In this document: piece after piece, positions 1 to 52,092 of the stretch | How positions within the stretch are numbered: the stretch's first letter is position 1 | How the letters are laid out: every line of letters begins with the position of its first letter | Sequence record: NC_048845.1 | Length of the DNA stretch: 52,092 nt | Origin: Escherichia phage flopper | Direction: 5' to 3' (one strand) | Notes under the pieces: generated by a model | Databases searched by the model: none | Told to the model about the DNA's origin: nothing | What the model saw: the letters and a program-made list of their open reading frames with translations, nothing else | Position numbers and translations under genes: made by a program

Positions 1-19
1 TCCAACTAATGTTTCAGAA
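1..19 (-). promoter_or_regulatory. conserved intergenic motif copy at the window edge
   Basis: TCCAACTAATGTTTCAGAA. Confidence 0.3.
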
Positions 20-80
20 TTATTCCAATATTCCAAACAAAAAGAATAATAAGAATAAATTAAATAAATGAAGAAAGTGC

Positions 81-110
81 TTGACACCCATTTGGCGATA
101 AGTGTATAAT
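81..110 (+). promoter_or_regulatory. near-consensus sigma70-type promoter on the plus strand (antisense to all genes)
   Basis: TTGACA (81-86), 18-nt spacer, TATAAT (105-110) with TG immediately upstream. Confidence 0.4.
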
Positions 111-140
111 GCCTTTCTTCCCTAAGTGGTCAGAATCAAA

Positions 141-158
141 TCCCACTAATGTTTCAGA
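141..158 (-). promoter_or_regulatory. conserved intergenic motif copy
   Basis: TCCCACTAATGTTTCAGA. Confidence 0.35.
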
Positions 159-220
159 CTAAAGCCGAAGGCCAATGCGAGTACAAACCCGCTTGGCACT
201 TCGAAGAAACCCGCCTGGAA

Positions 221-460
221 CTATAGTGTTTTCCAATCTGAGTCAAACAGCTCTTTCGGTCGTGTATAGATAGTAGAAGAGTCAATACTTAAGAAAGTGT
301 GGTCCCCGTACTTCTTCACTTCTTGGTAAGCAAACCCATCCACCCAACTTCCGCAGCGAGTTTTAATCTTTGTAGGCCCAAGAATACGATAGAAAGTGTT
401 TCGAGGCTGGTGGTGAACAATCAATCCAGCCTCAAGTTCAGCAATATTTAAATCACGCAT
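221..460 (-). CDS. hypothetical protein (start moved to internal ATG at 460)
   Basis: ORF 221..520 overlaps the upstream gene by 68 nt; the internal ATG at 460 gives an 8-nt ATGCGTGA start/stop overlap with the stop of 453..1001. Confidence 0.4.
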   Translation of the reverse strand: MRDLNIAELEAGLIVHHQPRNTFYRILGPTKIKTRCGSWVDGFAYQEVKKYGDHTFLSIDSSTIYTRPKELFDSDWKTL

Positions 461-1001
461 TTGAGAATAGTATCCCTTCGGAGAAAGTGTAGTCACTTCC
501 GTAATCTCTCGCAACTGCATCCCAATCGATATATGGACGAAGATGGTCTGGAACTTCTATGCCATCGTATTGCCGGAAGTAATCCGCAATTGAATCACAT
601 CGGGCAATAACCTTGTCGTTCAAGTCATCCACAGTGAAAATATCAATATCACCACTACGGAATGCTGCAAGAATTACATCCAAATCGGTGTCAACAAGCA
701 GCTCATTGAACTTATCATATTTACGGATGCTGAACAGTCCATTGGCAAAGCAAACTTCGGTAACATCCTCTTCGTTTGATTCAATTACGTCATATGTGCC
801 GTCTTCTGGATATTCAATGCCATATTCTTCATGCAAATAATCCCGCATGTCGAAATCATAGTGACGCCAAGACAGGCCATCAATCCACGCATCTACAAAT
901 TCAGAATTAGTTTCGCCTGTGTAGAAACGAACCAATAAGGTTTCATCTCTACGCCAGGACTTAAGTTGTTCCACTGCTTGAGTAATGTTATCGTTTTGCA
1001 T
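453..1001 (-). CDS. hypothetical highly acidic protein (D/E and aromatic rich)
   Basis: 182-aa ORF with high Asp/Glu content; no recognisable catalytic motif. Confidence 0.5.
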   Translation of the reverse strand: MQNDNITQAVEQLKSWRRDETLLVRFYTGETNSEFVDAWIDGLSWRHYDFDMRDYLHEEYGIEYPEDGTYDVIESNEEDVTEVCFANGLFSIRKYDKFNELLVDTDLDVILAAFRSGDIDIFTVDDLNDKVIARCDSIADYFRQYDGIEVPDHLRPYIDWDAVARDYGSDYTFSEGILFSNA

Positions 1002-1278
1002 TGAGTTTCTCCCAAGTACCTCTCAATTCTGTGTCCAGAATCTTAAGTTGATTGATTCGCTCATTCCCACCTTTGATAAGTGCACTGAGGATAGCAGCCT
1101 TCTCGTTGTAACTGACAGTGTAGACTACATCGTCAAGTTCCATAGTGTACTGCATCTTCTTTTCATCACCTACGTTAATTGATAGGTGCTGGTGGAGAAT
1201 ATTCTCTGCACGGATGGTTCTTGACTCCAGTGCATTCAACTCTCTTGGAATATCTTCGTAATTCATCGGATGCTCCAT
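988..1278 (-). CDS. hypothetical protein
   Basis: 96-aa ORF tightly packed with neighbours on the same strand. Confidence 0.45.
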   Translation of the reverse strand: MEHPMNYEDIPRELNALESRTIRAENILHQHLSINVGDEKKMQYTMELDDVVYTVSYNEKAAILSALIKGGNERINQLKILDTELRGTWEKLNAKR

Positions 1279-1286
1279 TGATTAAG

Positions 1287-1685
1287 TTATGCTGGAAGTT
1301 CGAAGTGCGGTGCGTCGAGGAACTTGGCCCATTTCACTGGCTTAGTGAAGGTCCGTTCCCATGTTCCGCCCCAACGAATAACAACTCCAAGCTCTTCTGC
1401 GGCTTTGAACATATGTTCAGCCACAGTTTGGAATCGTTCGAGGTCATTCCAGTCAATTGGATATGGTGCAATATCTAAAGCATTGCCTGACATGTGTCGG
1501 CTAACTGAAACTTTGGTTGCACCCTTCATTAACAGCTCTTGCTGACGCTCATAAGTGCGCAATCCTTCAAGAACAGTTACATCAAACGGCATTGTTTCAC
1601 ATGCACGCTTGAAAACTGCTACCAATGAGGGATTTACACCTTTGAGTCGGTCAAGTGAACGTTGGCCCAGTTTGACGTTAGACAT
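1287..1685 (-). CDS. peptidase M15-family peptidoglycan hydrolase (L-alanyl-D-glutamate peptidase-like)
   Basis: 132 aa with the SxHxxGxAxD zinc-binding signature (SRHMSGNALDIAP) and a size typical of small phage M15 endolysins; no signal peptide. Confidence 0.65.
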   Translation of the reverse strand: MSNVKLGQRSLDRLKGVNPSLVAVFKRACETMPFDVTVLEGLRTYERQQELLMKGATKVSVSRHMSGNALDIAPYPIDWNDLERFQTVAEHMFKAAEELGVVIRWGGTWERTFTKPVKWAKFLDAPHFELPA

Positions 1686-1947
1686 TTTTCAACTCCTGGT
1701 CCAAAGTTTCTTGCAGTGTTGCAAGTAAATTCTCAAGTGTTTCAACACGCTTTTCCAGTTCAGCAAGACGGTCTTCCTGAATCTGGATAAACTGTGCACG
1801 ATTCATTGAAAACCAGATATTGTCTGTGAACAGCTGGATTTCTTCGGACGTTGAGCCTTGCTCTTTCAGTGTTTTTACACGTTCTGAGTGAGTTGCAAGC
1901 TCTTGTTTTGCTGCCTCAAGATGGTCAGCTAGTTCTTCAACTTTCAC
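1678..1947 (-). CDS. hypothetical coiled-coil protein
   Basis: 89 aa with heptad-like Leu/Glu-rich sequence. Confidence 0.45.
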   Translation of the reverse strand: MKVEELADHLEAAKQELATHSERVKTLKEQGSTSEEIQLFTDNIWFSMNRAQFIQIQEDRLAELEKRVETLENLLATLQETLDQELKNV

Positions 1948-2170
1948 GGAATGGATTTCCTGTTGGGTTGATGGTTAATTTAAAAGATACAAGCTCCCGA
2001 TTGATTTCGGTTGTTCCTTCTACTGTGGCTGTAGTCAGAATAGCTGCATCTTTCCCTACTCGCTCCAAGAATTTAACTACTCGGTCGCGAATTACTGACC
2101 AGTGACGATATTCGCAACTGGATTCAAGTAAGTACGGTACTCCATCAATGGTAAATTCGGATGACGTCAT
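1937..2170 (-). CDS. hypothetical protein
   Basis: 77-aa ORF, same-strand packing. Confidence 0.4.
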   Translation of the reverse strand: MTSSEFTIDGVPYLLESSCEYRHWSVIRDRVVKFLERVGKDAAILTTATVEGTTEINRELVSFKLTINPTGNPFRES

Positions 2171-2517
2171 TTAACTTCCTTACAATATGTTGATAACAGT
2201 GGAAATTTGGCATGAAAGAAGTCAATGTCACGATAAATCTGTAGCACTAAACGTTCCTCAGCGTCAACACCAACTAAAGCCAGCTTACTGCTCTGTGTGT
2301 TATAGAACACTGTGGACATTGGGTTAGGATTCCCGTTATCTGGAACCTCAATCCAAGTACCTTCGTGCAAAGAAATTGTTGCAATGAGTGGCTGGCTCAT
2401 TGTAATTGTTTCAACGGACATTTTATATCCGCCACATTGAAAGTTTCGGACAGATGCTTCCGATTTGAATGCGAACACTCCAAATAAGATTGTCAGTGCA
2501 ATGTATAAAGTTTTCAC
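2167..2517 (-). CDS. hypothetical secreted protein
   Basis: N-terminal signal-peptide-like segment MKTLYIALTILFGVFAFKSEA followed by a polar domain. Confidence 0.5.
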   Translation of the reverse strand: MKTLYIALTILFGVFAFKSEASVRNFQCGGYKMSVETITMSQPLIATISLHEGTWIEVPDNGNPNPMSTVFYNTQSSKLALVGVDAEERLVLQIYRDIDFFHAKFPLLSTYCKEVK

Positions 2518-2705
2518 GGAATTAATGCCTCTGAACTATTTTAGATACAGTGTGTAACTTACCTTTATAAAGAATTGCACACCCAACTGTAATAAATTGT
2601 GTATTAAGTGTTGAAATTGGCTCGTCAACACCTTCAAGATAAATATCCCACATAAATCCTCCAATAATTAATCGAGGCCACTCGAAGTGGAATGACCTCT
2701 GTTAA

Positions 2706-3422
2706 TTACAGCTTCTTGATAAGCTCTGCGGATTTGCTTGCGGCAGCTTTCATTTCATCGCGTGCGGCTTTAGTGATTGATGCCTTGTCCACGCGAATGT
2801 TGCAGTTGCTGATTGCAATCTTGCCATCTTCTGTCGGTGCAAGCTGGGATAGTTCCAGCATTTGCTCCAGCTTTTGCAGAAGAATACGTTGTGCTTCAAT
2901 TGCATTTTGAATATTTAGAGTTTCCATAACTGCTCTTACCTTTCTTGAATAAGTTCCAGATAATGTCAGACGTACTTGCAAACCTTTTACGCCATCATAG
3001 TCAATATTGACTTTGTTGAATGGAGAATTTGGATGCTTGTACACATTTGTAACAGTTGCCCAATTGGCGTTGTACCAAATAACATCACCAACTTCCACAT
3101 CTTTTCCGAGAACATCTTCTTCATCGGATACTTTCTGCTTATTGAACTCTTCTACAGGAAGGAATACTGGAGTTACTATTGGAGTTATTTGGTTGGAAAA
3201 CTCAATTGTTGGAGTTTCCGAAGCTGGTGGCCTGTCCAACACTTTGACTATGCGCTCAAACTCAAAATTGTAATATCCACCAGAATATTGGAGTTGAACT
3301 ACAGAACTAAATCGTACAACCCTTTCAATTAAATATTCTCTGTTGCTGTATACTAGTACGTCCCCAGCTTTAACTAAATTGGCAGGTATTTCGACAAATT
3401 TATTTGCCATGATATTCCTCAC
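2706..3422 (-). CDS. hypothetical protein
   Basis: 238-aa ORF; start ambiguous (ATG at 3422 or 3410). Confidence 0.5.
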   Translation of the reverse strand: MRNIMANKFVEIPANLVKAGDVLVYSNREYLIERVVRFSSVVQLQYSGGYYNFEFERIVKVLDRPPASETPTIEFSNQITPIVTPVFLPVEEFNKQKVSDEEDVLGKDVEVGDVIWYNANWATVTNVYKHPNSPFNKVNIDYDGVKGLQVRLTLSGTYSRKVRAVMETLNIQNAIEAQRILLQKLEQMLELSQLAPTEDGKIAISNCNIRVDKASITKAARDEMKAAASKSAELIKKL

Positions 3423-3531
3423 GCATTGTTGAACAGTGTTTGCACACCCAAATGGTTACATAATCGTTTTCGTGTGAAATTTCCCAATTATGTAGCCCTA
3501 TAAAACATAGAATTTTCATAGGGCATCTCCA

Positions 3532-3906
3532 TTAGAACGGAATGTCGTCGTCGAAGTCTTTCGGCTCGTTCGGGTTGTAGTTGCTCTGCTGTTGTTGCTG
3601 AGCAGGTGCTTGCTGTTGTGCAGAAGGTTGCTGACGTTGCTGTTGCTGTTGAGCGGCAGCTTGAGGTTGAGCTTTGGCTTTAGCCTTCTCTTCACGCTTA
3701 CGCATCATTTCATCAACCTGTTCCTGAGTCATGATGGTTAATGCAAGTGAGGTAAACTCATTACCATTTGCTTGCTTGTTCCAACCAGATACCCAATACC
3801 AGATTCCGTCAACGTTAATACGCCCACGAATGTCGGGATGTTTTGGGTCTTTCTTGAAGCCGTTAGGACCGATGATGCCAGTGTTTACATCTGAATATTG
3901 TGCCAT
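3532..3906 (-). CDS. small SSB-like protein with SSB C-terminal tip
   Basis: 124 aa; Gln-rich linker and C-terminus NEPKDFDDDIPF, matching the E. coli SSB tail (...MDFDDDIPF); the N-terminal domain is only ~65 aa. Confidence 0.55.
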   Translation of the reverse strand: MAQYSDVNTGIIGPNGFKKDPKHPDIRGRINVDGIWYWVSGWNKQANGNEFTSLALTIMTQEQVDEMMRKREEKAKAKAQPQAAAQQQQQRQQPSAQQQAPAQQQQQSNYNPNEPKDFDDDIPF

Positions 3907-3982
3907 GATTAAGATTCTCTTAAGTTAATTACAGTTTAAGTTTCAGCGACATTGCTAACCACGGAATAGCTTTGTCCCTCTT

Positions 3983-4000
3983 ATCCAACTAATTGGATTA
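3983..4000 (-). promoter_or_regulatory. conserved intergenic motif copy upstream of the SSB-like gene
   Basis: TATCCAACTAATtgGAtt about 77 nt upstream of the start at 3906. Confidence 0.35.
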
Positions 4001-4031
4001 TTCGGGTACACTCGTAAATGCACCCTGATAA

Positions 4032-4565
4032 TCACTCAGATACAAATTTCTCAAACCTCGCTACTACAGCAGGGTCAAACAGGTTAAAACAAGGTATTCC
4101 AGACTGCACTGCAACCTGATATGCAGTGTTGGTGCCTCCGCTCACACCAGTTGATGTTGTCGGAGCATACAAGATACAGAACTTGGATGGGGTGTCTAAG
4201 TTAAGCCCAAGTACCTGACTAACATTTCGTGCCTGTAGTTTCCAAAATCCTCTGTATTTGTCGAGGTTTCTTGTCTCTTTCTTGTGAATTAGTGGGTTTA
4301 CGTTTTCAACACTTTGCAGGTATTCCCAATTTCGATTCAGGTCCGGCACTACGCCACCATAACTTCCAAAACCATTCCAAGGTATAAAGTTCTCTGTCCT
4401 TCCGTTGCAGCCAGCCAGGAATGCTTCGTCAGCACCTTGAGCACCTCCCGTACGAACTACCCAACCAAGTCTGGCCAGTTTGGAAGCCACTTTAGTCAGC
4501 AGTTCGCAAATATGCCCGGGAGTTTCACGACTTCCCACACCAGTGTAAAACATAAATACCTCCAA
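4032..4565 (-). CDS. SLOG/DprA-like Rossmann-fold protein
   Basis: GVGSRETP...(n)...VVRTGGAQGADEAF resembles the GxGSR...SGGAxGxD motif of the DprA/Smf/YpsA superfamily. Confidence 0.5.
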   Translation of the reverse strand: MEVFMFYTGVGSRETPGHICELLTKVASKLARLGWVVRTGGAQGADEAFLAGCNGRTENFIPWNGFGSYGGVVPDLNRNWEYLQSVENVNPLIHKKETRNLDKYRGFWKLQARNVSQVLGLNLDTPSKFCILYAPTTSTGVSGGTNTAYQVAVQSGIPCFNLFDPAVVARFEKFVSE

Positions 4566-4580
4566 AAGTTGTTATTCACA

Positions 4581-4597
4581 CTCAACTAATGTTAGAT
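4581..4597 (-). promoter_or_regulatory. conserved intergenic motif copy
   Basis: CTCAACTAATGTTAGAT 16 nt upstream of the start at 4565. Confidence 0.35.
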
Positions 4598-4632
4598 TAA
4601 TCAGGAACACTCAATGAATGCTCCTTGTTAAT

Positions 4633-4920
4633 TTACATCATCTTTGAAATTGGAATTGGGTCCATGTTTGATTCAGGTTTATACCAACTGACTTCGCCAG
4701 AATCTTTCACAAGTTCCCAATTATCGGAGAATGTACGATAACATAAATTGCGGTTATCGTCATTAACGACAAAACCCAAAGGAGATTGAATATACGCACC
4801 GAGTGTACCGTTGTTACGAGGAACTCCGTCACCACGACCTGCGACGATTTTGTATTTCTTGCCGCTGGTAAAGTTGTAGTTTGTTTTACCAACATAACGT
4901 AAGACTGAATTCTTGTTCAT
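4633..4920 (-). CDS. hypothetical protein
   Basis: 95-aa ORF. Confidence 0.45.
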   Translation of the reverse strand: MNKNSVLRYVGKTNYNFTSGKKYKIVAGRGDGVPRNNGTLGAYIQSPLGFVVNDDNRNLCYRTFSDNWELVKDSGEVSWYKPESNMDPIPISKMM

Positions 4921-5150
4921 TGCTTTAGTTTCTCCAAAGCGGATAATACGGAATCTCCAGAACCACTAATCACAAGCGTTTCTCCTGGAAGATTGTAGGA
5001 TATGTAAGAGAACGTCCATTTTACAATAGTTCTCTGATACGATGAGCTGTATTTATCAGACAGCTCTATATCTTGCCTTGCATCGTTTAGCAAGAACTCC
5101 TGCCCATTGATGGTCAGTTGCTTAAACATTTCGATATAATTCTTACCCAC
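4917..5150 (-). CDS. hypothetical protein
   Basis: 77-aa ORF with 4-nt overlap to its neighbour. Confidence 0.4.
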   Translation of the reverse strand: MGKNYIEMFKQLTINGQEFLLNDARQDIELSDKYSSSYQRTIVKWTFSYISYNLPGETLVISGSGDSVLSALEKLKQ

Positions 5151-5433
5151 GCTTCACCTTCTCCCATTTGGATAAACCACCTTCAAGATTGAAGATGCGA
5201 TTGCAACCAGATTCATCTTTGATGACAAACTGAGTTCCGGTTAACTGGATTGGCTCAAGTGCACCAAATATTATCTTGGGACCAGACAAGCTGGTGGCAA
5301 GAACTTCATATGCTTTGCTTGGGCAAATATCAAAAGCAAAGTCACGAGTGTAAACTAAGTCACCAACTTTCAAGTATGCTGGCAACAAGCGACCTGTGGC
5401 TGGGTCACGTTGTAGACGAGTACGCTGTTTCAT
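5143..5433 (-). CDS. hypothetical protein
   Basis: 96-aa ORF. Confidence 0.45.
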   Translation of the reverse strand: MKQRTRLQRDPATGRLLPAYLKVGDLVYTRDFAFDICPSKAYEVLATSLSGPKIIFGALEPIQLTGTQFVIKDESGCNRIFNLEGGLSKWEKVKRG

Positions 5434-5496
5434 AAATGCTCCAAGTTAATTAATAATATTCAGCAACCACTCTCATTACAAAAGTGGTTGAGGAAA

Positions 5497-5703
5497 TTAT
5501 TTAATCTCTTCCCAAGTCCAGACACTACCTTTTAGTGGAACTTTTTCGCCAATGTTCCAGTAGGGTCTTCCGTTTACAGCCATTCGGTTGCCAACATTCG
5601 AAATAACTATTCGAGTGCCTACCAGTTCTCCTTCAATCACATCTCCGACTTTCGGAGTATGTTCAGATGAAGAGGTTGATTTCACACATTTAAACTTTGT
5701 CAT
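5497..5703 (-). CDS. hypothetical protein, paralog A (KFKCV...WTW family)
   Basis: 68 aa; shares MxKFKCVxST, a GE-containing core and a WTW motif with the adjacent ORF. Confidence 0.45.
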   Translation of the reverse strand: MTKFKCVKSTSSSEHTPKVGDVIEGELVGTRIVISNVGNRMAVNGRPYWNIGEKVPLKGSVWTWEEIK

Positions 5704-5939
5704 TGTAATAAGCCTTGTTCACAAATATCTGCAAATTCTGCTTCATGGTCACGCTGCCATGTCCAGAATGCACCATTCATAGGCACTACAGCACCTTTAC
5801 GAAATGCTGGAGAAACACTCTCAGCCGATTTGGTCACTTTAAATTCCAAAGGTGAGATAGCTTCACCTTCAACGATGAAGCCAACTGGAACATAATCTTT
5901 GGTTGAAGCAACACATTTAAATTTCATGATATAAAACAC
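5700..5939 (-). CDS. hypothetical protein, paralog B (KFKCV...WTW family)
   Basis: 79 aa; tandem paralog of 5497..5703; the true start may be the internal ATG (MKFKCV). Confidence 0.45.
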   Translation of the reverse strand: MFYIMKFKCVASTKDYVPVGFIVEGEAISPLEFKVTKSAESVSPAFRKGAVVPMNGAFWTWQRDHEAEFADICEQGLLQ

Positions 5940-6192
5940 CTATCTCAGATTTGAGGTTAAATTCACGAAAGAAATCCATTGTTACAAAACGGATTTTACC
6001 TTCATCATCAACTACGTTACAGGAGATTTCGGAGTGGACCATACGGCCCAACTTCAAAGCAACTTCTGACAGGTTTGCTTCACCAGTGCCAGAAATAACT
6101 TCATAGATTTTATATGGTGTAAAGCCGCTTAAAGAGTTATTACGGCTTGGGACAATCATCATTCCGGTCTTAGTAGCCATAATAACTCCCAA
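5917..6192 (-). CDS. hypothetical protein
   Basis: 91-aa ORF. Confidence 0.4.
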   Translation of the reverse strand: MGVIMATKTGMMIVPSRNNSLSGFTPYKIYEVISGTGEANLSEVALKLGRMVHSEISCNVVDDEGKIRFVTMDFFREFNLKSEIGVLYHEI

Positions 6193-6195
6193 TTG

Positions 6196-6489
6196 TTATT
6201 TGGTTAGTGTTAGTCTGTCTATTTCTTCAAGCGCAACTGCAAGCCGTTGCTGCAAATGGTTTTTCGTTTGCAACAACTCTTCATAAGCTGCTTTTTCCGC
6301 TTCACGTAATTCACGTAAAGTGGATATTTCACTCTTGCAATCTGAAACCTGTTTCTCAAGTTCGGTAATGTGCTCACCAGCCAAAGCCAGAAGTGCAACA
6401 TCAACACGCATTGAGGTAAGAATATCGGGATTGCTTGGAATAGAATTCTTAGCAACATTTGCTACATCGAGGAATTTCTGAATTGACAT
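6196..6489 (-). CDS. hypothetical coiled-coil protein
   Basis: 97 aa, helical Leu/Glu-rich C-terminal half. Confidence 0.45.
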   Translation of the reverse strand: MSIQKFLDVANVAKNSIPSNPDILTSMRVDVALLALAGEHITELEKQVSDCKSEISTLRELREAEKAAYEELLQTKNHLQQRLAVALEEIDRLTLTK

Positions 6490-6582
6490 GTGATACCTAT
6501 TAATAGATTAAGAAGCTGCCCACAACGAGCAGCACTAAAGGGAACATTAAAACGCAGAATACGAGCTTCTTTACAATATCCA

Positions 6583-6768
6583 TTATTTCACCAGGAAGTA
6601 GAGAGCAATCAGAAATCCAACACATGCAATGATTGTTGGCATATAATTATCAATTTTACGATATTGACGTTCAACTGGCTTCTTGCCCTTGATGGCTTCC
6701 ATCAGTTCTTGATGATTAATCTGCTGCATGAATGTGTTGAATTGCTGGTCGTTCATTTTATACTCCAA
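6583..6768 (-). CDS. small membrane protein (C-terminal TM helix)
   Basis: 61 aa ending in the hydrophobic segment IIACVGFLIALYFLV. Confidence 0.4.
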   Translation of the reverse strand: MEYKMNDQQFNTFMQQINHQELMEAIKGKKPVERQYRKIDNYMPTIIACVGFLIALYFLVK

Positions 6769-6913
6769 TTCCCAAAGACTAGATTAACGATTTTAGCCAC
6801 CTTACGTGCTGGCATACGAGGATTTGCAGCTCTTGCTAATTTCTTAGCCTTACGCTTTGAAGCACCGTACATAGCCATATATGTAACCGTTTTGGTCATA
6901 TATTTGAGCTTCT

Positions 6914-7102
6914 TCATTTAGCCTCCAGAATTTGGCTTAATGAACTGAACACGATTTCCTCATGTTCGTCAGGTGTACATGCGTTGATGTATTCAAAGTC
7001 ATACCCAACAAACTTCTCCGCCCACTGTTGCAAACGAAGTAAAGAATTGAAGTACAATCTTTGCTCCACACCATTTAACTTAAAGTAGACGATGAAGTCC
7101 AT
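6914..7102 (-). CDS. hypothetical protein
   Basis: 62-aa ORF. Confidence 0.35.
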   Translation of the reverse strand: MDFIVYFKLNGVEQRLYFNSLLRLQQWAEKFVGYDFEYINACTPDEHEEIVFSSLSQILEAK

Positions 7103-7117
7103 GTTTACTCCTATGTA

Positions 7118-7336
7118 TTAAACTTCAATTGACTCTTGAACTAAATCAGAAGCAGAGATTTCTTTAAACTCTTCCTCGGTAAAAGTTCTCTCATTGTCAT
7201 TTAATAAAACACCAATGCTAGAATCACCAACGAATACGGCATTTACATTAATGTCATCTTCCAAAACTTTTTGCAGATGTTCTCCGCCACGCGTAAAGAA
7301 GATTGCACCATCTTCCAAATCTTTAAAACGAGTCAC
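7118..7336 (-). CDS. hypothetical protein
   Basis: 72-aa ORF, first gene downstream of the 1.1-kb non-coding region. Confidence 0.4.
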   Translation of the reverse strand: MTRFKDLEDGAIFFTRGGEHLQKVLEDDINVNAVFVGDSSIGVLLNDNERTFTEEEFKEISASDLVQESIEV

Positions 7337-7530
7337 TTTATTCTCCTAAGTTAAAGAAAACTCCCTACAGAACGATTGTGGAGGTCTTGTCTTACCTCAA
7401 TCCACCTTAAAGTTGTAGGGAGTATGTGACACAGCAAGTGCCGAAGAACTACAATGATTAGCTTGGAGACATAATCTCTCTAAAATCTGTCACACAATTT
7501 CAGCAGAGTTTACAGAGATTTGGTCTTATT

Positions 7531-8360
7531 CACATGCAACTAATGATAAATGGACATGCTTAATTGCAACTAATTCATCTGCCAAATAGACGAATTTTGT
7601 CACAATTAAACATGCGTCATTAATTACAGGTTTACTCCCACACTTAACGTATTTGGCACATTAAGATTGGAGCAAGCAGGTACGGAAAACCGACCATGTA
7701 CAGCATAATAAAACTAATTAAATAAAGGGTTTTATCCCAATATTGTCACAATATTACATGCGATGATAAAGCCTTCGCTTGGCTGGAAGCCAGTATTCAT
7801 GCGGGTTGCAAGAATATTGGGTCAATACTGATACAGCTATTACATGCGAAATTGGCACAAATACTGTTACAAAATTAACATGCCAGATTGGTAGACGATT
7901 GTATCTTCGAGGTGATTAGTCCTCTAACAATTCTGCCACATTCCAACATGCCAATTTGTAGCAATATTTACATGCCATACTGCGACAATATTGTCACAAT
8001 ATTTGTTGCTCAAAATCGGGCGGGCTACGGGATTAGTTTCGCGGCTTTGCTCCGACTCTTCTCTTCTTTCGAATTCTGATTGAAAGAAAGAAGCATGTCC
8101 AAAAGTTCCAATATTACAAAAGTTATCTCCCGGCTTGTGGGTGGGCCTTTATAATAGGAGATGGAGCAATATTGTCGCAATTGAACATGCTTTAGTTGAA
8201 GAACAGTTTCGGATGATAATCCTACTTCACACATGGTTGCTGGAACTTTGTCCGGCCAAAGACAGGGAGTTCAATGATTGCCACATCATTACAACACTGT
8301 ATGTTTAGTTGACATGCTGAAATGTTTCTAGAATGATTTCAACATGACATGCGGAATACT
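7531..8360. repeat. cluster of at least 12 ACATGC half-site repeats in a non-coding region (candidate origin/regulatory region)
   Basis: Plus-strand ACATGC (often as ttACATGC / aACATGCc) recurs about 12 times in ~830 bp, plus aatattgtcacaatatt-type elements and a hairpin cttctttc-N11-gaaagaag near 8058-8095. Confidence 0.5.
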
Positions 8361-8381
8361 TCTCCGTATTCTGTTACTTCA

Positions 8382-8402
8382 CATCCAACTAATGTTACAG
8401 AT
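8382..8402 (-). promoter_or_regulatory. conserved intergenic motif copy at the edge of the ACATGC-rich region
   Basis: CATCCAACTAATGTTACAGAT. Confidence 0.35.
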
Positions 8403-8469
8403 GGCTACAATATTGAAGCCAGCTCTAAGATTAATTAGAACAAAAATAGGGAGCCGAAGCTCCCAAGTA

Positions 8470-8694
8470 TCAGAACGGTATCTCTGTATCAAAGTATCCA
8501 GAATTGTGTAGGAATGAGTGCAATAGTACATGCGACTCTTGTTTATATTCTGCTAACAATTCTAAGAAGTCTTTAGTCTCCTCCACTGTAGGACGAGATA
8601 AATTACTCATATCACAGGTGTGATGAGGATTGAAACAGTTTTCGATTTGATTGATTTGTTGAGTATTCATTGTAGTCTCCAAGTTTGTGGTCAT
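8470..8694 (-). CDS. hypothetical protein
   Basis: 74-aa ORF immediately downstream of the RNA polymerase gene. Confidence 0.35.
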   Translation of the reverse strand: MTTNLETTMNTQQINQIENCFNPHHTCDMSNLSRPTVEETKDFLELLAEYKQESHVLLHSFLHNSGYFDTEIPF

Positions 8695-8711
8695 CCTTGA
8701 CCCAATTAATG

Positions 8712-10652
8712 TTATTGACAGAAGTAGTAAGCGTGTTCGCTCATCAGAAGCTCTTCGGTTACGATGTTCTCATGATACATCTGAATGCCACCAAGTTGCT
8801 TAGACAGATTCTCGAATTGATTGTTGGTTACGAAGATTTCAACATATGCTGCACGAATAACTTCCATCATGCGTGGAGCATCAGCTAAGCAGCAACGGAA
8901 ACAATCGTGGATTGAAGTAAAGCCACGAAGACCAGCTTCTTTAGCTTTAACTGCAACAGTACGAGCAACCAATGCGTCAATACCTTGGATGTAGTTAACA
9001 ACGAAGGTACGCTTGAACTCTTCTTTAGTTGGATTGGACTCACGAATGGTCCAAGGCTTATTCTCCTGAATCTGACCAAAGATGACACGAGTTTGAGAAT
9101 CAACACGAATGCTGAATGCCTCACAGATTTCACGAGATGGGAAGCAAGGCTTCATTACAACCTGACCATCAGTGTGGCGATATGTGATGTACTCTTTGCC
9201 AAGTTCAACACAACGGTTGTATGCAGCATCAGCAGCTTTCTCGATGAACATGTTAATCTTAGCACCCAATGCGTTATGGATTGCTTCTACACACAGTTCA
9301 GCAAATGCCTCAGCTTTCTCCATAGGAATCTGGAGAGCTTCTGTCATGTAGCTAATGAAGTCAGAAGAACCAGTCAATGCAGCTTTACCACCACCATATT
9401 GGATAGCCATGTATGGAGTTTTGATAAACTTACGACCAGCTTTCGGATTCAAGAATTCATCCATAATTTCAGGAGATGGCTTCATTGAAGAACGGTCTAA
9501 TAACTTCAACAGTTCACGAAGAGATAACTGGTATGGGTCAGATGCTTTAGTCTCAGAATCAACCAGACCTGTTGCACGAGCCATTTCCATGTTACCAGCA
9601 ATGAATGCCAGATATTGAGTACCAGAACATTTAGCATCTAAGCCAAAGCCTACACGAGAATCGCATTCACCTGTAGTCTCGAACTTGAACCAATCCAGAG
9701 CCAGACGAACATAAGTGAATGGCTTGGAAGGACGTTCAGCTTTAGGCATGTTCATCATGCGAGCAAGTGAACCAGCTGGATTCTGAGCAACATAAGTTAA
9801 ACGCTTAGCACTGCACCACTCACCACCGGAAATATCTTCCAGCTCTGCCATGAACATGTTGTATGCAATGGTAGTAGAACCATCTTCGTTAAACTTCTTA
9901 ACGATGTTCTCAACATTGTGAGAATACAAGCAACGAGCAAAGTCAGAGGATTGTGGGTTAGGACCAGCACATGCTACATGATACAGACGACCACGGTTAT
10001 CAGCGAAGTAGTCAGAATACAGCTTATCCTGATTCATCATTGCTACAGCATTGTTCCAAACATGAAGTTCAGTCTGGATTGCTTCTGGCACCTGCAAGCC
10101 ACCATAAGTACGTTGCTCAAGCATGGACTGGATGATGCGAACCATCTCAGTCTCCACATGGTACTCAGTATCTTGCAGGAATTCGATTGCAGCTTTCAGA
10201 GTTTTGGATGGCTTAACTTTGCCACCTTTAACGAAAGGCTTGCGACGAGATTCAGATGTAACACGCTCAGTGAATGGCACTGCTGTGTCTTTGGTTGTAA
10301 CCAGTTCAACCCATGTATCAGTTTGTTGGAATGACTTGTCTTCGTTCATGGTGATGAATCCAAAGTGCTTAGCCAAACCAATGAGGTTGATAGCTGGGTC
10401 AACATAGTGCATTGCTTTCAAATCGTTGTTATAACGGTTGGCATCAGCAATAGAAGCAGAAGCCAGCTCAACCATCGCGATGGCAGGAACAACGTCATCA
10501 CGAGTGAAAGACGTCATCATCTTGAAGATGGCTAAGGCAGCAATAGCACAAGTCTGTGGCTGCATATAGTTCTGTTTCTCTTTGGCACGATATACCAGAG
10601 CAGTGATAGCAGGAACAACGGATTTGATAGTTTGAGTGGTGATAGTAGTCAT
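8712..10652 (-). CDS. single-subunit (T7-like) DNA-directed RNA polymerase, short form
   Basis: 646 aa with motif A-like DAKCSGTQYLAFIAG, motif B-like RKFIKTPYMAIQYGGG and motif C-like IHDCFRCCLAD; GGAG RBS 8 nt upstream of the ATG. Confidence 0.8.
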   Translation of the reverse strand: MTTITTQTIKSVVPAITALVYRAKEKQNYMQPQTCAIAALAIFKMMTSFTRDDVVPAIAMVELASASIADANRYNNDLKAMHYVDPAINLIGLAKHFGFITMNEDKSFQQTDTWVELVTTKDTAVPFTERVTSESRRKPFVKGGKVKPSKTLKAAIEFLQDTEYHVETEMVRIIQSMLEQRTYGGLQVPEAIQTELHVWNNAVAMMNQDKLYSDYFADNRGRLYHVACAGPNPQSSDFARCLYSHNVENIVKKFNEDGSTTIAYNMFMAELEDISGGEWCSAKRLTYVAQNPAGSLARMMNMPKAERPSKPFTYVRLALDWFKFETTGECDSRVGFGLDAKCSGTQYLAFIAGNMEMARATGLVDSETKASDPYQLSLRELLKLLDRSSMKPSPEIMDEFLNPKAGRKFIKTPYMAIQYGGGKAALTGSSDFISYMTEALQIPMEKAEAFAELCVEAIHNALGAKINMFIEKAADAAYNRCVELGKEYITYRHTDGQVVMKPCFPSREICEAFSIRVDSQTRVIFGQIQENKPWTIRESNPTKEEFKRTFVVNYIQGIDALVARTVAVKAKEAGLRGFTSIHDCFRCCLADAPRMMEVIRAAYVEIFVTNNQFENLSKQLGGIQMYHENIVTEELLMSEHAYYFCQ

Positions 10653-10722
10653 TTGTAAGTCTCCAAGATTGTGTATGATTTAACTGAAACGGATTATAAT
10701 AGCGTAGCCATTACACAATTCA

Positions 10723-10740
10723 CAACCAACTAATATCACA
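10723..10740 (-). promoter_or_regulatory. conserved intergenic motif copy (candidate phage-RNAP promoter) upstream of the RNAP gene
   Basis: caACCAACTAATatcaca matches the repeated cacATCCAACTAATGTTtCAGA family. Confidence 0.35.
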
Positions 10741-10899
10741 AACCTGTGCCATTGTTACAACAGCACGGAGACTTTGACCTTGACTCATAAGCGAAGCGCC
10801 TAACTTGGTGTTATCATTAAGCCGATAGGCTGTAGAAAAAGTTGGGTAGGGACCGTATTTTAAGTCCGATAGGACGTTGGGCTTCCCCTCCTCGCCGCC

Positions 10900-11115
10900 T
10901 CAAAAAATAAAAATTAATATTGCCACAATTCTAGTCTCGTTAATATTGAAACAATTTGAGTCTCATTAATTCTGTAGCAATATTGAAAATAAAAAAAAAA
11001 ATTATAAAAAAAAATTATTTCATAGTCGGACTTCTGTTCGAACAAATTTCGGCGAGATACAGCTGACCGACCATGAACGAATTTCTATCCAGGTACAGTT
11101 GACCGACCATGTACC
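10900..11115. repeat. A-tract plus 13-bp direct repeats between nrdB and the RNAP gene
   Basis: aaaaaaaaaattataaaaaaaaattattt (about 10981-11010); tgaccgaccatg x2 (about 11063-11075 and 11100-11112); tagcaatattg elements. Confidence 0.45.
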
Positions 11116-11259
11116 ATTTGGTTTTAACTTTACGCATTCCTAATATTACTCTTAATATTGTAGCAATATTGGGAATAAATAAATATTTAATTTACTTGTT
11201 TTATTCTAGTTCAAAGAGAAACGACGCTAACGCATCGAATCTCTTCTCACATTTAATCG

Positions 11260-12360
11260 TTAAAGCTCAAATCCACCCAGAGCATTGGTGTCCACTTCGG
11301 AATCAATCTGCCCAACAAGGTACGAACTAATCTCCGTTTCTTGTGGAGCAACCTGTACAGCATCCGAATTCAACCATGCGTTAATCCAAGGAATCGGGTT
11401 AGTAGCACCTTTGAATGGAGCATCCAATCCAACTGCTTGCATACGAATATTTGTGATATATTCCACATATCCGCACAGAATTTGCTTGTTTAAGCCAATC
11501 ATTGAGCCATCTTTGAACAAATAATCAGCCCAATCTTTCTCTTGTTGGGCCACATTTTCGAACATTAGTTGGCATTCTTGGCGACATTCTTTAGCAATTT
11601 CGGCCATTTCTGGGTCATCAACACCACTTGCAAGAAGGTTCAGCATGTGTTGAGTTCCGGTCAAATGGAGTGCTTCATCACGAGCAATTAGGCGAATAAT
11701 CTTGGCATTTCCTTCCATTAACTTGCGTTCAGCGAAGGCAAATGAGCAAGCAAAACTGACGTAAAAGCGAATTGCTTCCAGCGCATTAATGGACATGAGG
11801 CATAAATACAGCTTCTTCTTAAGCTCACGAAGAGAAACTTTATCTTCATGCAGATGCCACATGGAAGTTAGATGTTGAAGCTCGTCATAATATTGGGAGA
11901 TGCCGATTGCACGCATTTTAATGTGCTCATTCTCCACAATTTCATCGAAAATTACACTTGGGTCTGTCACGATATTACGGATAATATGCGTGTAAGAGCG
12001 AGAGTGAATTGTCTCTGAGAATGACCAAGTTTCAATCCAAGTTTCCAGTTCAGGAATGCTCACAATTGGTAGCAAAACTGTAGTTGGTCCACGTCCCTGA
12101 ATGGAATCAAGGAGGATTTGATAGCGCAAGTTGCTTGTGAAGATGTGCTTCTCGCATTCAGGCAGACCAGCATAGTCAATTCGGTCCTGACTAACATCAA
12201 CCTCTTCAGGTCGCCAAAAGAATGATAACTGCTTCTCAATTAACTTCTCGAAGATGCTATACTTCTGTTGGTCGTATCGAGCAACGTTAACGTTCTGACC
12301 AAAGAACATTGGTTCTAATAGTTGGTTATTCTTGGTTTGTGAAAAGGTAGTGTAAGCCAT
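11260..12360 (-). CDS. nrdB: ribonucleotide reductase class Ia small subunit (R2)
   Basis: 366 aa closely resembling enterobacterial NrdB along its length (by recollection; identity not computed); ATG overlaps the upstream stop as TAATG. Confidence 0.9.
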
Positions 12361-12914
12361 TACAGATTTCCTAGATACTCATAGAATTTATGGCCACCAT
12401 AACGTCCCAAACCTTTAACATTCTTGAAGTTGCACTTCTCTGATGCTGTACAAAAGTGGGTTGCTTTGGTGACAGAGGGTTGATTAAATAATACAAAAGA
12501 GATTGCAACATTAATGGTGTCCAGAACTTGTTGTTGTTCTGTGGCATAATTAATCTTTGCTACATGCTTCCATTGAGCATTCTTCTTCTTTGCTTCTCGT
12601 GTCCATGCAAATTGATTGCGTTGATAGACAACATCACAAACGGTGTTAGCGAATGGCTTCCCGAACTCTGTTCTATTACGGACGACATTAGCTACCAGAA
12701 TCTTTCCATGTTTGTCTTCTCCGCGAGCTTCATACCAGATAACTTTAGTATAGCATTCTAGCTCTTTTCGTTGTGAAGAAGATAGTTTCAGACTTCCATT
12801 TAAATAAGAATGACTTGCAAAATCTGTAATAGCAGAATTCACTGCCCCAACCGAAGCTGGGGCGTTGATGTGAACTAAAGCTGTCAGAACTGCAAGGACT
12901 TTGAATGATAGCAT
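12360..12914 (-). CDS. SleB/CwlJ-family cell-wall hydrolase with N-terminal signal sequence (probable endolysin)
   Basis: YEARGE...G...VANVVRNR...QFAW hydrolase_2-like motifs; hydrophobic N-terminus [24 protein letters not shown]; directly downstream of the holin. Confidence 0.7.
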
Positions 12915-12931
12915 TCGAGTTCCTTATCATT

Positions 12932-13273
12932 TCATCGTGCCTTCTTGAACCACGTCAAAGGATTAAGTTGTTTGATTGCGCCAGAGAAACTTTCCCTGAC
13001 AGTTGTGATAATGAGGTTTGCACCGATGACACCAATCACAATAGCCAGAACTAGCTGCATAGTGACGTTAGTCGTGAAGGTTTCAAATGTGCCAGCAACA
13101 TGAAAGGCAAACAAGCCGATTAAGCTGCACAGCGCCGCATCCAGCAGCGCCTTGCTCAAGCCTTCACTTTCATATGCCCCACGGATTAAGGCCGTCAGAC
13201 CGGCCAATAGCCCGTGCCATACGCCGTATTGGTGCATCAGGTCCACAAACATCTGAATGGATAAGCGTTCCAT
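12932..13273 (-). CDS. class I holin (lambda S-like)
   Basis: 113 aa from the internal ATG at 13273 with AAGGA RBS; IRGAYESEGLSKALLDAALCSLI parallels lambda S [23 protein letters not shown]; several TM segments. The longer ORF to 13381 would overlap the fibre gene. Confidence 0.65.
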   Translation of the reverse strand: MERLSIQMFVDLMHQYGVWHGLLAGLTALIRGAYESEGLSKALLDAALCSLIGLFAFHVAGTFETFTTNVTMQLVLAIVIGVIGANLIITTVRESFSGAIKQLNPLTWFKKAR

Positions 13274-13280
13274 GATTTCC

Positions 13281-14318
13281 TTAAGCCGTCCGTTTCCAGA
13301 AGGCATAGTAGTGTACGGAGTTACATACATTGAGTGCAGTCCCGTCGCCAGTTGAGGTTGTTTCATTGCTGCTAGGGCCACCAGTGGTTAGCGGTGCACC
13401 TCCCGTCCATCCTACACTAGGGCCACCACTTGTACCTGTGAAGTATGGAATGTCCACAGTGTGTGCATGAGCGCCAGTAGAGTTGGTAGAACCGCTTATC
13501 GAATGTGTGTGAGCACCAGCAGGGCGAGTGTTTACACCACTTTGGTTTTGGTTAATGGTGGCACCACCGCCAGCAGCAACAGAGACAGCCCCACCTATTG
13601 AGTGAGTGTGGTCCCCAGCAGATGACGTACTTCCACTTACACTGTGAGCGTGTTCACCAGATGAACTTGATGCAACTGCCGCATGGTCGTGGTTGATGGT
13701 GTGAGTGTGGTCCATCGTGTGTGAGTGGGCTGCAATACCGTGAGTGTGGTTCTGCATCCCATGCGTGTGGCCTGGTAGGTTGGCTACAGCAATGGTGGCG
13801 GTATCAGACCCACCTACTGAACCAATCTGGCCAGCAGTTGTGCCTGCTTCTGGGCCAGTTGCAGCACGGGCAGAGCGACCATCGGTGATTTGTTCCCACA
13901 CAGTACCAGTGAACATGTTGTTCGGGTTAGTGGCATTATCAAACTGGAGAACAATTCCGATTGGGTAGATTGAGTTATAAATGTTGTTTGCATTTATAAG
14001 CTCTCTCCAAGTCGCCCATGACCTGTCACCATCACCTCCTTTTTGAGAACGCATCCACATCCTTAAATCGTTAAAGTTTGTGTATCTCTGTATGCAATTC
14101 CCAAGAGTACCGGCACTAGTAAGTAACACTTCCAAGTTACCTGCTGAGGCCCCAGCAGGATACCCATTCTCAACTGTTGCATATGCAGCTATGTTTTGGA
14201 AGAATGTTCCTACATTATCCTTGCCCCACTTATCATTTATATTGCTGTCACCTAAACCAACTGCATCTTTAATGTAGTGTTCGTTAACCAGCGCATCTAA
14301 AGAATAACCTTTAGCCAT
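13281..14318 (-). CDS. tail fibre protein with His-x-His repeat tip
   Basis: 345 aa with a run of HxH motifs (GHTHGMQNHTHGIAAHSHTMDHTHTINHDH...) as in T4-type fibre tips. Confidence 0.65.
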   Translation of the reverse strand: MAKGYSLDALVNEHYIKDAVGLGDSNINDKWGKDNVGTFFQNIAAYATVENGYPAGASAGNLEVLLTSAGTLGNCIQRYTNFNDLRMWMRSQKGGDGDRSWATWRELINANNIYNSIYPIGIVLQFDNATNPNNMFTGTVWEQITDGRSARAATGPEAGTTAGQIGSVGGSDTATIAVANLPGHTHGMQNHTHGIAAHSHTMDHTHTINHDHAAVASSSSGEHAHSVSGSTSSAGDHTHSIGGAVSVAAGGGATINQNQSGVNTRPAGAHTHSISGSTNSTGAHAHTVDIPYFTGTSGGPSVGWTGGAPLTTGGPSSNETTSTGDGTALNVCNSVHYYAFWKRTA

Positions 14319-14326
14319 TTTGAATC

Positions 14327-15703
14327 CTATAAAGTTGAAACTTGCTTAGCAGATAGTGGTGCTGACCAGACTCGGAAATTACGAAGGGCAGTGACCCTGT
14401 CTACGTATGACCCAAGATTTATCAGCGCTTTTCTGCTGTTACTGTCGGCTAACTTCGCATCACCAGGTTGGGAAGCAACCAAAACGCCATTTACATATAT
14501 CTTGAAAGTGCCATCATAAGTGGCAACAATCCTGTTCCAAGCGTTCGGAGTCAACTTGTTTTCAGAATATGCAAATTCAGCGCTGACTCCAGTGCTCACT
14601 TCCGCCTCTATAGACAGTCCACCGTTTTGGCGTACAAGCACCCTTGCTGCACGTAACCCTATTGTAAACAGCCAACCAGTACTTGCTAGTGGGGTTGGGT
14701 AGTAGTAATCGAAAGCTATTGTATACTGTGAGCCACCGATTACGGCACCGGAGCTGCTATATACTTCTCCAGAGACTACCCCAGACGCATCAAACGAGAA
14801 GGCACCACCAAGGTTTTGGTTGTACACAGGCACTCGGTCAGAGTTGTTGTATACGATGCCAACACCACGAACAATATTGATTGAGTTAATCAACGTCATT
14901 TGGAAATCTGGTTCTAAACAGGCATACTCAGGTTCTTGTGCTGCCTTAATACCTGGGAAGCTCAGTTTCGTTACAATATTCGACTTACTTGCAGCAGTGC
15001 CAGTTTCTGCATTGCCCGTGGTCCCGTTGATTCCGAGGTAGTGGCTTCCATTGCGAAGATACAGACCACCATCGTTCACAATCTGTGCAGTTTTGGAATC
15101 ATTCAGATACACAGTTGTGAAAGTAACTTCACCAGTGTATTCACCGCCAGTTGCAGGAACAGCACCAACCTGAGTTGCAGTAAGTTTGTGTGGGTTGTTA
15201 TAGTCCGTTACGTGGGCTTGAACCATTGCACGATAGTTGGCAACAATATTATCCAGTTCGGACTTATTGTATGCACCAATTTGTGCAGCAGTTACTTTGT
15301 GCGGGTTTGTAGTTACATCTGCAATGTGTGCATTAATTGCTGCAACAATTGAGTCGTAATTCGCACGAGAAACTTGAATGGAGCTAGGACTCCACTGTGC
15401 AGAGTTTGCACTTGGGCGTAGTGTTTTGTTAGGGCTGGCAACAGTACAAACATAAATCGTTTTGTTTGTTTCGTCCCAAGCCAAACTACCAACGCCATAA
15501 CTTACATCATTTCCCCACTCAAAGATTCCACGCTCTGCTTGTGCAAGCATTGTGGTGTCAATCTTATATTGCAGGTAGTTAAGAACCTGATAGGTCGGAA
15601 TCTCCGCAACCCAGCCCTTGAGGTATTTTTCATCCCCTGGGTCACGTCTTGCGACAGAGTTGTTTGAAGTCCAGACTCGGTTCAGTTTAGGACGAATCGC
15701 CAT
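14327..15703 (-). CDS. tail fibre protein
   Basis: 458 aa, Gly/Ser/Thr/Asn-rich, in the fibre block. Confidence 0.55.
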   Translation of the reverse strand: MAIRPKLNRVWTSNNSVARRDPGDEKYLKGWVAEIPTYQVLNYLQYKIDTTMLAQAERGIFEWGNDVSYGVGSLAWDETNKTIYVCTVASPNKTLRPSANSAQWSPSSIQVSRANYDSIVAAINAHIADVTTNPHKVTAAQIGAYNKSELDNIVANYRAMVQAHVTDYNNPHKLTATQVGAVPATGGEYTGEVTFTTVYLNDSKTAQIVNDGGLYLRNGSHYLGINGTTGNAETGTAASKSNIVTKLSFPGIKAAQEPEYACLEPDFQMTLINSINIVRGVGIVYNNSDRVPVYNQNLGGAFSFDASGVVSGEVYSSSGAVIGGSQYTIAFDYYYPTPLASTGWLFTIGLRAARVLVRQNGGLSIEAEVSTGVSAEFAYSENKLTPNAWNRIVATYDGTFKIYVNGVLVASQPGDAKLADSNSRKALINLGSYVDRVTALRNFRVWSAPLSAKQVSTL

Positions 15704-16852
15704 TTATACGCTCGCTAACATTGATTTATTGTAGGCTGTCAGTCTTGGGTAGTATGTAATCCTTGATACATACGTTGCATTTGTAAGGCCCAGGTTTGTT
15801 AGAAGTGTGCTCATTGATGTGTAGTATCCACTAGGAGCATCTACCACAGCTCGCAACTTCTTGCCTGCACCATCCATAGCATAAACCACAAAAGTCCCTG
15901 GTGCTGCGTTCCGAAAGCCTTCGAAAGTTACTGTGTTGTTATCTACCCTGAGTCCGCCGTCTACAGCCTGGAAAACAGGAGGTGCAGATGTTGAAATAGT
16001 CCAACCATTTACGGAGGATGCGTCATTCAAAGTTTTGGTAATATTCATATCCAGGTACGGCATAGGAAGTGCGAACCTGTTTCCCCAGCGAATCTGAAAC
16101 TCTGAGTAATTCAGTTCTGTCATCACTGGATACTCTTCACCACCAACTATGCTCCACAGAACATTGCCAAGTGCATCAATGGATAGAATCCTATTACCTG
16201 CTCGCATCTCAATTCTCCCATTTCCTGGGTTCATTCGAATTGTGATGTTTGTTCCAAACTTCATACCACCCAACAGTGACACAGGTCCGGAAAACTTGCC
16301 ACCAGATGTTGGAAGTGTTCCAAGCTGTTGTGGAGTTTCTTGGTGTACGCGACCAGTTTGTAGCTTATGATACACGATGGTCCTTGGGTCTGTGGCGCTT
16401 CCAAAGGCATTATCTATATCAGTTTTGCTATAAGTTTTGTCTGTGATGGTGTCCACAGTTTCTTTATGTGGATTGGTTGCAGCCAAGTGGTTATCGTAGA
16501 GGGACTTCAAGTTACTTACGTCATTAAGGTAGTCAACCCTCTTAAGGTCCATCACCTCTTCCCAACCTGTGGGTGTATATACACGAACAACACCATTGAG
16601 GGAAGATACTGCACCAACTTGATAAGTCACACTTGAATCAAACTCAGCAATGCCACTGAACAGCAGAGATATAATCTTCAAATCACTAATTTGAGATAAG
16701 AAGTTCTGCCATTCGTTGGGAGGCTTTTCAGCTTCCCAGCCCAGATTGGCGTACCTGTTTTCGATAAAACTTGGCGCAGTGGTATCCAAGTCCGGGTCTT
16801 TAACTTCACCATCTTGCGCCCAGGGAAAATTAAACTTAAGACGTTGGGTCAT
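15704..16852 (-). CDS. tail fibre / baseplate-associated protein
   Basis: 382 aa; position between baseplate and fibre genes. Confidence 0.5.
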   Translation of the reverse strand: MTQRLKFNFPWAQDGEVKDPDLDTTAPSFIENRYANLGWEAEKPPNEWQNFLSQISDLKIISLLFSGIAEFDSSVTYQVGAVSSLNGVVRVYTPTGWEEVMDLKRVDYLNDVSNLKSLYDNHLAATNPHKETVDTITDKTYSKTDIDNAFGSATDPRTIVYHKLQTGRVHQETPQQLGTLPTSGGKFSGPVSLLGGMKFGTNITIRMNPGNGRIEMRAGNRILSIDALGNVLWSIVGGEEYPVMTELNYSEFQIRWGNRFALPMPYLDMNITKTLNDASSVNGWTISTSAPPVFQAVDGGLRVDNNTVTFEGFRNAAPGTFVVYAMDGAGKKLRAVVDAPSGYYTSMSTLLTNLGLTNATYVSRITYYPRLTAYNKSMLASV

Positions 16853-17493
16853 TATTCCTCCGGAGGATAATCTTTAGAACCATAAACCAAAGCTATATTA
16901 CCTCCTACATCTTTAAGGGTAATACTAACCCCAACAGGTTTAAAGTTTGGAAGCATGTGTGCCATGAGAACTTTCTCAGGAACAGATAGCCTTTCATGGA
17001 CAACATAATCCATTGTCTGAAACCCTTCGATAATTTGGAGTTTCAACTCCCTTCCCACGACCAACTCAATATACGTGATGATTTGTTCGATAGTGCAGTT
17101 GCCGGTTATCTTGATGATTCGTGCACGTATCGCAGCCTTCAACTGCGCATCTGTTCGAACAAAGTCGCCAGAGTCCCTGTCGTAATCTGATTTCAGAATA
17201 CCACCAACATTTGGGTCATTATCATCACCAGCAGAGAATGCACCTGGGTTGGCATAGAAGCCAAAGTACCCAAGTGCTGCGGCACCATGTATTACGCGAG
17301 AAGCCCCTACAATATATGCAAGGTCATCAACCATGATGCCGAATGAGTCTGCTAAGTATCTGTACTTGATTGAGTCAGTCATGGCTTGTTTAACTTCTGC
17401 AAACTCTTCCAAGAAAATGGAGATATACTTGCGAAGGTTTGGTGAAAGTGCATACTGCGAAAGCAGCATGTCTAAGCCATGTTTACCAGCCAT
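16852..17493 (-). CDS. baseplate protein (P2 gpI-like position)
   Basis: 213 aa immediately downstream of the J-like baseplate gene. Confidence 0.5.
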   Translation of the reverse strand: MAGKHGLDMLLSQYALSPNLRKYISIFLEEFAEVKQAMTDSIKYRYLADSFGIMVDDLAYIVGASRVIHGAAALGYFGFYANPGAFSAGDDNDPNVGGILKSDYDRDSGDFVRTDAQLKAAIRARIIKITGNCTIEQIITYIELVVGRELKLQIIEGFQTMDYVVHERLSVPEKVLMAHMLPNFKPVGVSITLKDVGGNIALVYGSKDYPPEE

Positions 17494-17494
17494 A

Positions 17495-18652
17495 TTATAC
17501 CGTTACGTCAGTGTAGGTTATATTGGCAGCAACGCCACGAGCACGCTTATCAATATCCAAATCAATGGTTGCTGTTCCAGTTGGGTTTGGAGCAATACCA
17601 ATAAACAAGGAATCAATTTCAAGCGACTGTGTTGCAGCCATAATTGGAGCAAACATGTTAGACCATACTACACTCTGCCCTGGTTGTAGGGAGTTGAGAT
17701 AGTTAACAGTTGCTTCGGTCAGTTGACGAATAGCATCGTTAGAACTCAAGTTGGCATTTGCACGGCGACGGAACGTACCTTTGACATAAATGTCTGTGTA
17801 AGTTGGTCGGCTGAAATGAATATCGTGCGGATAGCCTTTTGAGTCTGACACAGTGATTGTAATATCGCCATGAGTAGGAACGCCACCAGTTTTGGCATTG
17901 TAGATTCGACGGGCAATATCATTATTGGTGCCGCCATCAACTACAACAAATACAGTGCCCGAAGGCTGATTGCCAATAGGAGAGCCGGTATCATTATCAC
18001 GAACACGAATGTAATTAATATCGAGGTCAGCGAGTGAAGCATAGATGGCTTCGACTGTGGCTGTGCTACTGACTGCCGTAGTCTTTTCTCGACGTGCTCG
18101 AAGTTGTGGGTCTGGCTCATAGTTAATACCTGTCTCACCAGCTGTTTCATTGTTAACAGAAGCCCAACCAGCAACAGGAGTTACAATTTTGTTGATGGTG
18201 TTAGGTGCGATATAATACTCACCTGGCTCTTCTGCAATAACAGTTACGTCACCTGGAAGTGTTACGTCTGTGTCAAGCACGAAGCGCATTGTTCCATCAG
18301 TTACAACAGAACCAGCAGGAACAATAGTCCCTGTATCACCTTTGCACAGAACAGTTGCTTGTGAGGGTTTATCAACATATCGAACAGTGTTTGTTAACTC
18401 ACAAACGTTATCCAGCCCAACACCAGATACAGCACCTGGACGGAATGCGTTGAATACTTGTTCGGCCTGTTCCCAGCACGAAGCTATTTCGTCTGCCATA
18501 ATTCCAATATATTGTCCATCGGGGGATTCCGGACTTATATCAAAGTTGGAACCAAATGCAGCAATAAATTTGTTATTAAGGCTTGATACAACGTCGGCCA
18601 CAGGTTTACGAACAAAGCCGTTCTCTGTTACGCCGTATTTGATTGTTGCCAT
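17495..18652 (-). CDS. baseplate J-like protein
   Basis: 385 aa following the gpW-like gene, as in the P2/Mu-type W-J-I order. Confidence 0.6.
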   Translation of the reverse strand: MATIKYGVTENGFVRKPVADVVSSLNNKFIAAFGSNFDISPESPDGQYIGIMADEIASCWEQAEQVFNAFRPGAVSGVGLDNVCELTNTVRYVDKPSQATVLCKGDTGTIVPAGSVVTDGTMRFVLDTDVTLPGDVTVIAEEPGEYYIAPNTINKIVTPVAGWASVNNETAGETGINYEPDPQLRARREKTTAVSSTATVEAIYASLADLDINYIRVRDNDTGSPIGNQPSGTVFVVVDGGTNNDIARRIYNAKTGGVPTHGDITITVSDSKGYPHDIHFSRPTYTDIYVKGTFRRRANANLSSNDAIRQLTEATVNYLNSLQPGQSVVWSNMFAPIMAATQSLEIDSLFIGIAPNPTGTATIDLDIDKRARGVAANITYTDVTV

Positions 18653-18999
18653 GTTAAGAATTCCGTAATGTCGCCATAGTCAGACAATGCAGTAAAGGAG
18701 ATTCCAAGTTTTCTGGCTCGATAGTCTGCATCAATATCTATAGATATTAGTTGCTGAACACCAGCAGTTCCACGAATGATATTGGCTATTGCTGCCTCAA
18801 TGTCCGAGGGACGCACTTGCTTTGTGAAGATTGCTTCGAACCACGGCAAGCCCAACGAACTGTCGAGCTTCCATTCTCCGAAGATTGTCAGCAATCTGCA
18901 CTTAACCAATTGAGCGACCTGAGCAGCACCTGAAATACGAGTTGTTCCACGACCAATAATAATGTCGTGGTTTGAATCAAGAGCTAAATTTCCAGCCAT
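18628..18999 (-). CDS. baseplate wedge protein (gpW/gp25-like)
   Basis: 123 aa; size and sequence character fit gpW/gp25-like proteins. Confidence 0.6.
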   Translation of the reverse strand: MAGNLALDSNHDIIIGRGTTRISGAAQVAQLVKCRLLTIFGEWKLDSSLGLPWFEAIFTKQVRPSDIEAAIANIIRGTAGVQQLISIDIDADYRARKLGISFTALSDYGDITEFLTWQQSNTA

Positions 19000-19814
19000 T
19001 ATTTCATCGGCCCAACGTCGCCGCCTTCTGGGTTAGTGTGAGTGTGGCCATCAACCTTAATACCATTAAGAGTGAGGGAACCAGTTTGGACCATGTTACC
19101 ATCCATCTTAAAGTTACCAGTGAACGTTGCAGTGGAGCCGTCTTTAGTCCCAGATACAGCCATGCCGCCCATCACTGTTAAAGATTTTGTAACGGTCGTA
19201 TCGCCATCCAATGTAATCTGCGGCGCTTTAACTGTAGCTTGCGACGTAACTTCAACGAGAATCTCCGAATCTTTTGTGATTTGAATCTTCGCAGCACCAG
19301 TAATGATTTCAATTAAACCATCACCATGCAGTGTTAGTCTTTGGCTCCTGTCTGCATTACGCAGTTCTGCTACTCCACCATTAAATCCCGGAATAACTTT
19401 AGTCAAAGGCTGAGTCCCAATGGTACATACGGCAGCATTGTGTGAGAACAGTTGGCTGAACTCTGGGGCAGGTCGCCCGTTTATTAAGCCAGCACTACTT
19501 TTATTCTCTGACAACCAATGGTCTATTCCTCGCTGGGAGAAATGGACATAACATGGAGTGCCATCTGGAACCGGATGAGTTAAACTCCAGCCGCCACCCT
19601 GAATAAATTGAACAGGAACACCCTGCAACCTTTGTTTTGGCTGCAAGGTGTAGGCTTCGGCATAACCCACGAACAAGTTTTCGATTGCAAGCTGGACTTC
19701 ACAAGTCTGTGTTGCTGCATCGAAGTTGTAGATGTGTCCTGGATAACTTGTGTTAATATCAGGAGCATTTTGGTTATTGTTATGACTAGCCACGTTCAAG
19801 TACACTCTCGTCAA
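18999..19814 (-). CDS. baseplate spike/hub protein (gpV-like)
   Basis: 271 aa with beta-rich C-terminal region ending GHTHTNPEGGDVGPMK (His-x-His at tip). Confidence 0.55.
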   Translation of the reverse strand: MTRVYLNVASHNNNQNAPDINTSYPGHIYNFDAATQTCEVQLAIENLFVGYAEAYTLQPKQRLQGVPVQFIQGGGWSLTHPVPDGTPCYVHFSQRGIDHWLSENKSSAGLINGRPAPEFSQLFSHNAAVCTIGTQPLTKVIPGFNGGVAELRNADRSQRLTLHGDGLIEIITGAAKIQITKDSEILVEVTSQATVKAPQITLDGDTTVTKSLTVMGGMAVSGTKDGSTATFTGNFKMDGNMVQTGSLTLNGIKVDGHTHTNPEGGDVGPMK

Positions 19815-20148
19815 TAATGAATAGGTAGAGTTGTCGGTAGCTTGTTACTTCTTCACCAGGGAATACTGTGTTAGCTGCATACATGTTTGGGAGAGGTGTC
19901 TTGTATTGCTTAAGAATATCAATACCGCATCGAATAGGGATTCCGAATATTTTATTCGTGGCTCCCCAAGCTAAGTCAAACATGTAGCAGTTTAAAGGTT
20001 CGTTTAAATATAGTGCAGACATTTTAACTGTTACACCATTAAACTCAAACGACACATCTTTCCTTATGTTGTAAGGAACACTTTTCACATATCCAGGGGG
20101 CAGAAGGTCAGCAATCTGTTTTAGGGCTTGATGTTCCTGCTCAATCAT
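19786..20148 (-). CDS. hypothetical tail/baseplate protein
   Basis: 120 aa in the tail block. Confidence 0.4.
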   Translation of the reverse strand: MIEQEHQALKQIADLLPPGYVKSVPYNIRKDVSFEFNGVTVKMSALYLNEPLNCYMFDLAWGATNKIFGIPIRCGIDILKQYKTPLPNMYAANTVFPGEEVTSYRQLYLFIIDESVLERG

Positions 20149-21032
20149 AGAATACGTCCCTTGATAGAAGAAAGTGGAGAAGCGAGTTTGCTCAACTTAC
20201 CTTTCAAGTTGGATAACTGTTTGGTTGGAGGAGTGCCAAGAGCACCAAGTCCCGGAAGTGGAACACCCCCAAGAACACCCATCCCCAAACTCTGCGCAAC
20301 CTTTGCAAATTCGGAGTAGTCAGACATTGATTCCATTGCCTTACGAGCTTCGCTGGCAAGAGCATCTTCTCCTACTGTTTGCAGCTCTTCAAACAAGATT
20401 TCAACCGACAACATTGCAGAAGTCATTTTATCATGTTTGGTTTTGATTGAGGTTACTACACAATTCAAATAGGGTCCCAGAATGGTGGAGATGTATAACT
20501 TCTGCCCCGTAACACGGAAGCTGTTAAACAAATCGTAAGTAGACTGGATTCGGTTGCTTGTCTCAAATGCAGAAGCAACACCACCAGCAATACCACCAAG
20601 AATTGGGATAACTGGACTATTGAAGATTGCACCAGAAGCAACAGACAAACCTTGTACAGATGCAGTCCACATGGATGAGTTCTGCATGTTGACAGCAACA
20701 GCGGTTAGCTTAAGCACCCTGTTCTGATTAATAACATGGTCGCTAACCAGGAACCCAGAACTAACAGGGAACTTGGTTACAGTTGTTTCCGATGCGTGTT
20801 CTTCGCTAACCATAGCATCGAATTTAAAGGAGTTAAAACTTTCGGTGGCAGACTCACCAACAACAGGTAAGCTCTCAAGAGATTTAGCAAACCCGCCAAA
20901 TAGCCCTGACTCCTCTTCCTTCTGTGTTGCAGGTCCGTTGGACCACATAACAATAGATGGATGATGCCCATAGCTGAAATTCTTCAAGCCAGAGGACACA
21001 CCACCAATGAGGTCGGTATCAAAGATAGACAT
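20145..21032 (-). CDS. tail/baseplate hub protein
   Basis: 295 aa between the tape-measure-like gene and the baseplate genes. Confidence 0.5.
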   Translation of the reverse strand: MSIFDTDLIGGVSSGLKNFSYGHHPSIVMWSNGPATQKEEESGLFGGFAKSLESLPVVGESATESFNSFKFDAMVSEEHASETTVTKFPVSSGFLVSDHVINQNRVLKLTAVAVNMQNSSMWTASVQGLSVASGAIFNSPVIPILGGIAGGVASAFETSNRIQSTYDLFNSFRVTGQKLYISTILGPYLNCVVTSIKTKHDKMTSAMLSVEILFEELQTVGEDALASEARKAMESMSDYSEFAKVAQSLGMGVLGGVPLPGLGALGTPPTKQLSNLKGKLSKLASPLSSIKGRIL

Positions 21033-22126
21033 TAAAATGACTCCATTGCCATTCCACTGTTAGCATACATTTCCTGCCACGCAGCTTCCTTACCGCCCAT
21101 CATTGTATTGCCACCCAGGATTGCAGTGATTGATGTTTGATAAGTGGTTGTGTGAGTCGAACCTTTATGCACAACTTCCATGATAAAGTATTTGTCTTCA
21201 ACAGCCCACCGGAATACGGACTGGTCTGTGTTAAGTACAATACCTTCCCCTGAAACAGAGGTCACACCATTGGCAAGTAGCTCATCTCCAAGCAAAGGAG
21301 ATACATCAAGAATCATCCCTGGTTGGAAAGATGGGTTTAGGAATGTGTTTAAAGTGTAGGTGCAGATTCCAGCAACAGGGTTTCCAATGACTGAGTTGGC
21401 ATCCAGCTTAACTGGCTCTCTGTCTTTGGACATTCTGTTTACTGCATCTTTATCACCAAAGGTGTCTGGGAAGATTTGGACTTCACCAGTTGTAACAGTG
21501 TATAGCAAGTTATACTCGCCAAGCATGTTACGAAATTCGTTTAAGAATGTGTCATGAAACACACGCCCACGAGGCATCACTGTTTCAAGGACTGAATCTT
21601 CAACACCAAATGTGGAGATGGTATTGAATCCATAGTCAGAACACATTGAGCGCATTGCATCAATGAGCTTGGTTCCAGGCTTGATTGCAGTCAACTGTTT
21701 GAAATCGGTGGATGCACCATATGCCTTGGAAATACAAAACAATTGTGTTACATGTTCAGGAGGCTTTCTGTAGCCAACTGCGTTTGTAATAATTCCGGAG
21801 AAGATGGTTGGCAAAGTGGTGTTTATTTCTATGCGGTTGCCTTGTTCGGCCTTCTGACCAAACTTTTTGACACCACCACTAGAAGCACCACGTTCATCTT
21901 CTGCATACCCTGCACGAATTTCAATATACATATCTCCGTAGGTCTTGTCCTGGAGGAACTTAACTTCTTCTAATGACAAGTTAAACAGAGTTATGTTTGC
22001 TGTATCGGCGGGCCACCCAACAGTAGAACGAACTTCAAAATCAATACGATGTGATTTAAATATTGTTCGAATGCTTGGGTCTTCTTTACGTGAAACTATT
22101 ACCTCAACTCTGCGTAGCCACGGCAT
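21032..22126 (-). CDS. tail protein (DNA-circulation/distal-tail-like position)
   Basis: 364 aa immediately downstream of the tape-measure-like gene. Confidence 0.5.
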   Translation of the reverse strand: MPWLRRVEVIVSRKEDPSIRTIFKSHRIDFEVRSTVGWPADTANITLFNLSLEEVKFLQDKTYGDMYIEIRAGYAEDERGASSGGVKKFGQKAEQGNRIEINTTLPTIFSGIITNAVGYRKPPEHVTQLFCISKAYGASTDFKQLTAIKPGTKLIDAMRSMCSDYGFNTISTFGVEDSVLETVMPRGRVFHDTFLNEFRNMLGEYNLLYTVTTGEVQIFPDTFGDKDAVNRMSKDREPVKLDANSVIGNPVAGICTYTLNTFLNPSFQPGMILDVSPLLGDELLANGVTSVSGEGIVLNTDQSVFRWAVEDKYFIMEVVHKGSTHTTTYQTSITAILGGNTMMGGKEAAWQEMYANSGMAMESF

Positions 22127-22154
22127 TGCAATATACCTATTGAAATTAATACAT

Positions 22155-22172
22155 ATTCAACTAATGTTAAAG
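22155..22172 (-). promoter_or_regulatory. conserved intergenic motif copy (candidate phage promoter)
   Basis: ATTCAACTAATGTTaaAG lies between the tape-measure stop and the next start, just downstream of the hairpin at 22179..22192. Confidence 0.35.
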
Positions 22173-22178
22173 TAAGCT

Positions 22179-22192
22179 GGGGATTTCTCCCC
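22179..22192 (-). terminator. GC-rich stem-loop after the tape-measure gene (possible terminator or processing site)
   Basis: ggggaTTTCtcccc hairpin 6 nt after the stop; no clean U-run follows. Confidence 0.3.
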
Positions 22193-22198
22193 AACTCA

Positions 22199-25100
22199 TT
22201 AACGTCTTTGTTGCGCACCGTTGTTCATGTTCATTTGTTGAGTCACAGTCTGACCACCAGGAATTGCAACTGTAGCAGAAGCAGTCTGGTTGTTGACCTT
22301 AGCATCAATCTTAACATTAACAACAGTTTGGGTTTGACCGTATGACATTCCATTACGAGTAAACCCTGTAGCACCTTCTTCCAGAGATTGAGAAGACTTG
22401 GACCATTCACGGAATGCTTTGACGCGATTCTGTGCTTGTACAGGAACAGCAGTCAGCCAATCCAATCCATTCTTATCAACAGCTTTGTCAACAGTGCCAG
22501 GACCATCTGTGTAAGCAGCCATTGCCTTTTCGTGGTCGCCATAACGCTTGTACATTGCGTCATAGTATTCACGACCAACTCGCGCATCATCTTCTGGAGT
22601 TCCATCAGACGGCCTGATTCCAAATCCTGGGTCACGGGCAGTCGAAGGGAGAATCTGCATTATCCCACGAGCACCAGTTGGACTTGTTACACGAGAACCA
22701 TCTTTGTTGTATTCACGACCGCCAGATTCCTCTTGGGCGATAAAGTCGTAAACATTTCCAGCAAATTCTCGCGTCTTATTCAGTCCAGTGCGTACACCGT
22801 CAAGTGCATCACTGCCAGCCTCAAATACAGAAGCACCATTAGATAAGACACTTTGTGGCACGTTGTAGCTTGGCAGCATCCGTGCGCGGCTTCCCTGCAA
22901 CATTTCCGATTGGGCCATACCTTCGGCAAAGTCGGAGTTTCTACCCGCTTCTACCACCGAACCAGCTTGCTCATGGCTGTATTCCGTGCGGTCATAGGCT
23001 CGCGCCATCCCATTCAGGCCAGCCATTTCAGCAGCACCTGCGATACGGGCCTGACTCCAGCCACGCTCCTTGCCCCTTTCCTGCATGATGCGAGCCAGGG
23101 CCACAGGGTCGCCGCCTGTCGCACGAATATCACCTATGGTGAGCAATCCCCTACTGCCGCGAACGATGTTCACAGCGGCGCTGGGGTCGCCGTTAAGCAT
23201 GGTGTTGTAGGCACTATGTGTGGTTTGATTCAGACGTGCCGCTTGTTGTGAATTGAGTCCTAACATCTCCAAGCCTTGCGACATAGAAGAATATTCATTA
23301 GGATTTATCACACCAGCATCAAGCGAGTTGCCGATAAAGTCATTCATGTATTCAGCAGCTTCATTGCCAATCTGAATGGCACCAATGCCTACGGCAGCCA
23401 TACGTCCCGCAGGAGTTGCCATCAATGCTTGCATAACTCCGTTGGTTGCTGAACCAATACTGCCACCAGCAATACCAGCAGCTAGTGAACCACCCATGCG
23501 ACCGTAGTCATCATAGTAGTTGCCACCACTTGTGAAGTTGCCGCCACGACCACCGCCACCGCCAGAATATCCACCGCCATTGGCAGCGTCAAATCTCTCA
23601 CGGTTCCAGCCCATTGAATCAGCTTTGCCGTCAAAGTCTGCATCTGCACCGATACCTTTCTGCCTGTTTTCTTCCTGAGCAGCAAGGATACCTTTCTTAA
23701 CAGACAATGCCATCGAGTCATTTCCGGTGTCACCATTACCAGTGGTTGCCGGAAAGTTTTGCTCGTGCAATACAAAGTTTGGCTTGTAGTCAGAGTAGGA
23801 TGCTTCTGGATTGTACGAAGAACGCGAACCAATAAACGGGTCTTCTGGGGTACCAGCAACAGCAGAATAGCCACGAGTAGACTTTTGACGAATATCTTTC
23901 CAGATTCCATCACCAGTCATTGCACTTCTTGCACCAGCAATCAGCTCTTCTCGCCCTAATCCAGCATTGTTTCTAACAAACTCTCGCCCAGCATCAAGAC
24001 GGCCAAGCACAGAATCAAGGCGATTTCGGTTTCTCTCGTACCATCCTTCGTCCTTCTCAATCCATTGTGAACGTGTTTCGTCGTTGATGGTTTGTGAGAA
24101 CAAAGCACGAGAACGGCCAGAAACGTGCATACCAAATTGAATTTGGTCCATGTAGTCTGGATGGTCGCCTTTAAGAAGGTCAGCAAACTTACCAGCCCTT
24201 TGCGGATTCTTGTGCTCCCAAATGGCATCATCCCCAATAAGACCATCAGGAGAATACATGAAGGCGGGATAGTTGTCATTTGTTATAGCGCCAGTTTGTT
24301 TGATATCAAATCCAAATTCCTTACTAACACGAGCGCGTGCTTCTTCTTCCGTCCTGTGACCATCAGCGAACATCTTCTTGGTGAAATCGCTGTGCTCTTT
24401 ACTACGAGATAGGCCAATCTTATCAATCATACCGGCCCAAGGTCGGGTGTATGGGTTGTTTCCTAAGAAGGTCCCAACAGTTGAGCCAGTTATGTCATAA
24501 TTTTTACGGAAGTCTAGCCACTCTTGGCTGCCCTGTTCTAAGTCGTGGAATCGGACGGGGGACTTGGAACGTCCTGTGCCATAGTCTGATACATCACGGA
24601 ATCCAGCACTATCCATGTTTGCAATCGCAAGTTCCTCGCGACGCATTCTTGCAGAGTTCCAATTGGTGGCCTCTCCAAGTTGTGCTGTAAAATCTGTAGA
24701 TGTTGACAGTGAATCTTTATCGACTCGCTGTGAAGCTCCCTTCATCTTTGGAATGCGAACAGGTTCGGCATCCATTTTATCATAAGTGTTTTCGAGGATG
24801 GCTCGAACACTTGATGCAGAATAAGCTGGCTCATCTGCAAGTTCAGAACGAAGGTTTTCGTATCCGCTTCTGGCTTCTTCCAAATCCGTGTAGCGTGTTG
24901 CACTATCAATAATCATGTCACGGTCAGATACTTCGTGACGAGTATTCAGCATCCCTTTGGAGCCAGAATAAACTTTGGCAGCAGATTTAACAGCTTCACT
25001 AATAGAAGAATACAAAGCCTTGCTTGGTGCACTCCAACCAGTGCCACCAGTTAATGATGCAGTGAGGGAGTATTCTGGATTTATGCCAGAACCATAAGAG

Positions 25101-25924
25101 CCAAGTGGTAGTCCAGATGCGTTAAGAGGTGCACGAGGATGCGCAATGCCAGAAACAATTGAAGGAGAACCAATCTGAGGGAGTGCATCCATGTAAGAAA
25201 TATGTGGGGCCGATTTATTTCCTACATTAGATGCGGATGTATACCCAACTTCCTTAAAGGCTGAGGGTAACTCTCGTTCCAGACGTTTGGCAACTCGACT
25301 AATGTCTCTTGCGTATTGTTCATGATTGCTGTATTGCTCACGGTCAACATACATGTGAGCCATGTAGTTATAGGAGTCAGCAATGTTTCCACGGTTGGTG
25401 GAGTATTCTGCCATAATATCCCCAGCATAGTGACCTGGGATTTCTGGCATAATGTCTTGATGCCCTTGCAAAGTATCTCGCATATAGGCATTAAGCATGT
25501 TGAAGTTACCTTGCGGTAAGTTCGGATTTGGCTTCGGCATGTGCATCCACACATCATCTGTGCTAACGCCAAGCCTTTCCATGTATGCGTGAACAGCTTC
25601 TACATGGTGTGATGGGCCATTCATTGCTGCATGAAATGCTTCTGTGTAGCCAGCACTTGAAAGCACTTGTGCAATGTGGGCAGCGTCTGAAATCATGGAA
25701 GAGTCACCCAAAGATTCAGTAATCAAACTGTCATCTTCGAACGACCCACCCATTAATTCTGCATTTGTATCCAGCCATCCCGAAGCAGCGCTCGCACTAA
25801 GTTGTTGAACCATGTGCGACTTCTTCATACCAGCATGGAAAGTCAGACCGCTTTGAGAGCCTAATGCAATTAACTCATTAACGCTCAACTTCATTAAATC
25901 TTTTTGATTAGCCATTGTCTTCAT
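22199..25924 (-). CDS. tape-measure-like multi-domain virion protein (nuclease + hydrophobic segment + SLT lytic transglycosylase)
   Basis: 1241 aa in the tape-measure position; aa ~460-575 QEWLDFRKNYDITGSTVGTFLGNNPY...SPDGLIGDDAIWEHK (YqaJ/lambda-exo-like); aa ~780-860 Gly/Ala-rich hydrophobic stretch; aa ~1055-1160 ESGGREYN...GIMQILPSTA...YY (SLT-like). Confidence 0.7.
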   Translation of the reverse strand: MKTMANQKDLMKLSVNELIALGSQSGLTFHAGMKKSHMVQQLSASAASGWLDTNAELMGGSFEDDSLITESLGDSSMISDAAHIAQVLSSAGYTEAFHAAMNGPSHHVEAVHAYMERLGVSTDDVWMHMPKPNPNLPQGNFNMLNAYMRDTLQGHQDIMPEIPGHYAGDIMAEYSTNRGNIADSYNYMAHMYVDREQYSNHEQYARDISRVAKRLERELPSAFKEVGYTSASNVGNKSAPHISYMDALPQIGSPSIVSGIAHPRAPLNASGLPLGSYGSGINPEYSLTASLTGGTGWSAPSKALYSSISEAVKSAAKVYSGSKGMLNTRHEVSDRDMIIDSATRYTDLEEARSGYENLRSELADEPAYSASSVRAILENTYDKMDAEPVRIPKMKGASQRVDKDSLSTSTDFTAQLGEATNWNSARMRREELAIANMDSAGFRDVSDYGTGRSKSPVRFHDLEQGSQEWLDFRKNYDITGSTVGTFLGNNPYTRPWAGMIDKIGLSRSKEHSDFTKKMFADGHRTEEEARARVSKEFGFDIKQTGAITNDNYPAFMYSPDGLIGDDAIWEHKNPQRAGKFADLLKGDHPDYMDQIQFGMHVSGRSRALFSQTINDETRSQWIEKDEGWYERNRNRLDSVLGRLDAGREFVRNNAGLGREELIAGARSAMTGDGIWKDIRQKSTRGYSAVAGTPEDPFIGSRSSYNPEASYSDYKPNFVLHEQNFPATTGNGDTGNDSMALSVKKGILAAQEENRQKGIGADADFDGKADSMGWNRERFDAANGGGYSGGGGGRGGNFTSGGNYYDDYGRMGGSLAAGIAGGSIGSATNGVMQALMATPAGRMAAVGIGAIQIGNEAAEYMNDFIGNSLDAGVINPNEYSSMSQGLEMLGLNSQQAARLNQTTHSAYNTMLNGDPSAAVNIVRGSRGLLTIGDIRATGGDPVALARIMQERGKERGWSQARIAGAAEMAGLNGMARAYDRTEYSHEQAGSVVEAGRNSDFAEGMAQSEMLQGSRARMLPSYNVPQSVLSNGASVFEAGSDALDGVRTGLNKTREFAGNVYDFIAQEESGGREYNKDGSRVTSPTGARGIMQILPSTARDPGFGIRPSDGTPEDDARVGREYYDAMYKRYGDHEKAMAAYTDGPGTVDKAVDKNGLDWLTAVPVQAQNRVKAFREWSKSSQSLEEGATGFTRNGMSYGQTQTVVNVKIDAKVNNQTASATVAIPGGQTVTQQMNMNNGAQQRR

Positions 25925-26542
25925 CTACTGGTTCGAGTTTCTTACGCAAATCGAGAATGTCGTGGAATAGCAATAAGTCCATAATCGAATAGGTTCCATC
26001 TTGCAACTCATGTAGCTTGCAGAGAGAACTGTCTTCGATTATAGGACGATGCAGAAAATATTTTATGTCGGGGAACAGGGATACTAAACTGTCTCCGGAC
26101 TCGAATTCTTCTGCTCTGCCAGCTTGGATGCTTCCTCCGCCTCCAATCGTCTCTGTTCGTTGATTTCGAGCCCTTGCTTGAAAAAATCAAGGAAGTTTGC
26201 TTCGAGCACGAAAGCAAAGACATGGCAAGACAACATCAATTCGCCATTGAACTGCATATCATATAATGCAGGTTTGATTTCTTGTCCATCTATGGACGAG
26301 TGCATGCTGATAACACGCTTAAACAATTCTGTGAATACGGTATGCTCTACTTGCTGCATCAAGTATATAATATCAGCGAAGTTATATTTACCTTCGATGA
26401 ATGGAAATACTCGTGAGCCTAACTTGCTTACCAACTCCGCGTGAAGAGACAGTGCAGCCGAAGCCGACAATTGTCGAACAACGACTAACACTGTTTCGCC
26501 TTTGGAGTTTGTGAATTCACGTTGAAGCAATTCACAAGCCAT
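25908..26542 (-). other. predicted -1 frameshift-extended tail chaperone product
   Basis: Slippery T TTT TTC at 26180..26186 in the zero frame; the -1 frame is open for 89 codons to TAA at 25908..25910, ending just inside the tape-measure start (25924). Confidence 0.5.
26084..26542 (-). CDS. tail assembly chaperone (zero-frame product)
   Basis: 152 aa between the tube and tape-measure genes; contains an in-frame T_TTT_TTC slippery heptamer. Confidence 0.6.
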   Translation of the reverse strand: MACELLQREFTNSKGETVLVVVRQLSASAALSLHAELVSKLGSRVFPFIEGKYNFADIIYLMQQVEHTVFTELFKRVISMHSSIDGQEIKPALYDMQFNGELMLSCHVFAFVLEANFLDFFKQGLEINEQRRLEAEEASKLAEQKNSSPETV

Positions 26543-26553
26543 ACTTACTCCAA

Positions 26554-27009
26554 TTAAACGCCAATCTCCGGATAAGAACCAGTCTTAATCTGGAGGCGCT
26601 CTACAAAGATAGACCACACGTTAGACGTGAAGGACACACCACGCTGAATTGCAGGTTGCTGCAAAATAGCGCCGTTTACACCATTGACCAGCACATCACC
26701 CATCTTGTCGACAATCTGAATCTGGAGCGGTTGCCACAGAGATTTGTTGCCAGACAGACCAGTTGCCTGAGTTAACTGAGCACGGCTGTACAAGATTTCG
26801 TTCCAGTCTGCGGTTTGCAGAAGCGGGAAAGTAATAGTACCAGACAAGTCAGCCGTAGTAGCTACAGCCAACTTACCATACGCGTCAATAACAGGTAGGT
26901 GTTGAGGTGCGTTACGACGAGCAGTGATGATGGAATTACCAGAGGTAAAACCATCTACACGAGCACCGTCGATAATGAGGTCGGTATTATAGAAAGAATA
27001 TTGTTTCAC
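26554..27009 (-). CDS. tail tube protein
   Basis: 151 aa directly downstream of the sheath gene. Confidence 0.6.
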   Translation of the reverse strand: MKQYSFYNTDLIIDGARVDGFTSGNSIITARRNAPQHLPVIDAYGKLAVATTADLSGTITFPLLQTADWNEILYSRAQLTQATGLSGNKSLWQPLQIQIVDKMGDVLVNGVNGAILQQPAIQRGVSFTSNVWSIFVERLQIKTGSYPEIGV

Positions 27010-27019
27010 TTATCGCACC

Positions 27020-28468
27020 TTACTGAACGAAGTTGCCAGAGATAACTGCACCCTGTAATGCGCCAGAGCCAATTGCAATGAAGGAAGTGCCTTCCCAGAT
27101 ACGAGCACCTTTCTGAGATTGCATCAGAGCCAAGTCAGTAGACAAGACTTTGTAACCATCAGGATAGAAGTTGCCTTCATTGTCGTAACCTGGAGCAATC
27201 AGACCATTGGTCACTGCCAGTTCCAGAGCCAGGGTTACTTGCTGGTTCACCAGTGCAACACCAGTGTCCGTCCAAGGAATCTTGGTAGTGGAAGTGTAGA
27301 ACAGGTTGAACACGTTAGCACGAATCTTGGAGGTTAGCCAAGAAACACCCTGCACGGTATCGAACCAAGTACCGTCAGCCATCTTGCCGTTGTAGAACAT
27401 AGTGTTCCCACCAACGTTGATGAATGCGTTACCGTTAACACGCTCAAGTGCAGCAAGCTGGTTCGGGGACAAGTCAGCAGTCTTGATAGCTGGACCTTGC
27501 TTAAACGCCAGAACGAGCGAGGAGTTTGCAACGTTGAAGTTAACAGTAGATGCACGACCCAGGATAGAAATCTCTGGATATTCGTCGCCATTGTCGGAAG
27601 CATCATACACCAGCAGGGTGCGCTGTAGATTCTGCTCTTTAGCCCGCTTGAAGCTAGATTCAGCACCAGCAACCAGAATCTGTTTATCACTGTCAGCCCA
27701 GCCAAACACTTTCTCGTTTGCTTCTGCCCACTTGGCAACAGTCATTTGAACATTGCCAGCAGCACTGCCACGATATTTGCGGTCGATTGCAACGAAGAAG
27801 AAGTTGAACGTCGAGTTCAAGATTGCGTTCAGGTCTGTTCCTACAGATACTTCATCAGTGCCATGCACATATACCGGACTTGAATCTGCATCAAGTTCGA
27901 ATGCTGGAGCAGCAGAGCCGTATACATCACCGATAATGGAGTTAGAGCCTTTAGACTCGGTCACAACTTTAAAGGTGCCTTCGCTATGAGTCATGGTTAC
28001 GGGAATACCCGCAGCAACCAGTGCAGCGTTTGCCATAGAGGCAGCAGCATCAAAGTCAGAGGCCGAAGAGAAGTTGATTGGGGCCGTAGAATGGTCTACA
28101 CCATCAACGTTAATAGACAGCACACCGTTAGTAAGCGCAGTGATAGTTCCCAGAGTTGCAGCAGCAGATGCAGTAACAGTGCCTGGAGTTGCCGGAGTAA
28201 CATCTTCATGAGTGATAGCACCCACGAGGAAATACTTCGGAGTCGGTTTCTGAGAGTACCATGCCAAAGCAGCTTGGTAGATTTCACCAGATGGGAAATC
28301 GGCAGAAACAGCAGCCATGCTGGAATACTGGCGAACAGGAACACGTTCACCTGGTGCTGGAACAAACTGCTTGCTCAAGAACAGTAGCGGACCAAAACCT
28401 TCCACGGCAACAGCGTTAGGGGATACCGCGATGTTGACCTGGATGATATCGGAAATTGGAATTGCCAT
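27020..28468 (-). CDS. contractile tail sheath protein
   Basis: 482 aa preceding the tube and chaperone genes in the myovirus-type order. Confidence 0.65.
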   Translation of the reverse strand: MAIPISDIIQVNIAVSPNAVAVEGFGPLLFLSKQFVPAPGERVPVRQYSSMAAVSADFPSGEIYQAALAWYSQKPTPKYFLVGAITHEDVTPATPGTVTASAAATLGTITALTNGVLSINVDGVDHSTAPINFSSASDFDAAASMANAALVAAGIPVTMTHSEGTFKVVTESKGSNSIIGDVYGSAAPAFELDADSSPVYVHGTDEVSVGTDLNAILNSTFNFFFVAIDRKYRGSAAGNVQMTVAKWAEANEKVFGWADSDKQILVAGAESSFKRAKEQNLQRTLLVYDASDNGDEYPEISILGRASTVNFNVANSSLVLAFKQGPAIKTADLSPNQLAALERVNGNAFINVGGNTMFYNGKMADGTWFDTVQGVSWLTSKIRANVFNLFYTSTTKIPWTDTGVALVNQQVTLALELAVTNGLIAPGYDNEGNFYPDGYKVLSTDLALMQSQKGARIWEGTSFIAIGSGALQGAVISGNFVQ

Positions 28469-28981
28469 TTAGATTCCCTTAATTAAGATGGGTTCACCAC
28501 CATCATAGAATTTGCCGCCAACACTGGCGTCAGACATTGTTCCAATATTCATTACGTCTTCACGAAGAACATTGAATTTAATTTGGATTCCTTCTCGGAA
28601 TTCCCAATTTGTCTCAAGAGTTAACGAGGCAAGATTCAGTGGATTTTTGTCAAGTGTTGCAAAGCCTTTGCTCTTAAGCATAGCCTGAACATCTGGACGG
28701 AAGAAGGAGTTGTCAAACTTAACATACTCACTCCCACGACGTGAGAAGAGAATATAGAAGGTTAAGATTCGAATCCCTCTCGTAACAAATACTTCCTCAC
28801 CATTTCGGACTTCGATTCGAGTTTCGTCAAAGCCCGGATTAACTGACGACACGCACTTTATTGCGGCATAGTTTTCAGATGGTCGAGGTGCGTTTACTTG
28901 CATCTCATAGGAGAAGCGCGGGACGCCAACGCAGACGTCCACAATATCCTTCATCGCCTGAATATCTTCATCGTAAATCAT
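28469..28981 (-). CDS. tail completion / neck protein
   Basis: 170 aa between head-completion and sheath genes. Confidence 0.4.
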   Translation of the reverse strand: MIYDEDIQAMKDIVDVCVGVPRFSYEMQVNAPRPSENYAAIKCVSSVNPGFDETRIEVRNGEEVFVTRGIRILTFYILFSRRGSEYVKFDNSFFRPDVQAMLKSKGFATLDKNPLNLASLTLETNWEFREGIQIKFNVLREDVMNIGTMSDASVGGKFYDGGEPILIKGI

Positions 28982-29340
28982 TTCTCTAACTCCTTAGCAG
29001 CAATGACTTCAAAGAACCCAGCTGCCTTGTAGTCAGAAACAGAAATAACTTTATAACGAAGGCCGTAGATAGTAAGGATAGACTTCATCGGCATTTCAGT
29101 TCGGGAATGTACTTGCATGAATGCAGGTTGGCGCTCTCCGACTTCTGTAGCCTTAAGCGATTGGCCGCTTACGCCAGAATCCCTGTCACCATAAGGTATG
29201 GGAGTACATCGGATGGGTTTCTTTGGAGCATATGAATCACCAACCCAATTATTTTTGTCATCGTAGTAACCTTCTTGATATACCTCAAGATACATACGAG
29301 TGGTTGTGTAGCGGTTAAATGCTCGACGCTGGTTAATCAA
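28978..29340 (-). CDS. head-tail joining protein
   Basis: 120 aa, positional. Confidence 0.4.
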   Translation of the reverse strand: MINQRRAFNRYTTTRMYLEVYQEGYYDDKNNWVGDSYAPKKPIRCTPIPYGDRDSGVSGQSLKATEVGERQPAFMQVHSRTEMPMKSILTIYGLRYKVISVSDYKAAGFFEVIAAKELEK

Positions 29341-29726
29341 AACTGCGACCCAGGGCTAACCCTCGGCCCAGCAAATGCCATTCGCCGCCATTGCAAGTAA
29401 CGTTGACCGTACACAGTAGACATGAAATCAGCTTCAACATATGGAATTGTTGAGATGATTCGGTCGCTAAACTCTACCTGAACATCGTCCACATCGGTAC
29501 GACTAACAGGCATAGCTGGCATTGCGGCATCACCAGGCATTAGGTCATCAATTGTTGCAGACCAATGCGCTATTAGTGATGCCATAGCTGGGTCATAAAA
29601 CCCACACCAACGCGATTCGATTGTCCCCATAATGAGTTTCGCATCTTCAACTAGAATATCAAAACGCTCTGGGGTCATGTCAGCCATTGCCGGATAACGT
29701 TTAACCAAATCGGTCAGTGTTATCAT
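29337..29726 (-). CDS. head-tail adaptor protein
   Basis: 129 aa, positional. Confidence 0.4.
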   Translation of the reverse strand: MITLTDLVKRYPAMADMTPERFDILVEDAKLIMGTIESRWCGFYDPAMASLIAHWSATIDDLMPGDAAMPAMPVSRTDVDDVQVEFSDRIISTIPYVEADFMSTVYGQRYLQWRRMAFAGPRVSPGSQF

Positions 29727-30167
29727 TTACGCCAACTTATCGTAGAGTGCCAGTTTAACGTCTTCCGGCATACCCTTAATATCAATACCATTCTTAGTCA
29801 GAATAGCATCAATGTCAGGCATGCCAACTTTCACACGTTCAACAATGGTAAGAGAACCAGCTTTGATTGCTTCTTTAACCAGGTTGACTTTGCGAGTTTT
29901 GCCAGTGCTGTAATACTCTTTAATGACAAGAGCTTCTTTACCGGTCTTAACAGAAGCACCGATATTCTCGTCATCAAGCGGAACCACTTCTTCGCGCAGT
30001 TCTTCAACTTCCGTCAGAGATGCCGTAAGAGATTTGTAGATTTCATCGTCGATTTCTACAGTTGCGCCACCAGGAATGTGAACAAAGTCCAGTTCAGATT
30101 TGCCAGACTTTCCCTTCTTGTAGAAGAAGAATTGAAGGTTGCGTGATTCGTTGTTCTTAATCTGCAT
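29727..30167 (-). CDS. hypothetical structural protein
   Basis: 146 aa immediately downstream of the capsid gene. Confidence 0.4.
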   Translation of the reverse strand: MQIKNNESRNLQFFFYKKGKSGKSELDFVHIPGGATVEIDDEIYKSLTASLTEVEELREEVVPLDDENIGASVKTGKEALVIKEYYSTGKTRKVNLVKEAIKAGSLTIVERVKVGMPDIDAILTKNGIDIKGMPEDVKLALYDKLA

Positions 30168-30213
30168 TACTATTTCTCTTAAGTTATGGGCGAGAATAGT
30201 CCCGCCCTATTTA

Positions 30214-31221
30214 TCAGATGCCGGAGTTGATAGAGATTGCTGCCGGATACATCGCTTGGAAGCCAGCAAAACGACCACGGCCAGGAACTTCATAAACCAG
30301 ACCATGAAGCTGTACCGGTTGCCAGGTCAGCGGCAGAGGTTCACGCAGACGGAAAGTGCGGTTGCCCATTGCATTGCGGCAAACAACAACGAAGCAATCA
30401 GAGCCAGCATCGCCGTGACCTTTGATTGCGTTCAGACCCTTGATTTTATCGCGGGAGTTGATGAACTGGTTGTTGTCAATGAAGAATTGACCAATCGTCT
30501 TATCAGACTGCTCAGAACGTGCAGTGTTGAAGATGTACTGCTCATGCTCAACAGGCATCCAGATTTCGTCTGGGCGCATGATTTTCAGAGTGGAAGCATA
30601 CATTGCAGACACAGCAGTGGTCAGGTCAGCAATAACTTCGGTCGGAGTCTTCTCGGCCCACTTGGTAGAACCCCCAGCACCAGCAGCAACAGTTGCTTTG
30701 GTAATGTCTGGGTTTTCGAAGAAGCCAACAAAGCCGTTAGCTTTATCGCCGTACCATGCAGCAGAGTTAACATACTGCTCGTAACCACGAATAGCAGCAT
30801 TTGCTTTGCGAGTTTCCAGCGGGAGGCCAGTAACAGCAGCGGATGCCACTTCATCAATATCGTAGTCGAATGCAGTACCAACAGATTTAACAGGGATACT
30901 GTATTCTTTACCAGAAATGCTGGACTTCGGCAGGTCGGTTGCACGGGCGTTAATTACCTGAGCTTTACCAACATGGTTGTAAGAACGGTAGGTAAGAGTG
31001 TTTACGCCAGCACCACCAGTAGTGTCCACACCGAAAGCAGCACGAGCTTCCAGTTCTGGATACAGAGTGTCGTAAGTTTGAGCTTCAATGTGCTCAAGCT
31101 GGCGTTGAAAGAATACTGCATCGTCGTCATTCAGGACAACAGTGCCAGAATCCTGAATACGGGTGATAGCGTCGTTCAGTTCGAATTCAGAACCGTCCGC
31201 CAGTTTAATCATCTTAGGCAT
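30214..31221 (-). CDS. major capsid protein
   Basis: ~335 aa between the decoration/Ig genes and the neck genes; start set to ATG 31221 (the track ORF starts at TTG 31254). Confidence 0.65.
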   Translation of the reverse strand: MPKMIKLADGSEFELNDAITRIQDSGTVVLNDDDAVFFQRQLEHIEAQTYDTLYPELEARAAFGVDTTGGAGVNTLTYRSYNHVGKAQVINARATDLPKSSISGKEYSIPVKSVGTAFDYDIDEVASAAVTGLPLETRKANAAIRGYEQYVNSAAWYGDKANGFVGFFENPDITKATVAAGAGGSTKWAEKTPTEVIADLTTAVSAMYASTLKIMRPDEIWMPVEHEQYIFNTARSEQSDKTIGQFFIDNNQFINSRDKIKGLNAIKGHGDAGSDCFVVVCRNAMGNRTFRLREPLPLTWQPVQLHGLVYEVPGRGRFAGFQAMYPAAISINSGI

Positions 31222-31276
31222 GTAAATTAATCCGTTTTGTTTGGTGGGGCGCAACTATTAATTGCGCCATCACAAC

Positions 31277-31705
31277 TTAAGACTTCGGCGTAATAGCAAT
31301 CTCTTTAGTTGCAGTCACGCTGGAGGTTGTTTTGTTTGTTGCCTTAACCGTGGCAGAGGTATCGGTAGTTGTCTCATTTAAGACGGTTACAGTACCATTT
31401 GCAGCCACAGAAACGCCAGTCACAGGAGGCGTAATAGCGTAGGTGTAGTCTGTTGCTGTAGAGTTACCAAACTTAAACAGTTTGTCTACAGTTACAGTGG
31501 CATCAGTAGAAGACGCATCAGCCGTTACAACTCCATCTACAGCAGACACCGTAGGTGCAGGAGGCTTAGGCTTAATCGTAATCTGTTTGGATGCAGTTAC
31601 GCCAGACTCTGTTTTATTTGTTGCCTTGATTGTCGCAGAAGTGGCTGTAGTCGTTGCACTGAGTACAGTCACAGTGCCGTTTGCCGCCACAGAAACACCA
31701 GTCAC
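31277..31705 (-). CDS. Ig-like (BIG-type) tandem-repeat domain protein
   Basis: Two near-identical ~48-aa repeats (VTGVSVAANGTVTVL...ATNKT...) with a third copy upstream in the same frame, open to 31870 without ATG/GTG/TTG. Confidence 0.55.
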   Translation of the reverse strand: MTGVSVAANGTVTVLSATTTATSATIKATNKTESGVTASKQITIKPKPPAPTVSAVDGVVTADASSTDATVTVDKLFKFGNSTATDYTYAITPPVTGVSVAANGTVTVLNETTTDTSATVKATNKTTSSVTATKEIAITPKS

Positions 31706-31851
31706 GGGAGGTGTAACAGCGAAGTTATAATCTGTTGCCGCAGAGTTCTCAAACTTAAACAGTTTGTCTACAGTTACAGTTGCATCAGAGGCAGATGCGT
31801 CCGCAGTTAAAGCCCCTGCAACAGCAGATACTGTAGGAGCTGGAGGTGGCG

Positions 31852-32325
31852 TTACGGCTTTGGGACTACGTTAATCATGACCGGGACAACATCACCAGCG
31901 GAAGCCGGATAACGCAGGGCAGTCAGGTTGGTTGCTTTAGTATAACCAGCACCAACGCCACCAAATTCACCTTTAGTGGATACGCCGATGTTCTTGTCGG
32001 TGATTGCGGTTTTCAGTTTGACCATGATTGGGCCAGACAGCATAACACCCAGGGGCCAGCCAACTTTAATAGCAACAGTGCCGTCACCAGGACGAGTAGC
32101 AGATTCGATGTTAAGCTGGCGCATGGTAATGCCCAGAACAGTGCCGTCAGCCTCAATACCAGGCTTAACCTGATTAGAAGCCGTGCCTTGAACAACAGCC
32201 AGACCAAAGTTTGCCATTTCTTCTTCGGCAACGTAAGTCAGGCGCTGGGAGTTGGTGGTAGCCAGGCCATATTGTTCACCTGCATATGCTTCACCAGTAT
32301 TAATAGACCAATCTTGCTTTGGCAT
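31852..32325 (-). CDS. head decoration / accessory capsid protein (zero-frame product)
   Basis: 157 aa ending ...VVPKP with slippery C_CCA_AAG two codons before the stop. Confidence 0.5.
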   Translation of the reverse strand: MPKQDWSINTGEAYAGEQYGLATTNSQRLTYVAEEEMANFGLAVVQGTASNQVKPGIEADGTVLGITMRQLNIESATRPGDGTVAIKVGWPLGVMLSGPIMVKLKTAITDKNIGVSTKGEFGGVGAGYTKATNLTALRYPASAGDVVPVMINVVPKP

Positions 32326-32334
32326 TGTCTTACC

Positions 32335-33399
32335 TTATAAAGAGTTGAAGCGTTCTAAACGACGTTTGTTAGCTTCTTCGGAAATAGAAACTTTAGGTTT
32401 ACGAGCTTCTGAATCTTTCTTAGCAGCGAATTGCATAGACTGATTCAGGGCATCTCCTAAAGTAATGGAATCGCAATCTTCAAGAGCTGCATCGAAACGG
32501 GCGGAGATATAGTCTTCGCTCTTATCGCTGAAATCCTTGTCATGCAATTTATTAACTACAGCCAACTTAATTTCTGCATCGGTCTTGCCGGAGAAATCTA
32601 GGTTGGAGAACTCGTCGCCAAGACGGGCCACATCAACAAGCAATGCTGTACGAGCAACTACACGTTTGTCTACCTCAGCCTGAATGGCTTCATCGGATAG
32701 TCGTGCAGTTTCTGCATCAGCAAGTTTCTGCTCAAGGACACTAATCTTGTCAAGCGCTGCATCACGCTCTGCTTCAACAACGTCAAAGGTTGCCTTATCA
32801 ACAATGGCAATCTCTTCACCAGAGTCACCAATGCGAGTAGTCTGAGCACGACCACGAACAACAATTGCAGCATGGTTAGGGATAATGCGGACTTTATCGA
32901 AGTCGGCTTCATCATCTTCTGATACAGCCAGTTCAGCATTATGGCCCAAGGAGATTTGGTCAACACCAGAATCAACTAATCGAATAGCTTGCTCGTCATT
33001 CAAAACGATTGACGCAGCCAAGAAAGAACCGTCTGCAACTGGACGCCCTTCGATGAACCCTTTCTGGAGTTCTTTGTTGTTCTTGATGTTAACATCATTT
33101 TTCGGATGGCCGATAGTAACCGGAATTGAACGACAGCCTTCGATGGTTGCTTCGTCAAATAATACTTCCGGCTTGGTACGAACACGGCAAATAGATTCTG
33201 GGTCCAGATGTTTTGCAATTTCACCAAGTTCTTTAGCCTTGTACAGCATGATGCCGGTACGGGCGATGGTGCATTCTGCAATCATTTCGCCAGAGTCACG
33301 TAAACGACGGGTCGTTAAAGTAGCCTTGTCGTTCAACAAAACTACTTCATTCACGGTATCTTCGTCGTTAAGCTGAACCAGGTTTTGGTTTTGCTTCAC
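32335..33399 (-). CDS. scaffolding / prohead-protease-like protein
   Basis: Acidic coiled-coil C-terminal half; start uncertain (GTG 33399 with AAGGG RBS, or ATG 33285); the ORF to 33576 would overlap the portal by ~200 nt. Confidence 0.45.
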   Translation of the reverse strand: MKQNQNLVQLNDEDTVNEVVLLNDKATLTTRRLRDSGEMIAECTIARTGIMLYKAKELGEIAKHLDPESICRVRTKPEVLFDEATIEGCRSIPVTIGHPKNDVNIKNNKELQKGFIEGRPVADGSFLAASIVLNDEQAIRLVDSGVDQISLGHNAELAVSEDDEADFDKVRIIPNHAAIVVRGRAQTTRIGDSGEEIAIVDKATFDVVEAERDAALDKISVLEQKLADAETARLSDEAIQAEVDKRVVARTALLVDVARLGDEFSNLDFSGKTDAEIKLAVVNKLHDKDFSDKSEDYISARFDAALEDCDSITLGDALNQSMQFAAKKDSEARKPKVSISEEANKRRLERFNSL

Positions 33400-34684
33400 T
33401 TGCGTTACCCTTTTGGATGTTAGGAGGATTAGGATTTGGTTTGCCAAGGTCACAAGTTCCGAACACGCCCGAATGGAACATGACTTCGTTTGCAACTTCG
33501 GTAGTAATAGTACCGTTGTTAACCAGTAGGTCAACAGCAAATGCCAAATCTTTAGCTCGCTTCGCTTTCTCAACATTGGATTCAGGGAAGATATCTAACC
33601 ATTCGTAGTCATATTCTTCAATGCCAAAGTGCGCTTGGACAATCTTGTCTACCACATCTAAACGAGGGTCGAACACAGAAGTCTGCAAGCCTGTCAACAA
33701 GTCGATATAGTTTACGAGGTCAGATTCGCCCGTAGCATTCATACCGTCTGGAGATGCAGAAAGGAAACGTGTAGCCGGAATACCAACTGCGGCAGCAACT
33801 ATCTTCAAGTATTCCCAAATCAAATCTTTCACACCAGATAGTGCAATTGACTTGGTGTCATACTTCTCAGTATTGTCGAGAATTAAGACGTTATAAATAC
33901 TCTTTGCCAGCTTCATAAGTTTGAAGCGCTTCATCACAGCAGCTTCACCTTCCGGTGATGTAAGCAGAGATTGTAAGCCTTCAACAGTTACCACATCAAT
34001 GGTGGCTTCCTGAGCAAGGCTGGCAGCAGCAGCAGCAGTTGTATAGAATTGGTCAATCGTTTTCAGCAGTGGAATAAGTACCGAATCGGAATACCACATG
34101 TTACGTTGGAATTCAAACAGTGGCAGTTCAGTACCCTCGAACCGAAGAAAGCGAGTGTAGTGGATATAGCCGGGATACCCAGCCAAAGTGTAATACTCTG
34201 GCAAACCATAGTGAGGACTCAAAGGGTCCAGAACCATAGTTCCTGCGGCAAATAAGCGTGAGCGGTCAATAACTCTCATGGATTTAATACATCCAGTCTT
34301 CAAGTTATCCAGACGCAATGGTGTATCAAGTTTACCCGTACCTTTTAGGTCGAGCAGAACAAATGAAGTCCCATACAATCTGGCCCATTGATATGCCTCA
34401 CGGAACAGCTTACGAATACGAAGTTTCTTATCCGCTTTGCGTCCTTCTTCACTATCAATATGTCGCCACTTACGCGTCATATCTTGAGGAATAACGGTAC
34501 ACACTTTCTGTGCCACCCAATCCTCACGGAAGCGGTTCATAAGTTCGCGATAGTTCGCGTTCTTGTTTGAGAAAGTCCACTGGTTAAAAGTAGACTTATC
34601 TGCCTGACCGCCCAACCCCGTTACAAGGTTTTCTAACCCATCTGCAACTTTAACAGAAAGATTGTTTTTCTTCTTGGAAGTCAT
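33368..34684 (-). CDS. portal protein
   Basis: 438 aa immediately downstream of the terminase large subunit. Confidence 0.7.
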   Translation of the reverse strand: MTSKKKNNLSVKVADGLENLVTGLGGQADKSTFNQWTFSNKNANYRELMNRFREDWVAQKVCTVIPQDMTRKWRHIDSEEGRKADKKLRIRKLFREAYQWARLYGTSFVLLDLKGTGKLDTPLRLDNLKTGCIKSMRVIDRSRLFAAGTMVLDPLSPHYGLPEYYTLAGYPGYIHYTRFLRFEGTELPLFEFQRNMWYSDSVLIPLLKTIDQFYTTAAAAASLAQEATIDVVTVEGLQSLLTSPEGEAAVMKRFKLMKLAKSIYNVLILDNTEKYDTKSIALSGVKDLIWEYLKIVAAAVGIPATRFLSASPDGMNATGESDLVNYIDLLTGLQTSVFDPRLDVVDKIVQAHFGIEEYDYEWLDIFPESNVEKAKRAKDLAFAVDLLVNNGTITTEVANEVMFHSGVFGTCDLGKPNPNPPNIQKGNASEAKPKPGSA

Positions 34685-34908
34685 TATTTCTTCCTTAGAA
34701 TAGTTCCATTACCCTTAACAATTTGAATGTTGTCGGAGGTGTGGAGTCGCAGATTTGACTCGTGCTTTAACTTAACACAGTCGCTCTCTGTGGTAGAAAC
34801 TGCCTCAACCACGCACAAAATGTTTCCTTCCAAATCTTGAATCTGGAAGGAATTGTTCTTGCGTGAGCGGGCATCTAATCGAGTGATAACCGCCATATTT
34901 ACATCCAT
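34684..34908 (-). CDS. hypothetical protein
   Basis: 74-aa ORF between terminase and portal. Confidence 0.4.
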   Translation of the reverse strand: MDVNMAVITRLDARSRKNNSFQIQDLEGNILCVVEAVSTTESDCVKLKHESNLRLHTSDNIQIVKGNGTILRKK

Positions 34909-36944
34909 GCGGAGTAGTTGGCACTTGGGCCAGAGAATTCGATTGCAACCATATCTGAAACGTTATCGACACAATCGTCGTGTCCAGTACCACTACCCAA
35001 AGAAGTGAATCCAAGTATTTCACGTCTAACATGGTCAATGTGTTCATGACCAGCAGGGAAGAATATTCTCTTTTGCGAGAAATATGGGATTGCGTTAAGG
35101 AATCGAGTTACCTTGTCATTACCATTGATGCCATCACGAGGCAGCGGTAAAACTCGGACACTCCCATCTCTAATAAATTGTTGATTCAAGAATTGTCCAG
35201 CAGACTTGTCTTCCATGTACAGTGCACGAGGAATACAACCTACACACTTCAAATCCAACTTGTTGCATTTGTTCCAGAAGTCGATGATAGCAGTCTTGAG
35301 TTCTGGAGTTTCGAACTTACCGAGCATAATATCTAAACAATAAACATCACGCTCTTTAGTCACGCCCCAATGCTTAAGGACCGAATAATCAGAATAGGAT
35401 TTGGCAGTTGATGCCGTATCCGCTGTAATAAAACTTCTGACTATGCGACTTCTGTCGAAAACGTCTGGTTCATACTCTTGCCACCAATCTTCTTTGATAA
35501 GGCCGTGGCCTTGTGCAGATGGGTCGCCAGCATACTGTGAATTGTATGTATATGGGTTAGACTCTTTCATTGCCTCCAGAGATTCTAAACTCTTACGTGA
35601 AGGCCATAATGCAGACTTCTCTTCCTTCCTGTTCAAATTGTACAGAATGGGAATAGCATGAGTGTAGTTCTGCTTCTTGATTAACTTATCATACCATTCA
35701 GCACTTCCAACGCCCTTCTCAATAATCGCTGGGATATTGAGATAATGGTATTTGTCGGAAGAGCCGCCACGGAGTATGTAACCAACTAAATCCTGGTCAT
35801 GAACTCGCTGCATGATGATAACCATTGGTGTACGGGCACACTTAATTTGGTTTCCGTACGAATCAGTTATGCAACCATCGTTGGCAAGACGGGACATAAA
35901 GGTGTTATCAAATCGGTCGTTGATTTCTGCTCGAACTGTGTCAGAGTAGGCATCTTTTGGTTTGATAACGTCATCCACCACGAAACAACCGGAGTATTTT
36001 GCAACAAGAAGTCCAGCACCTTTACCAGTCAGCTTACCACCAGTAGGTACTGCGTGCATAACTCCAGCTTTGGTTGTACCCCAGCGCTCAAGTGAACGTT
36101 TGTTGGGGTCGATTCTCACCTTCGGAAATATGCGTTGGAACAGTGGGTCCATCATTACAGCACGGATGTAACCACTCGATTCAAGAACAACGTCTTCTGC
36201 ATACGAGGTGATAATGTTATGGCTTGATTCATTGTGGCAAAATGAATACAAGGGCAATGCAATACTCATGAGCTGAGTCTTAGAGTGTCGTGGAGGAATG
36301 GTCACTATTAAGCGGTCAATCTCACCATCAACAACCTTTTGACCAACACTGAATATTACATCGTGAAAGTCTTGTGCTTGAAATGGAAATCCCATCTGAA
36401 TATGGAACTGCCATTTACCAAAGGCTTCGAAACTTTTCATCAAGATTTTGCGAACACGCTCTGCAACCTTGGCAGGGATTACAGTTGGGTCCACATTGTG
36501 TGGGTCATGCAGAATCTTGTCTACAAGTTCCTCGGTGTTATCATGCTCCGAGTTTGGCTCCTCTAATGTGGAACCTGCAACACGGTCAGTAACACCTGCT
36601 TGAATACCTTTCTTCAACTCATCTGCATAGGCAGTTGAGTCTTTCCTGTCGCCAGAGCGAAGACGCTCAAGTTGTGCTCTGAAAACGGAACGCAGTACAG
36701 CATCGTTTTCAAGACCCTGGCCTTCTAACTCTGCTTGAATTTGTTCTTCATAGCTGTCAACTATTGCAGTATTTTCTGAAATATATCGACGGAGCAATGG
36801 CAAAGATAGAATACAGAATCTTTCTCTTGAGACTTTTAATACGTCACCGTAGTGTTTGGCAAGATACGAGGCTACTGTATCATTAAACTCCGGCCCGAGG
36901 TCATCAGTCTTTGACATTGATTCGTTCTCTTTGTTTTTAATCAC
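34899..36944 (-). CDS. terminase large subunit
   Basis: 681 aa with ATPase-like region (IPPRHSKTQ) and C-terminal nuclease-like region. Confidence 0.8.
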   Translation of the reverse strand: MIKNKENESMSKTDDLGPEFNDTVASYLAKHYGDVLKVSRERFCILSLPLLRRYISENTAIVDSYEEQIQAELEGQGLENDAVLRSVFRAQLERLRSGDRKDSTAYADELKKGIQAGVTDRVAGSTLEEPNSEHDNTEELVDKILHDPHNVDPTVIPAKVAERVRKILMKSFEAFGKWQFHIQMGFPFQAQDFHDVIFSVGQKVVDGEIDRLIVTIPPRHSKTQLMSIALPLYSFCHNESSHNIITSYAEDVVLESSGYIRAVMMDPLFQRIFPKVRIDPNKRSLERWGTTKAGVMHAVPTGGKLTGKGAGLLVAKYSGCFVVDDVIKPKDAYSDTVRAEINDRFDNTFMSRLANDGCITDSYGNQIKCARTPMVIIMQRVHDQDLVGYILRGGSSDKYHYLNIPAIIEKGVGSAEWYDKLIKKQNYTHAIPILYNLNRKEEKSALWPSRKSLESLEAMKESNPYTYNSQYAGDPSAQGHGLIKEDWWQEYEPDVFDRSRIVRSFITADTASTAKSYSDYSVLKHWGVTKERDVYCLDIMLGKFETPELKTAIIDFWNKCNKLDLKCVGCIPRALYMEDKSAGQFLNQQFIRDGSVRVLPLPRDGINGNDKVTRFLNAIPYFSQKRIFFPAGHEHIDHVRREILGFTSLGSGTGHDDCVDNVSDMVAIEFSGPSANYSAWM

Positions 36945-37122
36945 AATCCACTAATGGTTGAGTTTGCACGGGATTGATGCGAATGATGCTGCCCAAACCA
37001 GAATCAGCCTTTAAATACAGGCGGTTTAGCGGCATATATGAATCACAGATAGGACATTGCTGCGTTATGAAATCATCTTCTGCAATTTCATAGTGGCAGT
37101 TAGGGCATTGTATTGTGCGCAT
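36937..37122 (-). CDS. zinc-ribbon protein
   Basis: 61 aa with CPNC...CPIC; 8-nt overlap with the terminase start. Confidence 0.4.
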   Translation of the reverse strand: MRTIQCPNCHYEIAEDDFITQQCPICDSYMPLNRLYLKADSGLGSIIRINPVQTQPLVDCD

Positions 37123-37177
37123 AAGCGACTCCGAATAAGATAGGAGGCCAGATAGCCTCCCTAATTACGCGTGTCGC

Positions 37178-37546
37178 TTAATATTTAATATCGCTCCAGG
37201 CCATATCTTTATAGAAATCTTCCAGATATGCTTGGGTAGAACCAACAACCACCACAATCTTAAATGGCAGTATCAGCGGCTTAACAGCCGACATTAAATC
37301 TTCGCGCCCACGCTTGATACGTTCGACGTTCTTGATTGTGTTTTCACCATGAGGAAGCATGAAAACGATAACATCCGCACCTGTTTCGTTGCGAACTGCA
37401 AGTGCACGGGTGAGATAAGTCCCGCCACCAGTGGAGGTGACATTAGACTTGAGGTATGCAAATTTAACTTTGCGGTTATTTACTACAACAGGTGAGGACA
37501 GTTTCATTTCAGATAGGTTCCAGATTAATAATCGTAGGTGTCCCAA
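37178..37546 (-). CDS. hypothetical protein
   Basis: 122-aa ORF. Confidence 0.4.
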   Translation of the reverse strand: MGHLRLLIWNLSEMKLSSPVVVNNRKVKFAYLKSNVTSTGGGTYLTRALAVRNETGADVIVFMLPHGENTIKNVERIKRGREDLMSAVKPLILPFKIVVVVGSTQAYLEDFYKDMAWSDIKY

Positions 37547-37731
37547 TACTCTTGCAGAGATTCAGAATACCAGGACCAATTATCAACTCCGCCAGCTTCC
37601 AAACATTCACGCCATAAGGCATCTTTGTCTGCTTTCTCTTGGAGTTGTTTTAGCTTGGCCTTAAACTCTAAGGCCATTTCATTATCTTCCGCATTGAGGT
37701 GCGAAAGAAGTTCTTCTAACTGCTCTAACAT
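37525..37731 (-). CDS. hypothetical acidic helical protein
   Basis: 68 aa. Confidence 0.4.
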   Translation of the reverse strand: MLEQLEELLSHLNAEDNEMALEFKAKLKQLQEKADKDALWRECLEAGGVDNWSWYSESLQEYWDTYDY

Positions 37732-37760
37732 GGATGCTCCGATGGTGCTTATTTGTGGTG

Positions 37761-38270
37761 TTAAGCGTCGCGAATGGTCAGACTTTCTGGAATATGTGGT
37801 CTTTCATGCTGACCAAGTTCCACACGACCAGTTGAGCCAAACCCACCTTCGCCACGACCAGTTGCATTCAGGCGGTCAACTTCGACGAAATGGTGTTGAG
37901 TAGCTTTACTAACTTGCACCTGACAAATACGTTCACCTGGCTGAACCACAAAGGCTGTGTCCGAGTCGTTGTGCAGCTTAACCATAAGATTGCCACGATA
38001 ATCGGAGTCCAGAATTCCTGTACAGTTTGCCAGGCGGATGCCAGACTTAAAGCCATGACCAGAACGGCTATGCACTTTGAGTTCGTATCCAACTGGAATC
38101 TCGAACTGGAGGCCAGTATCGAAAACAGCAGAGCAGCCGGGATTGATAACAACAGTGCTATCGGAGATAGTGCAAACGTCAGCAGCAGCAGCGCCAGCAG
38201 TAGCGTACACAGGTAATTTCGCATTAGGATGCACTCGCTTTACAGCAACAACTTGAGTCATACAAGACAT
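37761..38270 (-). CDS. dut: dUTP diphosphatase
   Basis: Canonical dUTPase motifs: AGAAAADV, RSG, GILDSDYRGN, RICQ, RGEGGFGSTG. Confidence 0.85.
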   Translation of the reverse strand: MSCMTQVVAVKRVHPNAKLPVYATAGAAAADVCTISDSTVVINPGCSAVFDTGLQFEIPVGYELKVHSRSGHGFKSGIRLANCTGILDSDYRGNLMVKLHNDSDTAFVVQPGERICQVQVSKATQHHFVEVDRLNATGRGEGGFGSTGRVELGQHERPHIPESLTIRDA

Positions 38271-38272
38271 GA

Positions 38273-38899
38273 TTATTTCTCTACTTGATAAGTTACGCGT
38301 TCAATCCAGTTGAACACTTTGAATACAGAATCACCCACTTTACCATCAACTAAATGTTCGTCCACTGTTACGCGGGTAGGTGTGTCTGGGAGGTTGATGT
38401 ATCTGCGAGAATCGCCCGTGAAATCAAAACCATCACGATGCAAACGCACAATGAGGACAAAATCATAAGCAGACTCAATGGCAACGACTTCATCACCAAA
38501 ACCGCCATCGGGATAAATGACATTAATAATGCCACCCATACGCCCCGCGAGTTCTTTAACACGAGCAGCTTCAACCTTACCGAAGTAGTCTTGTCCGTGG
38601 CGAGGCTTATACACATCTTCGCTAACGTGAATAAGAGCCTGACGAGGTGTTCTGCCACCAAGACCTGCAAGGGAGATAGAGTCTTTGAGGTCACGGTCCG
38701 AAGCGTAGTGGATAAACTTGTCCACATCAACTTGAAAGTGTTTGGCAGTATGCTCATACAGTGCATCCTTAAACTGGTGTTTAATGAATTTGCGTTTGCC
38801 AAGGAAGTAGGGTTCCTCAGCAGCAACAATCTTATTTGCAATGGTGTCTTTGCCGCAGCCAGGAGGTCCATTAAGAATAACAGCCAGTCGCTTAATCAA
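38273..38899 (-). CDS. P-loop deoxynucleoside monophosphate kinase-like protein
   Basis: Walker A NGPPGCGKDT (compare T4 dNMP kinase SGKDT); start set to TTG 38899 with GAGGA RBS, avoiding overlap with the ligase gene. Confidence 0.55.
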   Translation of the reverse strand: MIKRLAVILNGPPGCGKDTIANKIVAAEEPYFLGKRKFIKHQFKDALYEHTAKHFQVDVDKFIHYASDRDLKDSISLAGLGGRTPRQALIHVSEDVYKPRHGQDYFGKVEAARVKELAGRMGGIINVIYPDGGFGDEVVAIESAYDFVLIVRLHRDGFDFTGDSRRYINLPDTPTRVTVDEHLVDGKVGDSVFKVFNWIERVTYQVEK

Positions 38900-39647
38900 A
38901 ACTTTCCTCACTTTTGTCTGCACGTAAACGAACGAGTGACGGGAACCGGAACTTACCAGCTTCTGTCTTCTCACGATACCGAACTTGCATAATCGAACCA
39001 ACTAGCTCGTGGCGATGTTCCCACAACCACTTACGAATCAATGTGTTAGATTCTGGAACACCGTGGTCTGCCAGGCAATCTTTCACCATTGAGCCAGCAC
39101 TGCCGTAGTTCGAGGAGATAGAACCACACATACCTTTAAGAGCACCAGTACCTTCTTTCATACCAGTAATCTTAACATCGGCGTATTTATATGGTACAAT
39201 CTTCCACCACTTACCTTTTGCATCACGGACAATGATACCTTCATGACCAAGCGCCAGATATTTATCCATCAATGCCTTAAGGTTTTCATTGCTTGGGTCC
39301 TTGCACCAGCCGATGTACAAGCGTGGGTCAACAGCACCATCACTCAACTCATAAACGTTTTCTTGCGATAACGGTATGGTCGGAGGGTCGATACGCCCAA
39401 GGATAGATGAAGTCTCGTTCCAGGAACCGCGAAAGATTTCTGCATCTTTAAATTTGAGATGGTCACAGTGAGGGAGAGGTTTAGAGTTGCGGCTCCATAC
39501 CTCACCAGAAGCATTACGAATCGCTCGTATGCCGTCAATTTTGATGTACAATTCACATCGACCACGAATAAGACAGTTTGGGTCTTCCCAGTCATGTGCG
39601 TGAGCCTTTGTATATCTTGTACCGTCAGCGAGGAGCTTAATAGACAT
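38892..39647 (-). CDS. ATP-dependent DNA ligase (small phage type)
   Basis: 251 aa with adenylation motif I KIDGIR and EGIIVR/WWKI-type downstream motifs. Confidence 0.7.
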   Translation of the reverse strand: MSIKLLADGTRYTKAHAHDWEDPNCLIRGRCELYIKIDGIRAIRNASGEVWSRNSKPLPHCDHLKFKDAEIFRGSWNETSSILGRIDPPTIPLSQENVYELSDGAVDPRLYIGWCKDPSNENLKALMDKYLALGHEGIIVRDAKGKWWKIVPYKYADVKITGMKEGTGALKGMCGSISSNYGSAGSMVKDCLADHGVPESNTLIRKWLWEHRHELVGSIMQVRYREKTEAGKFRFPSLVRLRADKSEESFD

Positions 39648-40161
39648 TAAGATTCTTTCTCAGGTATTCTCGGACAGCATTCTTACGTCCGATTTTGGTT
39701 TTAGGAACTGGTTCTATTTTAGCAAGATTGCACTTGGCAATTTGCTCTTCGTCAGACAATTTGGCAAATGCAATACACTTCTTCTCAATGACTGCATCAC
39801 GACGTGATACCCCATATCGCTCCATGTATGTAATAATGCCGTGACAATCTTTACACAGCAATTCCAAATCTTCTGGCTGAACCAGTAGAAGGTTGTCCAC
39901 AAAGCGGTGCAAGTCTTCCAACTTAAGGAGGCCACCAACTTGAACTTTGTGGTTTACTTCAATCTCTTTGAGCTTATACAACTTCTTGCAGTGGTAACAT
40001 TGAATGTGGAAGATTGGTTTCTTTGAGTCACCGACCTTCAATGCAATGCGTCGAGATTGTATTAGCGCGAGTTTGCTTGGGTGCTTAGACCAAACACTTC
40101 GAATAGCAGATTGGAGCCAAGATACAAACTTGGCTTCCGTTCCACAATAACCGTAAGCCAT
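39637..40161 (-). CDS. HNH endonuclease
   Basis: CYHCKK...EVNHKV...CKDCH arrangement typical of HNH nucleases. Confidence 0.65.
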   Translation of the reverse strand: MAYGYCGTEAKFVSWLQSAIRSVWSKHPSKLALIQSRRIALKVGDSKKPIFHIQCYHCKKLYKLKEIEVNHKVQVGGLLKLEDLHRFVDNLLLVQPEDLELLCKDCHGIITYMERYGVSRRDAVIEKKCIAFAKLSDEEQIAKCNLAKIEPVPKTKIGRKNAVREYLRKNLNVY

Positions 40162-40172
40162 TCCAACTCCAA

Positions 40173-41234
40173 TTATTTCTGGAGGTACTCTTCTTGAGTG
40201 AGGATACGATTCTCTTTAAGGTCAAAGTATTCGTTAATGTTCTTGTAGTGCCACAAGCGAACACAATTGCCCTTTTCGACTTGATGGTGCATGTAAACAA
40301 GACGACCTACTTTGAGTAGTTCTTGTTCCCAACCATCACCAAAGCGCATGATATATGCGCCAATAACTTTCTTCAAACCTTCTGCATAGGAGGTTGTACC
40401 ATCCAGCATCTCGAATGAAGCAACTGCACCAATTCCATCACGACGGAAATAAGTCTCTCCGGCTTTGGCACCAGTTTTGTAAATTCTTTCTTCAAGAACT
40501 CCGCAACCCATAACGTTATCCGTTGAGTCGCCAATAAGCAATTGATGCAAGAAGAATTTAGGGCCATTGCCCTTAACTTCTTTCTTCTTCGACTTGCCAT
40601 TGTCCTTGATGATTAGTTTGAGTTCGCCGTAATCCTTTGGAGTTACAACCTTCTCACCAATACCCTGGGTTTCTCGTTCCCATTGGTAGTGTTTAATTAC
40701 CGGACCAGCACTACCGTTCTGCCCGATTTGTCGCAAGTCTTTGTCCAACGACGCAATCCAGACTTCATCATATGTGCAAGGACCAATGCGCTTGAGGCTC
40801 TTAATCTCATTACGTTTGCCCATTATCATTTCGTATTCATGACGTGCGAATACGGCAAGGAGGTCATCTGCTTCCAGACCCTTCATCCACACACCGTTCC
40901 AGGCAACCATAAGGTGTGCTTTCGCATTCTTCAAGTTTTCTGGTCGCCAAACATCATCACGGTTGCCTTTGTAATTCTCGGCAAGAACGTTACGGAATGT
41001 TTTGGATGGTGAAATGCAGGTGACTACTTCTGTAGCTCCTACACGTTTCGCAAGGAATTCCATCTTGGAATCCATTGACATTTGAATCTTAGCAAAGTTA
41101 ATATCTTCTGAATCTTTGCCGTATTCCTCAGCAGCACAGTGACTGAATGCAACCATGTCGCCGTCGACCAGCAACAATACTCGTTTCTTACTCACTTTGG
41201 TAAGCTCCAAATTAAAGGCTCCCGAAGGAGCCAT
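40173..41234 (-). CDS. 5'-3' exonuclease (FEN-like, T7 gene 6 type)
   Basis: LLVDGDMVAF, EADD and GDSTDNVMG motifs of the 5' nuclease family. Confidence 0.7.
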   Translation of the reverse strand: MAPSGAFNLELTKVSKKRVLLLVDGDMVAFSHCAAEEYGKDSEDINFAKIQMSMDSKMEFLAKRVGATEVVTCISPSKTFRNVLAENYKGNRDDVWRPENLKNAKAHLMVAWNGVWMKGLEADDLLAVFARHEYEMIMGKRNEIKSLKRIGPCTYDEVWIASLDKDLRQIGQNGSAGPVIKHYQWERETQGIGEKVVTPKDYGELKLIIKDNGKSKKKEVKGNGPKFFLHQLLIGDSTDNVMGCGVLEERIYKTGAKAGETYFRRDGIGAVASFEMLDGTTSYAEGLKKVIGAYIMRFGDGWEQELLKVGRLVYMHHQVEKGNCVRLWHYKNINEYFDLKENRILTQEEYLQK

Positions 41235-41242
41235 ATTTATAA

Positions 41243-42109
41243 TTAGAACGGCATACCCGTACCGCCAGCAGCGCCACCCTCCGCTTCACGCTGTGCTTTT
41301 GCAGCAGCCTGTGCTTCCAGTTCAGCTTTCATAGCTGCATCGACTTCTTCATCAGAAGCCTGATTCGGTACAGCGCCTTCATCAGCAGGTTTACCGCCTA
41401 ATAGTGCAGACAGCTTAGTCTTGTAGAAATCAACACCGGAAGTAATACGGTTCTTGATTGCATACGGAGATTCGCCACCTGGCAGTTTGTTGAATACTTC
41501 TAAGTCCGGCTCAGACATGTCAAAGAAGACAGTCGGATTGACCAGAGCTTTAGCTTCTTTCTTCTCTTTAGATTTCATCGGGGAGAAGGTAGCAACTTTG
41601 TTTGCGACCTGGCCAGCATTCTTACCTGACTGCTTGGTATATTGAACAATGCCAACAATCAGAGGTTCACCAAGCCAATCTGGCAGGTTCTTGGCAGGAT
41701 GGCCCTGAATGCCTTGTTCCAGATTAGGTTTAACTTCCAGTGCATCAATCGCTTTAGCGAATTTGTAGATGTGGGAGTTCTCACCCATGAAGCCGTCAGC
41801 ATTATAGGTAAACTCAAAGTCAAACCAACGCGGCTTGTCTTCAAGATTCTTCGCCATCATGATGCCGTCATCTTCGTCTGGGTCTTGTACCATGACCATT
41901 TTACCTTCACTGTCAACTTCTTTCATGTACTCGTCGAGCAGTTCGAAAGTCACCAGAAGTTTCAAGGACGGAGTAGGATATTTAGCAGAACCAGGCTGTA
42001 AGCCCAGGTCGATAATACGGCAAACACGAGCAGGATAACCACCCGCTTCCAGTAATGGTGCAGCAGAAGGAGTCTTGTTCGAGGCCAGTGTAGGAGCAGC
42101 AAATGCCAT
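41243..42109 (-). CDS. hypothetical replication-module protein, possibly ssDNA-binding (acidic C-terminal tail ending in Phe)
   Basis: 288 aa between DNA polymerase and exonuclease; C-terminus ...AEGGAAGGTGMPF after an acidic stretch. Confidence 0.35.
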   Translation of the reverse strand: MAFAAPTLASNKTPSAAPLLEAGGYPARVCRIIDLGLQPGSAKYPTPSLKLLVTFELLDEYMKEVDSEGKMVMVQDPDEDDGIMMAKNLEDKPRWFDFEFTYNADGFMGENSHIYKFAKAIDALEVKPNLEQGIQGHPAKNLPDWLGEPLIVGIVQYTKQSGKNAGQVANKVATFSPMKSKEKKEAKALVNPTVFFDMSEPDLEVFNKLPGGESPYAIKNRITSGVDFYKTKLSALLGGKPADEGAVPNQASDEEVDAAMKAELEAQAAAKAQREAEGGAAGGTGMPF

Positions 42110-42139
42110 TTTGAGTACCTTTAAATTTCAGTTTAGGAA

Positions 42140-42412
42140 TTAATCGACTTGCAACACAGCAAGACGGAAGTCATATCCAACTAATGCTTCGGTCAGCTCT
42201 TCAATTGAAGACGTTGCCGAAATTAATGTTTGGATGTTTTTGAATGTCTCATCATTAAATGCTTGAGACTGTGGGTCAGACGAAGCGAATACTTTGTCCT
42301 TAATCTTTTCAAGGAACGCCATTACAGCGTCCTTTGCAGGAACTTCGGAATCAGCAGCAAACATATGATGCTCTAATTCCTGCATATCGAAAATTGAATA
42401 TACAGTTTGCAT
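42140..42412 (-). CDS. hypothetical protein
   Basis: 90 aa; its 3' end carries a copy of the conserved motif (42175..42192). Confidence 0.4.
   Translation of the reverse strand: MQTVYSIFDMQELEHHMFAADSEVPAKDAVMAFLEKIKDKVFASSDPQSQAFNDETFKNIQTLISATSSIEELTEALVGYDFRLAVLQVD
42175..42192 (-). promoter_or_regulatory. conserved motif copy (candidate phage promoter) inside the gene end
   Basis: ATCCAACTAATGcTTCgG about 66 nt upstream of the start at 42109. Confidence 0.3.
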
Positions 42413-44325
42413 TAGTGAATCTCTGCGTAGTTATCGCCAAATTGTACATCACATGCACAATCACGATTGAGTTTAAGTTCTTTGTTGGTTCGGTCCATTG
42501 CCTCATTAAGCAAGTCCGTCCACAAATCACGGAAGCCTTTCTTAACTTGGAGAATCAATTCGTCGTGGAATTGTCCGGACAGAAGTGGGTCACAGCCCCA
42601 ACGTTCGTTACAAATTGCAATGATGTTGTTACACCAAACATCAAACACATATGCACCAGTACCCTGACACAATGTGGAGAATCGGTCTTTCTCTGTGCGC
42701 AACGAATACCAGAATTTGTTTACTGGATTCTGTTGCCACATCTGGCCATCAACTGTGATAACTTTGGTGTTCGCAGCAATCTCTTTAATAGACCAGTTCA
42801 AGTCCCAATATGCTTTATGTAGTCGTGCAGCAGTAGTCTGGTCACAGCCAGCAGAACGAGCTACAGTTGGTACGCCAGCACCATACTGACAAGCATAGTT
42901 TGTGGTCTTAAACATTGGACGTTGTTTACACTTCTTAATTCCATCCTTGTGGTCCTGAGATTCCTGTTCAGTAATAAATCCACCAATCACGCCAATTGCA
43001 AGGTGAGCATCATAGTCTGGTGCCAACTGCTTCTTAACGTATTCAGGGTCATACATCCACTGGAAGTGGTGTTTACAACGGTCTTCCAGAGAACACAAGT
43101 CAGAGCCTAACTGTTCGTAGTCTTCGCGCCACGCTTCCAACATTGAACGCAGTTCTTCACCGCCAAATACACGAATAGAAGGGAGGTTAACAAGTTCGCG
43201 ATGTTTAAGGCGTAAAGTATTGGTAAGGCCACCACATCGTGCAGTAAGGAACCCATCTTCATCGACGTCGCGAAGGAAGCCATTAACAACAGACAGACGG
43301 TGTTTATACACGCCCATCCCAATAAGATGTTGAATACCAGAGTCGGGGTTTCTTTCCGCCAGCTTATGCAAGCTCGGACATATTTCAGGATTGCCATCTT
43401 CATCCTTCACAGTGATTTGTGGAATCTGGCGAGTTTCACCTGTTTCCTTGTTGCGGTCAAACTTAAAGGTTTCTGGTTCCCAGCCCAGGCTGAACAACCA
43501 ATCTTTAATTTGAACATGTGAACCAGCATTAGGCTTCTTATAGCCTTTAAGAACTTTGATAGCTAAGTCTGGGTCTTTCCAGTCCAAACCGTTTGCATCA
43601 CAAATAGCCTTCCACTTAATTCCAGTGGCAGACAGTTGCCCGTTCATCTTGTGGCATTTAGCTGGACGGGTTTTGATAACATATTCCGGAACACGAGGCA
43701 TTGATGCTTCCAATGCGTCCGTCTTCTCTTTAATCATTGGCTCCAGCTTGGCTTTAAATGCCAATGCCTTCTCAATGTTTAACTTCCAGCGAGTACGTTG
43801 CTGAATAACTTGTTGACGAGCTTTTGTCATTAAGTATTCAACGAAGCGCTTAACTTCGCTAGGAGATTTATAAATCTTCAAGAGTTGAATGTATTGCTGT
43901 TCCCACAGCTTCAACTGAATCTTGCAGTCTTCCATCACACGATGGTTGTATTCTTCTTGAGTTTGATTTTCCCAATCTTCAATGACTGGTTTTGGCACAC
44001 CAAACTCTTCGCCGTAACCCTCTAAACCGTGCTTAACACGACGAGGTTGCAGATACCAACTGATAAACAAAGTATCAATTAGTGTACATTTTGAAACGTC
44101 GTAGCCAAGGAACCTCAGTGCTTCAAAGTCAAAGGTTGCGCCGTTGTGCATGATTAATGTTGGGCCTGTGTCCAGAAATGCCTGGATAGATTTTCTGTCG
44201 GTCCACTCTATTACAGTTTCTTCACGAGTCAGAACATCAATATATCCGATGTTGTGAAGACGTGGTGCAGCTTGCTTTCGCATTTGCTCCAACAGACCAG
44301 TTGTTTCAATGTCACTGGCATACAT
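42412..44325 (-). CDS. family A DNA polymerase (T7 gp5-like)
   Basis: N-terminus MYASDIETTGLLE and LIMHNGATFDFEAL parallel T7 gp5 MIVSDIEANALLE / LIVFHNGHKYD; motif B RPMFKTTNYACQYGAG; motif C FHDELILQV. Start set to ATG 44325 (track ORF begins at GTG 44346). Confidence 0.85.
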   Translation of the reverse strand: MYASDIETTGLLEQMRKQAAPRLHNIGYIDVLTREETVIEWTDRKSIQAFLDTGPTLIMHNGATFDFEALRFLGYDVSKCTLIDTLFISWYLQPRRVKHGLEGYGEEFGVPKPVIEDWENQTQEEYNHRVMEDCKIQLKLWEQQYIQLLKIYKSPSEVKRFVEYLMTKARQQVIQQRTRWKLNIEKALAFKAKLEPMIKEKTDALEASMPRVPEYVIKTRPAKCHKMNGQLSATGIKWKAICDANGLDWKDPDLAIKVLKGYKKPNAGSHVQIKDWLFSLGWEPETFKFDRNKETGETRQIPQITVKDEDGNPEICPSLHKLAERNPDSGIQHLIGMGVYKHRLSVVNGFLRDVDEDGFLTARCGGLTNTLRLKHRELVNLPSIRVFGGEELRSMLEAWREDYEQLGSDLCSLEDRCKHHFQWMYDPEYVKKQLAPDYDAHLAIGVIGGFITEQESQDHKDGIKKCKQRPMFKTTNYACQYGAGVPTVARSAGCDQTTAARLHKAYWDLNWSIKEIAANTKVITVDGQMWQQNPVNKFWYSLRTEKDRFSTLCQGTGAYVFDVWCNNIIAICNERWGCDPLLSGQFHDELILQVKKGFRDLWTDLLNEAMDRTNKELKLNRDCACDVQFGDNYAEIH

Positions 44326-44411
44326 ATTTTCCCAAGGATACAACACAGTATGGCTCCAATGGATTGGTGAGGGCTACGCTGGTGGGCGGACCATGCAGCG
44401 TAGCAGCTCTG

Positions 44412-46175
44412 TTATTGATGAGGACCGTTCTTCTTAGTAAGTTGAACAATCTCTTTAGTTTCGAACAGAGAGTCATCCCAAGAACGTTGAATAATTCGAC
44501 CAGATTCGGTGTCATAATACGTCTTGAAGCCTTCTGTTTTACCACTCTTACGAGCTTTGATGGAACGAATAATAGAGCAGTTTGGGTCAACTGCCTGGCT
44601 ATTACGCTCAAAGCCGAACATACCATGAGAATATTTAGCAGCAGCACGGGAGCCAGTAAAGTCTGACTTCTTAATACGGCCACCATCCTCATGAGGTCGT
44701 TGACCTTTTGCCACAGGGTTAAGGTGCGACAAGATATTCACATGGAACTGGTATTGGTCTGCCAGCTTAGTAATATCTGCATACAGCTTACCTAAGAAGT
44801 CGTTCTTCTCTGAGGCAGAAATCCCTTCCGATAAGTAGGTTAAGTTATCAAGGACAAACATATCAATGTCTGGTCCAATCTGACGAAGAATCGTCTTTAA
44901 CCCATCCCAGGTTTCATAAGGGTCTTCTCCGGCTTGCTTGCGGTCCCAAATCTCCATGTTACGAAGCATCTTCGCAGCAGTTTGACGGAACTTAGCTTCA
45001 TCATATCGAGGGTCTTCACGAGTAAACGCAGGTTCCCAATATGGCAAGTTGTCATTAAGGCCAGCCATTCGGCGCAATGTTTCTGTAGGAGTTTCCTCCA
45101 TGTATGCAGTAAACACTCCCCAATCGTGCTTGGTAATGTTGTGATGCACAATCTGACGGGACAGCGTAGTTTTACCACCACCTTCTGCACCACCGATTGT
45201 AATAACTTCGGCTCGACGTTGACCAAACATTAGGTCGGTTAACTTGGGCCAAGGATAATCCACACCCTGTTCAACCTCGTCATCAAGTTCCTCCATAAGA
45301 AGTTCTTTGTTGACAAGTGCTGTAGGAAGAGGACGAGCAGCACGGAATACAACAGCAGATTGAGTAGCTTTCAGCAAGCCACGCTTCAAACAATCGTTGG
45401 CATCGTTAGCTGGAAGTGTTGCAATCATTGCACCAGGCAACAATCGACACGCTTCTTTTGCAGCTTTACGTCCAGGCTCATCATCATCAAATACGATAAC
45501 AACCTGCTCCCAACGCTGCTTAATTTCTTCTGCAACTGGTGACAAGCATTTGTGTACGGAATCACTTCCATCACTCAAACTAATTACAGCAAAATCCAAA
45601 TCTTCATATGCACCACCACGGTTCATAGTTTTGAGGATTTGACGCAATGCGATGCAGTCTTCTTCACCTTCTGTGATGAACAGTGTCTTACCGCCAATTG
45701 CTTTTGCAGCCATCCAGTTGTAAGGGTCGTTACCCTGGGTGTCGCCAACCGACCACATAACTTTCTTGTTCAGAAGTTTAATCTTCCAACGAACAAGTTT
45801 ACCATTTTTGGTATAGCCATGTGCCAGAGCATTTGGAGTCTTCCCATCATACTCTGAATACAGAAGTCGAACACCAGCAGCTTTCCAAAATTCCGGCTCA
45901 ATGCTGCGATGGGTTAAATCAAACGGAGGACAAGCAGTGATTTCATCAACTTCTTCCTGAATTTCTTCTGGAGTTTTGACCTTAATCTCTGGAATGTTCT
46001 CCGGATTATTGCCATAGGGATTTGGTACTAGAACGCCACACGCAAAGCAGTAACCAGAGAAGTTCTTATTACCAGCTTCATCGACATTCAACCAAACCTG
46101 TAAAGACTTGCCAGATGTGGATTTACAGTCTGGTACATCGTGCTTAATCTTAGCCACACATTGCTTGACGTTCAT
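44412..46175 (-). CDS. primase-helicase (T7 gp4-like)
   Basis: N-terminal Cys4 zinc motif, TOPRIM EGEEDCIA, helicase Walker A GGAEGGGKTT. Confidence 0.85.
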   Translation of the reverse strand: MNVKQCVAKIKHDVPDCKSTSGKSLQVWLNVDEAGNKNFSGYCFACGVLVPNPYGNNPENIPEIKVKTPEEIQEEVDEITACPPFDLTHRSIEPEFWKAAGVRLLYSEYDGKTPNALAHGYTKNGKLVRWKIKLLNKKVMWSVGDTQGNDPYNWMAAKAIGGKTLFITEGEEDCIALRQILKTMNRGGAYEDLDFAVISLSDGSDSVHKCLSPVAEEIKQRWEQVVIVFDDDEPGRKAAKEACRLLPGAMIATLPANDANDCLKRGLLKATQSAVVFRAARPLPTALVNKELLMEELDDEVEQGVDYPWPKLTDLMFGQRRAEVITIGGAEGGGKTTLSRQIVHHNITKHDWGVFTAYMEETPTETLRRMAGLNDNLPYWEPAFTREDPRYDEAKFRQTAAKMLRNMEIWDRKQAGEDPYETWDGLKTILRQIGPDIDMFVLDNLTYLSEGISASEKNDFLGKLYADITKLADQYQFHVNILSHLNPVAKGQRPHEDGGRIKKSDFTGSRAAAKYSHGMFGFERNSQAVDPNCSIIRSIKARKSGKTEGFKTYYDTESGRIIQRSWDDSLFETKEIVQLTKKNGPHQ

Positions 46176-46179
46176 TTAT

Positions 46180-46830
46180 TTATTCCTGGTTGGTCAGAGC
46201 CTTCCAACAAATTGGGAACAGTTCTGACATGATTTTATTCACTTCTTCCGCAAACAAGCGAACTTCGTATTGCGCATGTTCGGAGGAACGTTGATTATAC
46301 ATAGATGCCCAGCCATAAAGTGAGCCAGTCCAAATCCATTCAGTCATCATGGATTGTGGAAGAACCATGCGAGCTTGCTCTGGGGCAATCCCCAAACCAA
46401 TTAACGTTTCATACTCTGCGATGCAAGCCTTGTTATGACTTTCCATGCGATAATGAATATCGTCAGCAAAATCTTGTGGCAACGGTTGTGCAGTCTGAGT
46501 CATCAACTTCTCAGGACGACCGAGTACAACATCTGGTACAAAGCATTCAATCGAGATTGCTTCACCATCTTTGTAACGACGGCTAACCTCATTCCAACTA
46601 AAGCCAGTTTGATGTTTGCCGAGCTGACGTGCAATGAAGATTGGAGCTTTGCAACGCAATGTTACCTGTGCGTGGCGAAACGGCGTAATGTGCTTATGCT
46701 TTGCAAGAAACTCAATCAGCCTCTCGTCACGTAAAGATATTTCATGCGATTCTGCACCATAAGAAACTCGTGCAGCATTAACAGTTGTGAGGTCGCTGCC
46801 CATGTGGTCAACGAGTGTTGCAGTAATCAT
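46180..46830 (-). CDS. thyX: flavin-dependent thymidylate synthase (ThyX-like)
   Basis: 216 aa with ThyX-like core (FRHA...ARQLGKHQTGFSWNEVSRRY); the RHR motif is slightly degenerate. Confidence 0.7.
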   Translation of the reverse strand: MITATLVDHMGSDLTTVNAARVSYGAESHEISLRDERLIEFLAKHKHITPFRHAQVTLRCKAPIFIARQLGKHQTGFSWNEVSRRYKDGEAISIECFVPDVVLGRPEKLMTQTAQPLPQDFADDIHYRMESHNKACIAEYETLIGLGIAPEQARMVLPQSMMTEWIWTGSLYGWASMYNQRSSEHAQYEVRLFAEEVNKIMSELFPICWKALTNQE

Positions 46831-46886
46831 TTGCTCTCCGGTTCATATGGTGGGAGATTAATTAGCTCCGCACCATGATAATGGTA

Positions 46887-47117
46887 TTATTTTAATGACG
46901 CCTGAATTTCTTTCATCGACGCATTTAGTACAGAACGCTTTTCATATTCGCGTTGATTGTACGTGTTTGTCAGTGCTTCCGCAGCTTCTATTGACAAGAT
47001 TGCAAAACCACCAAAGGCATTGCGAACTTCTTCAATATCCATGTGCAGGACTTCACTGGTAATTTGGCTGGCTATTACGGCCTTATAAATCTCTTCGGCA
47101 ATTTCAGCAGTTTTCAT
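46887..47117 (-). CDS. hypothetical protein
   Basis: 76-aa ORF. Confidence 0.4.
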   Translation of the reverse strand: MKTAEIAEEIYKAVIASQITSEVLHMDIEEVRNAFGGFAILSIEAAEALTNTYNQREYEKRSVLNASMKEIQASLK

Positions 47118-47374
47118 GTTTCTCTCCAGTTAAAAATTTAAGTAAGTGTCCTGACGTGGACTATTACGAACATTACAAAACATTGGCTTAAATGATGTTT
47201 CCACTGCGGCCAAGACACTTATTAAATTTGATTCGAACCGCCCAAGTGAATCAGCCTTGTTTATGGGGACCATCGGGGAAAAGTATAAACCCGCTTAATG
47301 CTCGCATCATGTTTGAACATTAAGAACCCTCGACTTGCATATTTCATGTGTATAGGAACATAGTCTGGATTTTG

Positions 47375-47393
47375 AATCCAACTAACTTCGGGA
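47375..47393 (-). promoter_or_regulatory. degenerate copy of the conserved motif
   Basis: gAATCCAACTAActtcggg. Confidence 0.25.
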
Positions 47394-47962
47394 TGAGGAG
47401 TAACCCAAACGAAAGCCTGAACTTTCTTTCTGCACAACACAATCAGCGCAACTAAGCCGTATCGCTACGGTATGCCAGACGCTCTCTTGAGCCTTTTGAA
47501 CAGAGGCATAACTGTTGGAGGAAATTGGCGGGCACGTGACTGACACTTTGCACATCATGGAAGACGTTTTGCAACACATCTTCTAGTGACTGACATTTGC
47601 ACTAGCCCATTGTTCGGGGGATTCACTGGAATCGAACCAGTCAGGTCGTTTCACCACGGTCAAGCCCGTACATACGAAAATCCCATTGAATTTGGTGGCC
47701 GATACGTTGGCCAGACGCTGTGGCCTTTACGCGGCCAACGTGCCATTAATGCTGGCAAGACAGAGCTAACGTTCTCAAGCACTTTGTCTAGGTATGTTCC
47801 CGGCCACTGTTCTAGGAAGTGACTACCTGAACTTTCTCGCGTTCAATACGAGGCAGCAATTTTAATTGTTATGCCCAGAGCAATTGCAGGAGTTACACCT
47901 GCCATACCACAAGTGGCTAGAGTCTCGTTATTTAAAGTCGCGCACTCCCTCGACTTGTTCAC

Positions 47963-48172
47963 TCACTGTCGGGTAAGTTGAGAACACTTTTGTGCCCACG
48001 TTTCATTGTGGACTAAAATCTGTGTTTTGGTTTCGCGTGATAAGATTTTCACTTCTGCAACATTCAAATAAATTGGTTGTGCAATCAAGCAGTAATCACT
48101 TACGAACCCACTTTGAGAGCAACTCACTATCGACATTGCTATCAGAACTGCTAGACACTTCTTTCTGAACAT
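47963..48172 (-). CDS. putative o-spanin (outer-membrane lipoprotein, Rz1-like)
   Basis: 69 aa; signal plus lipobox-like MFRKKCLAVLIAMSIVSC; starts inside the 3' end of the upstream TM-protein gene in another frame. Confidence 0.45.
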   Translation of the reverse strand: MFRKKCLAVLIAMSIVSCSQSGFVSDYCLIAQPIYLNVAEVKILSRETKTQILVHNETWAQKCSQLTRQ

Positions 48173-48332
48173 GCGATTTAATCTCGATAGATTCTTTTAA
48201 TGAATCTAGTTGCTTCTCTGTGGCTTCCTGACGCTCCTCGGCTTTGCCTGAGCTTTTGCCTTTGAGGAACACTGCAATAAGAATACCAAATGCAGTCAGG
48301 ACGCCAAGAATTACTGATTTAAGCTGTTGCAT
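48096..48332 (-). CDS. putative i-spanin (Rz-like), short
   Basis: 78 aa with N-terminal TM helix (VILGVLTAFGILIAVFL) then charged helical domain; AAGGTG RBS. Confidence 0.45.
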   Translation of the reverse strand: MQQLKSVILGVLTAFGILIAVFLKGKSSGKAEERQEATEKQLDSLKESIEIKSHVQKEVSSSSDSNVDSELLSKWVRK

Positions 48333-48340
48333 AAATCACC

Positions 48341-48481
48341 TTAGATGGCACACGCACCGCTTGAGCAGTCATTATCGCCAGCACCAGGAACGATTGCTTC
48401 TTCGTCCTGCTTCTTCTTGAGTTCTTCAATTGCTTCTTCGGCAGCACCGAAGTCCAAATTGTCTAGTGCATCAATGTCCAT
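48341..48481 (-). CDS. 45-aa peptide with RNR large-subunit-like C-terminal CxxxxC tail
   Basis: MDIDALDNLDFGAAEEAIEELKKKQDEEAIVPGAGDNDCSSGACAI; GGAG RBS 5 nt upstream; the tail DCSSGACAI resembles the E. coli NrdA C-terminus CESGACKI; stop lies 8 nt before the i-spanin ATG. Confidence 0.4.
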   Translation of the reverse strand: MDIDALDNLDFGAAEEAIEELKKKQDEEAIVPGAGDNDCSSGACAI

Positions 48482-48509
48482 GAGGACTCCATGTTATTGT
48501 TGAAAGTGG

Positions 48510-48602
48510 GTGGACGAGGTTGGATTCGAACCAACGACACATCTGTCGAACAGATTGCTCTACCTGACTAAGCTCTGGAGCAGACCTTCTGAGCTACTCG
48601 TC
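48510..48602 (-). tRNA. tRNA-like element (canonical acceptor stem and T-arm; internal arms non-canonical)
   Basis: Minus strand: GGACGAG / CTCGTCC 7-bp acceptor, U8-A9, GCUC D-stem start, T-arm GTTGG-TTCGAAT-CCAAC; ~93 nt. One fold gives a class II tRNA with anticodon loop GUCAGGU (CAG, Leu); another gives a 5-nt loop hairpin. Confidence 0.4.
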
Positions 48603-49038
48603 CAAATTGGGTGGGTTTTGATAACGCAGGTTTTCCCGAACTGCGAGGCTTGTAGAATCTGTGAGCCGCCTACTGTGTTTTGACATAACGTGGGATTGAT
48701 GGTCCCGACTCACTTCATCTCAGGTACGAGGCACTACTTTGCGAGTGCAAGCAGGTGTTGAACCCAAGTACCAACAGGCAACCTAACTTATCCCACCTTT
48801 GTGGGCATCATTGGTTTGAGCAGTTTATTTCCATGCTCAGGGCAACTCACTTTAGGGTGAATTAGGTTACGCAGTGCAGCTTCGAAGTCGCTGCCACAGG
48901 CTTGAGATTCCTGTGTGGAGGGAAATCCAGAGGAGCACTTCCTCAAGGAGTTACGTTTCAAATTGGCATAGCTTCTCACACTAAACCAATTGAAGACATT
49001 CCAGTGTGCTCGTCCGTCCTCTAGAAATATCCAACTGC

Positions 49039-49234
49039 ATAATTAAGTTTGTACTCTGGTAGGAGATGCCACATAATATTTTAGGCTCCGCGCTCTCCAA
49101 CACTACCAATCATGAGTGCACCAATCTTGGCGAACAACACCAGAATACAAATTAATAATTAAGTTTGTACTCTGTCACATCCCCACGCGCACTGGAGGAC
49201 TTAAGCCTGCATTGCATCGCAGAATACAAATTAA
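49039..49234. repeat. direct repeats in non-coding region (aattaagtttgtactctg x2; agaatacaaattaat x2)
   Basis: Copies at 49039-49058 / 49154-49173 and 49141-49155 / 49219-49234. Confidence 0.5.
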
Positions 49235-49703
49235 TTATTGCTCCGATTTATTAATCACATCTCGAAGCCACAATGCGCCAAATTTGGTTACGTGGGATTG
49301 GAAGACCACGGAGAGGACTTAAATTTAATTAAGCCGCAACTCGCATTTCAGAATCATTTGCATTTATTTTAAATGAATAAAACAGTCGCAATAACTTCGG
49401 GCAGTTTAGGCCCGTCGTAAGACTCAGAAAACTACTTCAATTTGTACACAACAAATTTCCCAACATTGCCTTCCGTCGAAGGCTCATGCACTGGTGTTTG
49501 AATTATGCACAAATTGAAATAACTTCAATGAACACTCTCGTCTGGGCCATGAGCTTGGGCATCGGCCTTCCTCCCAACTCTAATCACAAGAATGCTCATT
49601 GAAGCCCACTCTTCCTTTCAGAGTGGGTTCAAGGCAGCACCGGAAAACTTCCAGTGCACGCCAGATCGATTTAGCTTAGTCTCTCAAGTTTGCCATCGGC
49701 AAC

Positions 49704-50042
49704 TTAGAATACCGGAGCTTCTTCAACAGCAGCTTCGGCAGCTTCGGCAACACTTGCGTCAGCAACTTTAGCTTCTTTCGGAGTATCGAACTTAGTACGC
49801 TCAACTTCCGGCTCGCCAGCTTCAACCCACGGCAGGTAGAATGCCAGGAACTGCTCGATGGTGTTCTTCTGCATGGAGCGAGAACGGTCGATAGCACCAA
49901 CGGTGTTCAGGTACGCTTCGGCAGCTTTCTCAATTTTAGCACCGTTTTCCAGTTTGAAGTCATGTGCATTACATTCTGCTTCGGTCAGGAACAGGGAACC
50001 ATCGTTAGCTTCGTACTGAGTTACGGTTACAATCTTAGCCAT
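49704..50042 (-). CDS. hypothetical early protein with acidic C-terminus
   Basis: 112 aa; AAGG RBS; C-terminal EAKVADASVAEAAEAAVEEAPVF. Confidence 0.5.
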   Translation of the reverse strand: MAKIVTVTQYEANDGSLFLTEAECNAHDFKLENGAKIEKAAEAYLNTVGAIDRSRSMQKNTIEQFLAFYLPWVEAGEPEVERTKFDTPKEAKVADASVAEAAEAAVEEAPVF

Positions 50043-50122
50043 TTGTATATACCTTATATTGAATAGTTTTGCACGCCACGGTGACGTGACTTAGATAAAA
50101 ATTAAAGAGCCTTTCTCTTTCC

Positions 50123-50143
50123 ACATCCAACTAATGTTTCAGA
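50123..50143 (-). promoter_or_regulatory. conserved intergenic motif copy (candidate phage promoter)
   Basis: CATCCAACTAATGTTTCAGAA about 80 nt upstream of the start at 50042, preceded by an imperfect hairpin ctgattcgt-caa-acgactcag. Confidence 0.4.
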
Positions 50144-50166
50144 ACTGCTCTGATTCGTCAAACGAC

Positions 50167-50841
50167 TCAGTATCTGTTGAATCGTTCTAGTGTTTTATTT
50201 ACTAAATCCTTTGTCTCAGCGACAGTGAGTTCAGTGATGATTGATTCGTCATAACCCTCAATCTGGATTGCTACAAAACGCCCAACTCCAGTTACAGTGA
50301 GTCGGTTTGTTCTGTCACGAACAACTACACCAGCTTCTTGCGCGACTGCTCGCAACAATTTCCAGCGTAAAGTTCGATTTGGCACAGCAAAGCCCTTTGC
50401 CGAGAACAACTCTTTCATGAGTTCTCCAAGACAAACAGCTTCAATGTTTTGTCCTCTTCCAACTAATTCTTGCAACAGGCACAGTGTCAACATTTCTAAA
50501 TTGTTGAAGTGTCCAGCGCGCTCCAAATTAAAGAACTCTGTAGGAACAGTTGAACGAGATTTAACAGCTTGCTTATATGCACGTTCTTCTTCCTGTGCAG
50601 CAAGCATTAGCATCTCCGGTTTAATGTACTTCATAGCAGAGAAGCCAGCGCGTGTGGCTTTAATTATGCGACAAGCCTCTTTCATCTTGTAGCGTTGCCA
50701 CTCACCGCGCTTCGATTCTGGATTAAAATGGACCCACATAATGATAACATCTTCCTTGGCAAGATAGACGGCATCATTATCATTGAGCCATTGCTTACAC
50801 GTTGATAGTGCAATCTCTTTGTCATCATCATGATAAGACAT
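50167..50841 (-). CDS. hypothetical early protein
   Basis: 224-aa ORF. Confidence 0.5.
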   Translation of the reverse strand: MSYHDDDKEIALSTCKQWLNDNDAVYLAKEDVIIMWVHFNPESKRGEWQRYKMKEACRIIKATRAGFSAMKYIKPEMLMLAAQEEERAYKQAVKSRSTVPTEFFNLERAGHFNNLEMLTLCLLQELVGRGQNIEAVCLGELMKELFSAKGFAVPNRTLRWKLLRAVAQEAGVVVRDRTNRLTVTGVGRFVAIQIEGYDESIITELTVAETKDLVNKTLERFNRY

Positions 50842-50844
50842 TTT

Positions 50845-51171
50845 TTAGTGGCCTTGTAGGATACGTTTGTTCGCAGTTTCTGCGTCGATTCCCAAATCAA
50901 CTAATGTCACCAAGCACTGCGAAATCCGCTCTTGCGCAGCTTTCTCCAGAATTTGGTATTTTTCGTTGTCAACGCCTAACACATTCTTGGCATGAATGAG
51001 TGTAGCCATTAGACCATGACCCAAAGCAACAGCTTGCATTGCCTGGAGTTCAAAGTTAATTGTGATTCCAGCGAGTTCGTGCTCTTTCTGGATAATCTCA
51101 ATCAACTCTTCTTTGGATTTGTCTTGTAAGTTCAAAATGGAACTCCGTAAATCGGTTGGTTTGTTGTCCAA
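50845..51171 (-). CDS. hypothetical early protein
   Basis: 108-aa ORF. Confidence 0.45.
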   Translation of the reverse strand: MDNKPTDLRSSILNLQDKSKEELIEIIQKEHELAGITINFELQAMQAVALGHGLMATLIHAKNVLGVDNEKYQILEKAAQERISQCLVTLVDLGIDAETANKRILQGH

Positions 51172-51452
51172 TTGCGAGTTGCGATTTGCATGGACTTGTT
51201 TGGGCCGTAGTAGAAATATTTCTTAACTTCGGCAAGGGTGTAGTTGGCACTGCTTTCCAGCAACTCCTTGAAGGTGTGTTTCCAGAATCCGTCTTTCTCA
51301 GACAGACTTACGTGGAAAGAATTAGTGCCGTTATAGTACCAACGCCCACCAACGAGAACGAAGTGGATTGTTTCTTCCTCTCCTTCCCCACTTGAAGGTA
51401 ACATTAGGACATTTCTCAACGTCAAAACTTTAGCAGAATGCTTGCGAATCAT
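51132..51452 (-). CDS. hypothetical early protein (start moved to internal ATG with GGAGA RBS)
   Basis: ATG at 51452 is preceded by GGAGAGTTCCT; the longer ORF to 51590 has no RBS. Confidence 0.45.
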   Translation of the reverse strand: MIRKHSAKVLTLRNVLMLPSSGEGEEETIHFVLVGGRWYYNGTNSFHVSLSEKDGFWKHTFKELLESSANYTLAEVKKYFYYGPNKSMQIATRNWTTNQPIYGVPF

Positions 51453-52092
51453 AGGAACTCTCCAATTTTTCGATTCAGTGTTTGTGACTTCTCTTCTCAT
51501 CTTTTGGCCAGGAACAGGCCACAGGGTAGCGCAGGAAGGCCGAAAATCGGGCCGCTGCCTACCGTTTGTGTCAATTCTGGATAACTGCATTGGTGAAGGG
51601 TTACTCCCGTTAGGGGTGCGATACGCTAATCACATGAGTGTCGTCGCCTTGCGGCTCAGGCGTGTCACAGAGGCTTTGCAACCCTTCCCAATACATTCAC
51701 CCAATCCACCTGCTTTGGCATAGCTGGTGGCGCGGTTTTGTGCGGATTATGCCACTCTAAGCCCTGTTTGTCCGACTTCCTCAGAGCACCAGCAGCTTGT
51801 GGCACAAACCTATTTTCGAATGACTAACATAAGCATGAGGCATTACCCTCTAATTATTCAGCCCTAACAGCTTGCTTATTTAGTTCCAATTCATCCCAAT
51901 ACATCGCCTATAACAAGTGAATAGCTTTTCTGCGAATAAGTATTCCGGCCCTTTGGCCTATGTTAAAAGATAAATGTATATGATGGAAACATTCCATCTG
52001 AAAGCAAACTAACTTCCCACAGGCATCGAACCTGTAATCCAGTGTAGATTTCTACACGAAGCAGTTTGCTTACACGATGTTGTCTCTTCAAT

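Follow-up and report, generated by a model that had tools for sequence, protein, structure and literature searches.

The window analysed here, a stretch of 52,092 nucleotides from Escherichia phage flopper, encodes two peptidoglycan-cleaving enzymes that probably act together in lysis: an exported transglycosylase and a peptidase released by the holin, with the holin and a pair of spanins acting as in the mechanism proposed below. The N-terminus of the transglycosylase, a SleB-type enzyme, is most likely a conventional secretion signal that is cleaved off and not a SAR anchor, judging from its sequence and those of its homologues. The computational results cover the identity, synteny and conservation of the genes along with the fold, catalytic motifs and signal-peptide features of their products.

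Lysis genes and their genome context

The window is a complete Carltongylesvirus genome (Chaseviridae), circularly permuted and reverse-complemented, and is ~90–95% identical to the published phages Bp10, ST32, phiEcoM-GJ1, and Mangalitsa. The five ORFs that an earlier note had assigned to lysis were all found where it had placed them and their family matches were confirmed, with HMM E-values far beyond chance. Profile searches and annotated relatives also bore out its description of lysis genes lying in three separate places, i.e., a holin and, after it, a SleB-type hydrolase whose N-terminus resembles a signal, another hydrolase (M15) in the early region, and an overlapping pair of a TM protein and a lipoprotein resembling spanins; the 36 kb by which the latter was said to be separated correspond to 35 kb in the coordinates of the permuted window. 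In the conventional orientation (Mangalitsa), the RNA polymerase comes first, then M15 at ~8.9 kb, the spanins at ~14.8 kb, and the replication genes, followed by the structural genes, the tail fibre, the holin at ~49.9 kb, SleB, and nrdB up to the right end. This split layout is kept throughout the Chaseviridae, including Erwinia phage Y2, and each of the two enzymes is carried by 49 phage records at an identity of at least 60%. The Carltongylesvirus relatives (phiEcoM-GJ1, ST32, Mangalitsa, Bp10, and EcoM1) share all five genes and their order (identities of 99.5% for SleB in EcoM1, 96% for M15 and 90–97% for the i-spanin) and differ in nothing of substance, although their annotations conflict (SAR or non-SAR) and some of their spanins are listed as 'hypothetical'. 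Table 2 of the ST32 paper names both ORF24 and ORF78 'endolysin' and ORF77 the holin. The layout is ordinary and already annotated in near relatives, while its mechanism is a proposal. The gene set forms the standard lysis apparatus of the Chaseviridae, its four functions apparently divided among three transcription units.

The holin (12932–13273, minus strand, 113 aa) was recognized by PF05106, the lambda S family (33.3 bits, cut-off 23.8), and by phrog_126 (1e−17). Its profile match, three predicted membrane spans (uncharged hydrophobic stretches at residues 12–30, 46–63, and 65–92 in the hydropathy analysis), and a basic C-terminus ending in WFKKAR assign it to class I. It is 100% identical to the 'holin' of ST32 and Bp10 and 97% identical to those of phiEcoM-GJ1 and Mangalitsa, and the orthologue of Myduc is annotated as 'Class I holin - three TMDs'. 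The ATG is located 7 nt past the stop codon of the tail-fibre gene, with the ribosome-binding site AAGGAAAT in front. As for a dual start, M1 and M8 both lie upstream of the first membrane span, and inspection of the sequence revealed neither a motif of the Met-Lys-Met type nor a ribosome-binding site preceding M8. A gap of 17 nt separates the holin from SleB, whose stop codon overlaps the start of nrdB by 1 nt (TAATG). A pattern scan of the coding strand detected no terminator-like hairpins anywhere in the run from the tail fibre through holin and SleB to nrdB. One followed by a T-run was found 23 nt past the nrdB stop (11222–11237, minus strand) and probably marks where the late transcript with these four genes ends; this match counts as weak evidence because such hairpins were not above shuffle expectation. 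Scans of the window for sigma-70 promoters and terminators gave matches at or below chance, and alternative-frame ORFs within the holin and SleB genes (e.g., 12745–12930) had no signal, lipobox, or family features.

The genome is divided into units by a 17-nt motif (AACATTAGTTGRATRTG on the coding strand), which occurs nine times (0.65 expected), on one strand only, and is conserved in sequence and position in Mangalitsa (11 matches) and Erwinia Y2 (7 matches). It is a probable phage promoter. The nearest copy upstream of the block running from the baseplate to holin and SleB is situated at 22152–22168 (minus strand), while those nearest to M15 and the spanins are at 4577–4593 and 50122–50138, respectively.

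Both members of the spanin pair are encoded on the minus strand. The i-spanin (48096–48332, 78 aa) matched phrog_1026 'Rz-like spanin' (3e−20), the label it also bears in the RefSeq records of Mangalitsa, phiEcoM-GJ1, EcoM1, and JL1; its N-terminal membrane span (residues 6–23) precedes a helical, charged domain in the periplasm, which bears the conserved motif D-x-E-L-x-x-x-x-R at its C-terminus. The o-spanin (47963–48172, 69 aa), an Rz1-like lipoprotein (phrog_1275, 5e−18), has a signal and the lipobox I-V-S-C18 with Ser at +2, leaving a mature length of 52 aa. Its gene starts within the i-spanin gene in another frame (77-nt overlap), so that all sequence features of a two-component Rz/Rz1 spanin of the 'overlapped' architecture are present. 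PM1, Myduc, and Y2 have kept the same pair: the o-spanin homologue of PM1 (51% identical) overlaps the i-spanin gene as well, and its Myduc counterpart is annotated as 'putative o-spanin'.

The second hydrolase (1287–1685, minus strand, 132 aa) lies among the early genes, two genes upstream of an anti-restriction gene (453–1001). It matched PF13539 (38.3 bits, cut-off 25) and phrog_465 'endolysin' (2e−54), and phmmer against the PDB retrieved EndoT5 (2MXZ, 1e−19), 8Q2G (7e−23), and ChiX (5OPZ, 2e−17). The zinc and catalytic motifs are intact (H54-x6-D61 and D125-x-x-H128), the N-terminus is not hydrophobic, and the hydropathy profile shows neither a signal nor a membrane span. Profile, motifs, and the small, single-domain architecture are those of a predicted soluble EndoT5-like L-alanyl-D-glutamate endopeptidase. 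The neighbouring ORFs (988–1278, 1678–1947, 1937–2170, and 2167–2517) were considered as a T5-style holin/antiholin and rejected, having no matches to membrane-protein or lysis profiles.

The predicted secretion signal of the SleB-type enzyme

The SleB-type enzyme (12360–12914, minus strand, 184-aa precursor) scored 58.5 bits against PF07486 Hydrolase_2 (E-value 1.1e−15, cut-off 27) and 4e−20 against phrog_938 'endolysin'. Its AF2 model has a pLDDT of 85, with values below 50 for residues 1–21 only, and the top PDB fold matches in Foldseek were the SleB catalytic domains 4F55 and 4FET (probability 1.0, target-normalised TM-score 0.65–0.68). Across 27 homologues, four residues (E62, R64, G65, and E66) do not vary. 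E62 belongs to the motif Y-E-A-R-G-E and aligns with the first Glu of the GESRGE motif of Bacillus SleB, which we take to be the catalytic residue there. With a score over the Pfam gathering threshold, the fold, and the catalytic Glu, the protein has the attributes of the Hydrolase_2 family and is predicted to be a lytic transglycosylase with E62 as its catalytic Glu. It resembles Bacillus SleB, a germination-specific lytic transglycosylase, in the fold of the catalytic domain and in having an E-x-R-G-E motif, but has only ~18–20% identity to it, lacks its N-terminal peptidoglycan-binding domain and, unlike it, would target vegetative Gram-negative peptidoglycan. Among its cysteines, C54 and C93 are invariant, while C155 and C160 occur in most homologues.

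Residues 1–20 (12855–12914, minus strand) constitute a predicted Sec signal peptide, a call made by rule-based analysis together with conservation across homologues. The segment has a positive n-region (MLSFK), an h-region of 11 residues, and a c-region (NAPA), and signal peptidase I is predicted to cut after A18-P19-A20, before S21, or alternatively after VGA24, before V25. An [A/V/S/T/L]-x-A site falls within residues 18–25 in all 61 full-length homologues, and the hydrophobic core measures 9–13 aa in 60 of them (20 in the remaining one; mean 11), with ~60% strongly hydrophobic residues (L/I/V/F/M). In five homologues, P0024, P0041, P0009, pAh6-C gp31 (PQKAMA before S), and Myduc (SVHA before E), a charge is found inside or just after the c-region, and their uncharged stretch is only 11–16 aa long. 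Y2 gp88 (MRKFFLLILLLMAVPASA before G) and T5p081 (…FSSQA before S) carry textbook signal peptides. The enzyme combines two sequence features expected of a signal-peptide endolysin: a tripartite N-terminus, with an h-region inside the usual 7–15 residues and small residues at −3 and −1, and a muralytic domain with an intact active site.

A SAR domain spans the membrane without being cleaved; it has ~20 residues, is rich in Gly/Ala/Ser, and often lies near a regulatory Cys or a catalytic residue. The earlier note had left unclear whether the enzyme is exported by the Sec pathway in a SAR-like manner; Sec export is upheld as a prediction, via a cleavable signal peptide, while core length, the A-x-A site, and the charges speak against the SAR part. 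Were the protein a SAR endolysin, it would be tethered to the inner membrane by a weakly hydrophobic anchor and freed upon depolarisation by the holin. The GenBank records of Mangalitsa (MN045229) and DE15, made by CPT annotators, do say 'SAR endolysin', and the window protein has an uncharged N-terminal stretch of 25 residues, for which a span predictor may call a membrane span. Nevertheless, this reading is very unlikely: the short core is rich in L/V/I/F rather than Gly/Ala/Ser, the cleavage motif is kept in every homologue, a charged residue trims the uncharged stretch in several orthologues, and the segment and its surroundings contain no Cys or catalytic residue, E62 being 40 residues downstream. 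A weakly hydrophobic, Gly/Ala/Ser-rich span of ~16–22 residues is absent, and a cleavage motif is present. In comparison with the SAR endolysins P1 Lyz, phage 21 R, and phiKMV gp45, the likeness lies in Sec-dependent export ahead of holin triggering, which is predicted here, and the difference in a strongly hydrophobic core of 11 residues followed by a conserved A-x-A. Moreover, the Myduc record from the same annotation group reads 'No TMD - endolysin (not SAR)', and a signal-peptide endolysin from a Fletchervirus was likewise first labelled SAR and afterwards corrected by experiment (PMC7692668). Since all 61 homologues share the signal-peptide features, several with an interrupting charge, the SAR label of Mangalitsa and DE15 is probably wrong.

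Proposed roles of the two enzymes in lysis

In the mechanism that we favour, the end of the late (tail) operon would supply the lambda-S-type class I holin and then the SleB-type transglycosylase, which would be exported to the periplasm, cut by signal peptidase I after A20, and stay latent there, as modelled on the signal-peptide endolysins of Oenococcus phage fOg44 and Campylobacter phage F352. The EndoT5-like M15 peptidase from the early region would meanwhile build up harmlessly in the cytoplasm. Upon triggering, the holin would collapse the membrane potential and open large holes, thereby activating the transglycosylase and releasing the peptidase, so that glycan strands and peptide cross-links could be cut together, and the overlapped i-spanin/o-spanin pair would finally fuse the outer membrane with the inner one. 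What we infer from the computed features is that the enzyme is exported and cleaved, that it is latent until the holin activates it, when the genes are expressed, and that both enzymes contribute to lysis. For F352, a signal-peptide transglycosylase with a class I holin, Sec-dependence and activation by the holin have been demonstrated (PMC7692668). F352 and fOg44 (Lys44) resemble the window phage in that a glycan-cleaving endolysin bears a Sec signal peptide with n-, h-, and c-regions, the activator is a class I holin, and the lysis genes are not all grouped in a single cassette. They differ in that their enzymes are an SLT-type transglycosylase and the Lys44 muramidase, respectively, and not of the SleB/Hydrolase_2 fold, in that a second soluble peptidase is not described, and in that export and holin dependence are experimental there and predicted here.

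A stricter version, in which lysis would obligately need both enzymes and the pre-placed, latent SleB would be effective only with the holin-released peptidase or the loss of membrane potential, is possible but doubtful. Precedent for the two-enzyme mechanism also comes from the rV5-like phages, in which a SleB with a signal peptide adjoins a holin candidate, the second enzyme differs between phages, and Rz/Rz1 are not linked (PMC7344957). The authors of the CB7 study found the SleB-like protein to be toxic when expressed alone in E. coli, which counts against strict latency in either version.

EndoT5 is the characterised endolysin of T5, and the match of M15 to 2MXZ allows the view that the peptidase alone is the endolysin here as well, with the secreted SleB an accessory periplasmic enzyme dispensable for lysis; the accessory role could be, for example, peptidoglycan remodelling or help under some conditions. 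A large-hole holin of the lambda S type would suit such a soluble cytoplasmic endolysin. In T5, the SleB homologue is far from the holin, in the tRNA region and next to the st0 deletion site; this region is presumably dispensable, so SleB may be dispensable for lysis in T5. We nonetheless regard this view as unlikely for the Chaseviridae: it is SleB and not the peptidase that is packed tightly behind the holin in every genome examined, its catalytic Glu and fold are fully conserved, its rV5-like homologues are implicated in lysis in addition to being toxic, and it is the partner that stays the same, with different or unrelated families taking the place of the peptidase.

The converse, that SleB alone is the endolysin and M15 serves early infection or regulates the RNA polymerase in the manner of T7 lysozyme, is more improbable still. 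It draws on the position of M15 among early genes by the anti-restriction gene, ~40 kb from the holin in biological order, and on T7 lysozyme itself, an early muralytic enzyme with a second role in RNA polymerase regulation. Early-expressed cytoplasmic endolysins are, however, normal in T5, T7, and T4. The zinc and catalytic motifs of M15 are intact, and in Aeromonas pAh6-C the M15 gene is inside the late cassette, directly upstream of SleB. The early slot is filled by M15_4 in the window phage, M15_3 in Myduc, and CHAP in PM1, where tblastn detected no M15; that three families of peptidoglycan peptidases occupy it implies conservation of peptidoglycan cleavage and not of a specific protein–protein interaction. 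A T7-lysozyme-like regulator of the phage T7-type RNA polymerase was rejected as unlikely because other genera fill the slot with CHAP or M15_3.

Similar pairings exist in other phages. T5 and T5-like phages (Demerecviridae) possess an EndoT5 M15 as well as a SleB homologue that bears a signal peptide, T5p081 (MKAALLLVAALTFSFSSQA before S), but the linkage is reversed, M15 adjoining the holin and SleB being distal (PMC11180984), and T5p081 is shorter, without the ~30-aa conserved helix that follows the signal peptide in Chaseviridae SleB. In the rV5-like phages (Vequintavirinae; e.g., Pectobacterium CB7, Cronobacter CR3), a signal-peptide SleB-like protein overlapped by the holin candidate is found across the subfamily, either an EndoT5-like M15 or a lysozyme-like protein serves as the second muralytic enzyme, and a classic cassette is lacking, as in the Chaseviridae; the holin candidate is of class II (two membrane spans), and the genomes, which are unrelated, have about three times the size. 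A signal-peptide SleB with an interchangeable soluble second enzyme hence recurs in three unrelated groups, with repeated non-orthologous replacement of the second enzyme and differences in which enzyme is adjacent to the holin.

In returning to the two-enzyme reading, the earlier note's question of which enzyme is the true endolysin is better reframed: the holin and the signal-peptide SleB do not change from genus to genus, whereas different genera have different soluble enzymes in the early region, and this comparison of genomes indicates that the two enzymes are kept together as a pair.

Implications for Chaseviridae

Genes with 90–100% protein identity are already deposited and described, and as a discovery the lysis genes of this phage add little. 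The literature search did not find experimental studies of endolysins, holins, or spanins from Chaseviridae: lysis is not a topic of the announcements of Mangalitsa and Myduc, the ST32 paper contains no proteomics or promoter data, and a UE-M6 holin/endolysin paper was set aside as concerning an unrelated Schitoviridae phage. To our knowledge, very few experiments support signal-peptide endolysins in phages of Gram-negative hosts, and we know of no characterised SleB-type example, nor was one present in the searched literature. For annotation, the Chaseviridae SleB-type enzyme should be named a signal-peptide (Sec-secreted) endolysin and not a SAR endolysin, and the pair that is 'hypothetical' in several records should be relabelled as spanins. 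If the obligate two-enzyme reading were true, phages of Gram-negative bacteria would possess a lysis strategy of a distinct and as yet uncharacterised kind. Coliphages of the Carltongylesvirus type would be tractable for addressing how an exported transglycosylase is kept harmless up to holin triggering and why a soluble peptidase so frequently accompanies it.

Lysis genes and their place in the genome

Positions 11000-15000 matched 45 phage records by megablast, headed by Escherichia phage vB_EcoM_Bp10 (93.8% identity) and followed by JL1, SKA49, EcoM1, Mangalitsa, Bp7, ST32, and others. The - strand carries all long ORFs of the window, and the gene order is that of Mangalitsa (Chaseviridae; Cleopatravirinae; Carltongylesvirus) once reverse-complemented and rotated; the window is therefore a single complete ~52 kb genome from a known genus. 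In the conventional order, the RNA polymerase and the early genes with the M15 peptidase (~8.9 kb) come first, then the spanin pair (~14.8 kb) and the replication genes, and after them the structural genes, tail fibre, holin (~49.9 kb), SleB-type enzyme, nrdB and the right end. Scattered lysis genes are normal in virulent phages, as in T4 (e, t, pseT.2/pseT.3) and T7 (3.5, 17.5, 18.5/18.7).

The earlier note had described lysis genes split over the genome, and all the ORFs it claimed were present on the - strand, each with a significant profile match. The holin (12932-13273, 113 aa; PF05106 lambda S holin family, 33.3 bits, threshold 23.8; phrog_126 'holin/anti-holin', 1e-17), in which simple hydropathy analysis found three uncharged hydrophobic stretches, is followed by the SleB-type hydrolase with its signal-like N-terminus (12360-12914, 184 aa; PF07486 Hydrolase_2, 58.5 bits, gathering threshold 27; phrog_938 'endolysin', 4e-20), and a second hydrolase, the EndoT5-like M15 peptidase, lies in the early region (1287-1685, 132 aa; PF13539 Peptidase_M15_4, 38.3 bits, threshold 25; phrog_465 'endolysin', 2e-54). 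The distant TM-protein/lipoprotein pair consists of a 78-aa i-spanin (48096-48332; phrog_1026 'Rz-like spanin', 3e-20) with a single N-terminal membrane span (residues 6-23, hydropathy) and a 69-aa o-spanin (47963-48172; phrog_1275 'Rz-like spanin', 5e-18) whose lipoprotein signal ends in I-V-S-C18 and is followed by Ser (+2); the two genes, read in different frames, share 77 nt, which is the 'overlapped' spanin architecture. Identity to annotated relatives reached 100% for the holin, 99.5% for SleB, 96% for M15 and 90-97% for the i-spanin. The GenBank Mangalitsa labels are 'L-alanyl-D-glutamate peptidase', 'holin class I', and 'SAR endolysin', with the small overlapping pair as 'hypothetical', a pair named 'Rz-like spanin' in RefSeq Mangalitsa, phiEcoM-GJ1, and others, while the ST32 paper names ORF24 (M15) and ORF78 (the 184-aa protein) each 'endolysin', ORF77 holin and ORF79 RNR beta. 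The lysis gene set is an ordinary one, previously annotated in a known genus, and the earlier description was accurate.

The tail-fibre stop lies 7 nt before the holin ATG (preceded by AAGGAAAT), the holin stop 17 nt before the SleB ATG (preceded by AAGGAAC), and the stop of SleB and the start of nrdB share bases in TAATG. A pattern scan, which is weak evidence, placed a terminator-like hairpin 3' of nrdB and none inside the tail fibre-holin-SleB-nrdB block. The final gene of this late operon (11260-12360, - strand) encodes an orphan class Ia ribonucleotide reductase beta subunit (PF00268, 2e-48), with no ORF of nrdA size in the whole 52-kb genome; at the equivalent position, the annotations of Erwinia Y2, PM1, and Myduc list no nrdB. 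The tail-fibre protein directly upstream of the holin (13281-14318, - strand; Gp10_C and Phage_fiber repeat matches) contains a long stretch of His-rich H-x-H/H-T-H repeats that resemble the metal-binding repeats of T4 fibres.

A 17-nt motif (AACATTAGTTGRATRTG on the coding strand; CAYATYCAACTAATGTT on the + strand) occurs in nine copies against 0.65 expected, always in one orientation (137-153, 4577-4593, 7531-7547, 8380-8396, 10721-10737, 22152-22168, 36942-36958, 42172-42188, and 50122-50138), and the window start (1-13) cuts through an additional, truncated copy. Most copies lie within ~100 nt upstream of an ORF start, most densely in the early region, and equivalent places are occupied in Mangalitsa (11 copies) and Erwinia Y2 (7 copies). 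The motif is probably a phage promoter, in which case M15, the spanins, and holin-SleB would belong to three separate units. A tRNA-like element (48519-48574, - strand) scored 27.9 bits with Rfam RF00005, just below the gathering score of 29, and ARAGORN called no tRNA there; ST32 and phiEcoM-GJ1 are reported with a 95-nt tRNA-Arg at the equivalent position, just upstream of the spanin genes, and the surrounding ~1.5 kb (47100-47960 and 48500-49700) holds no convincing ORFs. In the head-gene region, a tandem duplication (31280-31843; 282-nt unit, copies 77% identical) overlaps an ORF (31277-31705) that may encode a repeated Ig-like decoration domain, since an 'Ig domain containing protein' is annotated at this position in Erwinia Y2.

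Catalytic domain and N-terminus of the SleB-type enzyme

When 27 SleB homologues were combined into a profile, it aligned with two catalytic domains of Bacillus SleB, 4F55 and 4FET (E 2e-5), and E62 of the window (motif Y-E-A-R-G-E) fell on the first Glu of 'GESRGE' in the Bacillus enzymes, taken here as the catalytic Glu (E151/E157 in the two structures); the chain offsets agree with this numbering. The alignment shows no variation at E62, R64, G65, and E66, nor at C54 and C93. The AlphaFold2 model (mean pLDDT 85) had the two SleB structures as its only significant PDB fold matches (probability 1.0; TM-score 0.65-0.68, target-normalised). On the strength of the invariant E62 motif and these SleB-only matches, the protein is predicted to be an active lytic transglycosylase with no domain other than the catalytic one.

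The N-terminus runs MLSFK, 11 further residues, NAPA, the predicted cut, then SVGAVNS. Whether it is an uncleaved membrane anchor, as the 'SAR endolysin' label of Mangalitsa implies, or a cleavable signal peptide was judged by rule-based comparison of 61 full-length homologues (43-98% identity). The hydrophobic core spans 9-13 residues in 60 of the 61 (mean 11; ~60% L/I/V/F/M/W/C), its length and character being kept and its sequence free to vary, and an [A/V/S/T/L]-x-A motif lies at residues 18-25 in every one, best conserved as (A/V)-P-A or A-L-A with S next after the predicted cut. Charged residues in or directly after the c-region in five orthologues (P0024, …SSEASASA; P0041, …AQSAEA, then M; P0009, …MFRANVPA, then S; pAh6-C gp31, MQKYMKLLGILMLLHIFPQKAMA, then S; Myduc SleB, …GASVHA, then E) reduce the uncharged stretch to as few as 11-16 residues, too short for a membrane span. 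Erwinia Y2 gp88 (MRKFFLLILLLMAVPASA, then G) and the T5 homologue T5p081 (MKAALLLVAALTFSFSSQA, then S) carry textbook signal peptides, and AlphaFold2 confidence falls below 50 at residues 1-21 and nowhere else. The two SAR domains compared, from P1 Lyz and phage 21 R, have 20-residue cores with 55-65% Gly/Ala/Ser/Thr. The N-terminus is thus probably a cleavable Sec signal peptide. In Campylobacter Fletchervirus phages, experiments likewise led to a SAR label being replaced by signal peptide; their transglycosylase depends on Sec to be exported and on a class I holin to become active (PMC7692668).

A conserved ~30-residue helix (residues 21-50; 12765-12854, - strand; invariant A33, Y37, L38, G40, and Q48) separates the signal peptide from the catalytic domain in Chaseviridae SleB proteins and is missing from T5p081. 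As a candidate pro-segment or regulatory element, it may keep the exported enzyme latent.

Soluble partner enzymes across Chaseviridae

Among PDB sequences, phmmer matched the M15 protein to the M15C-domain protein 23ri (2e-23), the L-alanyl-D-glutamate endopeptidase 8Q2G (7e-23), EndoT5 (2MXZ, 1e-19), and Serratia ChiX (2e-17). It contains H-x6-D and D-x-x-H motifs, hydropathy gave no signal, membrane span or hydrophobic stretch, and no membrane proteins occur among its neighbouring genes; two genes downstream is the anti-restriction gene. The M15 protein resembles a canonical soluble endolysin, which would depend on a hole-forming holin for wall access. Three genes upstream, a 116-aa early protein (2167-2517, - strand; phrog_35432) with a clear signal peptide (MKTLYIALTILFGVFAFKSEA, then SV) could be a periplasmic exclusion factor or regulator.

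Holin and SleB stand at the late end, with unlinked spanins, in Erwinia Y2 (Loessnervirus), Pectobacterium PM1 (Suwonvirus), and Proteus Myduc (Myducvirus; spanins annotated). The early slot holds M15 upstream of the anti-restriction gene in Y2, a 121-aa Peptidase_M15_3 (PF08291) in Myduc, and a 158-aa CHAP-domain protein (PF05257) in PM1, where tblastn found no M15. The record calls this small soluble PM1 protein (PM1_012, 3328-3804) 'baseplate hub subunit and tail lysozyme'; it also starts the o-spanin (PM1_022, 9837-10016) at a point that leaves out the lipoprotein signal sequence, probably too far downstream. Aeromonas pAh6-C (Nefertitivirinae) has no early enzyme, and its M15-like gene (phrog_1768; H-x6-D and D-x-x-H present) directly precedes SleB after the tail-fibre genes, belonging to a separate M15 lineage closest to endolysins of Aeromonas T7-like phages and Pseudomonas phage Iggy. 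Its late cassette (18519-20567), annotated as hypothetical throughout, runs gp28 (N-terminal membrane span and Gln-rich helix, a possible i-spanin), gp29 (55 aa, one hydrophobic helix), gp30 (the M15 peptidase), and gp31 (signal-peptide SleB); BLAST detected no lambda-S-family holin in it.

By sequence comparison, the invariant core among the Chaseviridae compared is the holin with signal-peptide SleB, and a soluble peptidoglycan peptidase is always present, yet repeatedly swapped for non-orthologous enzymes. Such replacement suggests that the activity, cutting of peptide stems, is conserved rather than one given protein, which argues that both enzymes are in use.

Proposed lysis mechanism

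Similar enzyme pairs are reported in two other groups. In T5-like phages, M15 adjoins the holin and SleB is distal, and the authors leave open which one serves (PMC11180984); we verified the SleB homologue T5p081 in T5. In rV5-like phages, the SleB-like protein carries a signal peptide and is overlapped by a holin candidate; it was reported to be toxic to E. coli and, in phage CR3, to be implicated in lysis. Their second enzyme is an EndoT5-like M15 in some and lysozyme-like in others, with Rz/Rz1 unlinked (PMC7344957).

We consider it reasonably probable that lysis combines a cytoplasmic peptidase with a Sec-exported latent transglycosylase, triggered by the holin and completed by the spanins; export, latency and timing are inferred, as is the share of each enzyme in lysis. 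The cytoplasmic pool of peptidase would build up, probably starting in the early or middle phase, and the transglycosylase would be exported by Sec and processed late, remaining latent. Triggering of the class I holin would open holes and collapse the membrane potential, releasing the peptidase and turning the transglycosylase active, and the spanin pair would then remove the outer membrane.

The present analysis adds that the 'SAR' label of SleB should probably be corrected to signal peptide, and ties the lysis set to the pairs described in T5-like and rV5-like phages. For the family, it points to a fixed holin and SleB with an interchangeable soluble partner.

Follow-up and report, generated by a model that had tools for sequence, protein, structure and literature searches.

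The window analysed here, a 52,092-nt stretch of DNA from the E. coli phage flopper, represents a phiEcoM-GJ1-like myophage (Chaseviridae, Carltongylesvirus), and the DNA of Carltongylesvirus phages is 95–97% identical to that of flopper. The tail genes are arranged in the order terminator, sheath, tube, chaperone, a long ORF coding for 1241 amino acids, and baseplate hub. The following features were assigned in this region:

27020..28468, minus strand: tail sheath protein, 482 aa (PHROG 205, E = 1.6e-100; Pfam PF11863, E217_gp31_N/DUF3383, E = 1.3e-63)
26554..27009, minus strand: tail tube protein, 151 aa (PHROG 280, E = 3.3e-32; weak Pfam match to KPP10_Orf10/PhiTE tube; annotated as tube in Mangalitsa)
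26084..26542, minus strand: tail assembly chaperone, 152 aa (Pfam Phage_TAC_15, E = 2.9e-18; PHROG 11820, E = 2.5e-75)
25908..26186, minus strand: programmed -1 frameshift with extension (T_TTT_TTC at 26186..26180, ending with TAA at 25910..25908)
22199..25924, minus strand: tape-measure-position virion protein, 1241 aa (ATG-initiated ORF; ortholog of phiEcoM-GJ1 gp62; PHROG 19855 match over the full length)
21032..22126, minus strand: baseplate hub protein, 364 aa, directly downstream of the 1241-aa ORF (PHROG 196, E = 4.8e-52)
20145..21032, minus strand: Dit-like baseplate or tail-tube-initiator protein, 295 aa (Pfam Dit_like, E = 8e-21; PHROG 17031)
18999..19814: separate spike gene (PF18352)

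The slippery heptamer lies in frame within the chaperone gene, and the -1 frame remains open for 90 codons up to its TAA, which is located 17 nt inside the 1241-aa ORF. The initial annotation had proposed a 1241-aa ORF at exactly this position, placed like a tape measure gene after sheath, tube and chaperone and ending at the frameshift stop of the chaperone, and both the gene order and the reading frames bear this out. All seven chaperone loci compared, including those of homologs at about 20% identity, contain T_TTT_TTC at chaperone codon 114–120, followed by an extension of 83–96 codons, and the synteny of flopper (sheath, tube, frameshifting chaperone, homolog of the long ORF, hub) is also seen for P0096, P0099, P0104, P0108 and P0092. 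We collected 88 homologs of the 1241-aa protein with lengths of about 1200–1284 aa. Homologs start with MANxK, suggesting that translation of the flopper gene may actually begin at Met4 (nt 25915).

The location between the frameshifting chaperone and the hub is that of a tape measure gene, and no other ORF of the tail module is long enough for such a protein. Across sequences down to 20% identity, the total length varies only from 1188 to 1303 aa (SD 25). The identification as a tape measure is thus based on position, synteny and length conservation rather than on structure: a long extended α-helical or coiled-coil chain, as is typical of a ruler, was not predicted by AF2 for the monomer, the packaged state of which may differ. 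At 1.5 Å per residue, 1241 residues correspond to 186 nm, compared to tails of 116–166 nm (132 nm in PP101); the two values are compatible only with a chain that is partly non-extended. The ortholog of phage 4HA13 (63% identical, 128 kDa) was detected by LC-MS/MS in CsCl-purified particles, and the virion presence implied by the initial annotation is thereby established for this ortholog rather than for the flopper protein itself. Its peptide coverage of 64–67% is a figure for the protein as a whole and not for the nuclease segment described below, and the preparation also held non-structural proteins such as SSB, indicating imperfect purity. Taken together, the data strongly support that the gene encodes a tail-lumen protein of a Chaseviridae myophage in tape-measure position.

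The AF2 model of the whole protein contains several compact domains with pLDDT values of 80–95, which are connected by disordered linkers at residues 381–454, 701–856 and 1013–1056. The model strongly supports an organization as a chain of folded modules with the following parts:

24563..25924, minus strand: N-terminal region, residues 1–454 (AF2 whole-protein model)
23825..24562, minus strand: λ-exonuclease/YqaJ-type PD-(D/E)XK nuclease, residues 455–700 (Pfam core 468–604, nt 24113–24523)
24506..24508, minus strand: codon of R473, equivalent to R28 of λ exonuclease in the 5'-phosphate pocket (alignment; invariant column)
24209..24247, minus strand: predicted catalytic motif D560...E570-H-K572, equivalent to D119/E129/K131 of λ exonuclease (HMMER alignment to 1avq/6m9k)
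23357..23824, minus strand: Gly/Ala-rich disordered linker, residues 701–856 (composition, hydropathy; pLDDT below 50)
22889..23356, minus strand: all-helical domain, residues 857–1012 (AF2 pLDDT 86–93)
22391..22756, minus strand: SLT lytic transglycosylase, residues 1057–1178 (Pfam, E = 1e-12; Slt70 1qsa, E = 4.7e-4)
22199..22390, minus strand: C-terminal tail, residues 1179–1241, with the stop codon (consensus; low pLDDT)

The N-terminal region is predicted to form folded blocks at about residues 80–150 and 170–380, ahead of the first linker, and yielded no Pfam match at E ≤ 10. A fold search of the entire protein against the PDB returned matches to the nuclease and SLT parts only.

The nuclease domain was recognized by the Pfam profile YqaJ (PF09588), which aligns to residues 468–604 over profile positions 1–149 of 150 with 52.4 bits and E = 8.9e-14, compared to a cut-off of 22 bits. 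Because the scores of both the YqaJ and the SLT domain lie well above the gathering cut-offs, a chance match is excluded. The domain also matches the RecE-like PHROG 434 (E = 3e-19), and a family profile searched against the PDB identified LHK-Exo (3syy, E = 6.5e-17) and λ exonuclease (1avq, E = 4.4e-10). The score with the NCBIfam model TIGR03033 (phage_rel_nuc) was 56.4 bits and stayed below the cut-off of 68.05, yet the alignment covered positions 1–152 of 153 with E = 3.6e-15; judged from these scores, the domain is a divergent relative of this subfamily outside its curated membership. Its AF2 model (pLDDT 89.6, pTM 0.86) gave λ exonuclease and LHK-Exo as best Foldseek matches (3slp, E = 1.6e-10; 3syy, TM 0.71/0.81; TM range 0.65–0.81 for both), in addition to mimivirus R354 and Cas4-like enzymes. 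The motif QEWLDFRKNYDITGSTVG begins at residue 467, whereas residues 558–572 read SPDGLIGDDAIWEHK, with the codons of D560, E570 and K572 at nt 24245–24247, 24215–24217 and 24209–24211, respectively. The claims of a YqaJ/λ-exonuclease fold with a PDG...ExK arrangement, made originally from these two motifs at the same residues and nucleotides, therefore agree with the profile matches, the alignment and the predicted nuclease core. Beyond the triad, W469, R473, S481, S558, Y591 and Q594 align to W24, R28, S35, S117, Y154 and Q157 of λ exonuclease. The 5'-phosphate pocket of the latter, which we take to consist of R28 together with S35, S117 and Q157, residues whose roles have reportedly been worked out in that enzyme, is thus represented in the flopper protein at all four positions by R473, S481, S558 and Q594. 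The segment at 455–700 is a complete and apparently catalytically competent nuclease of the λ-exonuclease type.

D560, E570, K572 and R473 are invariant in all 58 homologs aligned, down to 20% identity, as is Q594, while S481 and S558 are conserved to at least 90%. The whole protein contains 17 invariant columns in this set, 11 of which are inside the nuclease domain, and the nuclease motifs were present in all distant long homologs at a position within the chain that is fixed even in very divergent ones. The domain occurs in both subfamilies sampled: gp54 of Aeromonas phage BUCT696, a member of the Nefertitivirinae, has kept the nuclease with the catalytic motif TPDA...EVK, and no SLT domain was detectable in this protein. 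Values of dN/dS were 0.084 for the nuclease, 0.06 for the SLT domain and 0.089 for the helical domain, compared to 0.39–0.46 for the linkers. The nuclease-bearing segment of residues ~150–700 has been swapped between lineages as a cassette. From these data and the detection in virions, we conclude that the nuclease domain is very probably real, under selection and virion-borne.

The segment following the nuclease had been described as a Gly/Ala-rich hydrophobic stretch at residues 780–860. Its composition (30% Gly, 17% Ala) agrees with the first part of this description, whereas its hydrophobicity is only moderate: the core at residues 829–852 reaches a Kyte-Doolittle maximum of 1.2, below a typical transmembrane score. 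Within the glycine-zipper-like hydrophobic stretch of residues 811–853 (nt 23366–23494), G817, G821, G829 and G840 are invariant in 20 closer homologs and conserved to at least 90% in the set of 58 sequences. The adjoining helical domain is the part whose length varies least within the family (153–158 aa) and, together with the SLT domain, weakly matches enzymes of the Slt70/Cj0843 type. The SLT domain itself, expected at residues ~1055–1160, was recovered by Pfam (PF01464) at residues 1061–1152 with E = 1e-12. Its predicted catalytic residues E1066-S1067 (nt 22724–22729) are invariant or nearly so, and the motifs GxMQ (G-I-M-Q, 1087–1090) and AYxxG (A-Y-T-D-G, 1137–1141) are present. The protein terminates with the conserved sequence ...GQTVTQ..N..NGA.QRR, and because docking in the hub is a general trait of tape measure proteins, the C-terminal tail probably docks in the baseplate hub as well.

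As the best overall explanation, to which we assign a probability of about 0.4, we propose a virion nuclease acting on the entering ends of the phage's own genome; the specific role in resecting these ends is put forward even more tentatively. The initial annotation had suggested an attack on host or plasmid DNA or processing of the phage's own DNA, hypotheses between which sequence analysis does not discriminate. The genomes of Chaseviridae are linear and non-permuted with direct terminal repeats of ~3 kb, and because enzymes of the λ exonuclease family need a 5'-phosphorylated end of double-stranded DNA, the phage's own DNA ends are favoured as substrate. With its C-terminus at the baseplate, the protein would leave the tube C-terminus first upon sheath contraction, as other tape measures do. 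The SLT and helical modules could then cut the peptidoglycan in the periplasm, and the glycine-zipper-like stretch may engage the inner membrane. The nuclease-bearing N-terminal half would emerge last, beside the leading DNA end, and may be ejected as far as the cytoplasm. There, the presumed active nuclease might bind the 5'-phosphorylated blunt ends of the linear genome, possibly as a trimer like λ exonuclease, and resect them in 5'-3' direction into the terminal repeats, ahead of all phage gene expression. Annealing of the 3' tails left behind could lead to circles or concatemers, and these tails would be poor entry sites for RecBCD, while terminal redundancy would render the loss of resected DNA harmless.

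Several observations touch on this proposal. The annotation of the close relative SA91KD lists a T7 gp6-like 5'-3' exonuclease, endonuclease VII and a ligase, which could process terminal repeats as well and speak against an own-end role. The weakness of the hydrophobic stretch and the missing annealing partner point in the same direction: no gene for a single-strand annealing protein (Red-β, RecT or Erf) is listed for SA91KD, neither Pfam nor the fold search detected an SSAP family or fold in the rest of the 1241-aa protein, and no annealing protein was found fused to or adjoining the nuclease. Conversely, the linear genomes with their long repeats and the lack of a separate λ-exonuclease/SSAP module in the SA91KD annotation speak for it. 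Further points against the proposal are the imperfect purity of the virion preparation, the lack of a predicted long coiled coil, and the size of a folded domain of ~27 kDa, which, certainly as a λ-exonuclease-like trimer, has no obvious fit in a tube lumen of ~4 nm.

The evidence for an intact, selected and virion-borne nuclease applies equally if the enzyme is an injected weapon against DNA that does not belong to the phage itself, such as the host chromosome when broken or replicating, plasmids, or the DNA of co-infecting phages or defence elements, which would aid host shut-off or the removal of competitors at entry. Some members of the wider family are endonucleases as well as exonucleases, with mimivirus R354 and Cas4-like enzymes among the fold matches, the exchange of the cassette between lineages might suit an arms race, and with Pne1 of MAC arrays there is a precedent for phage-tail-like particles that carry a nuclease in their lumen. 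We nevertheless consider this role unlikely, as conservation of the whole 5'-phosphate pocket points to ends of double-stranded DNA as substrate, which intact chromosomes and plasmids lack; moreover, only few copies enter per infection, and the phage's own endonuclease and 5'-3' exonuclease serve later breakdown of host DNA. The conserved pocket could also belong to a clamp or plug holding the genome terminus with little or no hydrolysis, which would place the leading end within the neck or tube of the virion and cap it against RecBCD after entry. An active nuclease beside the packaged DNA would endanger the phage, and T4 gp2 and Mu N are known examples of end protection by virion proteins. 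However, D560, E570 and K572 are unchanged in both subfamilies and in homologs of only ~20% identity, as is characteristic of a working site, even if metal-dependent binding could also explain it, and the domain is located in mid-chain instead of at the N-terminal end expected nearest to the DNA, making a mere clamp rather improbable.

The nuclease may instead work late in the producing cell, either in unassembled protein (in recombination, concatemer processing or DNA clearing) or after being cleaved off before or while the tail is assembled; being fused to the tape measure would then serve only expression or stoichiometry. The folded domains predicted by AF2 would fit the tube lumen poorly, late structural genes are strongly expressed, and some tape measures, such as λ gpH and T5 pb2, are proteolytically processed. 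We regard this as still less probable, since the position of the domain and the total length are kept so constant, the peptide coverage of the 128-kDa virion ortholog would be hard to reach with a large part removed, and for replication and recombination the phage possesses other nucleases. Finally, GenBank records label the protein as "tail fiber", "putative tail fiber" or "probable T4 gp5 analog", so that it might be a fiber or a T4 gp5-like spike rather than a tail-lumen protein. This is highly implausible, considering the gene's place directly after the frameshifting chaperone and before the hub, the lack of another candidate tape measure ORF, the existence of separate spike and fiber genes, and the absence of any fiber or receptor-binding domain match in Pfam, PHROG and fold searches.

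A virion nuclease acting on the phage's own ends shares with T4 gp2, Mu N and P1 Dar, which are delivered with the virion as genome-end or anti-nuclease proteins, and with Pne1, a lumen effector of a contractile injection system, only the idea of a particle-borne protein acting on or protecting DNA immediately upon entry, or of a nuclease as tube cargo; none of these is of the λ-exonuclease type or part of a tape measure polypeptide, and no homology is implied. With λ exonuclease, LHK-Exo and YqaJ, the flopper nuclease has in common the full-length domain, the fold, the D...ExK triad and counterparts of the 5'-phosphate pocket. Known members of that family are either free-standing proteins of ~200–300 aa or the C-terminal domain of RecE; they are produced intracellularly, as a rule together with an annealing protein, whereas the flopper domain is embedded in a virion tail protein with no SSAP partner detected. 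T7 gp16, an internal core and ejection protein, reportedly has a lytic transglycosylase at its N-terminus; like the flopper protein, it is virion-internal, carries an SLT-type domain, is ejected ahead of the DNA (as is probable for flopper) and probably spans the envelope. A T7-type RNA polymerase and replication module are further features that flopper shares with T7. However, T7 gp16 lacks a nuclease and, as a podovirus protein, is stored in the head core, whereas the flopper protein belongs to a myovirus tail module. The literature searched contained no description of a nuclease domain in any tape measure. Cell-wall enzymes are known from the tape measures of T5 (pb2, M23 peptidase), mycobacteriophage TM4 (Rpf motif) and staphylococcal and lactococcal phages (SLT or peptidase), which, like the flopper protein, are encoded behind a frameshifting chaperone, contain a Gly-rich stretch of hydrophobic residues and carry a muralytic domain nearer to the C-terminus. 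The flopper protein is predicted to resemble beads on a string instead of a long coiled coil, and while the accessory domains of those tape measures act on the envelope, it adds a DNA nuclease.

The initial annotation had placed the product of ORF 22199-25924 in the tape-measure position and assigned it a YqaJ/lambda-exonuclease-like nuclease domain and a lytic transglycosylase (SLT) domain. The ORF encodes 1241 aa and does occupy this position in a structural module whose genes all lie on the minus strand:

Upstream genes, minus strand: terminator, sheath (PF11863), tube and tail assembly chaperone (PF21822)
26186..26180, minus strand: slippery heptamer T_TTT_TTC, in frame in the chaperone gene
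22199..25924, minus strand: tape-measure-position protein
Downstream genes, minus strand: hub (PHROG 196), Dit-like, plug, spike, sheath initiator and baseplate J

The start codon (25915-25924) is ambiguous: the ORF begins with MKTMANQ, its homologs begin with MANxK, and Met4 is nearly invariant. Translation may begin at nt 25915, giving 1238 aa, and the record of the related phage Mangalitsa places the start even later. Pfam searches recovered a complete YqaJ domain (PF09588, E = 8.9e-14) at residues 468-604, spanning profile positions 1-149 of 150, and an SLT domain (PF01464, E = 1e-12) at residues 1061-1152. The proposed Gly/Ala-rich hydrophobic stretch was found at residues 780-860 (30% Gly, 17% Ala, with a moderately hydrophobic core), and the residue numbers and nucleotide coordinates originally given were correct. 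The NCBIfam model of a lambda-exonuclease subfamily matched over its full length (E = 3.6e-15) with a score below its curated cut-off. Among the PHROGs, family 19855 ("virion structural protein") matched the protein end to end, and RecE-like exonuclease families (3e-19) and families of lytic tail proteins and endolysins matched it as well.

A profile of 17 family members aligned with LHK-Exo at 6.5e-17 (residues 1-201 of 216 covered) and with lambda exonuclease at 4.4e-10. In the profile alignment, D560, E570 and K572 correspond to D119, E129 and K131 of lambda exonuclease, W469 and Y591 to W24 and Y154, and R473, S481, S558 and Q594 to R28, S35, S117 and Q157, which we take to form the 5'-phosphate pocket. 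The AF2 model of residues 445-665 was confident (pLDDT 89.6, pTM 0.86), and lambda exonuclease, against which a structural comparison had been suggested, was indeed among its best PDB matches together with LHK-Exo (E ~1e-10, TM up to 0.81). In BFVD, the model matched stand-alone viral YqaJ exonucleases and one 1230-aa Chaseviridae protein. Judged by sequence and predicted fold, the nuclease domain looks functional.

The domain is also well conserved. An alignment of 58 sequences reaching down to 20% identity contained 17 invariant columns in the whole protein, and 11 of them fall into the nuclease (R473, G522, E526, R530, D560, G561, E570, K572, Y591, Q594 and Q596). Comparing the flopper and Mangalitsa genes, we obtained dN/dS values of 0.084 for the nuclease, 0.06 for the SLT domain and 0.089 for the helical domain, against 0.39-0.46 in two linkers. 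By this measure, purifying selection on the nuclease domain is strong, and the domain is as strongly conserved as the muralytic one. The gene as a whole is a recombination mosaic as judged from sequence comparisons. Sliding identity to gp62 of phage phiEcoM-GJ1 (GJ1), the orthologous protein, amounts to 94-100% in residues 1-150 and 88-98% in most of residues 700-1241, but only to 36-76% in residues 150-700, where GJ1 is 88-98% identical to the otherwise distant phage MLP1. Synonymous divergence agrees with this pattern and reveals another exchanged cassette in the SLT region, with dS of about 1.3 versus 0.18-0.27 in the flanks:

nt ~23825-25477, minus strand: exchanged segment with the nuclease, residues ~150-700
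nt ~22391-22888, minus strand: exchanged SLT segment, residues ~1013-1178

The enzymatic modules thus appear to have been swapped as cassettes between lineages with their active sites intact. The paper on phage ST32 had given, without comment, 76% identity of this gene between ST32 and GJ1 and ~98-100% for its immediate neighbours.

The context of the gene includes a frameshifting chaperone. The -1 ORF of 90 codons after the slippery site ends 17 nt inside the tape-measure-position gene, and each of the seven loci compared (7/7) has T_TTT_TTC at this codon position, with an extension of 83-96 codons. Such an arrangement is reportedly a classic feature preceding tape measure genes. The 71-aa ATG ORF at 26008..26223 (minus strand), which overlaps the chaperone gene, was rejected as the extension, as it is read in the +1 frame and matched no family, and is probably spurious; the true extension lies in the -1 frame, ends at 25908 and measures <60 aa from its first ATG. 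The annotations of this region differ between GJ1 (gp61) and ST32 (ORF65).

A second putative frameshift locus lies elsewhere in the genome. Within 31277-32325 (minus strand), a 282-nt tandem repeat with 77% identity (31280-31561 and 31562-31843) encodes two Thr/Val/Ala-rich repeats of ~94 aa that look Ig-like. They are read in the -1 frame of the upstream gene for a 157-aa virion (cement-like) protein (31852..32325, minus strand), and this frame opens at a canonical C_CCA_AAG heptamer at 31858-31864, two codons before the stop of that gene. A programmed frameshift probably extends a capsid decoration protein by two display domains here; in public records, the repeats appear as a separate ORF with an internal start.

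Presence of the protein in virions, for which mass spectrometry had been suggested, is documented for the ortholog of phage 4HA13, identified in CsCl-purified particles with 64-67% sequence coverage (PMC9699118). The same preparation contained the phage SSB (13 kDa) at 62% coverage beside the structural proteins (PMC9699118, Table S2), which may represent a DNA-bound contaminant or a packaged protein; if packaged, it would be relevant to annealing immediately upon entry. The total length of the tape-measure-position protein also speaks for a tape measure, as it is tightly conserved (median 1233 aa, SD 25) although the sequences diverge extremely. Two observations speak against a textbook tape measure. 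As an extended helix, 1241 aa would measure 186 nm, which exceeds the reported tail lengths of 116-166 nm (132 nm for phage PP101). In addition, AF2 modelling of residues 1-1200 with the 58-sequence alignment did not predict a long coiled coil; it yielded folded blocks at residues 80-150, 170-380, 455-700, 857-1012 and 1057-1178, separated by low-confidence linkers (381-454, 702-856 and 1013-1056). By rough estimates, three 134-kDa copies would occupy about 0.5 x 10^6 cubic angstroms, and a lumen with a width of 40 A and a length of 1300 A would offer about 1.6 x 10^6 cubic angstroms. There would thus be room for three copies, provided that their domains are in single file or partly unfolded, and a pre-assembled ring like that of lambda exonuclease could presumably not be accommodated. 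A ruler function seems likely. Because there is evidence for and against a textbook tape measure, we refer to the product as a tape-measure-position, tail-lumen protein, which raises the structural question of how a chain of folded enzymes fits into a contractile tail and sets its length.

The fusion is not confined to close relatives of flopper. A word-indexed search retrieved 88 homologs of ~1200-1284 aa, nearly all with PF09588 and PF01464, and two shorter entries (807 and 903 aa) that are probably partial. When 1.84 billion representatives were searched exhaustively with the profile, 16 clusters reached E<1e-30; apart from one fragment, they are 1188-1446 aa long, with the domain at about residues 400-900. 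Further long proteins follow below them, and free-standing exonucleases of 200-300 aa start only at about E = 1e-22. Five distant long homologs were placed on contigs, each downstream of a Phage_TAC_15 chaperone gene, from which a small ORF separates it on every contig except the short L007, and with sheath and tube genes upstream and baseplate genes downstream on the three long ones. The catalytic and end-binding residues are kept in all of these proteins. On the metagenome contig L005, a 2.7-kb stretch without called genes (4909-7669) lies upstream of the 962-aa YqaJ protein P0099 and separates the chaperone extension from a 109-aa ORF directly before P0099; the tape-measure gene may be split or interrupted there, or there may be an error in assembly or gene calling.

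Aeromonas phage BUCT696 represents the second subfamily, Nefertitivirinae, and carries an annotated PAAR protein in its baseplate module. Its gp54 (1185 aa; contig positions 4327-7884) occupies the same gene position and retains the helical domain and the nuclease (YqaJ, E = 9.5e-9, motifs TPDA...EVK and Y.QMQ.QM), and no SLT domain was detectable in it. Because of this, the nuclease and not the muralytic domain is the constant feature in the sampled lineages of both subfamilies, and the Nefertitivirinae must breach peptidoglycan by some other route.

We considered several other origins and partners of the nuclease segment. An intein or mobile insertion was rejected, as the protein has neither a Hint-type Pfam match nor any cysteine, and sporadic insertion is ruled out because every long family member has the nuclease at a similar site, between about one third and one half of the chain length. 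A nested gene with an internal start just before the nuclease was also discarded, since Met437 is not conserved and the consensus there is Leu/Asp. An N-terminal SAP/HeH-like DNA-binding motif seen by eye (residues 12-45) had no Pfam match as an isolated segment even at E<=10. For residues 1-454, Pfam likewise gave no match that would point to a fused annealing protein (Red-beta, RecT or Rad52-like), and no annealing-protein fold occurred among the best 50 Foldseek matches of the whole model in the PDB, the strongest of which were lambda-exo-family nucleases and Slt-type transglycosylases.

The DNA of 22199-25924 is 93-97% identical to that of Escherichia phages vB_EcoM_SA91KD, DE15, Bp7/Bp10, ST32 and SKA49 and 83-86% identical to that of Mangalitsa and phiEcoM-GJ1, all of which belong to the Chaseviridae, Cleopatravirinae, genus Carltongylesvirus. 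These relatives are myophages of ~52 kb whose RNA polymerase and replication module are T7-like, and genomes of the group are linear and non-permuted with direct terminal repeats of ~3 kb, the repeat lengths being literature values and not derived from the window. No long direct repeat was found within the window, which therefore contains a single copy.

In tape measure proteins with ends of known position (T5 pb2, pyocin R2 and those of several phage cryo-EM studies), the C-terminus lies in the baseplate or tip and exits first. With this polarity, the C-terminal tail would leave first, followed by the SLT domain, the helical domain, the Gly-rich hydrophobic stretch, the nuclease, the N-terminal domains and finally the DNA. 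The periplasm would receive the muralytic module, the hydrophobic segment would come to lie at the inner membrane, and the nuclease would reach the cytoplasmic side, adjacent to the leading DNA end. Enzymes of the lambda-exonuclease family act on 5'-phosphorylated dsDNA ends, and the most obvious such ends in the cell at entry would be those of the phage genome with its ~3-kb terminal repeats. If the enzyme resected into these repeats, complementary 3' tails would become available for annealing and the blunt ends required by RecBCD would disappear, and the loss of resected DNA would be harmless because the repeats are redundant.

Since the nuclease is as conserved as the muralytic domain and is kept where the latter is undetectable, an essential function in the first seconds of infection is implied, which could lie in genome-end processing, RecBCD protection or attack on resident DNA. 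Resection of the phage's own ends is our preferred reading, with a probability of about 0.35-0.4. As alternatives, the nuclease may be an injected weapon that targets DNA other than the phage's own, it may serve as a non-catalytic clamp on the DNA end, or its function may be confined to the producer cell. If own-end resection is true, phage genome entry would include an enzyme-mediated step that has so far gone unrecognised. The most far-reaching reading, that the Chaseviridae tape measure is a delivery vehicle whose co-injected lambda-exo-type enzyme resects the phage's own ~3-kb repeats ahead of all gene expression and leaves the ends RecBCD-resistant and ready to anneal, is less likely than not.

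Public records label the same gene inconsistently as tail fiber, tape measure, virion structural protein, tail tube initiator, hypothetical protein or putative endonuclease, and the original GJ1 annotation recorded the transglycosylase alone. The YqaJ domain call is already present in precomputed Pfam tables; our sequence comparisons and models add that the domain is conserved throughout the family, that its active site and end-binding pocket are intact, that it is under selection and persists where the SLT domain was lost, and that the protein has a predicted beads-on-a-string architecture. Full-text literature searches brought up no account of a tape measure that contains a nuclease, and the top-ranking paper combining a nuclease domain with these proteins was rejected as a precedent, as it concerns a host membrane nuclease that senses them and is not phage-borne.

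The flopper protein belongs to the known class of tape measure proteins with accessory enzymes. Cell-wall-degrading domains are known in tape measure proteins, and we know of no DNA-acting enzymes in them; if own-end resection holds, this would be the first tape measure with a cytoplasm-directed rather than an envelope-directed catalytic domain.

Follow-up and report, generated by a model that had tools for sequence, protein, structure and literature searches.

The heptamer T_TTT_TTC in the tail assembly chaperone gene of Escherichia phage flopper is very likely the site of a programmed −1 ribosomal frameshift of the G/GT type, through which some of the ribosomes translating this gene would extend the chaperone (G) with a second domain (T) encoded in the −1 frame. 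The DNA that was analysed, which we call the window, is a stretch of 52,092 nucleotides (NC_048845.1) and belongs to a phiEcoM-GJ1-like myovirus of the Chaseviridae. Frameshifting of the G/GT type was reportedly set out as a class of tail assembly chaperone frameshifts by Xu, Hendrix and Duda in 2004, and the evidence presented here comes from the arrangement of the locus, from the conservation of the site and of the second frame among relatives, and from the pattern of synonymous codons around the heptamer.

The chaperone locus and its slippery heptamer

On the minus strand of the window, the gene order is sheath, tube, G, T, a gene at the tape measure position (TMP gene) and then baseplate hub. 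The features on which the argument depends are the following:

27020-28468, minus strand: tail sheath gene, 482 aa (phrog_205 tail sheath, E 1.6e-100; Pfam DUF3383)
26554-27009, minus strand: tail tube gene, 151 aa, directly 5′ of G (phrog_280, E 3e-32)
26084-26542, minus strand: G in the zero frame, ATG start, 152 aa plus TAG at 26086-26084 (open reading frame list and translation)
26187-26189, minus strand: TGA of the −1 frame, directly 5′ of the heptamer (translation)
26180-26186, minus strand: slippery heptamer T_TTT_TTC (U_UUU_UUC in the mRNA), formed by the last base of codon 119 and the codons of Phe120 and Phe121
26084-26186, minus strand: overlap of G and T, 103 nt read in two frames, zero and −1 (translation)
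25908-26180, minus strand: T, 90 codons (QARARNQRTE...VDEDNG) plus TAA at 25910-25908 (translation; phrog_4364, E 1.4e-18)
25911-26090, minus strand: conserved T domain (SLVSLFPDIKYFLHRPIIEDSSLCKLHELQDGTYSIMDLLLFHDILDLRKKL...), found by tblastn in all relatives tested and by alignment of the core
about 26021-25947, minus strand: DUF6889-like core of T (Pfam)
22199-25924, minus strand: TMP gene, 1241 aa from the first ATG (phrog_19855, SLT domain, YqaJ domain)

The product of G (17.3 kDa and pI 5.1, as computed) belongs to the Pfam family Phage_TAC_15 (PF21822; E 2.9e-18, 67.1 bits against a cutoff of 22) and to phrog_11820, tail assembly chaperone (E 2.5e-75), so that the upstream reading frame is a chaperone gene, as in other G/GT-type systems. 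All 46 homologues of G are about 150 aa long. Pfam scans matched G to none of the P2-type families, no NCBIfam model matched either G or GT, and a profile search of G against PDB sequences gave no meaningful match. The gene upstream of G is labelled tail tube in the annotations of its homologues from Mangalitsa and PYps23T, and has a weak match to KPP10_Orf10 that remains below the cutoff (E 3e-4, 21.1 bits; cutoff 25). The pair formed by G and T is thus placed between the tube gene and the TMP gene, which is the position of G/GT-type pairs. The TMP start that relatives share is the ATG at 25915-25913, which overlaps the stop of T by 8 nt (ATGGCTAA), whereas the first ATG, at 25924, is found solely in the flopper window and in phiEcoM-GJ1. 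In most relatives, the T stop and the TMP start overlap or abut.

Codons 119 to 121 of G are GAT TTT TTC, and the heptamer is consequently in the X_XXY_YYZ phase of the zero frame. It is the only zero-frame heptamer of this form in the 103-nt overlap, again as in the G/GT type, and TTTTTTC occurs only once in the 52-kb window. In fact, TTTTTTY is about five-fold depleted when both strands are counted (9 occurrences, against 45.7 ± 9.1 expected), and the remaining eight are all in a single AT-rich intergenic tract (10991-11014). According to Sharma et al. 2014 (PMC4066793), U_UU.U_UU.C falls within H_HH.U_UU.Y, among the most efficient classes of −1 motifs in E. coli. Since the in-frame TGA at 26189-26187 closes the −1 frame immediately before the heptamer, entry into this frame is restricted to the heptamer and to positions after it; the same layout, TGA followed by the heptamer, is present in phiEcoM-GJ1, 2KOFFS, PM1, PYps3T, PYps23T and Mangalitsa.

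The first codon of T is the CAA at 26180-26178, which shares the C of the heptamer. The predicted GT protein would consist of residues 1-121 of G followed by the 90 residues of T (211 aa, 23.9 kDa), with the junction peptide ANFLDFFQARARNQRTE (Asp-Phe-Phe-Gln-Ala at the junction), whose counterpart in G is ANFLDFFKQGLE. An AlphaFold2 model of this 211-aa fusion, built with no alignment, had a mean pLDDT of 38.9, too low for the model to be used. A preliminary description of this DNA had placed the heptamer in the zero frame of the chaperone reading frame at 26180-26186, and both sequence and translation agree; the G/GT-type arrangement that it had recognised is likewise borne out by the Pfam assignment of G and by its neighbours. 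The same description gave a −1 frame open for 89 codons up to 25908-25910, of which the stop stands, while the count from the CAA is of 90 sense codons. Similarly, the T stop is 15 nt inside the TMP reading frame, as it had been described, if the latter begins at its first ATG, and the shorter overlap given above applies to the start conserved in relatives.

Conservation, dual coding and candidate stimulators

The comparison covered 85 related loci, which form 24 clusters at 50% core identity. T_TTT_TTY is present at an invariant pair of phenylalanines (Phe120 and Phe121 of the chaperone domain) in 84 of them, in the form of TTTTTTC in 70 and of TTTTTTT in 14. The exception is Faunus, with GTTTTTC, where the U_UUC tetramer and the whole G/T arrangement are kept; this variant is accounted for, as U_UU.C is the second-best tetramer for −1 shifting in E. 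coli (PMC4066793). Since 64 loci were fetched from IMG/VR with a peptide pattern that demanded ...FF, the presence of Phe-Phe in those loci is a matter of ascertainment, while the choice of codons is not. Nor does this choice derive from a general bias, as the phenylalanine codons elsewhere in G reading frames are TTC in 165 cases and TTT in 118. According to the preliminary description, close relatives in which the chaperone is intact but the heptamer is broken would speak against frameshifting; the opposite was found.

The second frame is equally conserved. Homologues of T were found by tblastn in the −1 frame relative to G in 17 of 17 GenBank relatives and in every IMG/VR locus with detectable T homology and, when the fusion protein was used as the query, each match in more than one piece divided into two frames. 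The −1 extension is open for 73 to 110 codons (median 90) in 70 of 70 distinct relatives. In flopper it overlaps G by 103 nt, and this overlapping second frame, like the conservation of the site together with its two-frame arrangement, corresponds to what defines the G/GT type. Flopper T scores slightly below the gathering cutoff of DUF6889 (PF21829; 23.4 bits, E 4.9e-5; cutoff 23.9); the homologous extensions of relatives reach 37.6 (VPs20), 32.6 (L058) and 23.9 bits (Y2). Among 1.84 billion representative proteins, the 26 T homologues are reading frames of 35 to 110 aa, except for two repeat-protein artefacts (two long matches were checked, and one of them, P0048, has repeats and no relation to T). 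No natural in-frame fusion of G and T was found among the 46 G homologues or the 26 T homologues.

Synonymous codons carry the signature of dual coding, which begins at the heptamer. Among pairs with the same amino acid in 26 G reading frames, the fraction of identical codons rises from 0.47 (codons 1-118) to 0.94 (codons 122-134) and then falls to 0.77 (codons 135-152). The approximately 27 nt directly 3′ of the heptamer (AAGCAAGGGCTCGAAATSAACGAACAG) are almost invariant, with a synonymous identity of 0.94.

Elements that could stimulate the shift were sought on both sides of the site. Between 4 and 17 nt upstream of the flopper heptamer, there is no SD-like element (...CTCGAAGCAAACTTCCTTGA, without GGAG, GAGG or AGGA), and flopper consequently lacks the upstream SD of dnaX and IS3-type sites, which is about 6 to 17 nt from the motif; GAGG or GGAGG is present about 13 nt upstream of the heptamer in 37 of 59 distinct relatives. 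Downstream, the minimum free energy (MFE) fold suggested one candidate:

26097-26173, minus strand: candidate long-range stem, GGGCUCGAA (26173-26165) with UUCGAGUCC (26105-26097)

The GGGCUCGAA arm of this 9-bp stem begins 6 nt after the heptamer, and the pairing is possible in the clade of flopper. As a stimulator, the stem was rejected, with a single-sequence MFE z-score of only −1.16. RNAalifold found no consensus pairs in 20 Cleopatravirinae-type sequences, and no covariation was detected in the stem (the paired cells amount to 65.6%, those of the shuffles to 64.8%, and 171 of 500 shuffles reach the observed score); additionally, the 3′ arm is missing in Y2, Fifi44, Faunus, Myduc and others. 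Family-wide, the downstream MFE z-score (−0.99) does not differ from the values of control windows (−0.67 and −1.05), which were taken upstream and far downstream, and an Rfam scan of the region gave no match. A conserved hairpin or pseudoknot 5 to 9 nt downstream, as in dnaX and IS3-type sites, was thus not found.

One tentative and rather improbable reading of these observations is that T_TTT_TTY is an ancient defining feature of the Phage_TAC_15/DUF6889 family and that its stimulators have turned over between clades. The heptamer may have been hard-wired into the invariant Phe-Phe of the chaperone fold, most of the family may use GAGG or GGAGG about 13 nt upstream, and the Carltongylesvirus clade may have lost this element and may use AAGCAAGGGCTCGAAATSAACGAACAG, beyond its dual coding, as a sequence-specific stimulator that is not a hairpin.

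Other explanations for the two-frame locus

Four other explanations have to be weighed against −1 ribosomal frameshifting, and two of them require the following features:

26127-26144, minus strand: internal GGAGGCGGAGG (26144-26134) followed by ATC (26129-26127), the non-canonical gp61 start in the phiEcoM-GJ1 RefSeq record
26008-26223, minus strand: reading frame of the +1 frame with an ATG start (SKGSKSTNRDDWRRRK...), 71 aa, from the open reading frame list; a chance ORF

The possibility that nothing is recoded here, with the heptamer as a chance encoding of a conserved Phe-Phe and the −1 frame as a non-functional by-product, can practically be discarded. As Phe120 and Phe121 are invariant, some T-richness at the site is indeed forced by the protein, but, given Asp/Ala/Ser-Phe-Phe, one would expect about 20% of independent lineages to use NNT TTT TTY, well below the frequency observed across the 24 clusters. 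Moreover, the −1 frame encodes a domain (DUF6889-like, phrog_4364) that is kept down to about 30% identity in G, and the dual-coding signature is present. An equally negligible probability is given to a +1 frameshift or to the independent expression of the +1 reading frame. The preliminary description was right in that this reading frame exists, and, from the site, the +1 frame runs through 56 codons without a stop in the window and in the closest relatives. Among 70 distinct relatives, however, its open stretch has a median length of 8 codons (minimum 0); in addition, no homologue or family match was found for the +1 reading frame, and a +1 product would leave 83 nt of non-coding DNA before the TMP gene, while the −1 frame extends as far as the TMP start. 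Being unconserved, the +1 alternative is effectively refuted by the comparative data, and the direction of the shift, which the preliminary description had wanted confirmed, is −1, the frame of the T homologues. Somewhat less remote, but still quite improbable, is that T is a separate small gene with its own internal start and that no G-T fusion is made. In phiEcoM-GJ1, for instance, gp61 is annotated as such a gene (2475-2696 in locus L001), and 6 of 20 records have a small coding sequence in the frame of T; in the clade of flopper, a strong SD-like GGAGGCGGAGG is 4 nt before an ATC or ATT of the −1 frame. Translated in the −1 frame, this motif gives IGGGGS, and the SD-plus-ATY combination is missing in the Nefertitivirinae and in distant relatives, which nevertheless keep the heptamer and T. 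The annotated starts are at differing, non-homologous positions (with products of 37 to 73 aa) and, except for that of gp61, are inside the conserved T domain. In the window, the −1 frame has no canonical start before a TTG at codon 58 of 90, which is within that domain and has no SD, and four relatives have no ATG, GTG or TTG in this frame at all; T is thus devoid of a start and an SD of its own, as in the G/GT type. Furthermore, the −1 frame is open from the heptamer on in every distinct relative, and synonymous sites are suppressed from the heptamer on, that is, from a point 51 nt before the ATC. Between G and the TMP gene, neither a promoter-like site nor a terminator on the minus strand was found.

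Transcriptional slippage is a slightly more serious contender, but it is also considered very unlikely. In this case, the RNA polymerase of the host or, if there is one, of the phage would occasionally add a U in the T6 run, and some mRNAs would consequently encode G and T in one frame. The site is indeed a homopolymer (T6 in flopper and T7 in 14 of the 85 loci), the rest of the window strongly avoids T runs, which would fit either kind of slippage, and the protein would have an identical Asp-Phe-Phe-Gln-Ala junction; as the resulting protein is identical, the two kinds of slippage are not separable by the sequence analysis presented here. However, transcriptional slippage in bacteria is described for homopolymers of A or T with a length of about 9 or more (PMC5009743), while flopper has six and its relatives from five to seven. 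Faunus has only five, yet it keeps the G/T arrangement and the U_UUC that would allow ribosomal slippage with a single tRNA. Additionally, the run is always in the exact X_XXY_YYZ phase, and, in 25 of 26 close relatives, T is the last base of the codon before the run.

Proposed mechanism, significance and known systems

In the proposed −1 ribosomal frameshift, most ribosomes would decode G from 26542 to the TAG ending at 26084 and produce the 152-aa chaperone. A minority would slip with tRNA-Phe in both the P site (UUU, codon 120) and the A site (UUC, codon 121), both tRNAs moving back by one base and re-pairing on UUU UUU. Decoding would then resume at the CAA at 26180-26178 and continue for 90 codons to the TAA at 25910-25908. 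The resulting 211-aa GT would be composed of the chaperone domain (1-121), a glycine-rich linker and a DUF6889-like T domain of about 60 aa. The slip would probably occur in a few percent of cases, and no stimulator is evident. In the G/GT type in general, the two proteins arise from a single start in a fixed, low ratio, and the tail cannot be assembled without both. By analogy with G and GT of lambda, G and the G part of GT would coat the tape measure protein, the T domain would recruit the tube protein and start the polymerisation of the tube, and both proteins would be absent from the finished virion. In the literature on the chaperone of the Chaseviridae and phiEcoM-GJ1 and on TTTTTTC sites in tail assembly genes, we found no proteomic, ribosome-profiling or reporter evidence for GT in flopper or in any other member of the Chaseviridae.

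Since almost every long-tailed phage is expected to have a G/GT frameshift, the present site does not change any concept. It has consequences for annotation. G and T are joined in none of the 20 GenBank and RefSeq records of Chaseviridae, where T is missing or has been called in truncated form, from an arbitrary start, as a “hypothetical protein”. A rule can be given for the family and its metagenomic relatives: Phage_TAC_15, with ...N[FY]x[DAS]FF encoded as NNT TTT TTY, followed by a −1 shift. DUF6889, in turn, is likely the T domain of a frameshift product. The heptamer also matters when these phages, whose relatives have E. coli, Erwinia and Aeromonas as hosts, are re-coded or codon-optimised for therapy or biocontrol, as tail assembly in lambda needs a critical ratio of GT to G; synonymous changes in the heptamer would probably be lethal.

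Among the known systems, G and GT of lambda are reportedly the subject of studies by Levin, Hendrix and Casjens (1993) and by Xu et al. (2013, 2014). As in lambda, the chaperone gene of flopper precedes the tape measure gene, and a low-level −1 shift near its 3′ end would add a T domain. Lambda makes G and GT at a fixed ratio of about 30:1; the tape measure protein is bound through the G part and the major tail protein through the T domain, and the virion contains neither G nor GT (PMC5009743). By contrast with flopper, lambda is a siphovirus that uses G_GGA_AAG and tRNA-Lys, and there is no detectable sequence similarity between the two systems; the roles given here to G and GT are those that lambda suggests. 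Some IS elements also use U_UU.U_UU.C (PMC4066793). However, IS3, IS911 and dnaX supplement the motif with an SD before it, a hairpin or pseudoknot after it, or both (PMC4066793), and neither element is supported in flopper.

The E / E+E′ frameshift of the P2 tail chaperone was reportedly described by Christie et al. in 2002 and by Xu, Hendrix and Duda in 2004. According to a summary of this work (PMC3091744), P2 makes products of 91 and 142 aa through a −1 shift at T_TTT_TTG with no downstream RNA structure. Flopper resembles P2 in its contractile tail, in the two products with one start, in the −1 shift at a T6-based heptamer, in the position of the pair between the major tail (tube) and tape measure genes, in that no downstream structure was found, and in a similar size relation of the products (152 and 211 aa, as predicted for flopper). 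They differ in the last base of the heptamer, which is C or T in the Chaseviridae and G in P2. Unlike the chaperone of P2, G of flopper belongs to Phage_TAC_15 and its T is DUF6889-like, and flopper is a lytic member of the Chaseviridae, whereas P2-like phages are temperate. The flopper site very probably joins, as a member that is new and carries no annotation, the class formed by G/GT of lambda and E / E+E′ of P2.

Probable frameshift site and tail gene cluster

Judged from the sequence of the window and of its relatives, the site in the tail assembly chaperone gene (G) is very probably a -1 frameshift of the G/GT type, that is, a member of a well-known class that is not yet annotated here. 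The G codons around it read ...GAA GCA AAC TTC CTT GAT TTT TTC AAG CAA GGG..., with Phe120 encoded by TTT and Phe121 by TTC; thus, the heptamer lies in exact X_XXY_YYZ phase. The relevant features are the following:

26542-26084, minus strand: G, 152 aa, ATG start, TAG stop
26186-26180, minus strand: slippery heptamer T_TTT_TTC, exact X_XXY_YYZ phase
26189-26187, minus strand: -1 frame TGA, directly 5′ of the heptamer
CAA 26180-26178 to TAA 25910-25908, minus strand: -1 frame extension (T), 90 sense codons
26008-26223, minus strand: +1 frame ORF, from the ORF list
First in gene order, minus strand: tail sheath gene, phrog_205 (E 1.6e-100)
Between sheath and G, minus strand: tail tube gene, phrog_280
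22199-25924, minus strand: gene in the tape-measure position (TMP), 1241 aa, with a C-terminal SLT lytic transglycosylase domain

Sequence and translation bear out the preliminary description, which had placed the heptamer in the zero frame of the chaperone ORF (26180-26186) and the stop of the open -1 frame at 25908-25910; the open stretch is present, but its length, counted from CAA 26180-26178, is 90 sense codons rather than 89. The +1 ORF listed there is also present.

The sheath, tube, G, T and TMP genes are all on the minus strand, and the gene order is tail sheath, tail tube, G, TMP and baseplate hub. G matches Pfam Phage_TAC_15 above cutoff (E 2.9e-18) and phrog_11820 (E 2.5e-75). Neither a promoter-like site nor a minus-strand terminator was found between G and TMP. 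In most relatives, the T stop and the TMP start overlap or abut: ATGGCTAA is the window overlap, located at ATG 25915, the TMP start conserved across relatives, and other clades have TAATG or ATGA. The longest TMP ORF begins at ATG 25924, which is found only in the window and phiEcoM-GJ1. TMP also contains a domain resembling YqaJ viral recombinases/exonucleases (PF09588; 52.4 bits, cutoff 22; residues 468-604, with the SLT domain at 1061-1152) and matches PHROG RecE-like exonuclease families; such a nuclease-like domain is unusual within a tape-measure-position protein.

Over 1.4 kb, the region shares 97-99% identity with the Carltongylesvirus phages phiEcoM-GJ1, ST32 and DE15 (Chaseviridae). 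GenBank PP952070.1, “Staphylococcus phage Pel53”, shares 95% DNA identity with this E. coli Carltongylesvirus region and has the same G/T arrangement, and its host label, Staphylococcus hyicus, looks doubtful.

Conservation, direction and dual coding

T_TTT_TTY is found at the homologous position in 16 of 17 GenBank relatives (TTTTTTC in 15; TTTTTTT in the metagenomic myovirus ctfzr933), the remaining one, Erwinia phage Faunus, having G_TTT_TTC. These relatives infect Escherichia, Shigella, Yersinia, Pectobacterium, Erwinia, Proteus, Aeromonas, Vibrio and Shewanella, apart from the metagenomic myovirus, and their G identity ranges from 100% down to about 32%. Scanning IMG/VR with the G alignment added 64 loci with identities as low as about 25%. 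Each of them has an in-phase TTTTTTC or TTTTTTT and, after it, 73-110 aa of -1 extension; the peptide pattern used ended in FF, so that Phe-Phe is there by ascertainment, but the codon choice is not. Altogether, the 85 loci, which fall into 43 clusters when the chaperone core is clustered at 70% identity and into 24 at 50%, comprise 70 TTTTTTC, 14 TTTTTTT and one GTTTTTC. The conservation in relatives on which the preliminary description had made its proposal depend is therefore observed in 84 of 85 loci.

Among 26 G ORFs, codon 120 is always TTT and codon 121 always TTC, and the last base of codon 119 is T in 25, while Phe is encoded elsewhere by 165 TTC and 118 TTT. TTTTTTY is strongly avoided in the window (9 observed against 45.7 +/- 9.1 expected), and the other 8 copies lie in one AT-rich intergenic tract with T9 and T11 runs (10991-11014, minus strand).

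Regarding direction, which had been left for confirmation, the conserved C-terminal 60 aa of T are in the -1 frame relative to G in all 17 GenBank relatives. When the hypothetical -1 fusion was compared by tblastn with 50,697 phage genomes, 108 records matched, and every listed match covering both halves was split in two pieces. In 70 distinct relatives, 73-110 codons (median 90) can be read from the site before a stop in the -1 frame, against a median of 8 and a minimum of 0 in the +1 frame. Consequently, the window +1 ORF is a chance occurrence, a shift into it is rejected, and the direction is -1.

Codons were aligned for 26 distinct G ORFs, and sequence pairs sharing an amino acid were scored for identical codons. 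The identical fraction was 0.47 in codons 1-118, 0.94 in codons 122-134 and 0.77 in codons 135-152, with similar amino acid identities (0.56, 0.64 and 0.43, respectively). Synonymous suppression therefore begins at the heptamer, which is the expectation if the -1 frame were decoded from there.

Other routes to T and possible stimulators

Separate small CDSs in the T frame are annotated in 6 of 20 GenBank records examined (a joined G-T CDS in none), as if T were a small gene with its own internal start. This is highly improbable, as the annotated starts are at non-homologous positions, mostly inside the conserved domain, and give products of 37-73 aa; the window T has no ATG, GTG or TTG before codon 58 of 90, a TTG without SD, and four relatives entirely lack a canonical start in T. 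The “start” of gp61, the small CDS of the phiEcoM-GJ1 RefSeq record, is ATC 26129, just 3′ of the tandem SD-like GGAGGCGGAGG (26134-26144, minus strand). This motif, located inside the G/T overlap and conserved in Cleopatravirinae, is absent from Nefertitivirinae and distant relatives, and is read as LEAEE in the zero frame and as the Gly run IGGGGS in the -1 frame. Among 1.84 billion representative proteins, every T-domain homologue is an ORF of 35-110 aa, apart from two repeat-protein artefacts; the G homologues are all about 150 aa, and no in-frame fusion was found among either; judged from these homologues, T is never a normal-looking gene. Transcriptional slippage, in which one additional U in the transcript would bring G and T into one frame, would yield the same protein as a ribosomal slip, but is also quite unlikely: the runs at which it has been described have about 9 A or T (PMC5009743), against 6 T here, and Faunus, with only T5, retains the whole G/T arrangement and U_UUC, which ranks second among -1 tetramers in E. 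coli (PMC4066793).

As for elements assisting a ribosomal -1 shift, a possible 9-bp stem (26173-26165 with 26105-26097, 6 nt past the heptamer) is unsupported, with a fold z-score of -1.16 and a 3′ arm missing in many relatives. RNAalifold found no downstream consensus structure in 20 Cleopatravirinae-type sequences, stem pair counts equalled those of shuffles, the downstream z-score (-0.99, 70 relatives) did not differ from control windows (-0.67 and -1.05), and an Rfam scan of the region gave no match. Downstream structure is likewise absent from the P2 T_TTT_TTG site (PMC3091744). The window has no SD-like element upstream of the heptamer. Of 59 distinct upstream contexts in relatives, 37 have an SD-like GAGG or GGAGG, formed by Glu114 = GAG and the following G, about 13 nt 5′ (window equivalent, 26201-26205), where the window clade has GAAGCA. 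Of 60 sequences, 40 have GAG at Glu114, whereas GAG makes up about 39% of the other Glu codons, in counts that ignore kinship. This element may be a frameshift stimulator that the window clade has lost.

Predicted products and known systems

Most likely, two tRNA-Phe would slip in tandem from UUU UUC to UUU UUU, and decoding would resume at CAA. U_UU.U_UU.C belongs to H_HH.U_UU.Y, one of the classes of motif given as the most efficient in E. coli (PMC4066793). The predicted fusion (GT; 211 aa, 23.9 kDa), made alongside G (17.3 kDa), would replace the acidic 31-aa G tail with a Gly-rich linker and the conserved T domain. This domain is predicted to be DUF6889-like: the window T, at 23.4 bits, falls just short of the 23.9-bit cutoff, relatives reach 37.6 bits, and phrog_4364 matches T with E 1.4e-18. 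Single-sequence AlphaFold2 of GT gave a mean pLDDT of 38.9, and PDB and NCBIfam searches with G/GT returned no informative match.

The G/GT arrangement put forward in the preliminary description agrees with the class in every defining feature that sequence can test. In lambda, the tape measure protein is the binding partner of G, and T brings in the tube protein (PMC5009743); by analogy, G and GT would have these roles here. Such a frameshift would not surprise a specialist. It is of use for annotating G/T and for giving DUF6889 a likely role. The closest analogue is P2 E/E+E', from a myovirus with a T6-based heptamer and no downstream structure, although the protein families differ.

Follow-up and report, generated by a model that had tools for sequence, protein, structure and literature searches.

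The window analysed here, the whole 52,092-nucleotide stretch of Escherichia phage flopper (NC_048845.1), carries a 157-aa open reading frame (32325-31852, minus strand) whose final codons read GTC CCA AAG CCG TAA. The original prediction took this to be the gene of a head protein that ends beside a slippery heptamer, C_CCA_AAG, at 31858-31864, from which a -1 frame without an early start of its own would stay open for about 195 codons, to 31277. Direct reading confirmed the coordinates of the ORF, the codons quoted for its 3' end, and the X_XXY_YYZ register of the heptamer relative to the zero frame, within the overlap of both frames. The -1 frame, which begins PKAVTPPPAPTV, is indeed open from 31864 for 195 sense codons (196 with the stop) and closes with the stop at 31279-31277. 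The features of the locus are the following:

31852-32325, minus strand: cement/decoration protein gene, zero-frame ORF (157 aa, 16.4 kDa)
31871-31873, minus strand: TAA closing the -1 frame two codons 5' of the heptamer, the 5' limit of the shift window
31858-31864, minus strand: slippery heptamer C_CCA_AAG (P-site CCA, A-site AAG), identical in 17 other loci from several genera
31852-31854, minus strand: zero-frame stop TAA, 3 nt past the heptamer, bounding the shift window on its 3' side and possibly acting as a stimulator
31828-31857, minus strand: Pro/Ala-rich linker AVTPPPAPTV, in the -1 frame
31811-31841, minus strand: hairpin of doubtful role
31559-31840, minus strand: Ig-like domain 1, in the -1 frame, delimited by the 94-aa period and the AF2 model, with no start codon before the middle of the domain
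31703-31705, minus strand: first in-frame GTG, inside domain 1, the start of the 142-aa ORF annotated in databases
31280-31558, minus strand: Ig-like domain 2, in the -1 frame, delimited by the period and the AF2 model and followed by the stop at 31277-31279
30214-31221, minus strand: major capsid protein gene (Pfam PF09950, E=1.1e-48), directly downstream, in the same order in all relatives

The 157-aa protein is the capsid cement/decoration protein of a Carltongylesvirus, so that the label of head protein was borne out and can be made more precise. It matched Pfam PF22758 (Phage_cement) over residues 4-152 of 157, with 64.3 bits (cut-off 27; E=1.8e-17), and PHROG 563, a virion structural protein. 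A phmmer search of the PDB with the single cement sequence gave no match and a profile was required; the profile search with the cement family recovered 8HDT_G, 'Cement', at E=2.2e-15. The AlphaFold (AF2) model of the protein (pLDDT 84.6) matched this same Pam3 chain at a TM of 0.72, and also T1 9KZJ, XM1 7KMX, E217 8FRS and phi29 gp8.5 6QYY. The gene is flanked by those of the prohead protease/scaffold and of the major capsid protein, the placement expected for Phage_cement, and the order DUF2213 protease, cement, (Ig), major capsid was the same in the window and in all its relatives.

The -1 frame had been read as three tandem Ig-like units of about 48 aa each, and this part of the prediction did not hold. 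Offset self-comparison of the -1 ORF revealed a single strong period of 94 aa (282 nt), with 73% identity, seen in both protein and DNA. At an offset of 47 aa the identity was only 20%, in a sequence rich in T, A and V, and Tandem Repeats Finder reported no repeat in the region. The AF2 model of the -1 ORF, built separately from that of the cement part, reached a pLDDT of 95.1 and contains two beta-sandwiches of nine predicted beta-strands each, those of domain 1 spanning residues 11-98. Self-comparison and model thus both indicate two domains of 94 aa. With the Ig part, Foldseek retrieved tandem Ig-like, cadherin, invasin and LdtMt2 domains, with E around 1e-5, and the -1 ORF matched PHROG 13745, 'Ig domain containing protein' (E=6.6e-12). 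None of the Pfam Ig families (Big_2, I-set, fn3) matched it at E<=0.1, a sub-threshold match to Rpf1_C being the only one seen. The two domains are Ig-like by predicted fold, and their sequence family is absent from Pfam. Related repeats adjoin Big_2 in metagenomic proteins, and the same type of domain is found in-frame within other phage capsid proteins. Relatives with a single domain, SKA49, ST32 and GJ1 among them, lack domain 2.

Because the -1 frame is closed upstream by the TAA at 31873-31871, any shift is confined to 16 nt, 31870-31855, and C_CCA_AAG is the sole slippery motif in that interval. The heptamer count in the window as a whole (six observed, 6.7 expected) is not unusual by itself. 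A scan of every window ORF of 80 aa or more found in-frame heptamers whose -1 frame runs at least 40 codons past the ORF stop at five sites in four ORFs; among these five, only the heptamer of the cement gene lies fewer than 20 codons from its stop (one codon), and it also has the longest -1 extension, 191 codons. It is therefore position and conservation, not occurrence alone, that make the heptamer significant. Of the -1 heptamers in E. coli, C_CC.A_AA.G ranks first in efficiency (PMC4066793).

Conservation of the slippery site in related phages, one of the checks suggested with the original prediction, was analysed in 22 loci, the window included, with a -1 ORF, 98 codons long or longer, lying between the cement gene and that of the major capsid protein. 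In 22/22 of them, the cement gene closes with NNA_AAG and, zero or one codon later, a stop. The exact C_CCA_AAG is kept across genera, in 18 loci, the rest having G_GCA_AAG, G_TTA_AAG, G_GTA_AAG or A_GTA_AAG, and in four loci the P-site codon is unable to re-pair well. The motif was found in none of the seven relatives without the extra ORF (Spp001, pAh6-C, VPs20 and L025-L028), although this 22-versus-0 count overstates the independent observations because the compared loci are mutually related. Behind the site we recognised at least four unrelated types of -1 cassette: that of the window, a 'PYTYxWKK' Ig_2/I-set type, and those of SNUABM27 and L019. Though the cassettes differ between genera, all share one frame (-1) and one preceding shift site, and similar Pro/Ala-rich linkers stand 3' of the site in relatives with unrelated cassettes. 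Of 86 metagenomic homologues of the cement protein, about 68 have a C-terminus of the form ...PK or ...PKX, with variable preceding residues.

All 132 clusters of cement homologues are 124-187 aa long and have no in-frame extension. Neither the 86 close homologues nor the 46 representative clusters included a natural cement-Ig fusion in one frame, so that the pairing of the two parts is without 'Rosetta stone' confirmation. The matches of a homology search with the full fusion, which was dominated by low-complexity words, were limited to five multi-repeat Ig proteins, none of them a fusion. A joined CDS is annotated in 0/18 related GenBank records examined, and our search of the literature on frameshifting or virion proteomics in Chaseviridae/Carltongylesvirus found nothing relevant and no report of this frameshift.

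In the 83 nt past the zero-frame stop, 9/27, 8/28 and 26/28 sites are variable at the first, second and third positions of the -1-frame codons, respectively. This third-position excess sets in directly after the zero-frame stop and is the pattern of the remaining Ig region and of the cement gene. The first ATG, GTG or TTG of the -1 ORF is the GTG at codon 54, in the middle of domain 1, so that the region indeed has no early start, and the -1-frame tryptic peptide AVTPPPAPTVSAVAGALTADASASDATVTVDK is encoded upstream of any possible one. There is no ATG in the Ig ORFs of the 13 window-type loci examined, where the first GTG is found anywhere between codons 12 and 58 and is not conserved, and where gene callers choose differing starts. 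Judged by these patterns, the -1 ORF appears to be coding and to have no initiation signal of its own. The original prediction had staked itself on a heptamer that is conserved in relatives and an Ig region that lacks a separate start in them, and this is what we found.

A downstream stimulatory structure had also been suggested as a check, and several folds and an RNAalifold analysis gave no canonical or conserved one. The minimum free energy fold of an 88-nt fragment (-26 kcal/mol for the whole fragment; z=-1.3) contains the hairpin at 31811-31841, which starts 16-17 nt past the heptamer, versus the usual 5-9 nt. The hairpin is found in Carltongylesvirus relatives with one compensatory change (ACAG/CUGU to ACCG/CGGU, in PYps16N and MLP1), which is too little to build on, and it has no family-wide consensus: RNAalifold on 13 relatives gave a weak one of -8.1 kcal/mol with a covariation term of +0.26, that is, no covariation support. 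There is no Shine-Dalgarno-like sequence upstream of the heptamer. The 8-nt block AACGCCAC after the stop, invariant in 12 window-type relatives, was considered and rejected as a stimulator; it is lost in the loci with other cassettes. Because a promoter/terminator scan of 31100-32500 found no signals, the 'terminator' annotated over the hairpin in SA91KD is without consensus support. The missing stimulator lowers the efficiency to be expected and does not exclude the shift. A stimulator is not obligatory for frameshifting, lambda G-T being an example. In E. coli reporters, heptamers without a stimulator reached at most about ten times the 0.055% background (PMC4066793), so the yield of the fusion could be very low. 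The nearby zero-frame stop may help frameshifting.

We consider it highly likely that a -1 slip at C_CCA_AAG gives a minority of the cement copies an Ig-like tail, short and long forms of one capsid-surface protein being made. This was the core of the original prediction, and the conservation of the site and the missing starts support it. The majority of ribosomes would stop at the UAA and produce the 16.4-kDa cement protein, and a minority would slip back one base with tRNA-Pro and tRNA-Lys on the CCA_AAG of C_CCA_AAG and go on in the -1 frame, reading the proline-rich linker and then the two Ig-like beta-sandwich domains. The expected product would be a fusion of 349 aa and 35.4 kDa, with the junction ...VVPK-AVTPPPAPTV..., which would dock via its cement moiety and provide some cement positions on the head with flexible Ig-like projections. 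The projections might be weak carbohydrate or surface adhesins, as an analogy with Ig-like domains of other phages suggests.

Could the Ig ORF instead be translated alone, from the internal GTG (31705) or by re-initiation past the cement stop, yielding a free Ig protein? Gene calls in GenBank/UniProt do contain separate small ORFs (142 aa in flopper, 164 aa in SA91KD, 70 aa in ST32 and 90 aa in Y2), and GTG codons are present in the Ig frame. However, a start at GTG 31705 falls in the middle of domain 1 and would give a product with half a beta-sandwich; the sequence preceding it, ACACCTCCC, has no Shine-Dalgarno motif or similar purine run; and the first GTG shifts its place even among close relatives. 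Moreover, no ORF is annotated there in the records of GJ1, SKA49, PP101, SNUABM27 and Farigoule, the region 5' of every start evolves as -1-frame coding sequence, and a free Ig domain would be without an evident capsid anchor. We regard independent translation as very unlikely. The notion that the Ig region is an untranslated relic, once an in-frame extension of the C-terminus that a 1-nt indel disrupted and that has been decaying since, fits with the lack of protein evidence and of any in-frame fusion seen today. It is hard to reconcile with a frame that is open for 98-195 codons in 22 loci despite up to about 45% cement divergence, with the strong excess of third-position variation, or with the independent gain of different cassettes in the same frame; the 282-nt duplication that is still intact and the pLDDT of 95 of the Ig-part model also speak against decay, and we find a relic extremely improbable.

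A frame offset of one base where a gene ends looks like a classic indel error, but the same offset is present in 21 independently obtained sequences, isolate genomes and metagenome contigs together, which argues against a sequencing or assembly artefact. As for transcriptional rather than ribosomal slippage, slippage of RNA polymerase is known from long A/T runs and is unlikely at this site, whose longest runs, three C and three A, are too short. In addition, the heptamer is tightly enclosed in all loci by a -1 stop on its 5' side and a zero-frame stop on its 3' side. We give next to no credence to these two origins of the offset. On the evidence set out above, independent initiation, a pseudogene, sequencing error and transcriptional slippage were all rejected.

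Beyond the ribosomal frameshift proposed for the window, a broader reading can be put forward tentatively, as possible rather than probable. The end of the cement gene in Cleopatravirinae would be a conserved, structure-independent 'docking' frameshift site, with the stop as stimulator, at which unrelated display cassettes are swapped and duplicated by recombination. The site in that reading may take the form A_AAG, usually C_CCA_AAG, zero to one codon before the stop. If the 'docking' reading is true, these phages would possess a natural, tunable, low-copy platform for capsid display on a decoration protein.

The kind of system is already known, and the very probable frameshift Ig tail on this cement protein would be a new case of it. 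If true, the records of a whole phage subfamily need correction, since they list the -1 ORFs, if at all, as small 'hypothetical' or 'Ig domain' ORFs whose starts are arbitrary. These phages are therapy candidates against pathogenic E. coli, Yersinia, Erwinia and Pectobacterium, and Ig-like projections on the head may influence adhesion to mucus or cell surfaces, hence persistence and host encounter. A display site of naturally low copy number at the C-terminus of a decoration protein would offer a handle for phage display. Finally, a top-ranked heptamer beside a stop, present in many genomes and with no visible RNA stimulator, would be a clean case for the contribution of the stop to bacterial -1 frameshifting.

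Frameshifting is a known route by which C-terminal Ig-like domains are added to phage structural proteins, as in the T3 capsid 10A/10B, the major head protein of Lactobacillus phage A2, and the Listeria phages A118, A500 and PSA (PMC5009743). As proposed here, a minority of ribosomes shift near the gene end in these phages, giving a short major and a long minor form, and their Ig modules are exchanged between phages, landing behind frameshift sites (PMC5009743). Unlike in those phages, the Ig-like tail here would be borne by a small cement/decoration protein (PF22758) and not by a major capsid or tail tube protein; the shift site is zero to one codon away from the stop, one conserved site preceding several unrelated cassettes across the subfamily; and the folds gave no stimulatory structure. 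Frameshift-appended Ig-like domains on phage structural proteins were reportedly described by Fraser et al. (2006, J Mol Biol 359:496), who are also reported to have sorted phage Ig-like domains into BIG2, I-set and FN3 classes.

The heptamer belongs to the same class as the X_XXA_AAG cassettes of E. coli (dnaX A_AAA_AAG; IS3/IS911), and copA is said to use C_CCA_AAG (Meydan et al. 2017). This class exploits the single tRNA-Lys(UUU) of E. coli, which pairs better with AAA than with AAG (PMC5009743, PMC4066793). In the E. coli cassettes the stimulator is defined and consists of a hairpin or pseudoknot 5-9 nt 3' of the heptamer, of a Shine-Dalgarno sequence 5' of it, or of both, whereas here none is demonstrable. 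[quoted passage not shown]

Among beta-tulip cement proteins, gp24 of E217 forms trimers on the three-fold and quasi-three-fold axes (PMC10329688). By sequence and predicted fold, the 157-aa part groups with this protein and the other members of that type (Pam3 gp6, T1, XM1 gp53), and with phi29 gp8.5. The phi29 head fibre protein gp8.5 has such a base, with an outward C-terminal part forming the fibre, and we know of no recoding-added C-terminal extension either in these beta-tulip examples or in gp8.5. T4 Hoc and T5 pb10 likewise join a capsid-binding module to Ig-like domains on the head, for which weak glycan adhesion has been proposed. Both are encoded in a single frame and have a fixed stoichiometry, whereas in the phages analysed here the level of display would depend on the efficiency of the frameshift.

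The region belongs to Carltongylesvirus (family Chaseviridae, subfamily Cleopatravirinae), and its nearest record in the phage collection search was vB_EcoM_SA91KD (96% identity). Its minus strand carries, in order, the large terminase, the portal, a DUF2213 prohead protease/scaffold, a 157-aa ORF (here the cement gene), an ORF in its -1 frame (the -1 ORF) and the major capsid protein:

34899-36944, minus strand, large terminase
33368-34684, minus strand, portal
32325-31852, minus strand, 157-aa ORF with the 3' end GTC CCA AAG CCG TAA
31864-31858, minus strand, heptamer C_CCA_AAG in X_XXY_YYZ register
30214-31221, minus strand, major capsid protein

Judged from its sequence and predicted structure, the 157-aa protein is a capsid cement (decoration) protein. 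It matched the Pfam family Phage_cement (E217 gp24 / Pam3 gp6) with 64.3 bits, the cut-off being 27, and its homologue profile matched the 'Cement' chain of the Pam3 capsid structure 8HDT (E=2.2e-15). The AlphaFold model (pLDDT 84.6) matched the decoration proteins of the T1, Pam3 (TM 0.72), FCWL1, HFTV1, XM1, Sf11, TW1 and E217 capsids, as well as the capsid-binding base of the phi29 head fibre gp8.5. In the E217 capsid the homologue is arranged as beta-tulip trimers, which sit on three-fold and quasi-three-fold axes (PMC10329688).

As the original prediction had it, the 157-aa ORF ends with an in-register C_CCA_AAG at 31864-31858, and the -1 frame stays open from there for about 195 codons to 31277, or exactly 195 sense codons, beginning PKAVTPPPAPTV, and a stop at 31279-31277. 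Since a TAA at 31873-31871 blocks the -1 frame two codons 5' of the heptamer, a productive frame change is confined to the 16 nt at 31870-31855, where the heptamer is the only slippery motif. By itself the heptamer is unremarkable (6 copies in the window, 6.7 expected). We scanned all window ORFs of at least 80 aa for in-frame heptamers with a -1 frame running at least 40 codons beyond the ORF stop. Five sites, in four ORFs, were found; the cement site alone lay within 20 codons of its stop (1 codon), and its extension was the longest (191 codons). The scan also returned C_CCA_AAC at 51198-51204 (ORF 51132-51590, minus strand; extension of 95 codons) and T_TTA_AAG / A_AAT_TTA at 39446-39455 (ORF 39344-39595, minus strand; 150 codons), both far from the ORF ends; these two ORFs, both short, may be spurious and overlap real genes that lie in a different frame.

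Conservation of the slippery site, which had been proposed as a check, was found when the junction was compared across 18 relatives from GenBank and 10 contigs from metagenomes. In 22 loci, the window among them, a -1 ORF of 98 codons or longer lies between the cement gene and the capsid gene, and in all 22 the cement gene ends in NNA_AAG followed by the stop directly or one codon later. The heptamer is C_CCA_AAG in 18/22, covering Carltongylesvirus, Suwonvirus, Faunusvirus, Sabourvirus, Loessnervirus and three metagenomic lineages. The other four have G_GCA_AAG (Myduc), G_TTA_AAG, G_GTA_AAG or A_GTA_AAG; the A_AAG tetramer is retained in all of them, and tRNA-Lys in the A site can slip on it by itself. 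Across the 22 loci the -1 frame opens only 2-47 codons 5' of the heptamer, and the +1 frame is shut soon past the stop of the cement (zero) frame. Seven relatives lack the -1 ORF (the Nefertitivirinae phages Spp001, pAh6-C and VPs20 and four contigs, L025-L028); there the cement gene runs directly up to the capsid gene, and none has a terminal A_AAG (0/7), a 22-to-0 split that comes from related loci in a phylogenetically structured sample and does not amount to 29 independent trials. Two of these contigs have cement genes (L027 1501-2007, L028 1501-2034) ending in ...AK (GCC AAG TAA) or ...PK (CCT AAA TAA) after a short zero-frame tail, acidic or Ala-rich, and these ends may be remnants of a lost frameshift site. 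In addition, ...PK or ...PKX is the C-terminus of about 68 of the 86 metagenomic cement homologues, which are 53-98% identical. The residue before this varies (V, L, G, A, S, I, T), each with a C-ending codon available, which matters because the heptamer needs a C there; the codons were checked at the nucleotide level in the ten contigs compared.

The lack of a start for the first Ig copy was also confirmed. No ATG occurs in the Ig ORFs of the 13 loci examined with the window-type domain, and the position of the first GTG or TTG ranges between codons 12 and 58 and is unconserved even between phages 96% identical, which explains the scatter of annotated ORFs in this region (43, 70, 83, 90, 142 or 164 aa, or none). 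In the window the earliest and sole candidate is a GTG at 31705 (codon 54), inside domain 1, preceded by ACACCTCCC and lacking a Shine-Dalgarno sequence. We then counted variable sites by codon position in an alignment of 12 relatives. In the 83 nt just past the zero-frame stop, 9/27, 8/28 and 26/28 of -1-frame positions 1, 2 and 3 vary, with 28/68, 25/68 and 64/68 in the remaining Ig region and 9/20, 8/20 and 18/20 for the cement gene in its own frame. This coding pattern, starting right at the zero-frame stop, indicates that -1-frame translation begins at the junction and is supplied only by ribosomes arriving from the cement gene. Independent initiation of the Ig ORF fails as an explanation: conserved starts and a Shine-Dalgarno sequence are absent, the product would hold a truncated domain, and the stretch 5' of every start evolves as coding.

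The other alternatives fare no better. That the Ig region is a decaying relic is contradicted by its open frames, periodic variation, repeatedly replaced cassettes and confident predicted fold. A sequencing error as the source of the frame offset is excluded by the same offset in 21 independently sequenced loci, and transcriptional slippage is unlikely on runs of three bases only. Site conservation, the missing starts and the -1 coding signature thus support frameshifting as the best account of Ig expression, as originally suggested.

An 8-nt block just past the zero-frame stop, AACGCCAC (window 31842-31851), is invariant in the 12 window-type relatives, including two third-codon positions, in a stretch where 26/28 third positions vary, and is lost in loci with other cassettes. 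The CACCUCC after it is identical, not complementary, to the 16S rRNA 3' tail. This feature may be a coincidence with Pro codons or a local cis element.

The extension did not prove to be three tandem units of ~48 aa: the sole strong period is 94 aa (282 nt, 73% identity), and the 47-aa offset gives only 20% identity, in Thr/Ala/Val-rich sequence. AlphaFold modelled the -1 ORF as two tandem beta-sandwich domains (pLDDT 95.1), resembling tandem Ig-like, cadherin, invasin and LdtMt2 domains. It has no match to a Pfam Ig family and matches PHROG 13745 ('Ig domain containing protein'); on its predicted fold, it is Ig-like. A 142-aa flopper protein (BFVD entry) is 100% identical to part of it. Other phage head proteins contain this domain type in frame, among them the major capsid protein of phage Paul (894 aa, 33% identity) and Ig-like proteins of SGF2 and NJ01, and metagenomic proteins with Big_2 domains have it in four or five tandem copies. 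Ig-like domains are also found in Hoc, the T3 10B extension and the lambda gpV C-terminal domain; by analogy, the Ig projections would most likely bind glycans of mucus or bacterial surfaces in a weak, multivalent way.

The window-type domain is carried by Carltongylesvirus, Y2, Faunus, 4HA13 and contig L020, in two copies in flopper, SA91KD, DE15 and JL1 and in one in most relatives. An unrelated 'GGxxPYTYxWKK' type is present in Farigoule, Myduc and contigs L021-L024 (with recorded Pfam Ig_2/Ig_3/I-set matches for L021 and L023), and SNUABM27 and L019 each have their own unrelated type. Whatever its type, the cassette follows the same site in the -1 frame and starts with a Pro/Ala-rich linker. 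Farigoule (L013 1968-2267) and Y2 (L014 1968-2273), assigned to one species, Loessnervirus Y2, share the CCCAAAG-stop junction, yet the cassettes that follow it are unrelated; this points to a recent replacement by recombination. This is the 'promiscuity' of phage Ig-like domains known from the literature, here tied to one recoding site. All 132 cement homologue clusters examined span 124-187 aa. Ig domains seem to be added to this family always by recoding, never by in-frame fusion.

In the proposed mechanism, a ribosome whose P and A sites are occupied by CCA and AAG would slip to CCC_AAA. The single E. coli tRNA-Lys pairs better with AAA than with AAG, making X_XXA_AAG the most shift-prone class (PMC4066793, PMC5009743), and C_CC.A_AA.G was the best of all 64 heptamers, with 54% frameshifting next to a strong pseudoknot (PMC4066793). 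Translation would yield the cement protein (157 aa, 16.4 kDa) and a fusion (349 aa, 35.4 kDa) of cement residues 1-156, AVTPPPAPTV... and the two Ig-like domains. Even a low fusion yield would be meaningful. By analogy with E217, which has 180 trimers on its T=9 head, roughly 420 cement subunits would be expected on a T=7 head for a genome of this size.

The anticipated downstream stimulatory structure did not emerge: no canonical stimulator was found in the upstream sequence, local folds or 13-relative consensus, and no Shine-Dalgarno-like sequence lies upstream of the heptamer. A local hairpin starts 16-17 nt past the heptamer (z-score only -1.3), recurs in Carltongylesvirus with a single compensatory change and is absent from other genera; RNAalifold on 13 relatives gave -8.1 kcal/mol and no covariation support. 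Heptamers without stimulators reach at most about ten times the 0.055% background in E. coli reporters (PMC4066793). Of the context features, only the stop, 0-1 codon past the heptamer, is invariant. Efficient -1 frameshifting in pea enation mosaic virus requires a stop placed 3 nt past the heptamer (PMC5009743), and by analogy with that closely placed stop, a slow-to-decode stop may act as the stimulator here. In the SA91KD record, a 'rho-independent terminator' is placed 10 nt past the cement stop (L001 3559-3601, window ~31800-31842) and a 'promoter' is marked inside the Ig ORF. A consensus scan of the window found neither; the 'terminator' is the local hairpin, which lies inside -1 coding sequence and has no T-run.

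The window also holds a likely second -1 frameshift, at 25911-26542 (minus strand), as read from sequence. The tail assembly chaperone gene at 26084-26542, minus strand (phrog_11820, E=2.5e-75), has an in-frame T_TTT_TTC at 26180-26186, from which the -1 frame runs 92 codons to about 25911, adjoining the tape-measure start (25924); the C-terminal part of this extension matches phrog_4364. The site resembles the canonical gpG/gpGT-type chaperone frameshift.

Frameshift-added Ig-like domains on phage structural proteins were reportedly described by Fraser et al. in 2006. Among the 18 GenBank records examined, not one has a joined CDS annotated at the cement junction, and our literature search, thin on subscription-journal papers, found no mention of a cement frameshift. 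The addition of C-terminal Ig-like domains to phage structural proteins by frameshifting is well established (PMC5009743); the type is already known, and the cement site is a well-supported case of it. New, as far as we found, are a beta-tulip cement protein as the carrier and a site conserved across a whole subfamily while its cassettes change.

Follow-up and report, generated by a model that had tools for sequence, protein, structure and literature searches.

An ORF-free gap ahead of the ThyX gene block

Why does a virulent phage keep an ORF-free gap of 845 nt between complete genes that all lie on the same strand? The window analyzed here, the 52,092-nt sequence of Escherichia phage flopper (NC_048845.1), is from a phiEcoM-GJ1-like phage (Chaseviridae, Carltongylesvirus), which is virulent, has enterobacterial hosts, and encodes a T7-like RNA polymerase. 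All genes in the window are on the minus strand, and the gap at 47962–47118 (minus strand) is bordered by complete genes, with no interrupted host gene. The order spanin, gap, small gene, and ThyX was kept in all Chaseviridae genera compared, and the gap was always located directly ahead of one gene block (76-aa gene, ThyX, and primase/helicase). The flanking spanins share just 30–54% amino-acid identity between genera that keep the gap RNA region. No functional hint was found in the flanking proteins, which are two spanins and families of unknown function. The gap consists of four parts, listed here with the start of the downstream block:

47955–47693, minus strand: domain A, conserved 5' structured domain (cross-genus alignment, covariation)
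47692–47522, minus strand: linker B, variable mosaic of tRNA-shaped cassettes
47521–47229, minus strand: domain C, conserved 3' structured domain (alignments, fold, covariation)
47229–47134, minus strand: hairpin D, extended stem of ~20 bp topped by a branched region of ~55 nt (inverted repeat I5, fold)
47115..47127, minus strand: Shine–Dalgarno sequence GGAGAG and ATG of the 76-aa gene (sequence)
46887–47117, minus strand: 76-aa gene, the first of the ThyX/primase–helicase block

We consider that the gap is probably a minus-strand RNA locus specifying a large, complex-folded noncoding RNA of Chaseviridae-like phages, composed of domains A and C with a variable linker B between them and followed by hairpin D. 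The gap would be transcribed along with its neighboring genes, all in the minus-strand sense.

Conservation and covariation of domains A and C

In a family-wide conservation map, domains A and C were conserved across at least five genera, and linker B was variable. Variable sites accounted for 16% of domain C, 31% of ThyX, and 61% of linker B; both domains are better conserved than ThyX and are under purifying selection. The original prediction had named poor conservation among relatives as the observation that would speak against a structured RNA, and the region proved to be conserved across Chaseviridae genera. It had also placed the core of the feature in short repeats and a T-arm, which does not hold: the features it listed fall in the section of the gap with the lowest conservation, the conserved RNA lies in the flanks of that section, and the linker cassettes are absent in some relatives. 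The elements of domain A, and below them those of domain C, are as follows:

47955–47922, minus strand: hairpin P1 with the invariant motif UUUAAAUAACGAGAC
47917–47906, minus strand: hairpin P2
47902–47886, minus strand: hairpin P3
47845–47828, minus strand: hairpin P4
47823–47803, minus strand: hairpin P5
47801–47790, minus strand: hairpin P6
47776–47763, minus strand: hairpin P7
47757–47741, minus strand: hairpin P8
47712–47693, minus strand: terminal hairpin GGCC-AACGUAUC-GGCC, followed by ACCA

47521–47517, minus strand: CCUCC
47515–47490, minus strand: 5' H-type pseudoknot H1/H2
47478–47471 with 47341–47334, minus strand: long-range helix H3, CUGGCAUA paired with UAUGCAAG
47470–47457, minus strand: GNRA hairpin H4 (six stem variants)
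47426–47411, minus strand: H6
47408–47388, minus strand: H7, with the near-invariant loop CUCCUCA
47381–47365, minus strand: H8
47330–47261, minus strand: three-way junction of H11, H9, and H10
47259–47229, minus strand: 3' H-type pseudoknot Ha/Hb

Covariation against relatives, the check that had been named beforehand, revealed compensatory changes at 11 of 25 pairs in domain A and 13 of 27 in domain C. The proportion of paired cells was 93.6% in domain A (83.9% when shuffled; 22–43% with slid partners) and 92.4% in domain C (79.2% and 33–49%, respectively), neither value being reached in 500 shuffles; the sequences all came from one phage family, the relatedness of which inflates the shuffle control, so the slid-partner control is the fairer one. 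The covariation score of domain C was 0.419 versus 0.175. Eight different stem sequences were found for P2, and a C-G pair of H3 was replaced by U-A in four sequences. MAFFT slipped in the variable hairpins, and H4, H10, Ha/Hb, and D rest on per-sequence stem finding, which recovered H10 and Ha/Hb in 23 of 23 distinct sequences. The single-sequence folding energy of the region was not unusual (z = –0.48). The pairs also point to the minus strand as the sense strand of the RNA, because many of them are G-U, which the opposite strand would turn into A-C mismatches: in domain C, nine of 19 sequences had G-U at columns 278/358 and 10 of 19 had U-G at columns 186/208, and in domain A, seven of 14 had G-U at columns 195/206. 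Domains A (~260 nt) and C (~290 nt), joined by linker B, would act as one particle; no pairing between them was found, and they may therefore be two separate RNAs instead.

Several candidate elements within the two domains were rejected. At the 3' end of domain A, an acceptor pseudoknot with an 8-bp CGUUGGCC/GGCCAACG helix was abandoned for the simple terminal hairpin, which is favored because relatives change GGCC...GGCC to GACC...GGUC, and a long-range GGU/GCC pairing predicted with RNAalifold was invariant and clashed with the covarying hairpin P8. Also in domain A, CGACTTTAAATAACGAGA resembles a T7-type promoter, but it was unique in the window, and its shorter core was not enriched (23 matches against 17.6 expected). 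In domain C, positions 47377–47385 (minus strand) match the core of the putative GJ1 promoters (TTAGTTGGA) exactly, one of eight such minus-strand copies in the window. This candidate promoter is not conserved in relatives: the aligned sequence is TTAGCTGGA in close relatives and TTAGCTGTA in PYps3T, and other genera have unrelated sequence there with hairpin H8 still kept. Two further T-arm candidates, GGUUCGAAUC (47239–47230) and UUGGAUUCAAAAUCCAG (47381–47365), turned out to be part of the pseudoknot stem Hb and hairpin H8, respectively.

A covariance model (R1) matched 31 of the 31 loci searched from Chaseviridae-like phages and no locus among 17 from unrelated phages with ThyX; realignment with R1 left register slips in H10 and Ha, which were already present in the seed alignment. 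In scans with a 17-base motif, IMG/VR yielded 11 loci, each on a contig of 52–57 kb, and metagenomes yielded just seven real loci. Rejected matches included 50 in genomes, consistent with chance, and ~30 contigs, mostly from metagenome Ga0194135, in which an unrelated repeated element shares the motif. In the collections searched, the predicted RNA is restricted to Chaseviridae-like phages.

Hairpin D and the downstream genes

Hairpin D stops 6 nt ahead of the Shine–Dalgarno sequence of the next gene in all genera. It provides about two turns of double-stranded RNA between cistrons, the shape of an RNase III site, and 10 relatives belonging to other genera (Faunus, phiA050, PM1, L019, L020, L022, Berlingot, Fifi44, L144, and L156) have a comparable long stem at this place with a different sequence. 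D resembles the RNase III sites of the T7 group as a ~20-bp stem between same-strand cistrons with its shape kept over its sequence. The classical sites of that group have internal loops in the stem, whereas D has a more perfect stem and a branched top of ~55 nt. We propose D as a candidate RNase III-type processing site, where cleavage by the host enzyme would release the RNA from the ThyX/replication mRNA that follows it.

The position of D would also suit a gap that acts in cis as a leader or processing platform for the replication operon, tuning mRNA stability, processing, or translation with no free RNA. Everything lies on one strand, a search of the minus strand within the gap revealed no sigma-70 promoter or intrinsic terminator, the gene block that follows is always the same, and the anti-Shine–Dalgarno-like CCUCC and CUCCUCA are conserved in domain C. 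Nevertheless, this explanation is unlikely. The ~550 nt of conserved pseudoknotted structure far exceeds known bacterial leaders, D does not sequester the Shine–Dalgarno sequence in the window fold, and no riboswitch or leader family matched in the gap. The tRNA genes and CCA-ending cassettes in mid-gap (see below) imply that the transcript is cut upstream of domain C, which also counts against a leader.

tRNA-shaped cassettes in linker B

Linker B contains two cassettes in the window, and the original prediction had drawn attention to one of them and to three pairs of repeats:

47617..47684, minus strand: cassette X, tRNA-derived module (sequence and fold)
47641–47625, minus strand: T-arm of X, ACUGG-UUCGAUU-CCAGU
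47526..47608, minus strand: cassette Z, cloverleaf-shaped module ending in GCCA
47536–47553 and 47586–47602: repeat GTGACTGACA(N)TTTGCAC
47416 and 47826: repeat CCTGAACTTTCT
47474 and 47710: repeat GCCAGACGCT

All three repeat pairs are present as described, and each is confined to two sites in the 52-kb window. The region contains seven exact repeat pairs of at least 10 nt, compared with 0.44 on average over 300 dinucleotide shuffles (seven pairs were reached in 0.7% of them); a 12-mer repeat was reached in 2% of the shuffles.

Cassette X (47684–47617, minus strand; GGGAUUU...ACUGG-UUCGAUU-CCAGU-GAAUCCC) has a 7-bp acceptor stem (GGGAUUU/GAAUCCC), a perfect T-arm with a 5-bp stem and a UUCRAnY-type loop, and 36 nt between them. 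As predicted, the fold of X includes no D-arm or anticodon arm, nor a 7-nt anticodon loop; the inner 36 nt form one 4-bp helix carrying a single hairpin, and no CCA is encoded. ARAGORN identified no tRNA genes in the window, and X had no match to RF00005 at its gathering score of 29 bits; the best Rfam match at X was tRNA-Sec, far under threshold (17.4 bits, E = 6.7). Its T-arm is identical to that of a tRNA-Cys(GCA) at the equivalent position in PM1 and in the IMG/VR locus L018. Among GenBank phages, X was found just in PO103-1 and Ecp_YSF besides the window, and it is precisely missing from PYps3T.

In cassette Z, two copies of GUGCAAA(G)UGUCAGUCAC (47602–47586 and 47553–47536, the first repeat pair above) flank the hairpin GAAGAUG/CGUCUUC (47583–47560). 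The homologues of Z in Berlingot and PM1 keep both 17–18-nt repeats unchanged, yet their middle arms are different and still paired (GGUG/CACC; AAAGGUCG/CGACUUU), and in the closing stem GGGC/GCCC is replaced by GGCCC/GGGCC. Z is missing from L015, DE15, TH24, and PO103-1. A third cassette, Y, occurs in relatives, and like X and Z it is not recognized as a tRNA by ARAGORN or Rfam. The combinations differ among genomes: X and Z in the window, Y and Z in GJ1, X and Y in PO103-1, Y only in DE15 and TH24, Z only in PYps3T, and none in L015. Some relatives carry true tRNAs in the linker: PM1 and L018 have tRNA-Cys, and L020 has a tRNA scoring 37.8 bits.

The linker modules are arranged head-to-tail, each starting with G and ending in NCCA. 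In the short spacers between them, a U precedes the following module (…CCA-AAUUCAAU-GG…), an arrangement consistent with RNase P processing. The cassettes would be excised by RNase P together with the enzymes that process tRNA 3' ends. We propose that linker B may be a landing pad that receives tRNA genes and tRNA-shaped cassettes and that X may be a tRNA relic.

Whether the entire gap might be a decaying tRNA gene island, with relics that have no present function, was considered on the same evidence. X keeps only its acceptor stem and T-arm, at the tRNA site of relatives, it is rare and dispensable, and linker B is the most variable part of the gap. Such decay can hold for linker B only (~170 of the 845 nt), whereas domains A and C are not tRNA-like and combine compensatory changes with better conservation than ThyX; the covarying stems and invariant motifs that cassettes Y and Z retain from genus to genus speak for function, not decay. 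We regard the island as quite an unlikely explanation for the gap. Of the two possibilities offered by the original prediction, a structured noncoding RNA thus agrees with domains A and C, and a decayed tRNA gene with linker B, where element X lies.

Replication signals and coding potential

The gap adjoins the genes for ThyX, a T7-type primase/helicase, and DNA polymerase, and a replication origin or a structured primer RNA (similar to ColE1 RNA II or a transcription-dependent origin of the T7 type) could be located in such an ORF-free block. Hairpin D and its surroundings are A+T-rich, and the conserved direct repeat of Z could bind a protein. However, the strand-specific covariation, which depends on G-U pairs, indicates RNA rather than DNA, several viable relatives lack Z together with its repeats, and a second gap of similar size occurs 0.7 kb away; the GC skew, monotonic across the window with no turning point, is uninformative and lends no support. 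We regard an origin or primer RNA as very unlikely.

The absence of a real ORF, as originally predicted, was borne out by the substitutions among 12 close relatives, in which the codon phases of the gap domains were compared with those of the flanking genes. Variable sites were distributed over the three phases as 20/20/18 in domain A and 14/17/18 in domain C, with no third-position excess in either, in contrast to 40/30/130 in ThyX and 7/6/25 in the 76-aa gene. Unannotated small protein genes are therefore a most improbable explanation: mechanical ORFs in the gap reach 59–78 aa, and short ORFs are annotated as "hypothetical protein" in a few relatives, but there is no codon periodicity, indels are not in threes, stop codons interrupt every frame across genera, and the annotated ORFs shift in strand and position between records.

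Comparison with known RNAs

Bacterial and phage RNAs of >500 nt with complex conserved folds are, to our knowledge, very rare, being limited to rRNA, group II introns, GOLLD, ROOL, OLE, and a few others. The Rfam scan suggested in the original prediction assigned no family to the gap at gathering scores. The GOLLD model had no match at its gathering score, nor at E values up to 10 in 46800–50100, and neither the ROOL model nor the group I and group II intron models matched in the window; in 12 relatives, GOLLD and ROOL models gave no match at E values up to 0.1–1. By these searches, the predicted RNA matches no described RNA family.

The closest analogues of the locus appear to be GOLLD and ROOL, although the likeness is architectural only. 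GOLLD RNA was reportedly presented by Weinberg et al. in 2009. It is a phage and prophage RNA found beside tRNA islands, has been examined by cryo-EM, and consists of structured domains connected by a less conserved linker that sometimes carries phage tRNAs (PMC12286853). The RNA proposed here is similarly phage-encoded, several hundred nucleotides long, ornate, and pseudoknotted, with structured domains around a tRNA-carrying linker; it occurs in virulent phages, with tRNA-shaped cassettes, or tRNAs in relatives, between domains A and C. In contrast, GOLLD is universally conserved in its 3' region only, whereas both flanks are conserved here, and the present RNA is carried by virulent phages of enterobacteria that encode a T7-like RNA polymerase. 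ROOL has a mean length of 581 nt, with multistem junctions and pseudoknots, is often located near tRNAs in phages and prophages (PMC5737381), and has no known protein partner (PMC12286853, PMC5737381). Domains A and C without cassettes, as in L015, amount to a similar ~560 nt, but the two RNAs differ in taxonomic range, embedded tRNAs are not described for ROOL, and there is no sequence similarity. Homo-oligomeric, RNA-only nanocages are a further mark of GOLLD and ROOL.

Linker B also invites comparison with smaller systems. It resembles phage tRNA arrays in its head-to-tail NCCA modules and in the true tRNAs that occupy equivalent slots in relatives, whereas most of the locus (A, C, and D) is not tRNA-like. 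The T4 tRNA cluster carries species 1 and 2 RNAs as co-transcribed stable RNAs. Cassette X is similar to tmRNA in its acceptor stem and T-arm, the single helix in place of an anticodon arm, and the lack of an anticodon; it differs in having G-C instead of G-U at position 3:70, no encoded CCA, and no tag frame. Neither ARAGORN nor Rfam found a tmRNA in 47962–47118, where a tag frame is absent. The H1/H2 pseudoknot adjoins tRNA-shaped, CCA-ending modules in a manner reminiscent of the upstream pseudoknots beside tRNA-like structures of plant viruses (Rfam TYMV_upPK), and H1/H2 of L019 matched that family at 28.9 bits, below the gathering score of 38. The order is reversed here, with the pseudoknot after the tRNA-like module, and a DNA phage is compared with an RNA virus. 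Convergence of a simple fold is the most likely cause of the resemblance.

By analogy with GOLLD and ROOL, we would guess that the RNA is an abundant, largely protein-independent particle that acts, in the infected cell, on the tRNA or translation machinery of the host. A broader reading, which we advance tentatively as possible but on balance doubtful, is that domains A and C represent a new class of giant ornate RNA that, with its tRNA-shaped passengers and a neighboring tmRNA-like RNA, forms a toolkit for reprogramming or protecting host translation. Its role may be, for example, that of a ribozyme, or of a decoy or cage for ribosomes, tRNA-processing enzymes, or defense nucleases that target tRNA. 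The functions of GOLLD and ROOL are unknown (PMC12286853, PMC5737381). Part of the reason is that prophages and metagenomes have supplied most of the known examples. The RNA proposed here is located in virulent coliphages that culture collections already keep (phiEcoM-GJ1, ST32, 4HA13, Mangalitsa, and others) and, if confirmed, would be the first giant ornate RNA in E. coli phages that are easy to grow and to engineer. Natural variants with no cassette, one cassette, or different cassettes would provide ready-made controls, and the role of large ornate phage RNAs that travel with tRNAs would become directly testable.

The Chaseviridae literature searched (the ICTV profile, ST32, 4HA13, and Tiny) is silent on such an RNA. 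Its recognition would correct the annotation of ~70 deposited genomes, in which this stretch is blank or filled with spurious short ORFs. As a separate observation, the second gap of the same genome contains a conserved tmRNA-like tag frame, ANDSEMRVAA*.

Setting and conservation of the locus

The 3.3 kb surrounding the gap are matched by 177 phage records, the best of which (90–97% identity) come from phiEcoM-GJ1-like myoviruses (Chaseviridae, Carltongylesvirus), phages that have a T7-like RNA polymerase. All genes in phiEcoM-GJ1 and its relatives run in the direction of the minus strand of the window. The gap itself (47118–47960) has no annotation in most records; a few place short 'hypothetical' ORFs in it, with strand and place varying between records. 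It is bounded by two genes:

47963–47965, minus strand: stop codon of the o-spanin gene, the upstream edge of the gap
46887–47117, minus strand: 76-aa gene, which heads the block of ThyX, primase/helicase, and DNA polymerase

The order spanin, gap of 0.9–1.5 kb, small gene, ThyX is constant in every annotated relative, and the relatives' spanins share only 30–54% amino-acid identity with that of the window. Homologous gaps were collected from Carltongylesviruses (loci L001–L003 and L008–L015), other Chaseviridae genera (Faunus, 4HA13, PM1, and the Loessnervirus members Berlingot, Fifi44, and Y2), Aeromonas phage phiA050, Pantoea phage SSEM1, and uncultured relatives from IMG/VR and metagenomes. 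The record of L009 (PP952070.1, 'Staphylococcus phage Pel53') gives Staphylococcus hyicus as host. The phage is a typical Carltongylesvirus with 80–95% identity to coliphages here, and its host label looks doubtful. Free-standing HNH homing endonuclease genes adjoin ThyX or o-spanin at insertion points that differ by relative (L001 417–860, L002 1041–1493, L003 2726–3172, and L009 768–1220), and that of phage DE15 lies at the o-spanin end of the gap; the neighbourhood as a whole is a hot spot of mobile insertions.

A position-by-position conservation map divided the gap into four parts:

47955–47693, minus strand: domain A, conserved family-wide, with blocks matching at 15–20 of 20 positions between genera
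47692–47522, minus strand: linker B, the most variable part, with 61% variable sites even in close relatives
47521–47229, minus strand: domain C, conserved as domain A
47229–47134, minus strand: hairpin D, conserved in shape

Variable sites were fewer in domain C (16%) than in ThyX (31%). A covariance model built on the 3' portion of domain C matched 31 of 31 Chaseviridae-like loci (E ≤ 3e-5, the weakest being a truncated contig) and none of 17 unrelated ThyX-encoding phage loci. When IMG/VR, metagenomes, and 185,579 genomes were scanned with a motif, the genuine matches came only from Chaseviridae-like contigs, and the others were at chance expectation or came from an unrelated repeat. About 30 contigs of metagenome Ga0194135 (e.g., L110, L112, and L149–L155) carried an element, ...AAAUAUUUUU-GAAATATGCAAGTTAAGGGTT-CAGTTACAAGTCACAAGTTTCAG..., that is very repetitive in this one sample; it is unrelated and has the search motif in common by chance.

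Evidence for structured RNA in domains A and C

The original prediction, that the region lacks protein-coding genes and could encode structured RNAs or decayed tRNA genes, was supported. Among 12 close relatives, the variable sites of the two conserved domains showed no third-phase bias (20/20/18 and 14/17/18 by codon phase), the same comparison gave 40/30/130 for ThyX and 7/6/25 for the 76-aa gene, and every reading frame of the gap is disrupted by indels across genera. An Rfam scan at the gathering threshold returned no match anywhere in the window.

Domain C has a 5' H-type pseudoknot, in which helix H1 has seven stem variants (e.g., ACAG/CUGU and GUGG/CCAC) and H2 has six (e.g., UGCC/GGC and UUCU/AGAA). 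A long-range helix joins CUGGCAUA to UAUGCAAG, the two motifs with the highest conservation in the domain, and shows a joint C-G to U-A change in four sequences. The domain further contains a GNRA hairpin with six stem sequences, a hairpin with the near-invariant loop CUCCUCA, a three-way junction in which H11 encloses H9 and H10, and a 3' H-type pseudoknot (Ha/Hb) found in 23 of 23 distinct sequences. In a MAFFT alignment of 19 sequences with 27 well-aligned pairs, pairing reached 92.4%, compared with 79.2% in shuffles (0 of 500 reached the observed value) and 33–49% with slid partners; 13 of the 27 pairs showed two-sided changes, and the covariation score was 0.419 versus 0.175. Domain A behaved similarly (93.6% versus 83.9% in shuffles, 0 of 500, and 22–43% when slid; 11 of 25 pairs compensatory), and a longer version in some relatives has, by inspection, an extra covarying pseudoknot. 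On this comparative evidence, domains A and C, conserved family-wide with compensatory pairs, are structured RNA, encoded on the gene-sense strand because their frequent G-U pairs would read A-C on the opposite strand.

All three predicted repeat pairs are present at the predicted positions, each found nowhere else in the 52-kb window. The region is richer in exact repeats than expected by chance: it holds seven pairs of at least 10 nt, where 300 dinucleotide shuffles average 0.44. Two of the three, AGAAAGUUCAGG and AGCGUCUGGC in the RNA sense, have one copy each in A and one each in C, located inside hairpin P4 and helix H6 and adjoining helix H3. Outside Carltongylesvirus, both copies of AGAAAGUUCAGG are altered and AGCGUCUGGC is retained in domain C only; we ascribe no function to either.

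Linker B is a mosaic of tRNA-like cassettes

Every module of linker B starts with G; most of them end with NCCA and have spacers such as AAUUCAAU between them. Three tRNA-shaped cassettes, X, Y, and Z, occur in varying combinations.

47684–47617, minus strand: cassette X
47608–47526, minus strand: cassette Z
L001 3776–3872 (RNA sense), also in L094, L020, and L018: cassette Y, tRNA-shaped, ~95–105 nt, 7-bp acceptor stem

Cassette content of linker B
Window: X and Z
phiEcoM-GJ1: Y and Z
PO103-1: X and Y
DE15 and TH24: Y alone
PYps3T: Z alone
L015: none, with A directly continuous with C

Cassette X is the predicted T-arm-like element with acceptor pairing, GGGAUUU-(36 nt)-ACUGG-UUCGAUU-CCAGU-GAAUCCC, and it indeed lacks D and anticodon arms. 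ARAGORN found no tRNA in the whole window, and the sole Rfam match at X was tRNA-Sec at 17.4 bits. A true tRNA-Cys(GCA) at the same position in PM1 and L018 (46–47 bits, Rfam) has exactly this T-arm; in GenBank, X occurs in two phages besides the window, and PYps3T lacks it cleanly. The best interpretation of X is a relic of a tRNA or else a derived, mini-tRNA-like module.

Cassette Z holds the main predicted repeat as two copies of GUGCAAA(G)UGUCAGUCAC, invariant across Carltongylesvirus, Loessnervirus, and PM1, while the arm between the copies and the closing stem shift in sequence yet keep their pairing. This pattern argues that the repeat is a functional motif displayed twice on a cloverleaf-shaped RNA. 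Cassette Y is not in the window; in relatives, its acceptor stem covaries (GGAUUCG/CGAAUCC, GGAGUCG/CGACUCC, and GCGCUCG/CGAGUGC) with NCCA always next, it bears the conserved segment UAGAGUUAAKUAAAC, and neither ARAGORN nor Rfam recognized it. The linker of Loessnervirus relatives contains another true tRNA. A further minimal tRNA-like module in L005 (phiA050), L156, and L007 (PM1), with a perfect T-arm, acceptor stem, CCA, and short interior, ends in ...GAGGUUCRAYUCCUCGGCUGCCACCA, which presumably resembles the 3' end of E. coli tmRNA.

Transcription and possible processing

Directly 3' of C, hairpin D forms a ~20-bp stem with a branched top that ends 6 nt upstream of the Shine-Dalgarno sequence of the next gene, and stems of equal length and place but other sequence occur in ten relatives of other genera. 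RNase III sites of T7-group phages look much the same, with about two turns of duplex RNA separating the cistrons of a long transcript from one strand; hairpin D resembles them in shape and inter-cistron position, from which we infer that RNase III cuts it. Inside the gap, the minus strand has no sigma-70 promoter and no intrinsic terminator, so the locus is probably transcribed by read-through from upstream. Host tRNA-processing enzymes would then excise the tRNA-shaped cassettes, RNase III would sever D, and A and C would build up as a stable folded RNA, joined or in two pieces; in L015 they must be joined because A runs into C without a cassette. Our best guess, held with low confidence and by analogy, is a role directed at the host tRNA or translation machinery.

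The window contains eight exact minus-strand copies of TTAGTTGGA, where ~0.2 per strand would be expected for a sequence of this length:

1–9, 3984, 8384, 42176, 46593, 47377, 50126, and 50458, minus strand: copies of TTAGTTGGA

In six of the eight, the match extends to (C/A)ATTAGTTGGA. The 'putative phage promoters' of the phiEcoM-GJ1 annotation have TTAGTTGGA as their core, and Chaseviridae promoters are not yet identified according to the ICTV profile. The copy in the gap (47377) is probably fortuitous.

Comparison with known RNAs and alternative explanations

Among described molecules, GOLLD and ROOL come closest. Both are large ornate RNAs that phages and prophages carry near tRNA islands, and they form RNA-only cages and are of unknown function; GOLLD has a variable linker, at times with phage tRNAs (PMC12286853, PMC5737381). 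The likeness lies in architecture and context only, and membership is unsupported because the GOLLD and ROOL covariance models do not match the locus. None of the 4227 Rfam models matched either. The papers searched on phiEcoM-GJ1-like phages and the ICTV profile mention no structured RNA here and report one tRNA-Arg at most. We rate the RNA of this locus as a new class, of the kind 'large ornate phage RNA associated with tRNAs'.

Among the alternatives, a cis-acting leader of the replication operon is unlikely but the best of them: it would suit the position of the gap and hairpin D, but is at odds with the size of the locus and its embedded tRNA-like modules. Less probable still is a decaying tRNA island; the part of the original prediction invoking decay agrees with X and with how variable B is but does not account for A and C, for which the covariation favours its structured-RNA part. 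We give slightly less credit to a replication origin or primer RNA: it suits the neighbouring genes, but the pairs covary as RNA and Z is dispensable; GC skew gives no information. Small protein genes, in keeping with the occasional ORF annotations, are excluded by the codon-phase counts.

A tmRNA-like frame in the second gap

In the second gap (~49700–48600, minus strand), GCAAAUGAUUCUGAAAUGCGAGUUGCGGCUUAA at 49361–49329 translates to ANDSEMRVAA* (codons GCA AAU GAU UCU GAA AUG CGA GUU GCG GCU UAA), with UUUAAAAUAAAU just ahead of it in most relatives. Other Chaseviridae genera retain the frame, in which they show synonymous changes and slightly different peptides (ANDSEMRMVA, ANDNEMRAVA, ANDSEIRVAA, and ANDNEMRAAA); L019 has ANDNYALAAA*, which we take to be near the E. 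coli tmRNA tag. Sub-threshold Rfam matches to the two-piece models alpha_tmRNA and tmRNA_permuted recur in four genomes (the window, L018, L019, and L020), ARAGORN reported no tmRNA, and the tag peptides were absent from the literature searched. The frame looks like part of an unrecognised phage tmRNA-like gene, which strengthens the view of both gaps as translation-related RNA gene islands.

At 48510–48600 (minus strand) lies a tRNA-like gene with ~20 extra nt in the D-arm region (RF00005, 27.9 bits against a gathering score of 29). Its counterpart in phiEcoM-GJ1 is annotated 'tRNA-Arg, may contain an intron', and those in relatives score 42–46 bits against RF00005 and are called Leu or Ser by ARAGORN. 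Two inverted repeats of 19 nt with 84% complementarity (49433–49451/49503–49521 and 49523–49541/49586–49604) lie a short way upstream of the tag-like frame and may form long helices of the encoded RNA. The second gap also holds two direct repeats, ATAATTAAGTTTGTACTCTG and CAGAATACAAATTAAT(A/T)ATT, in two copies each (49029–49058/49145–49174 and 49141–49160/49220–49239).
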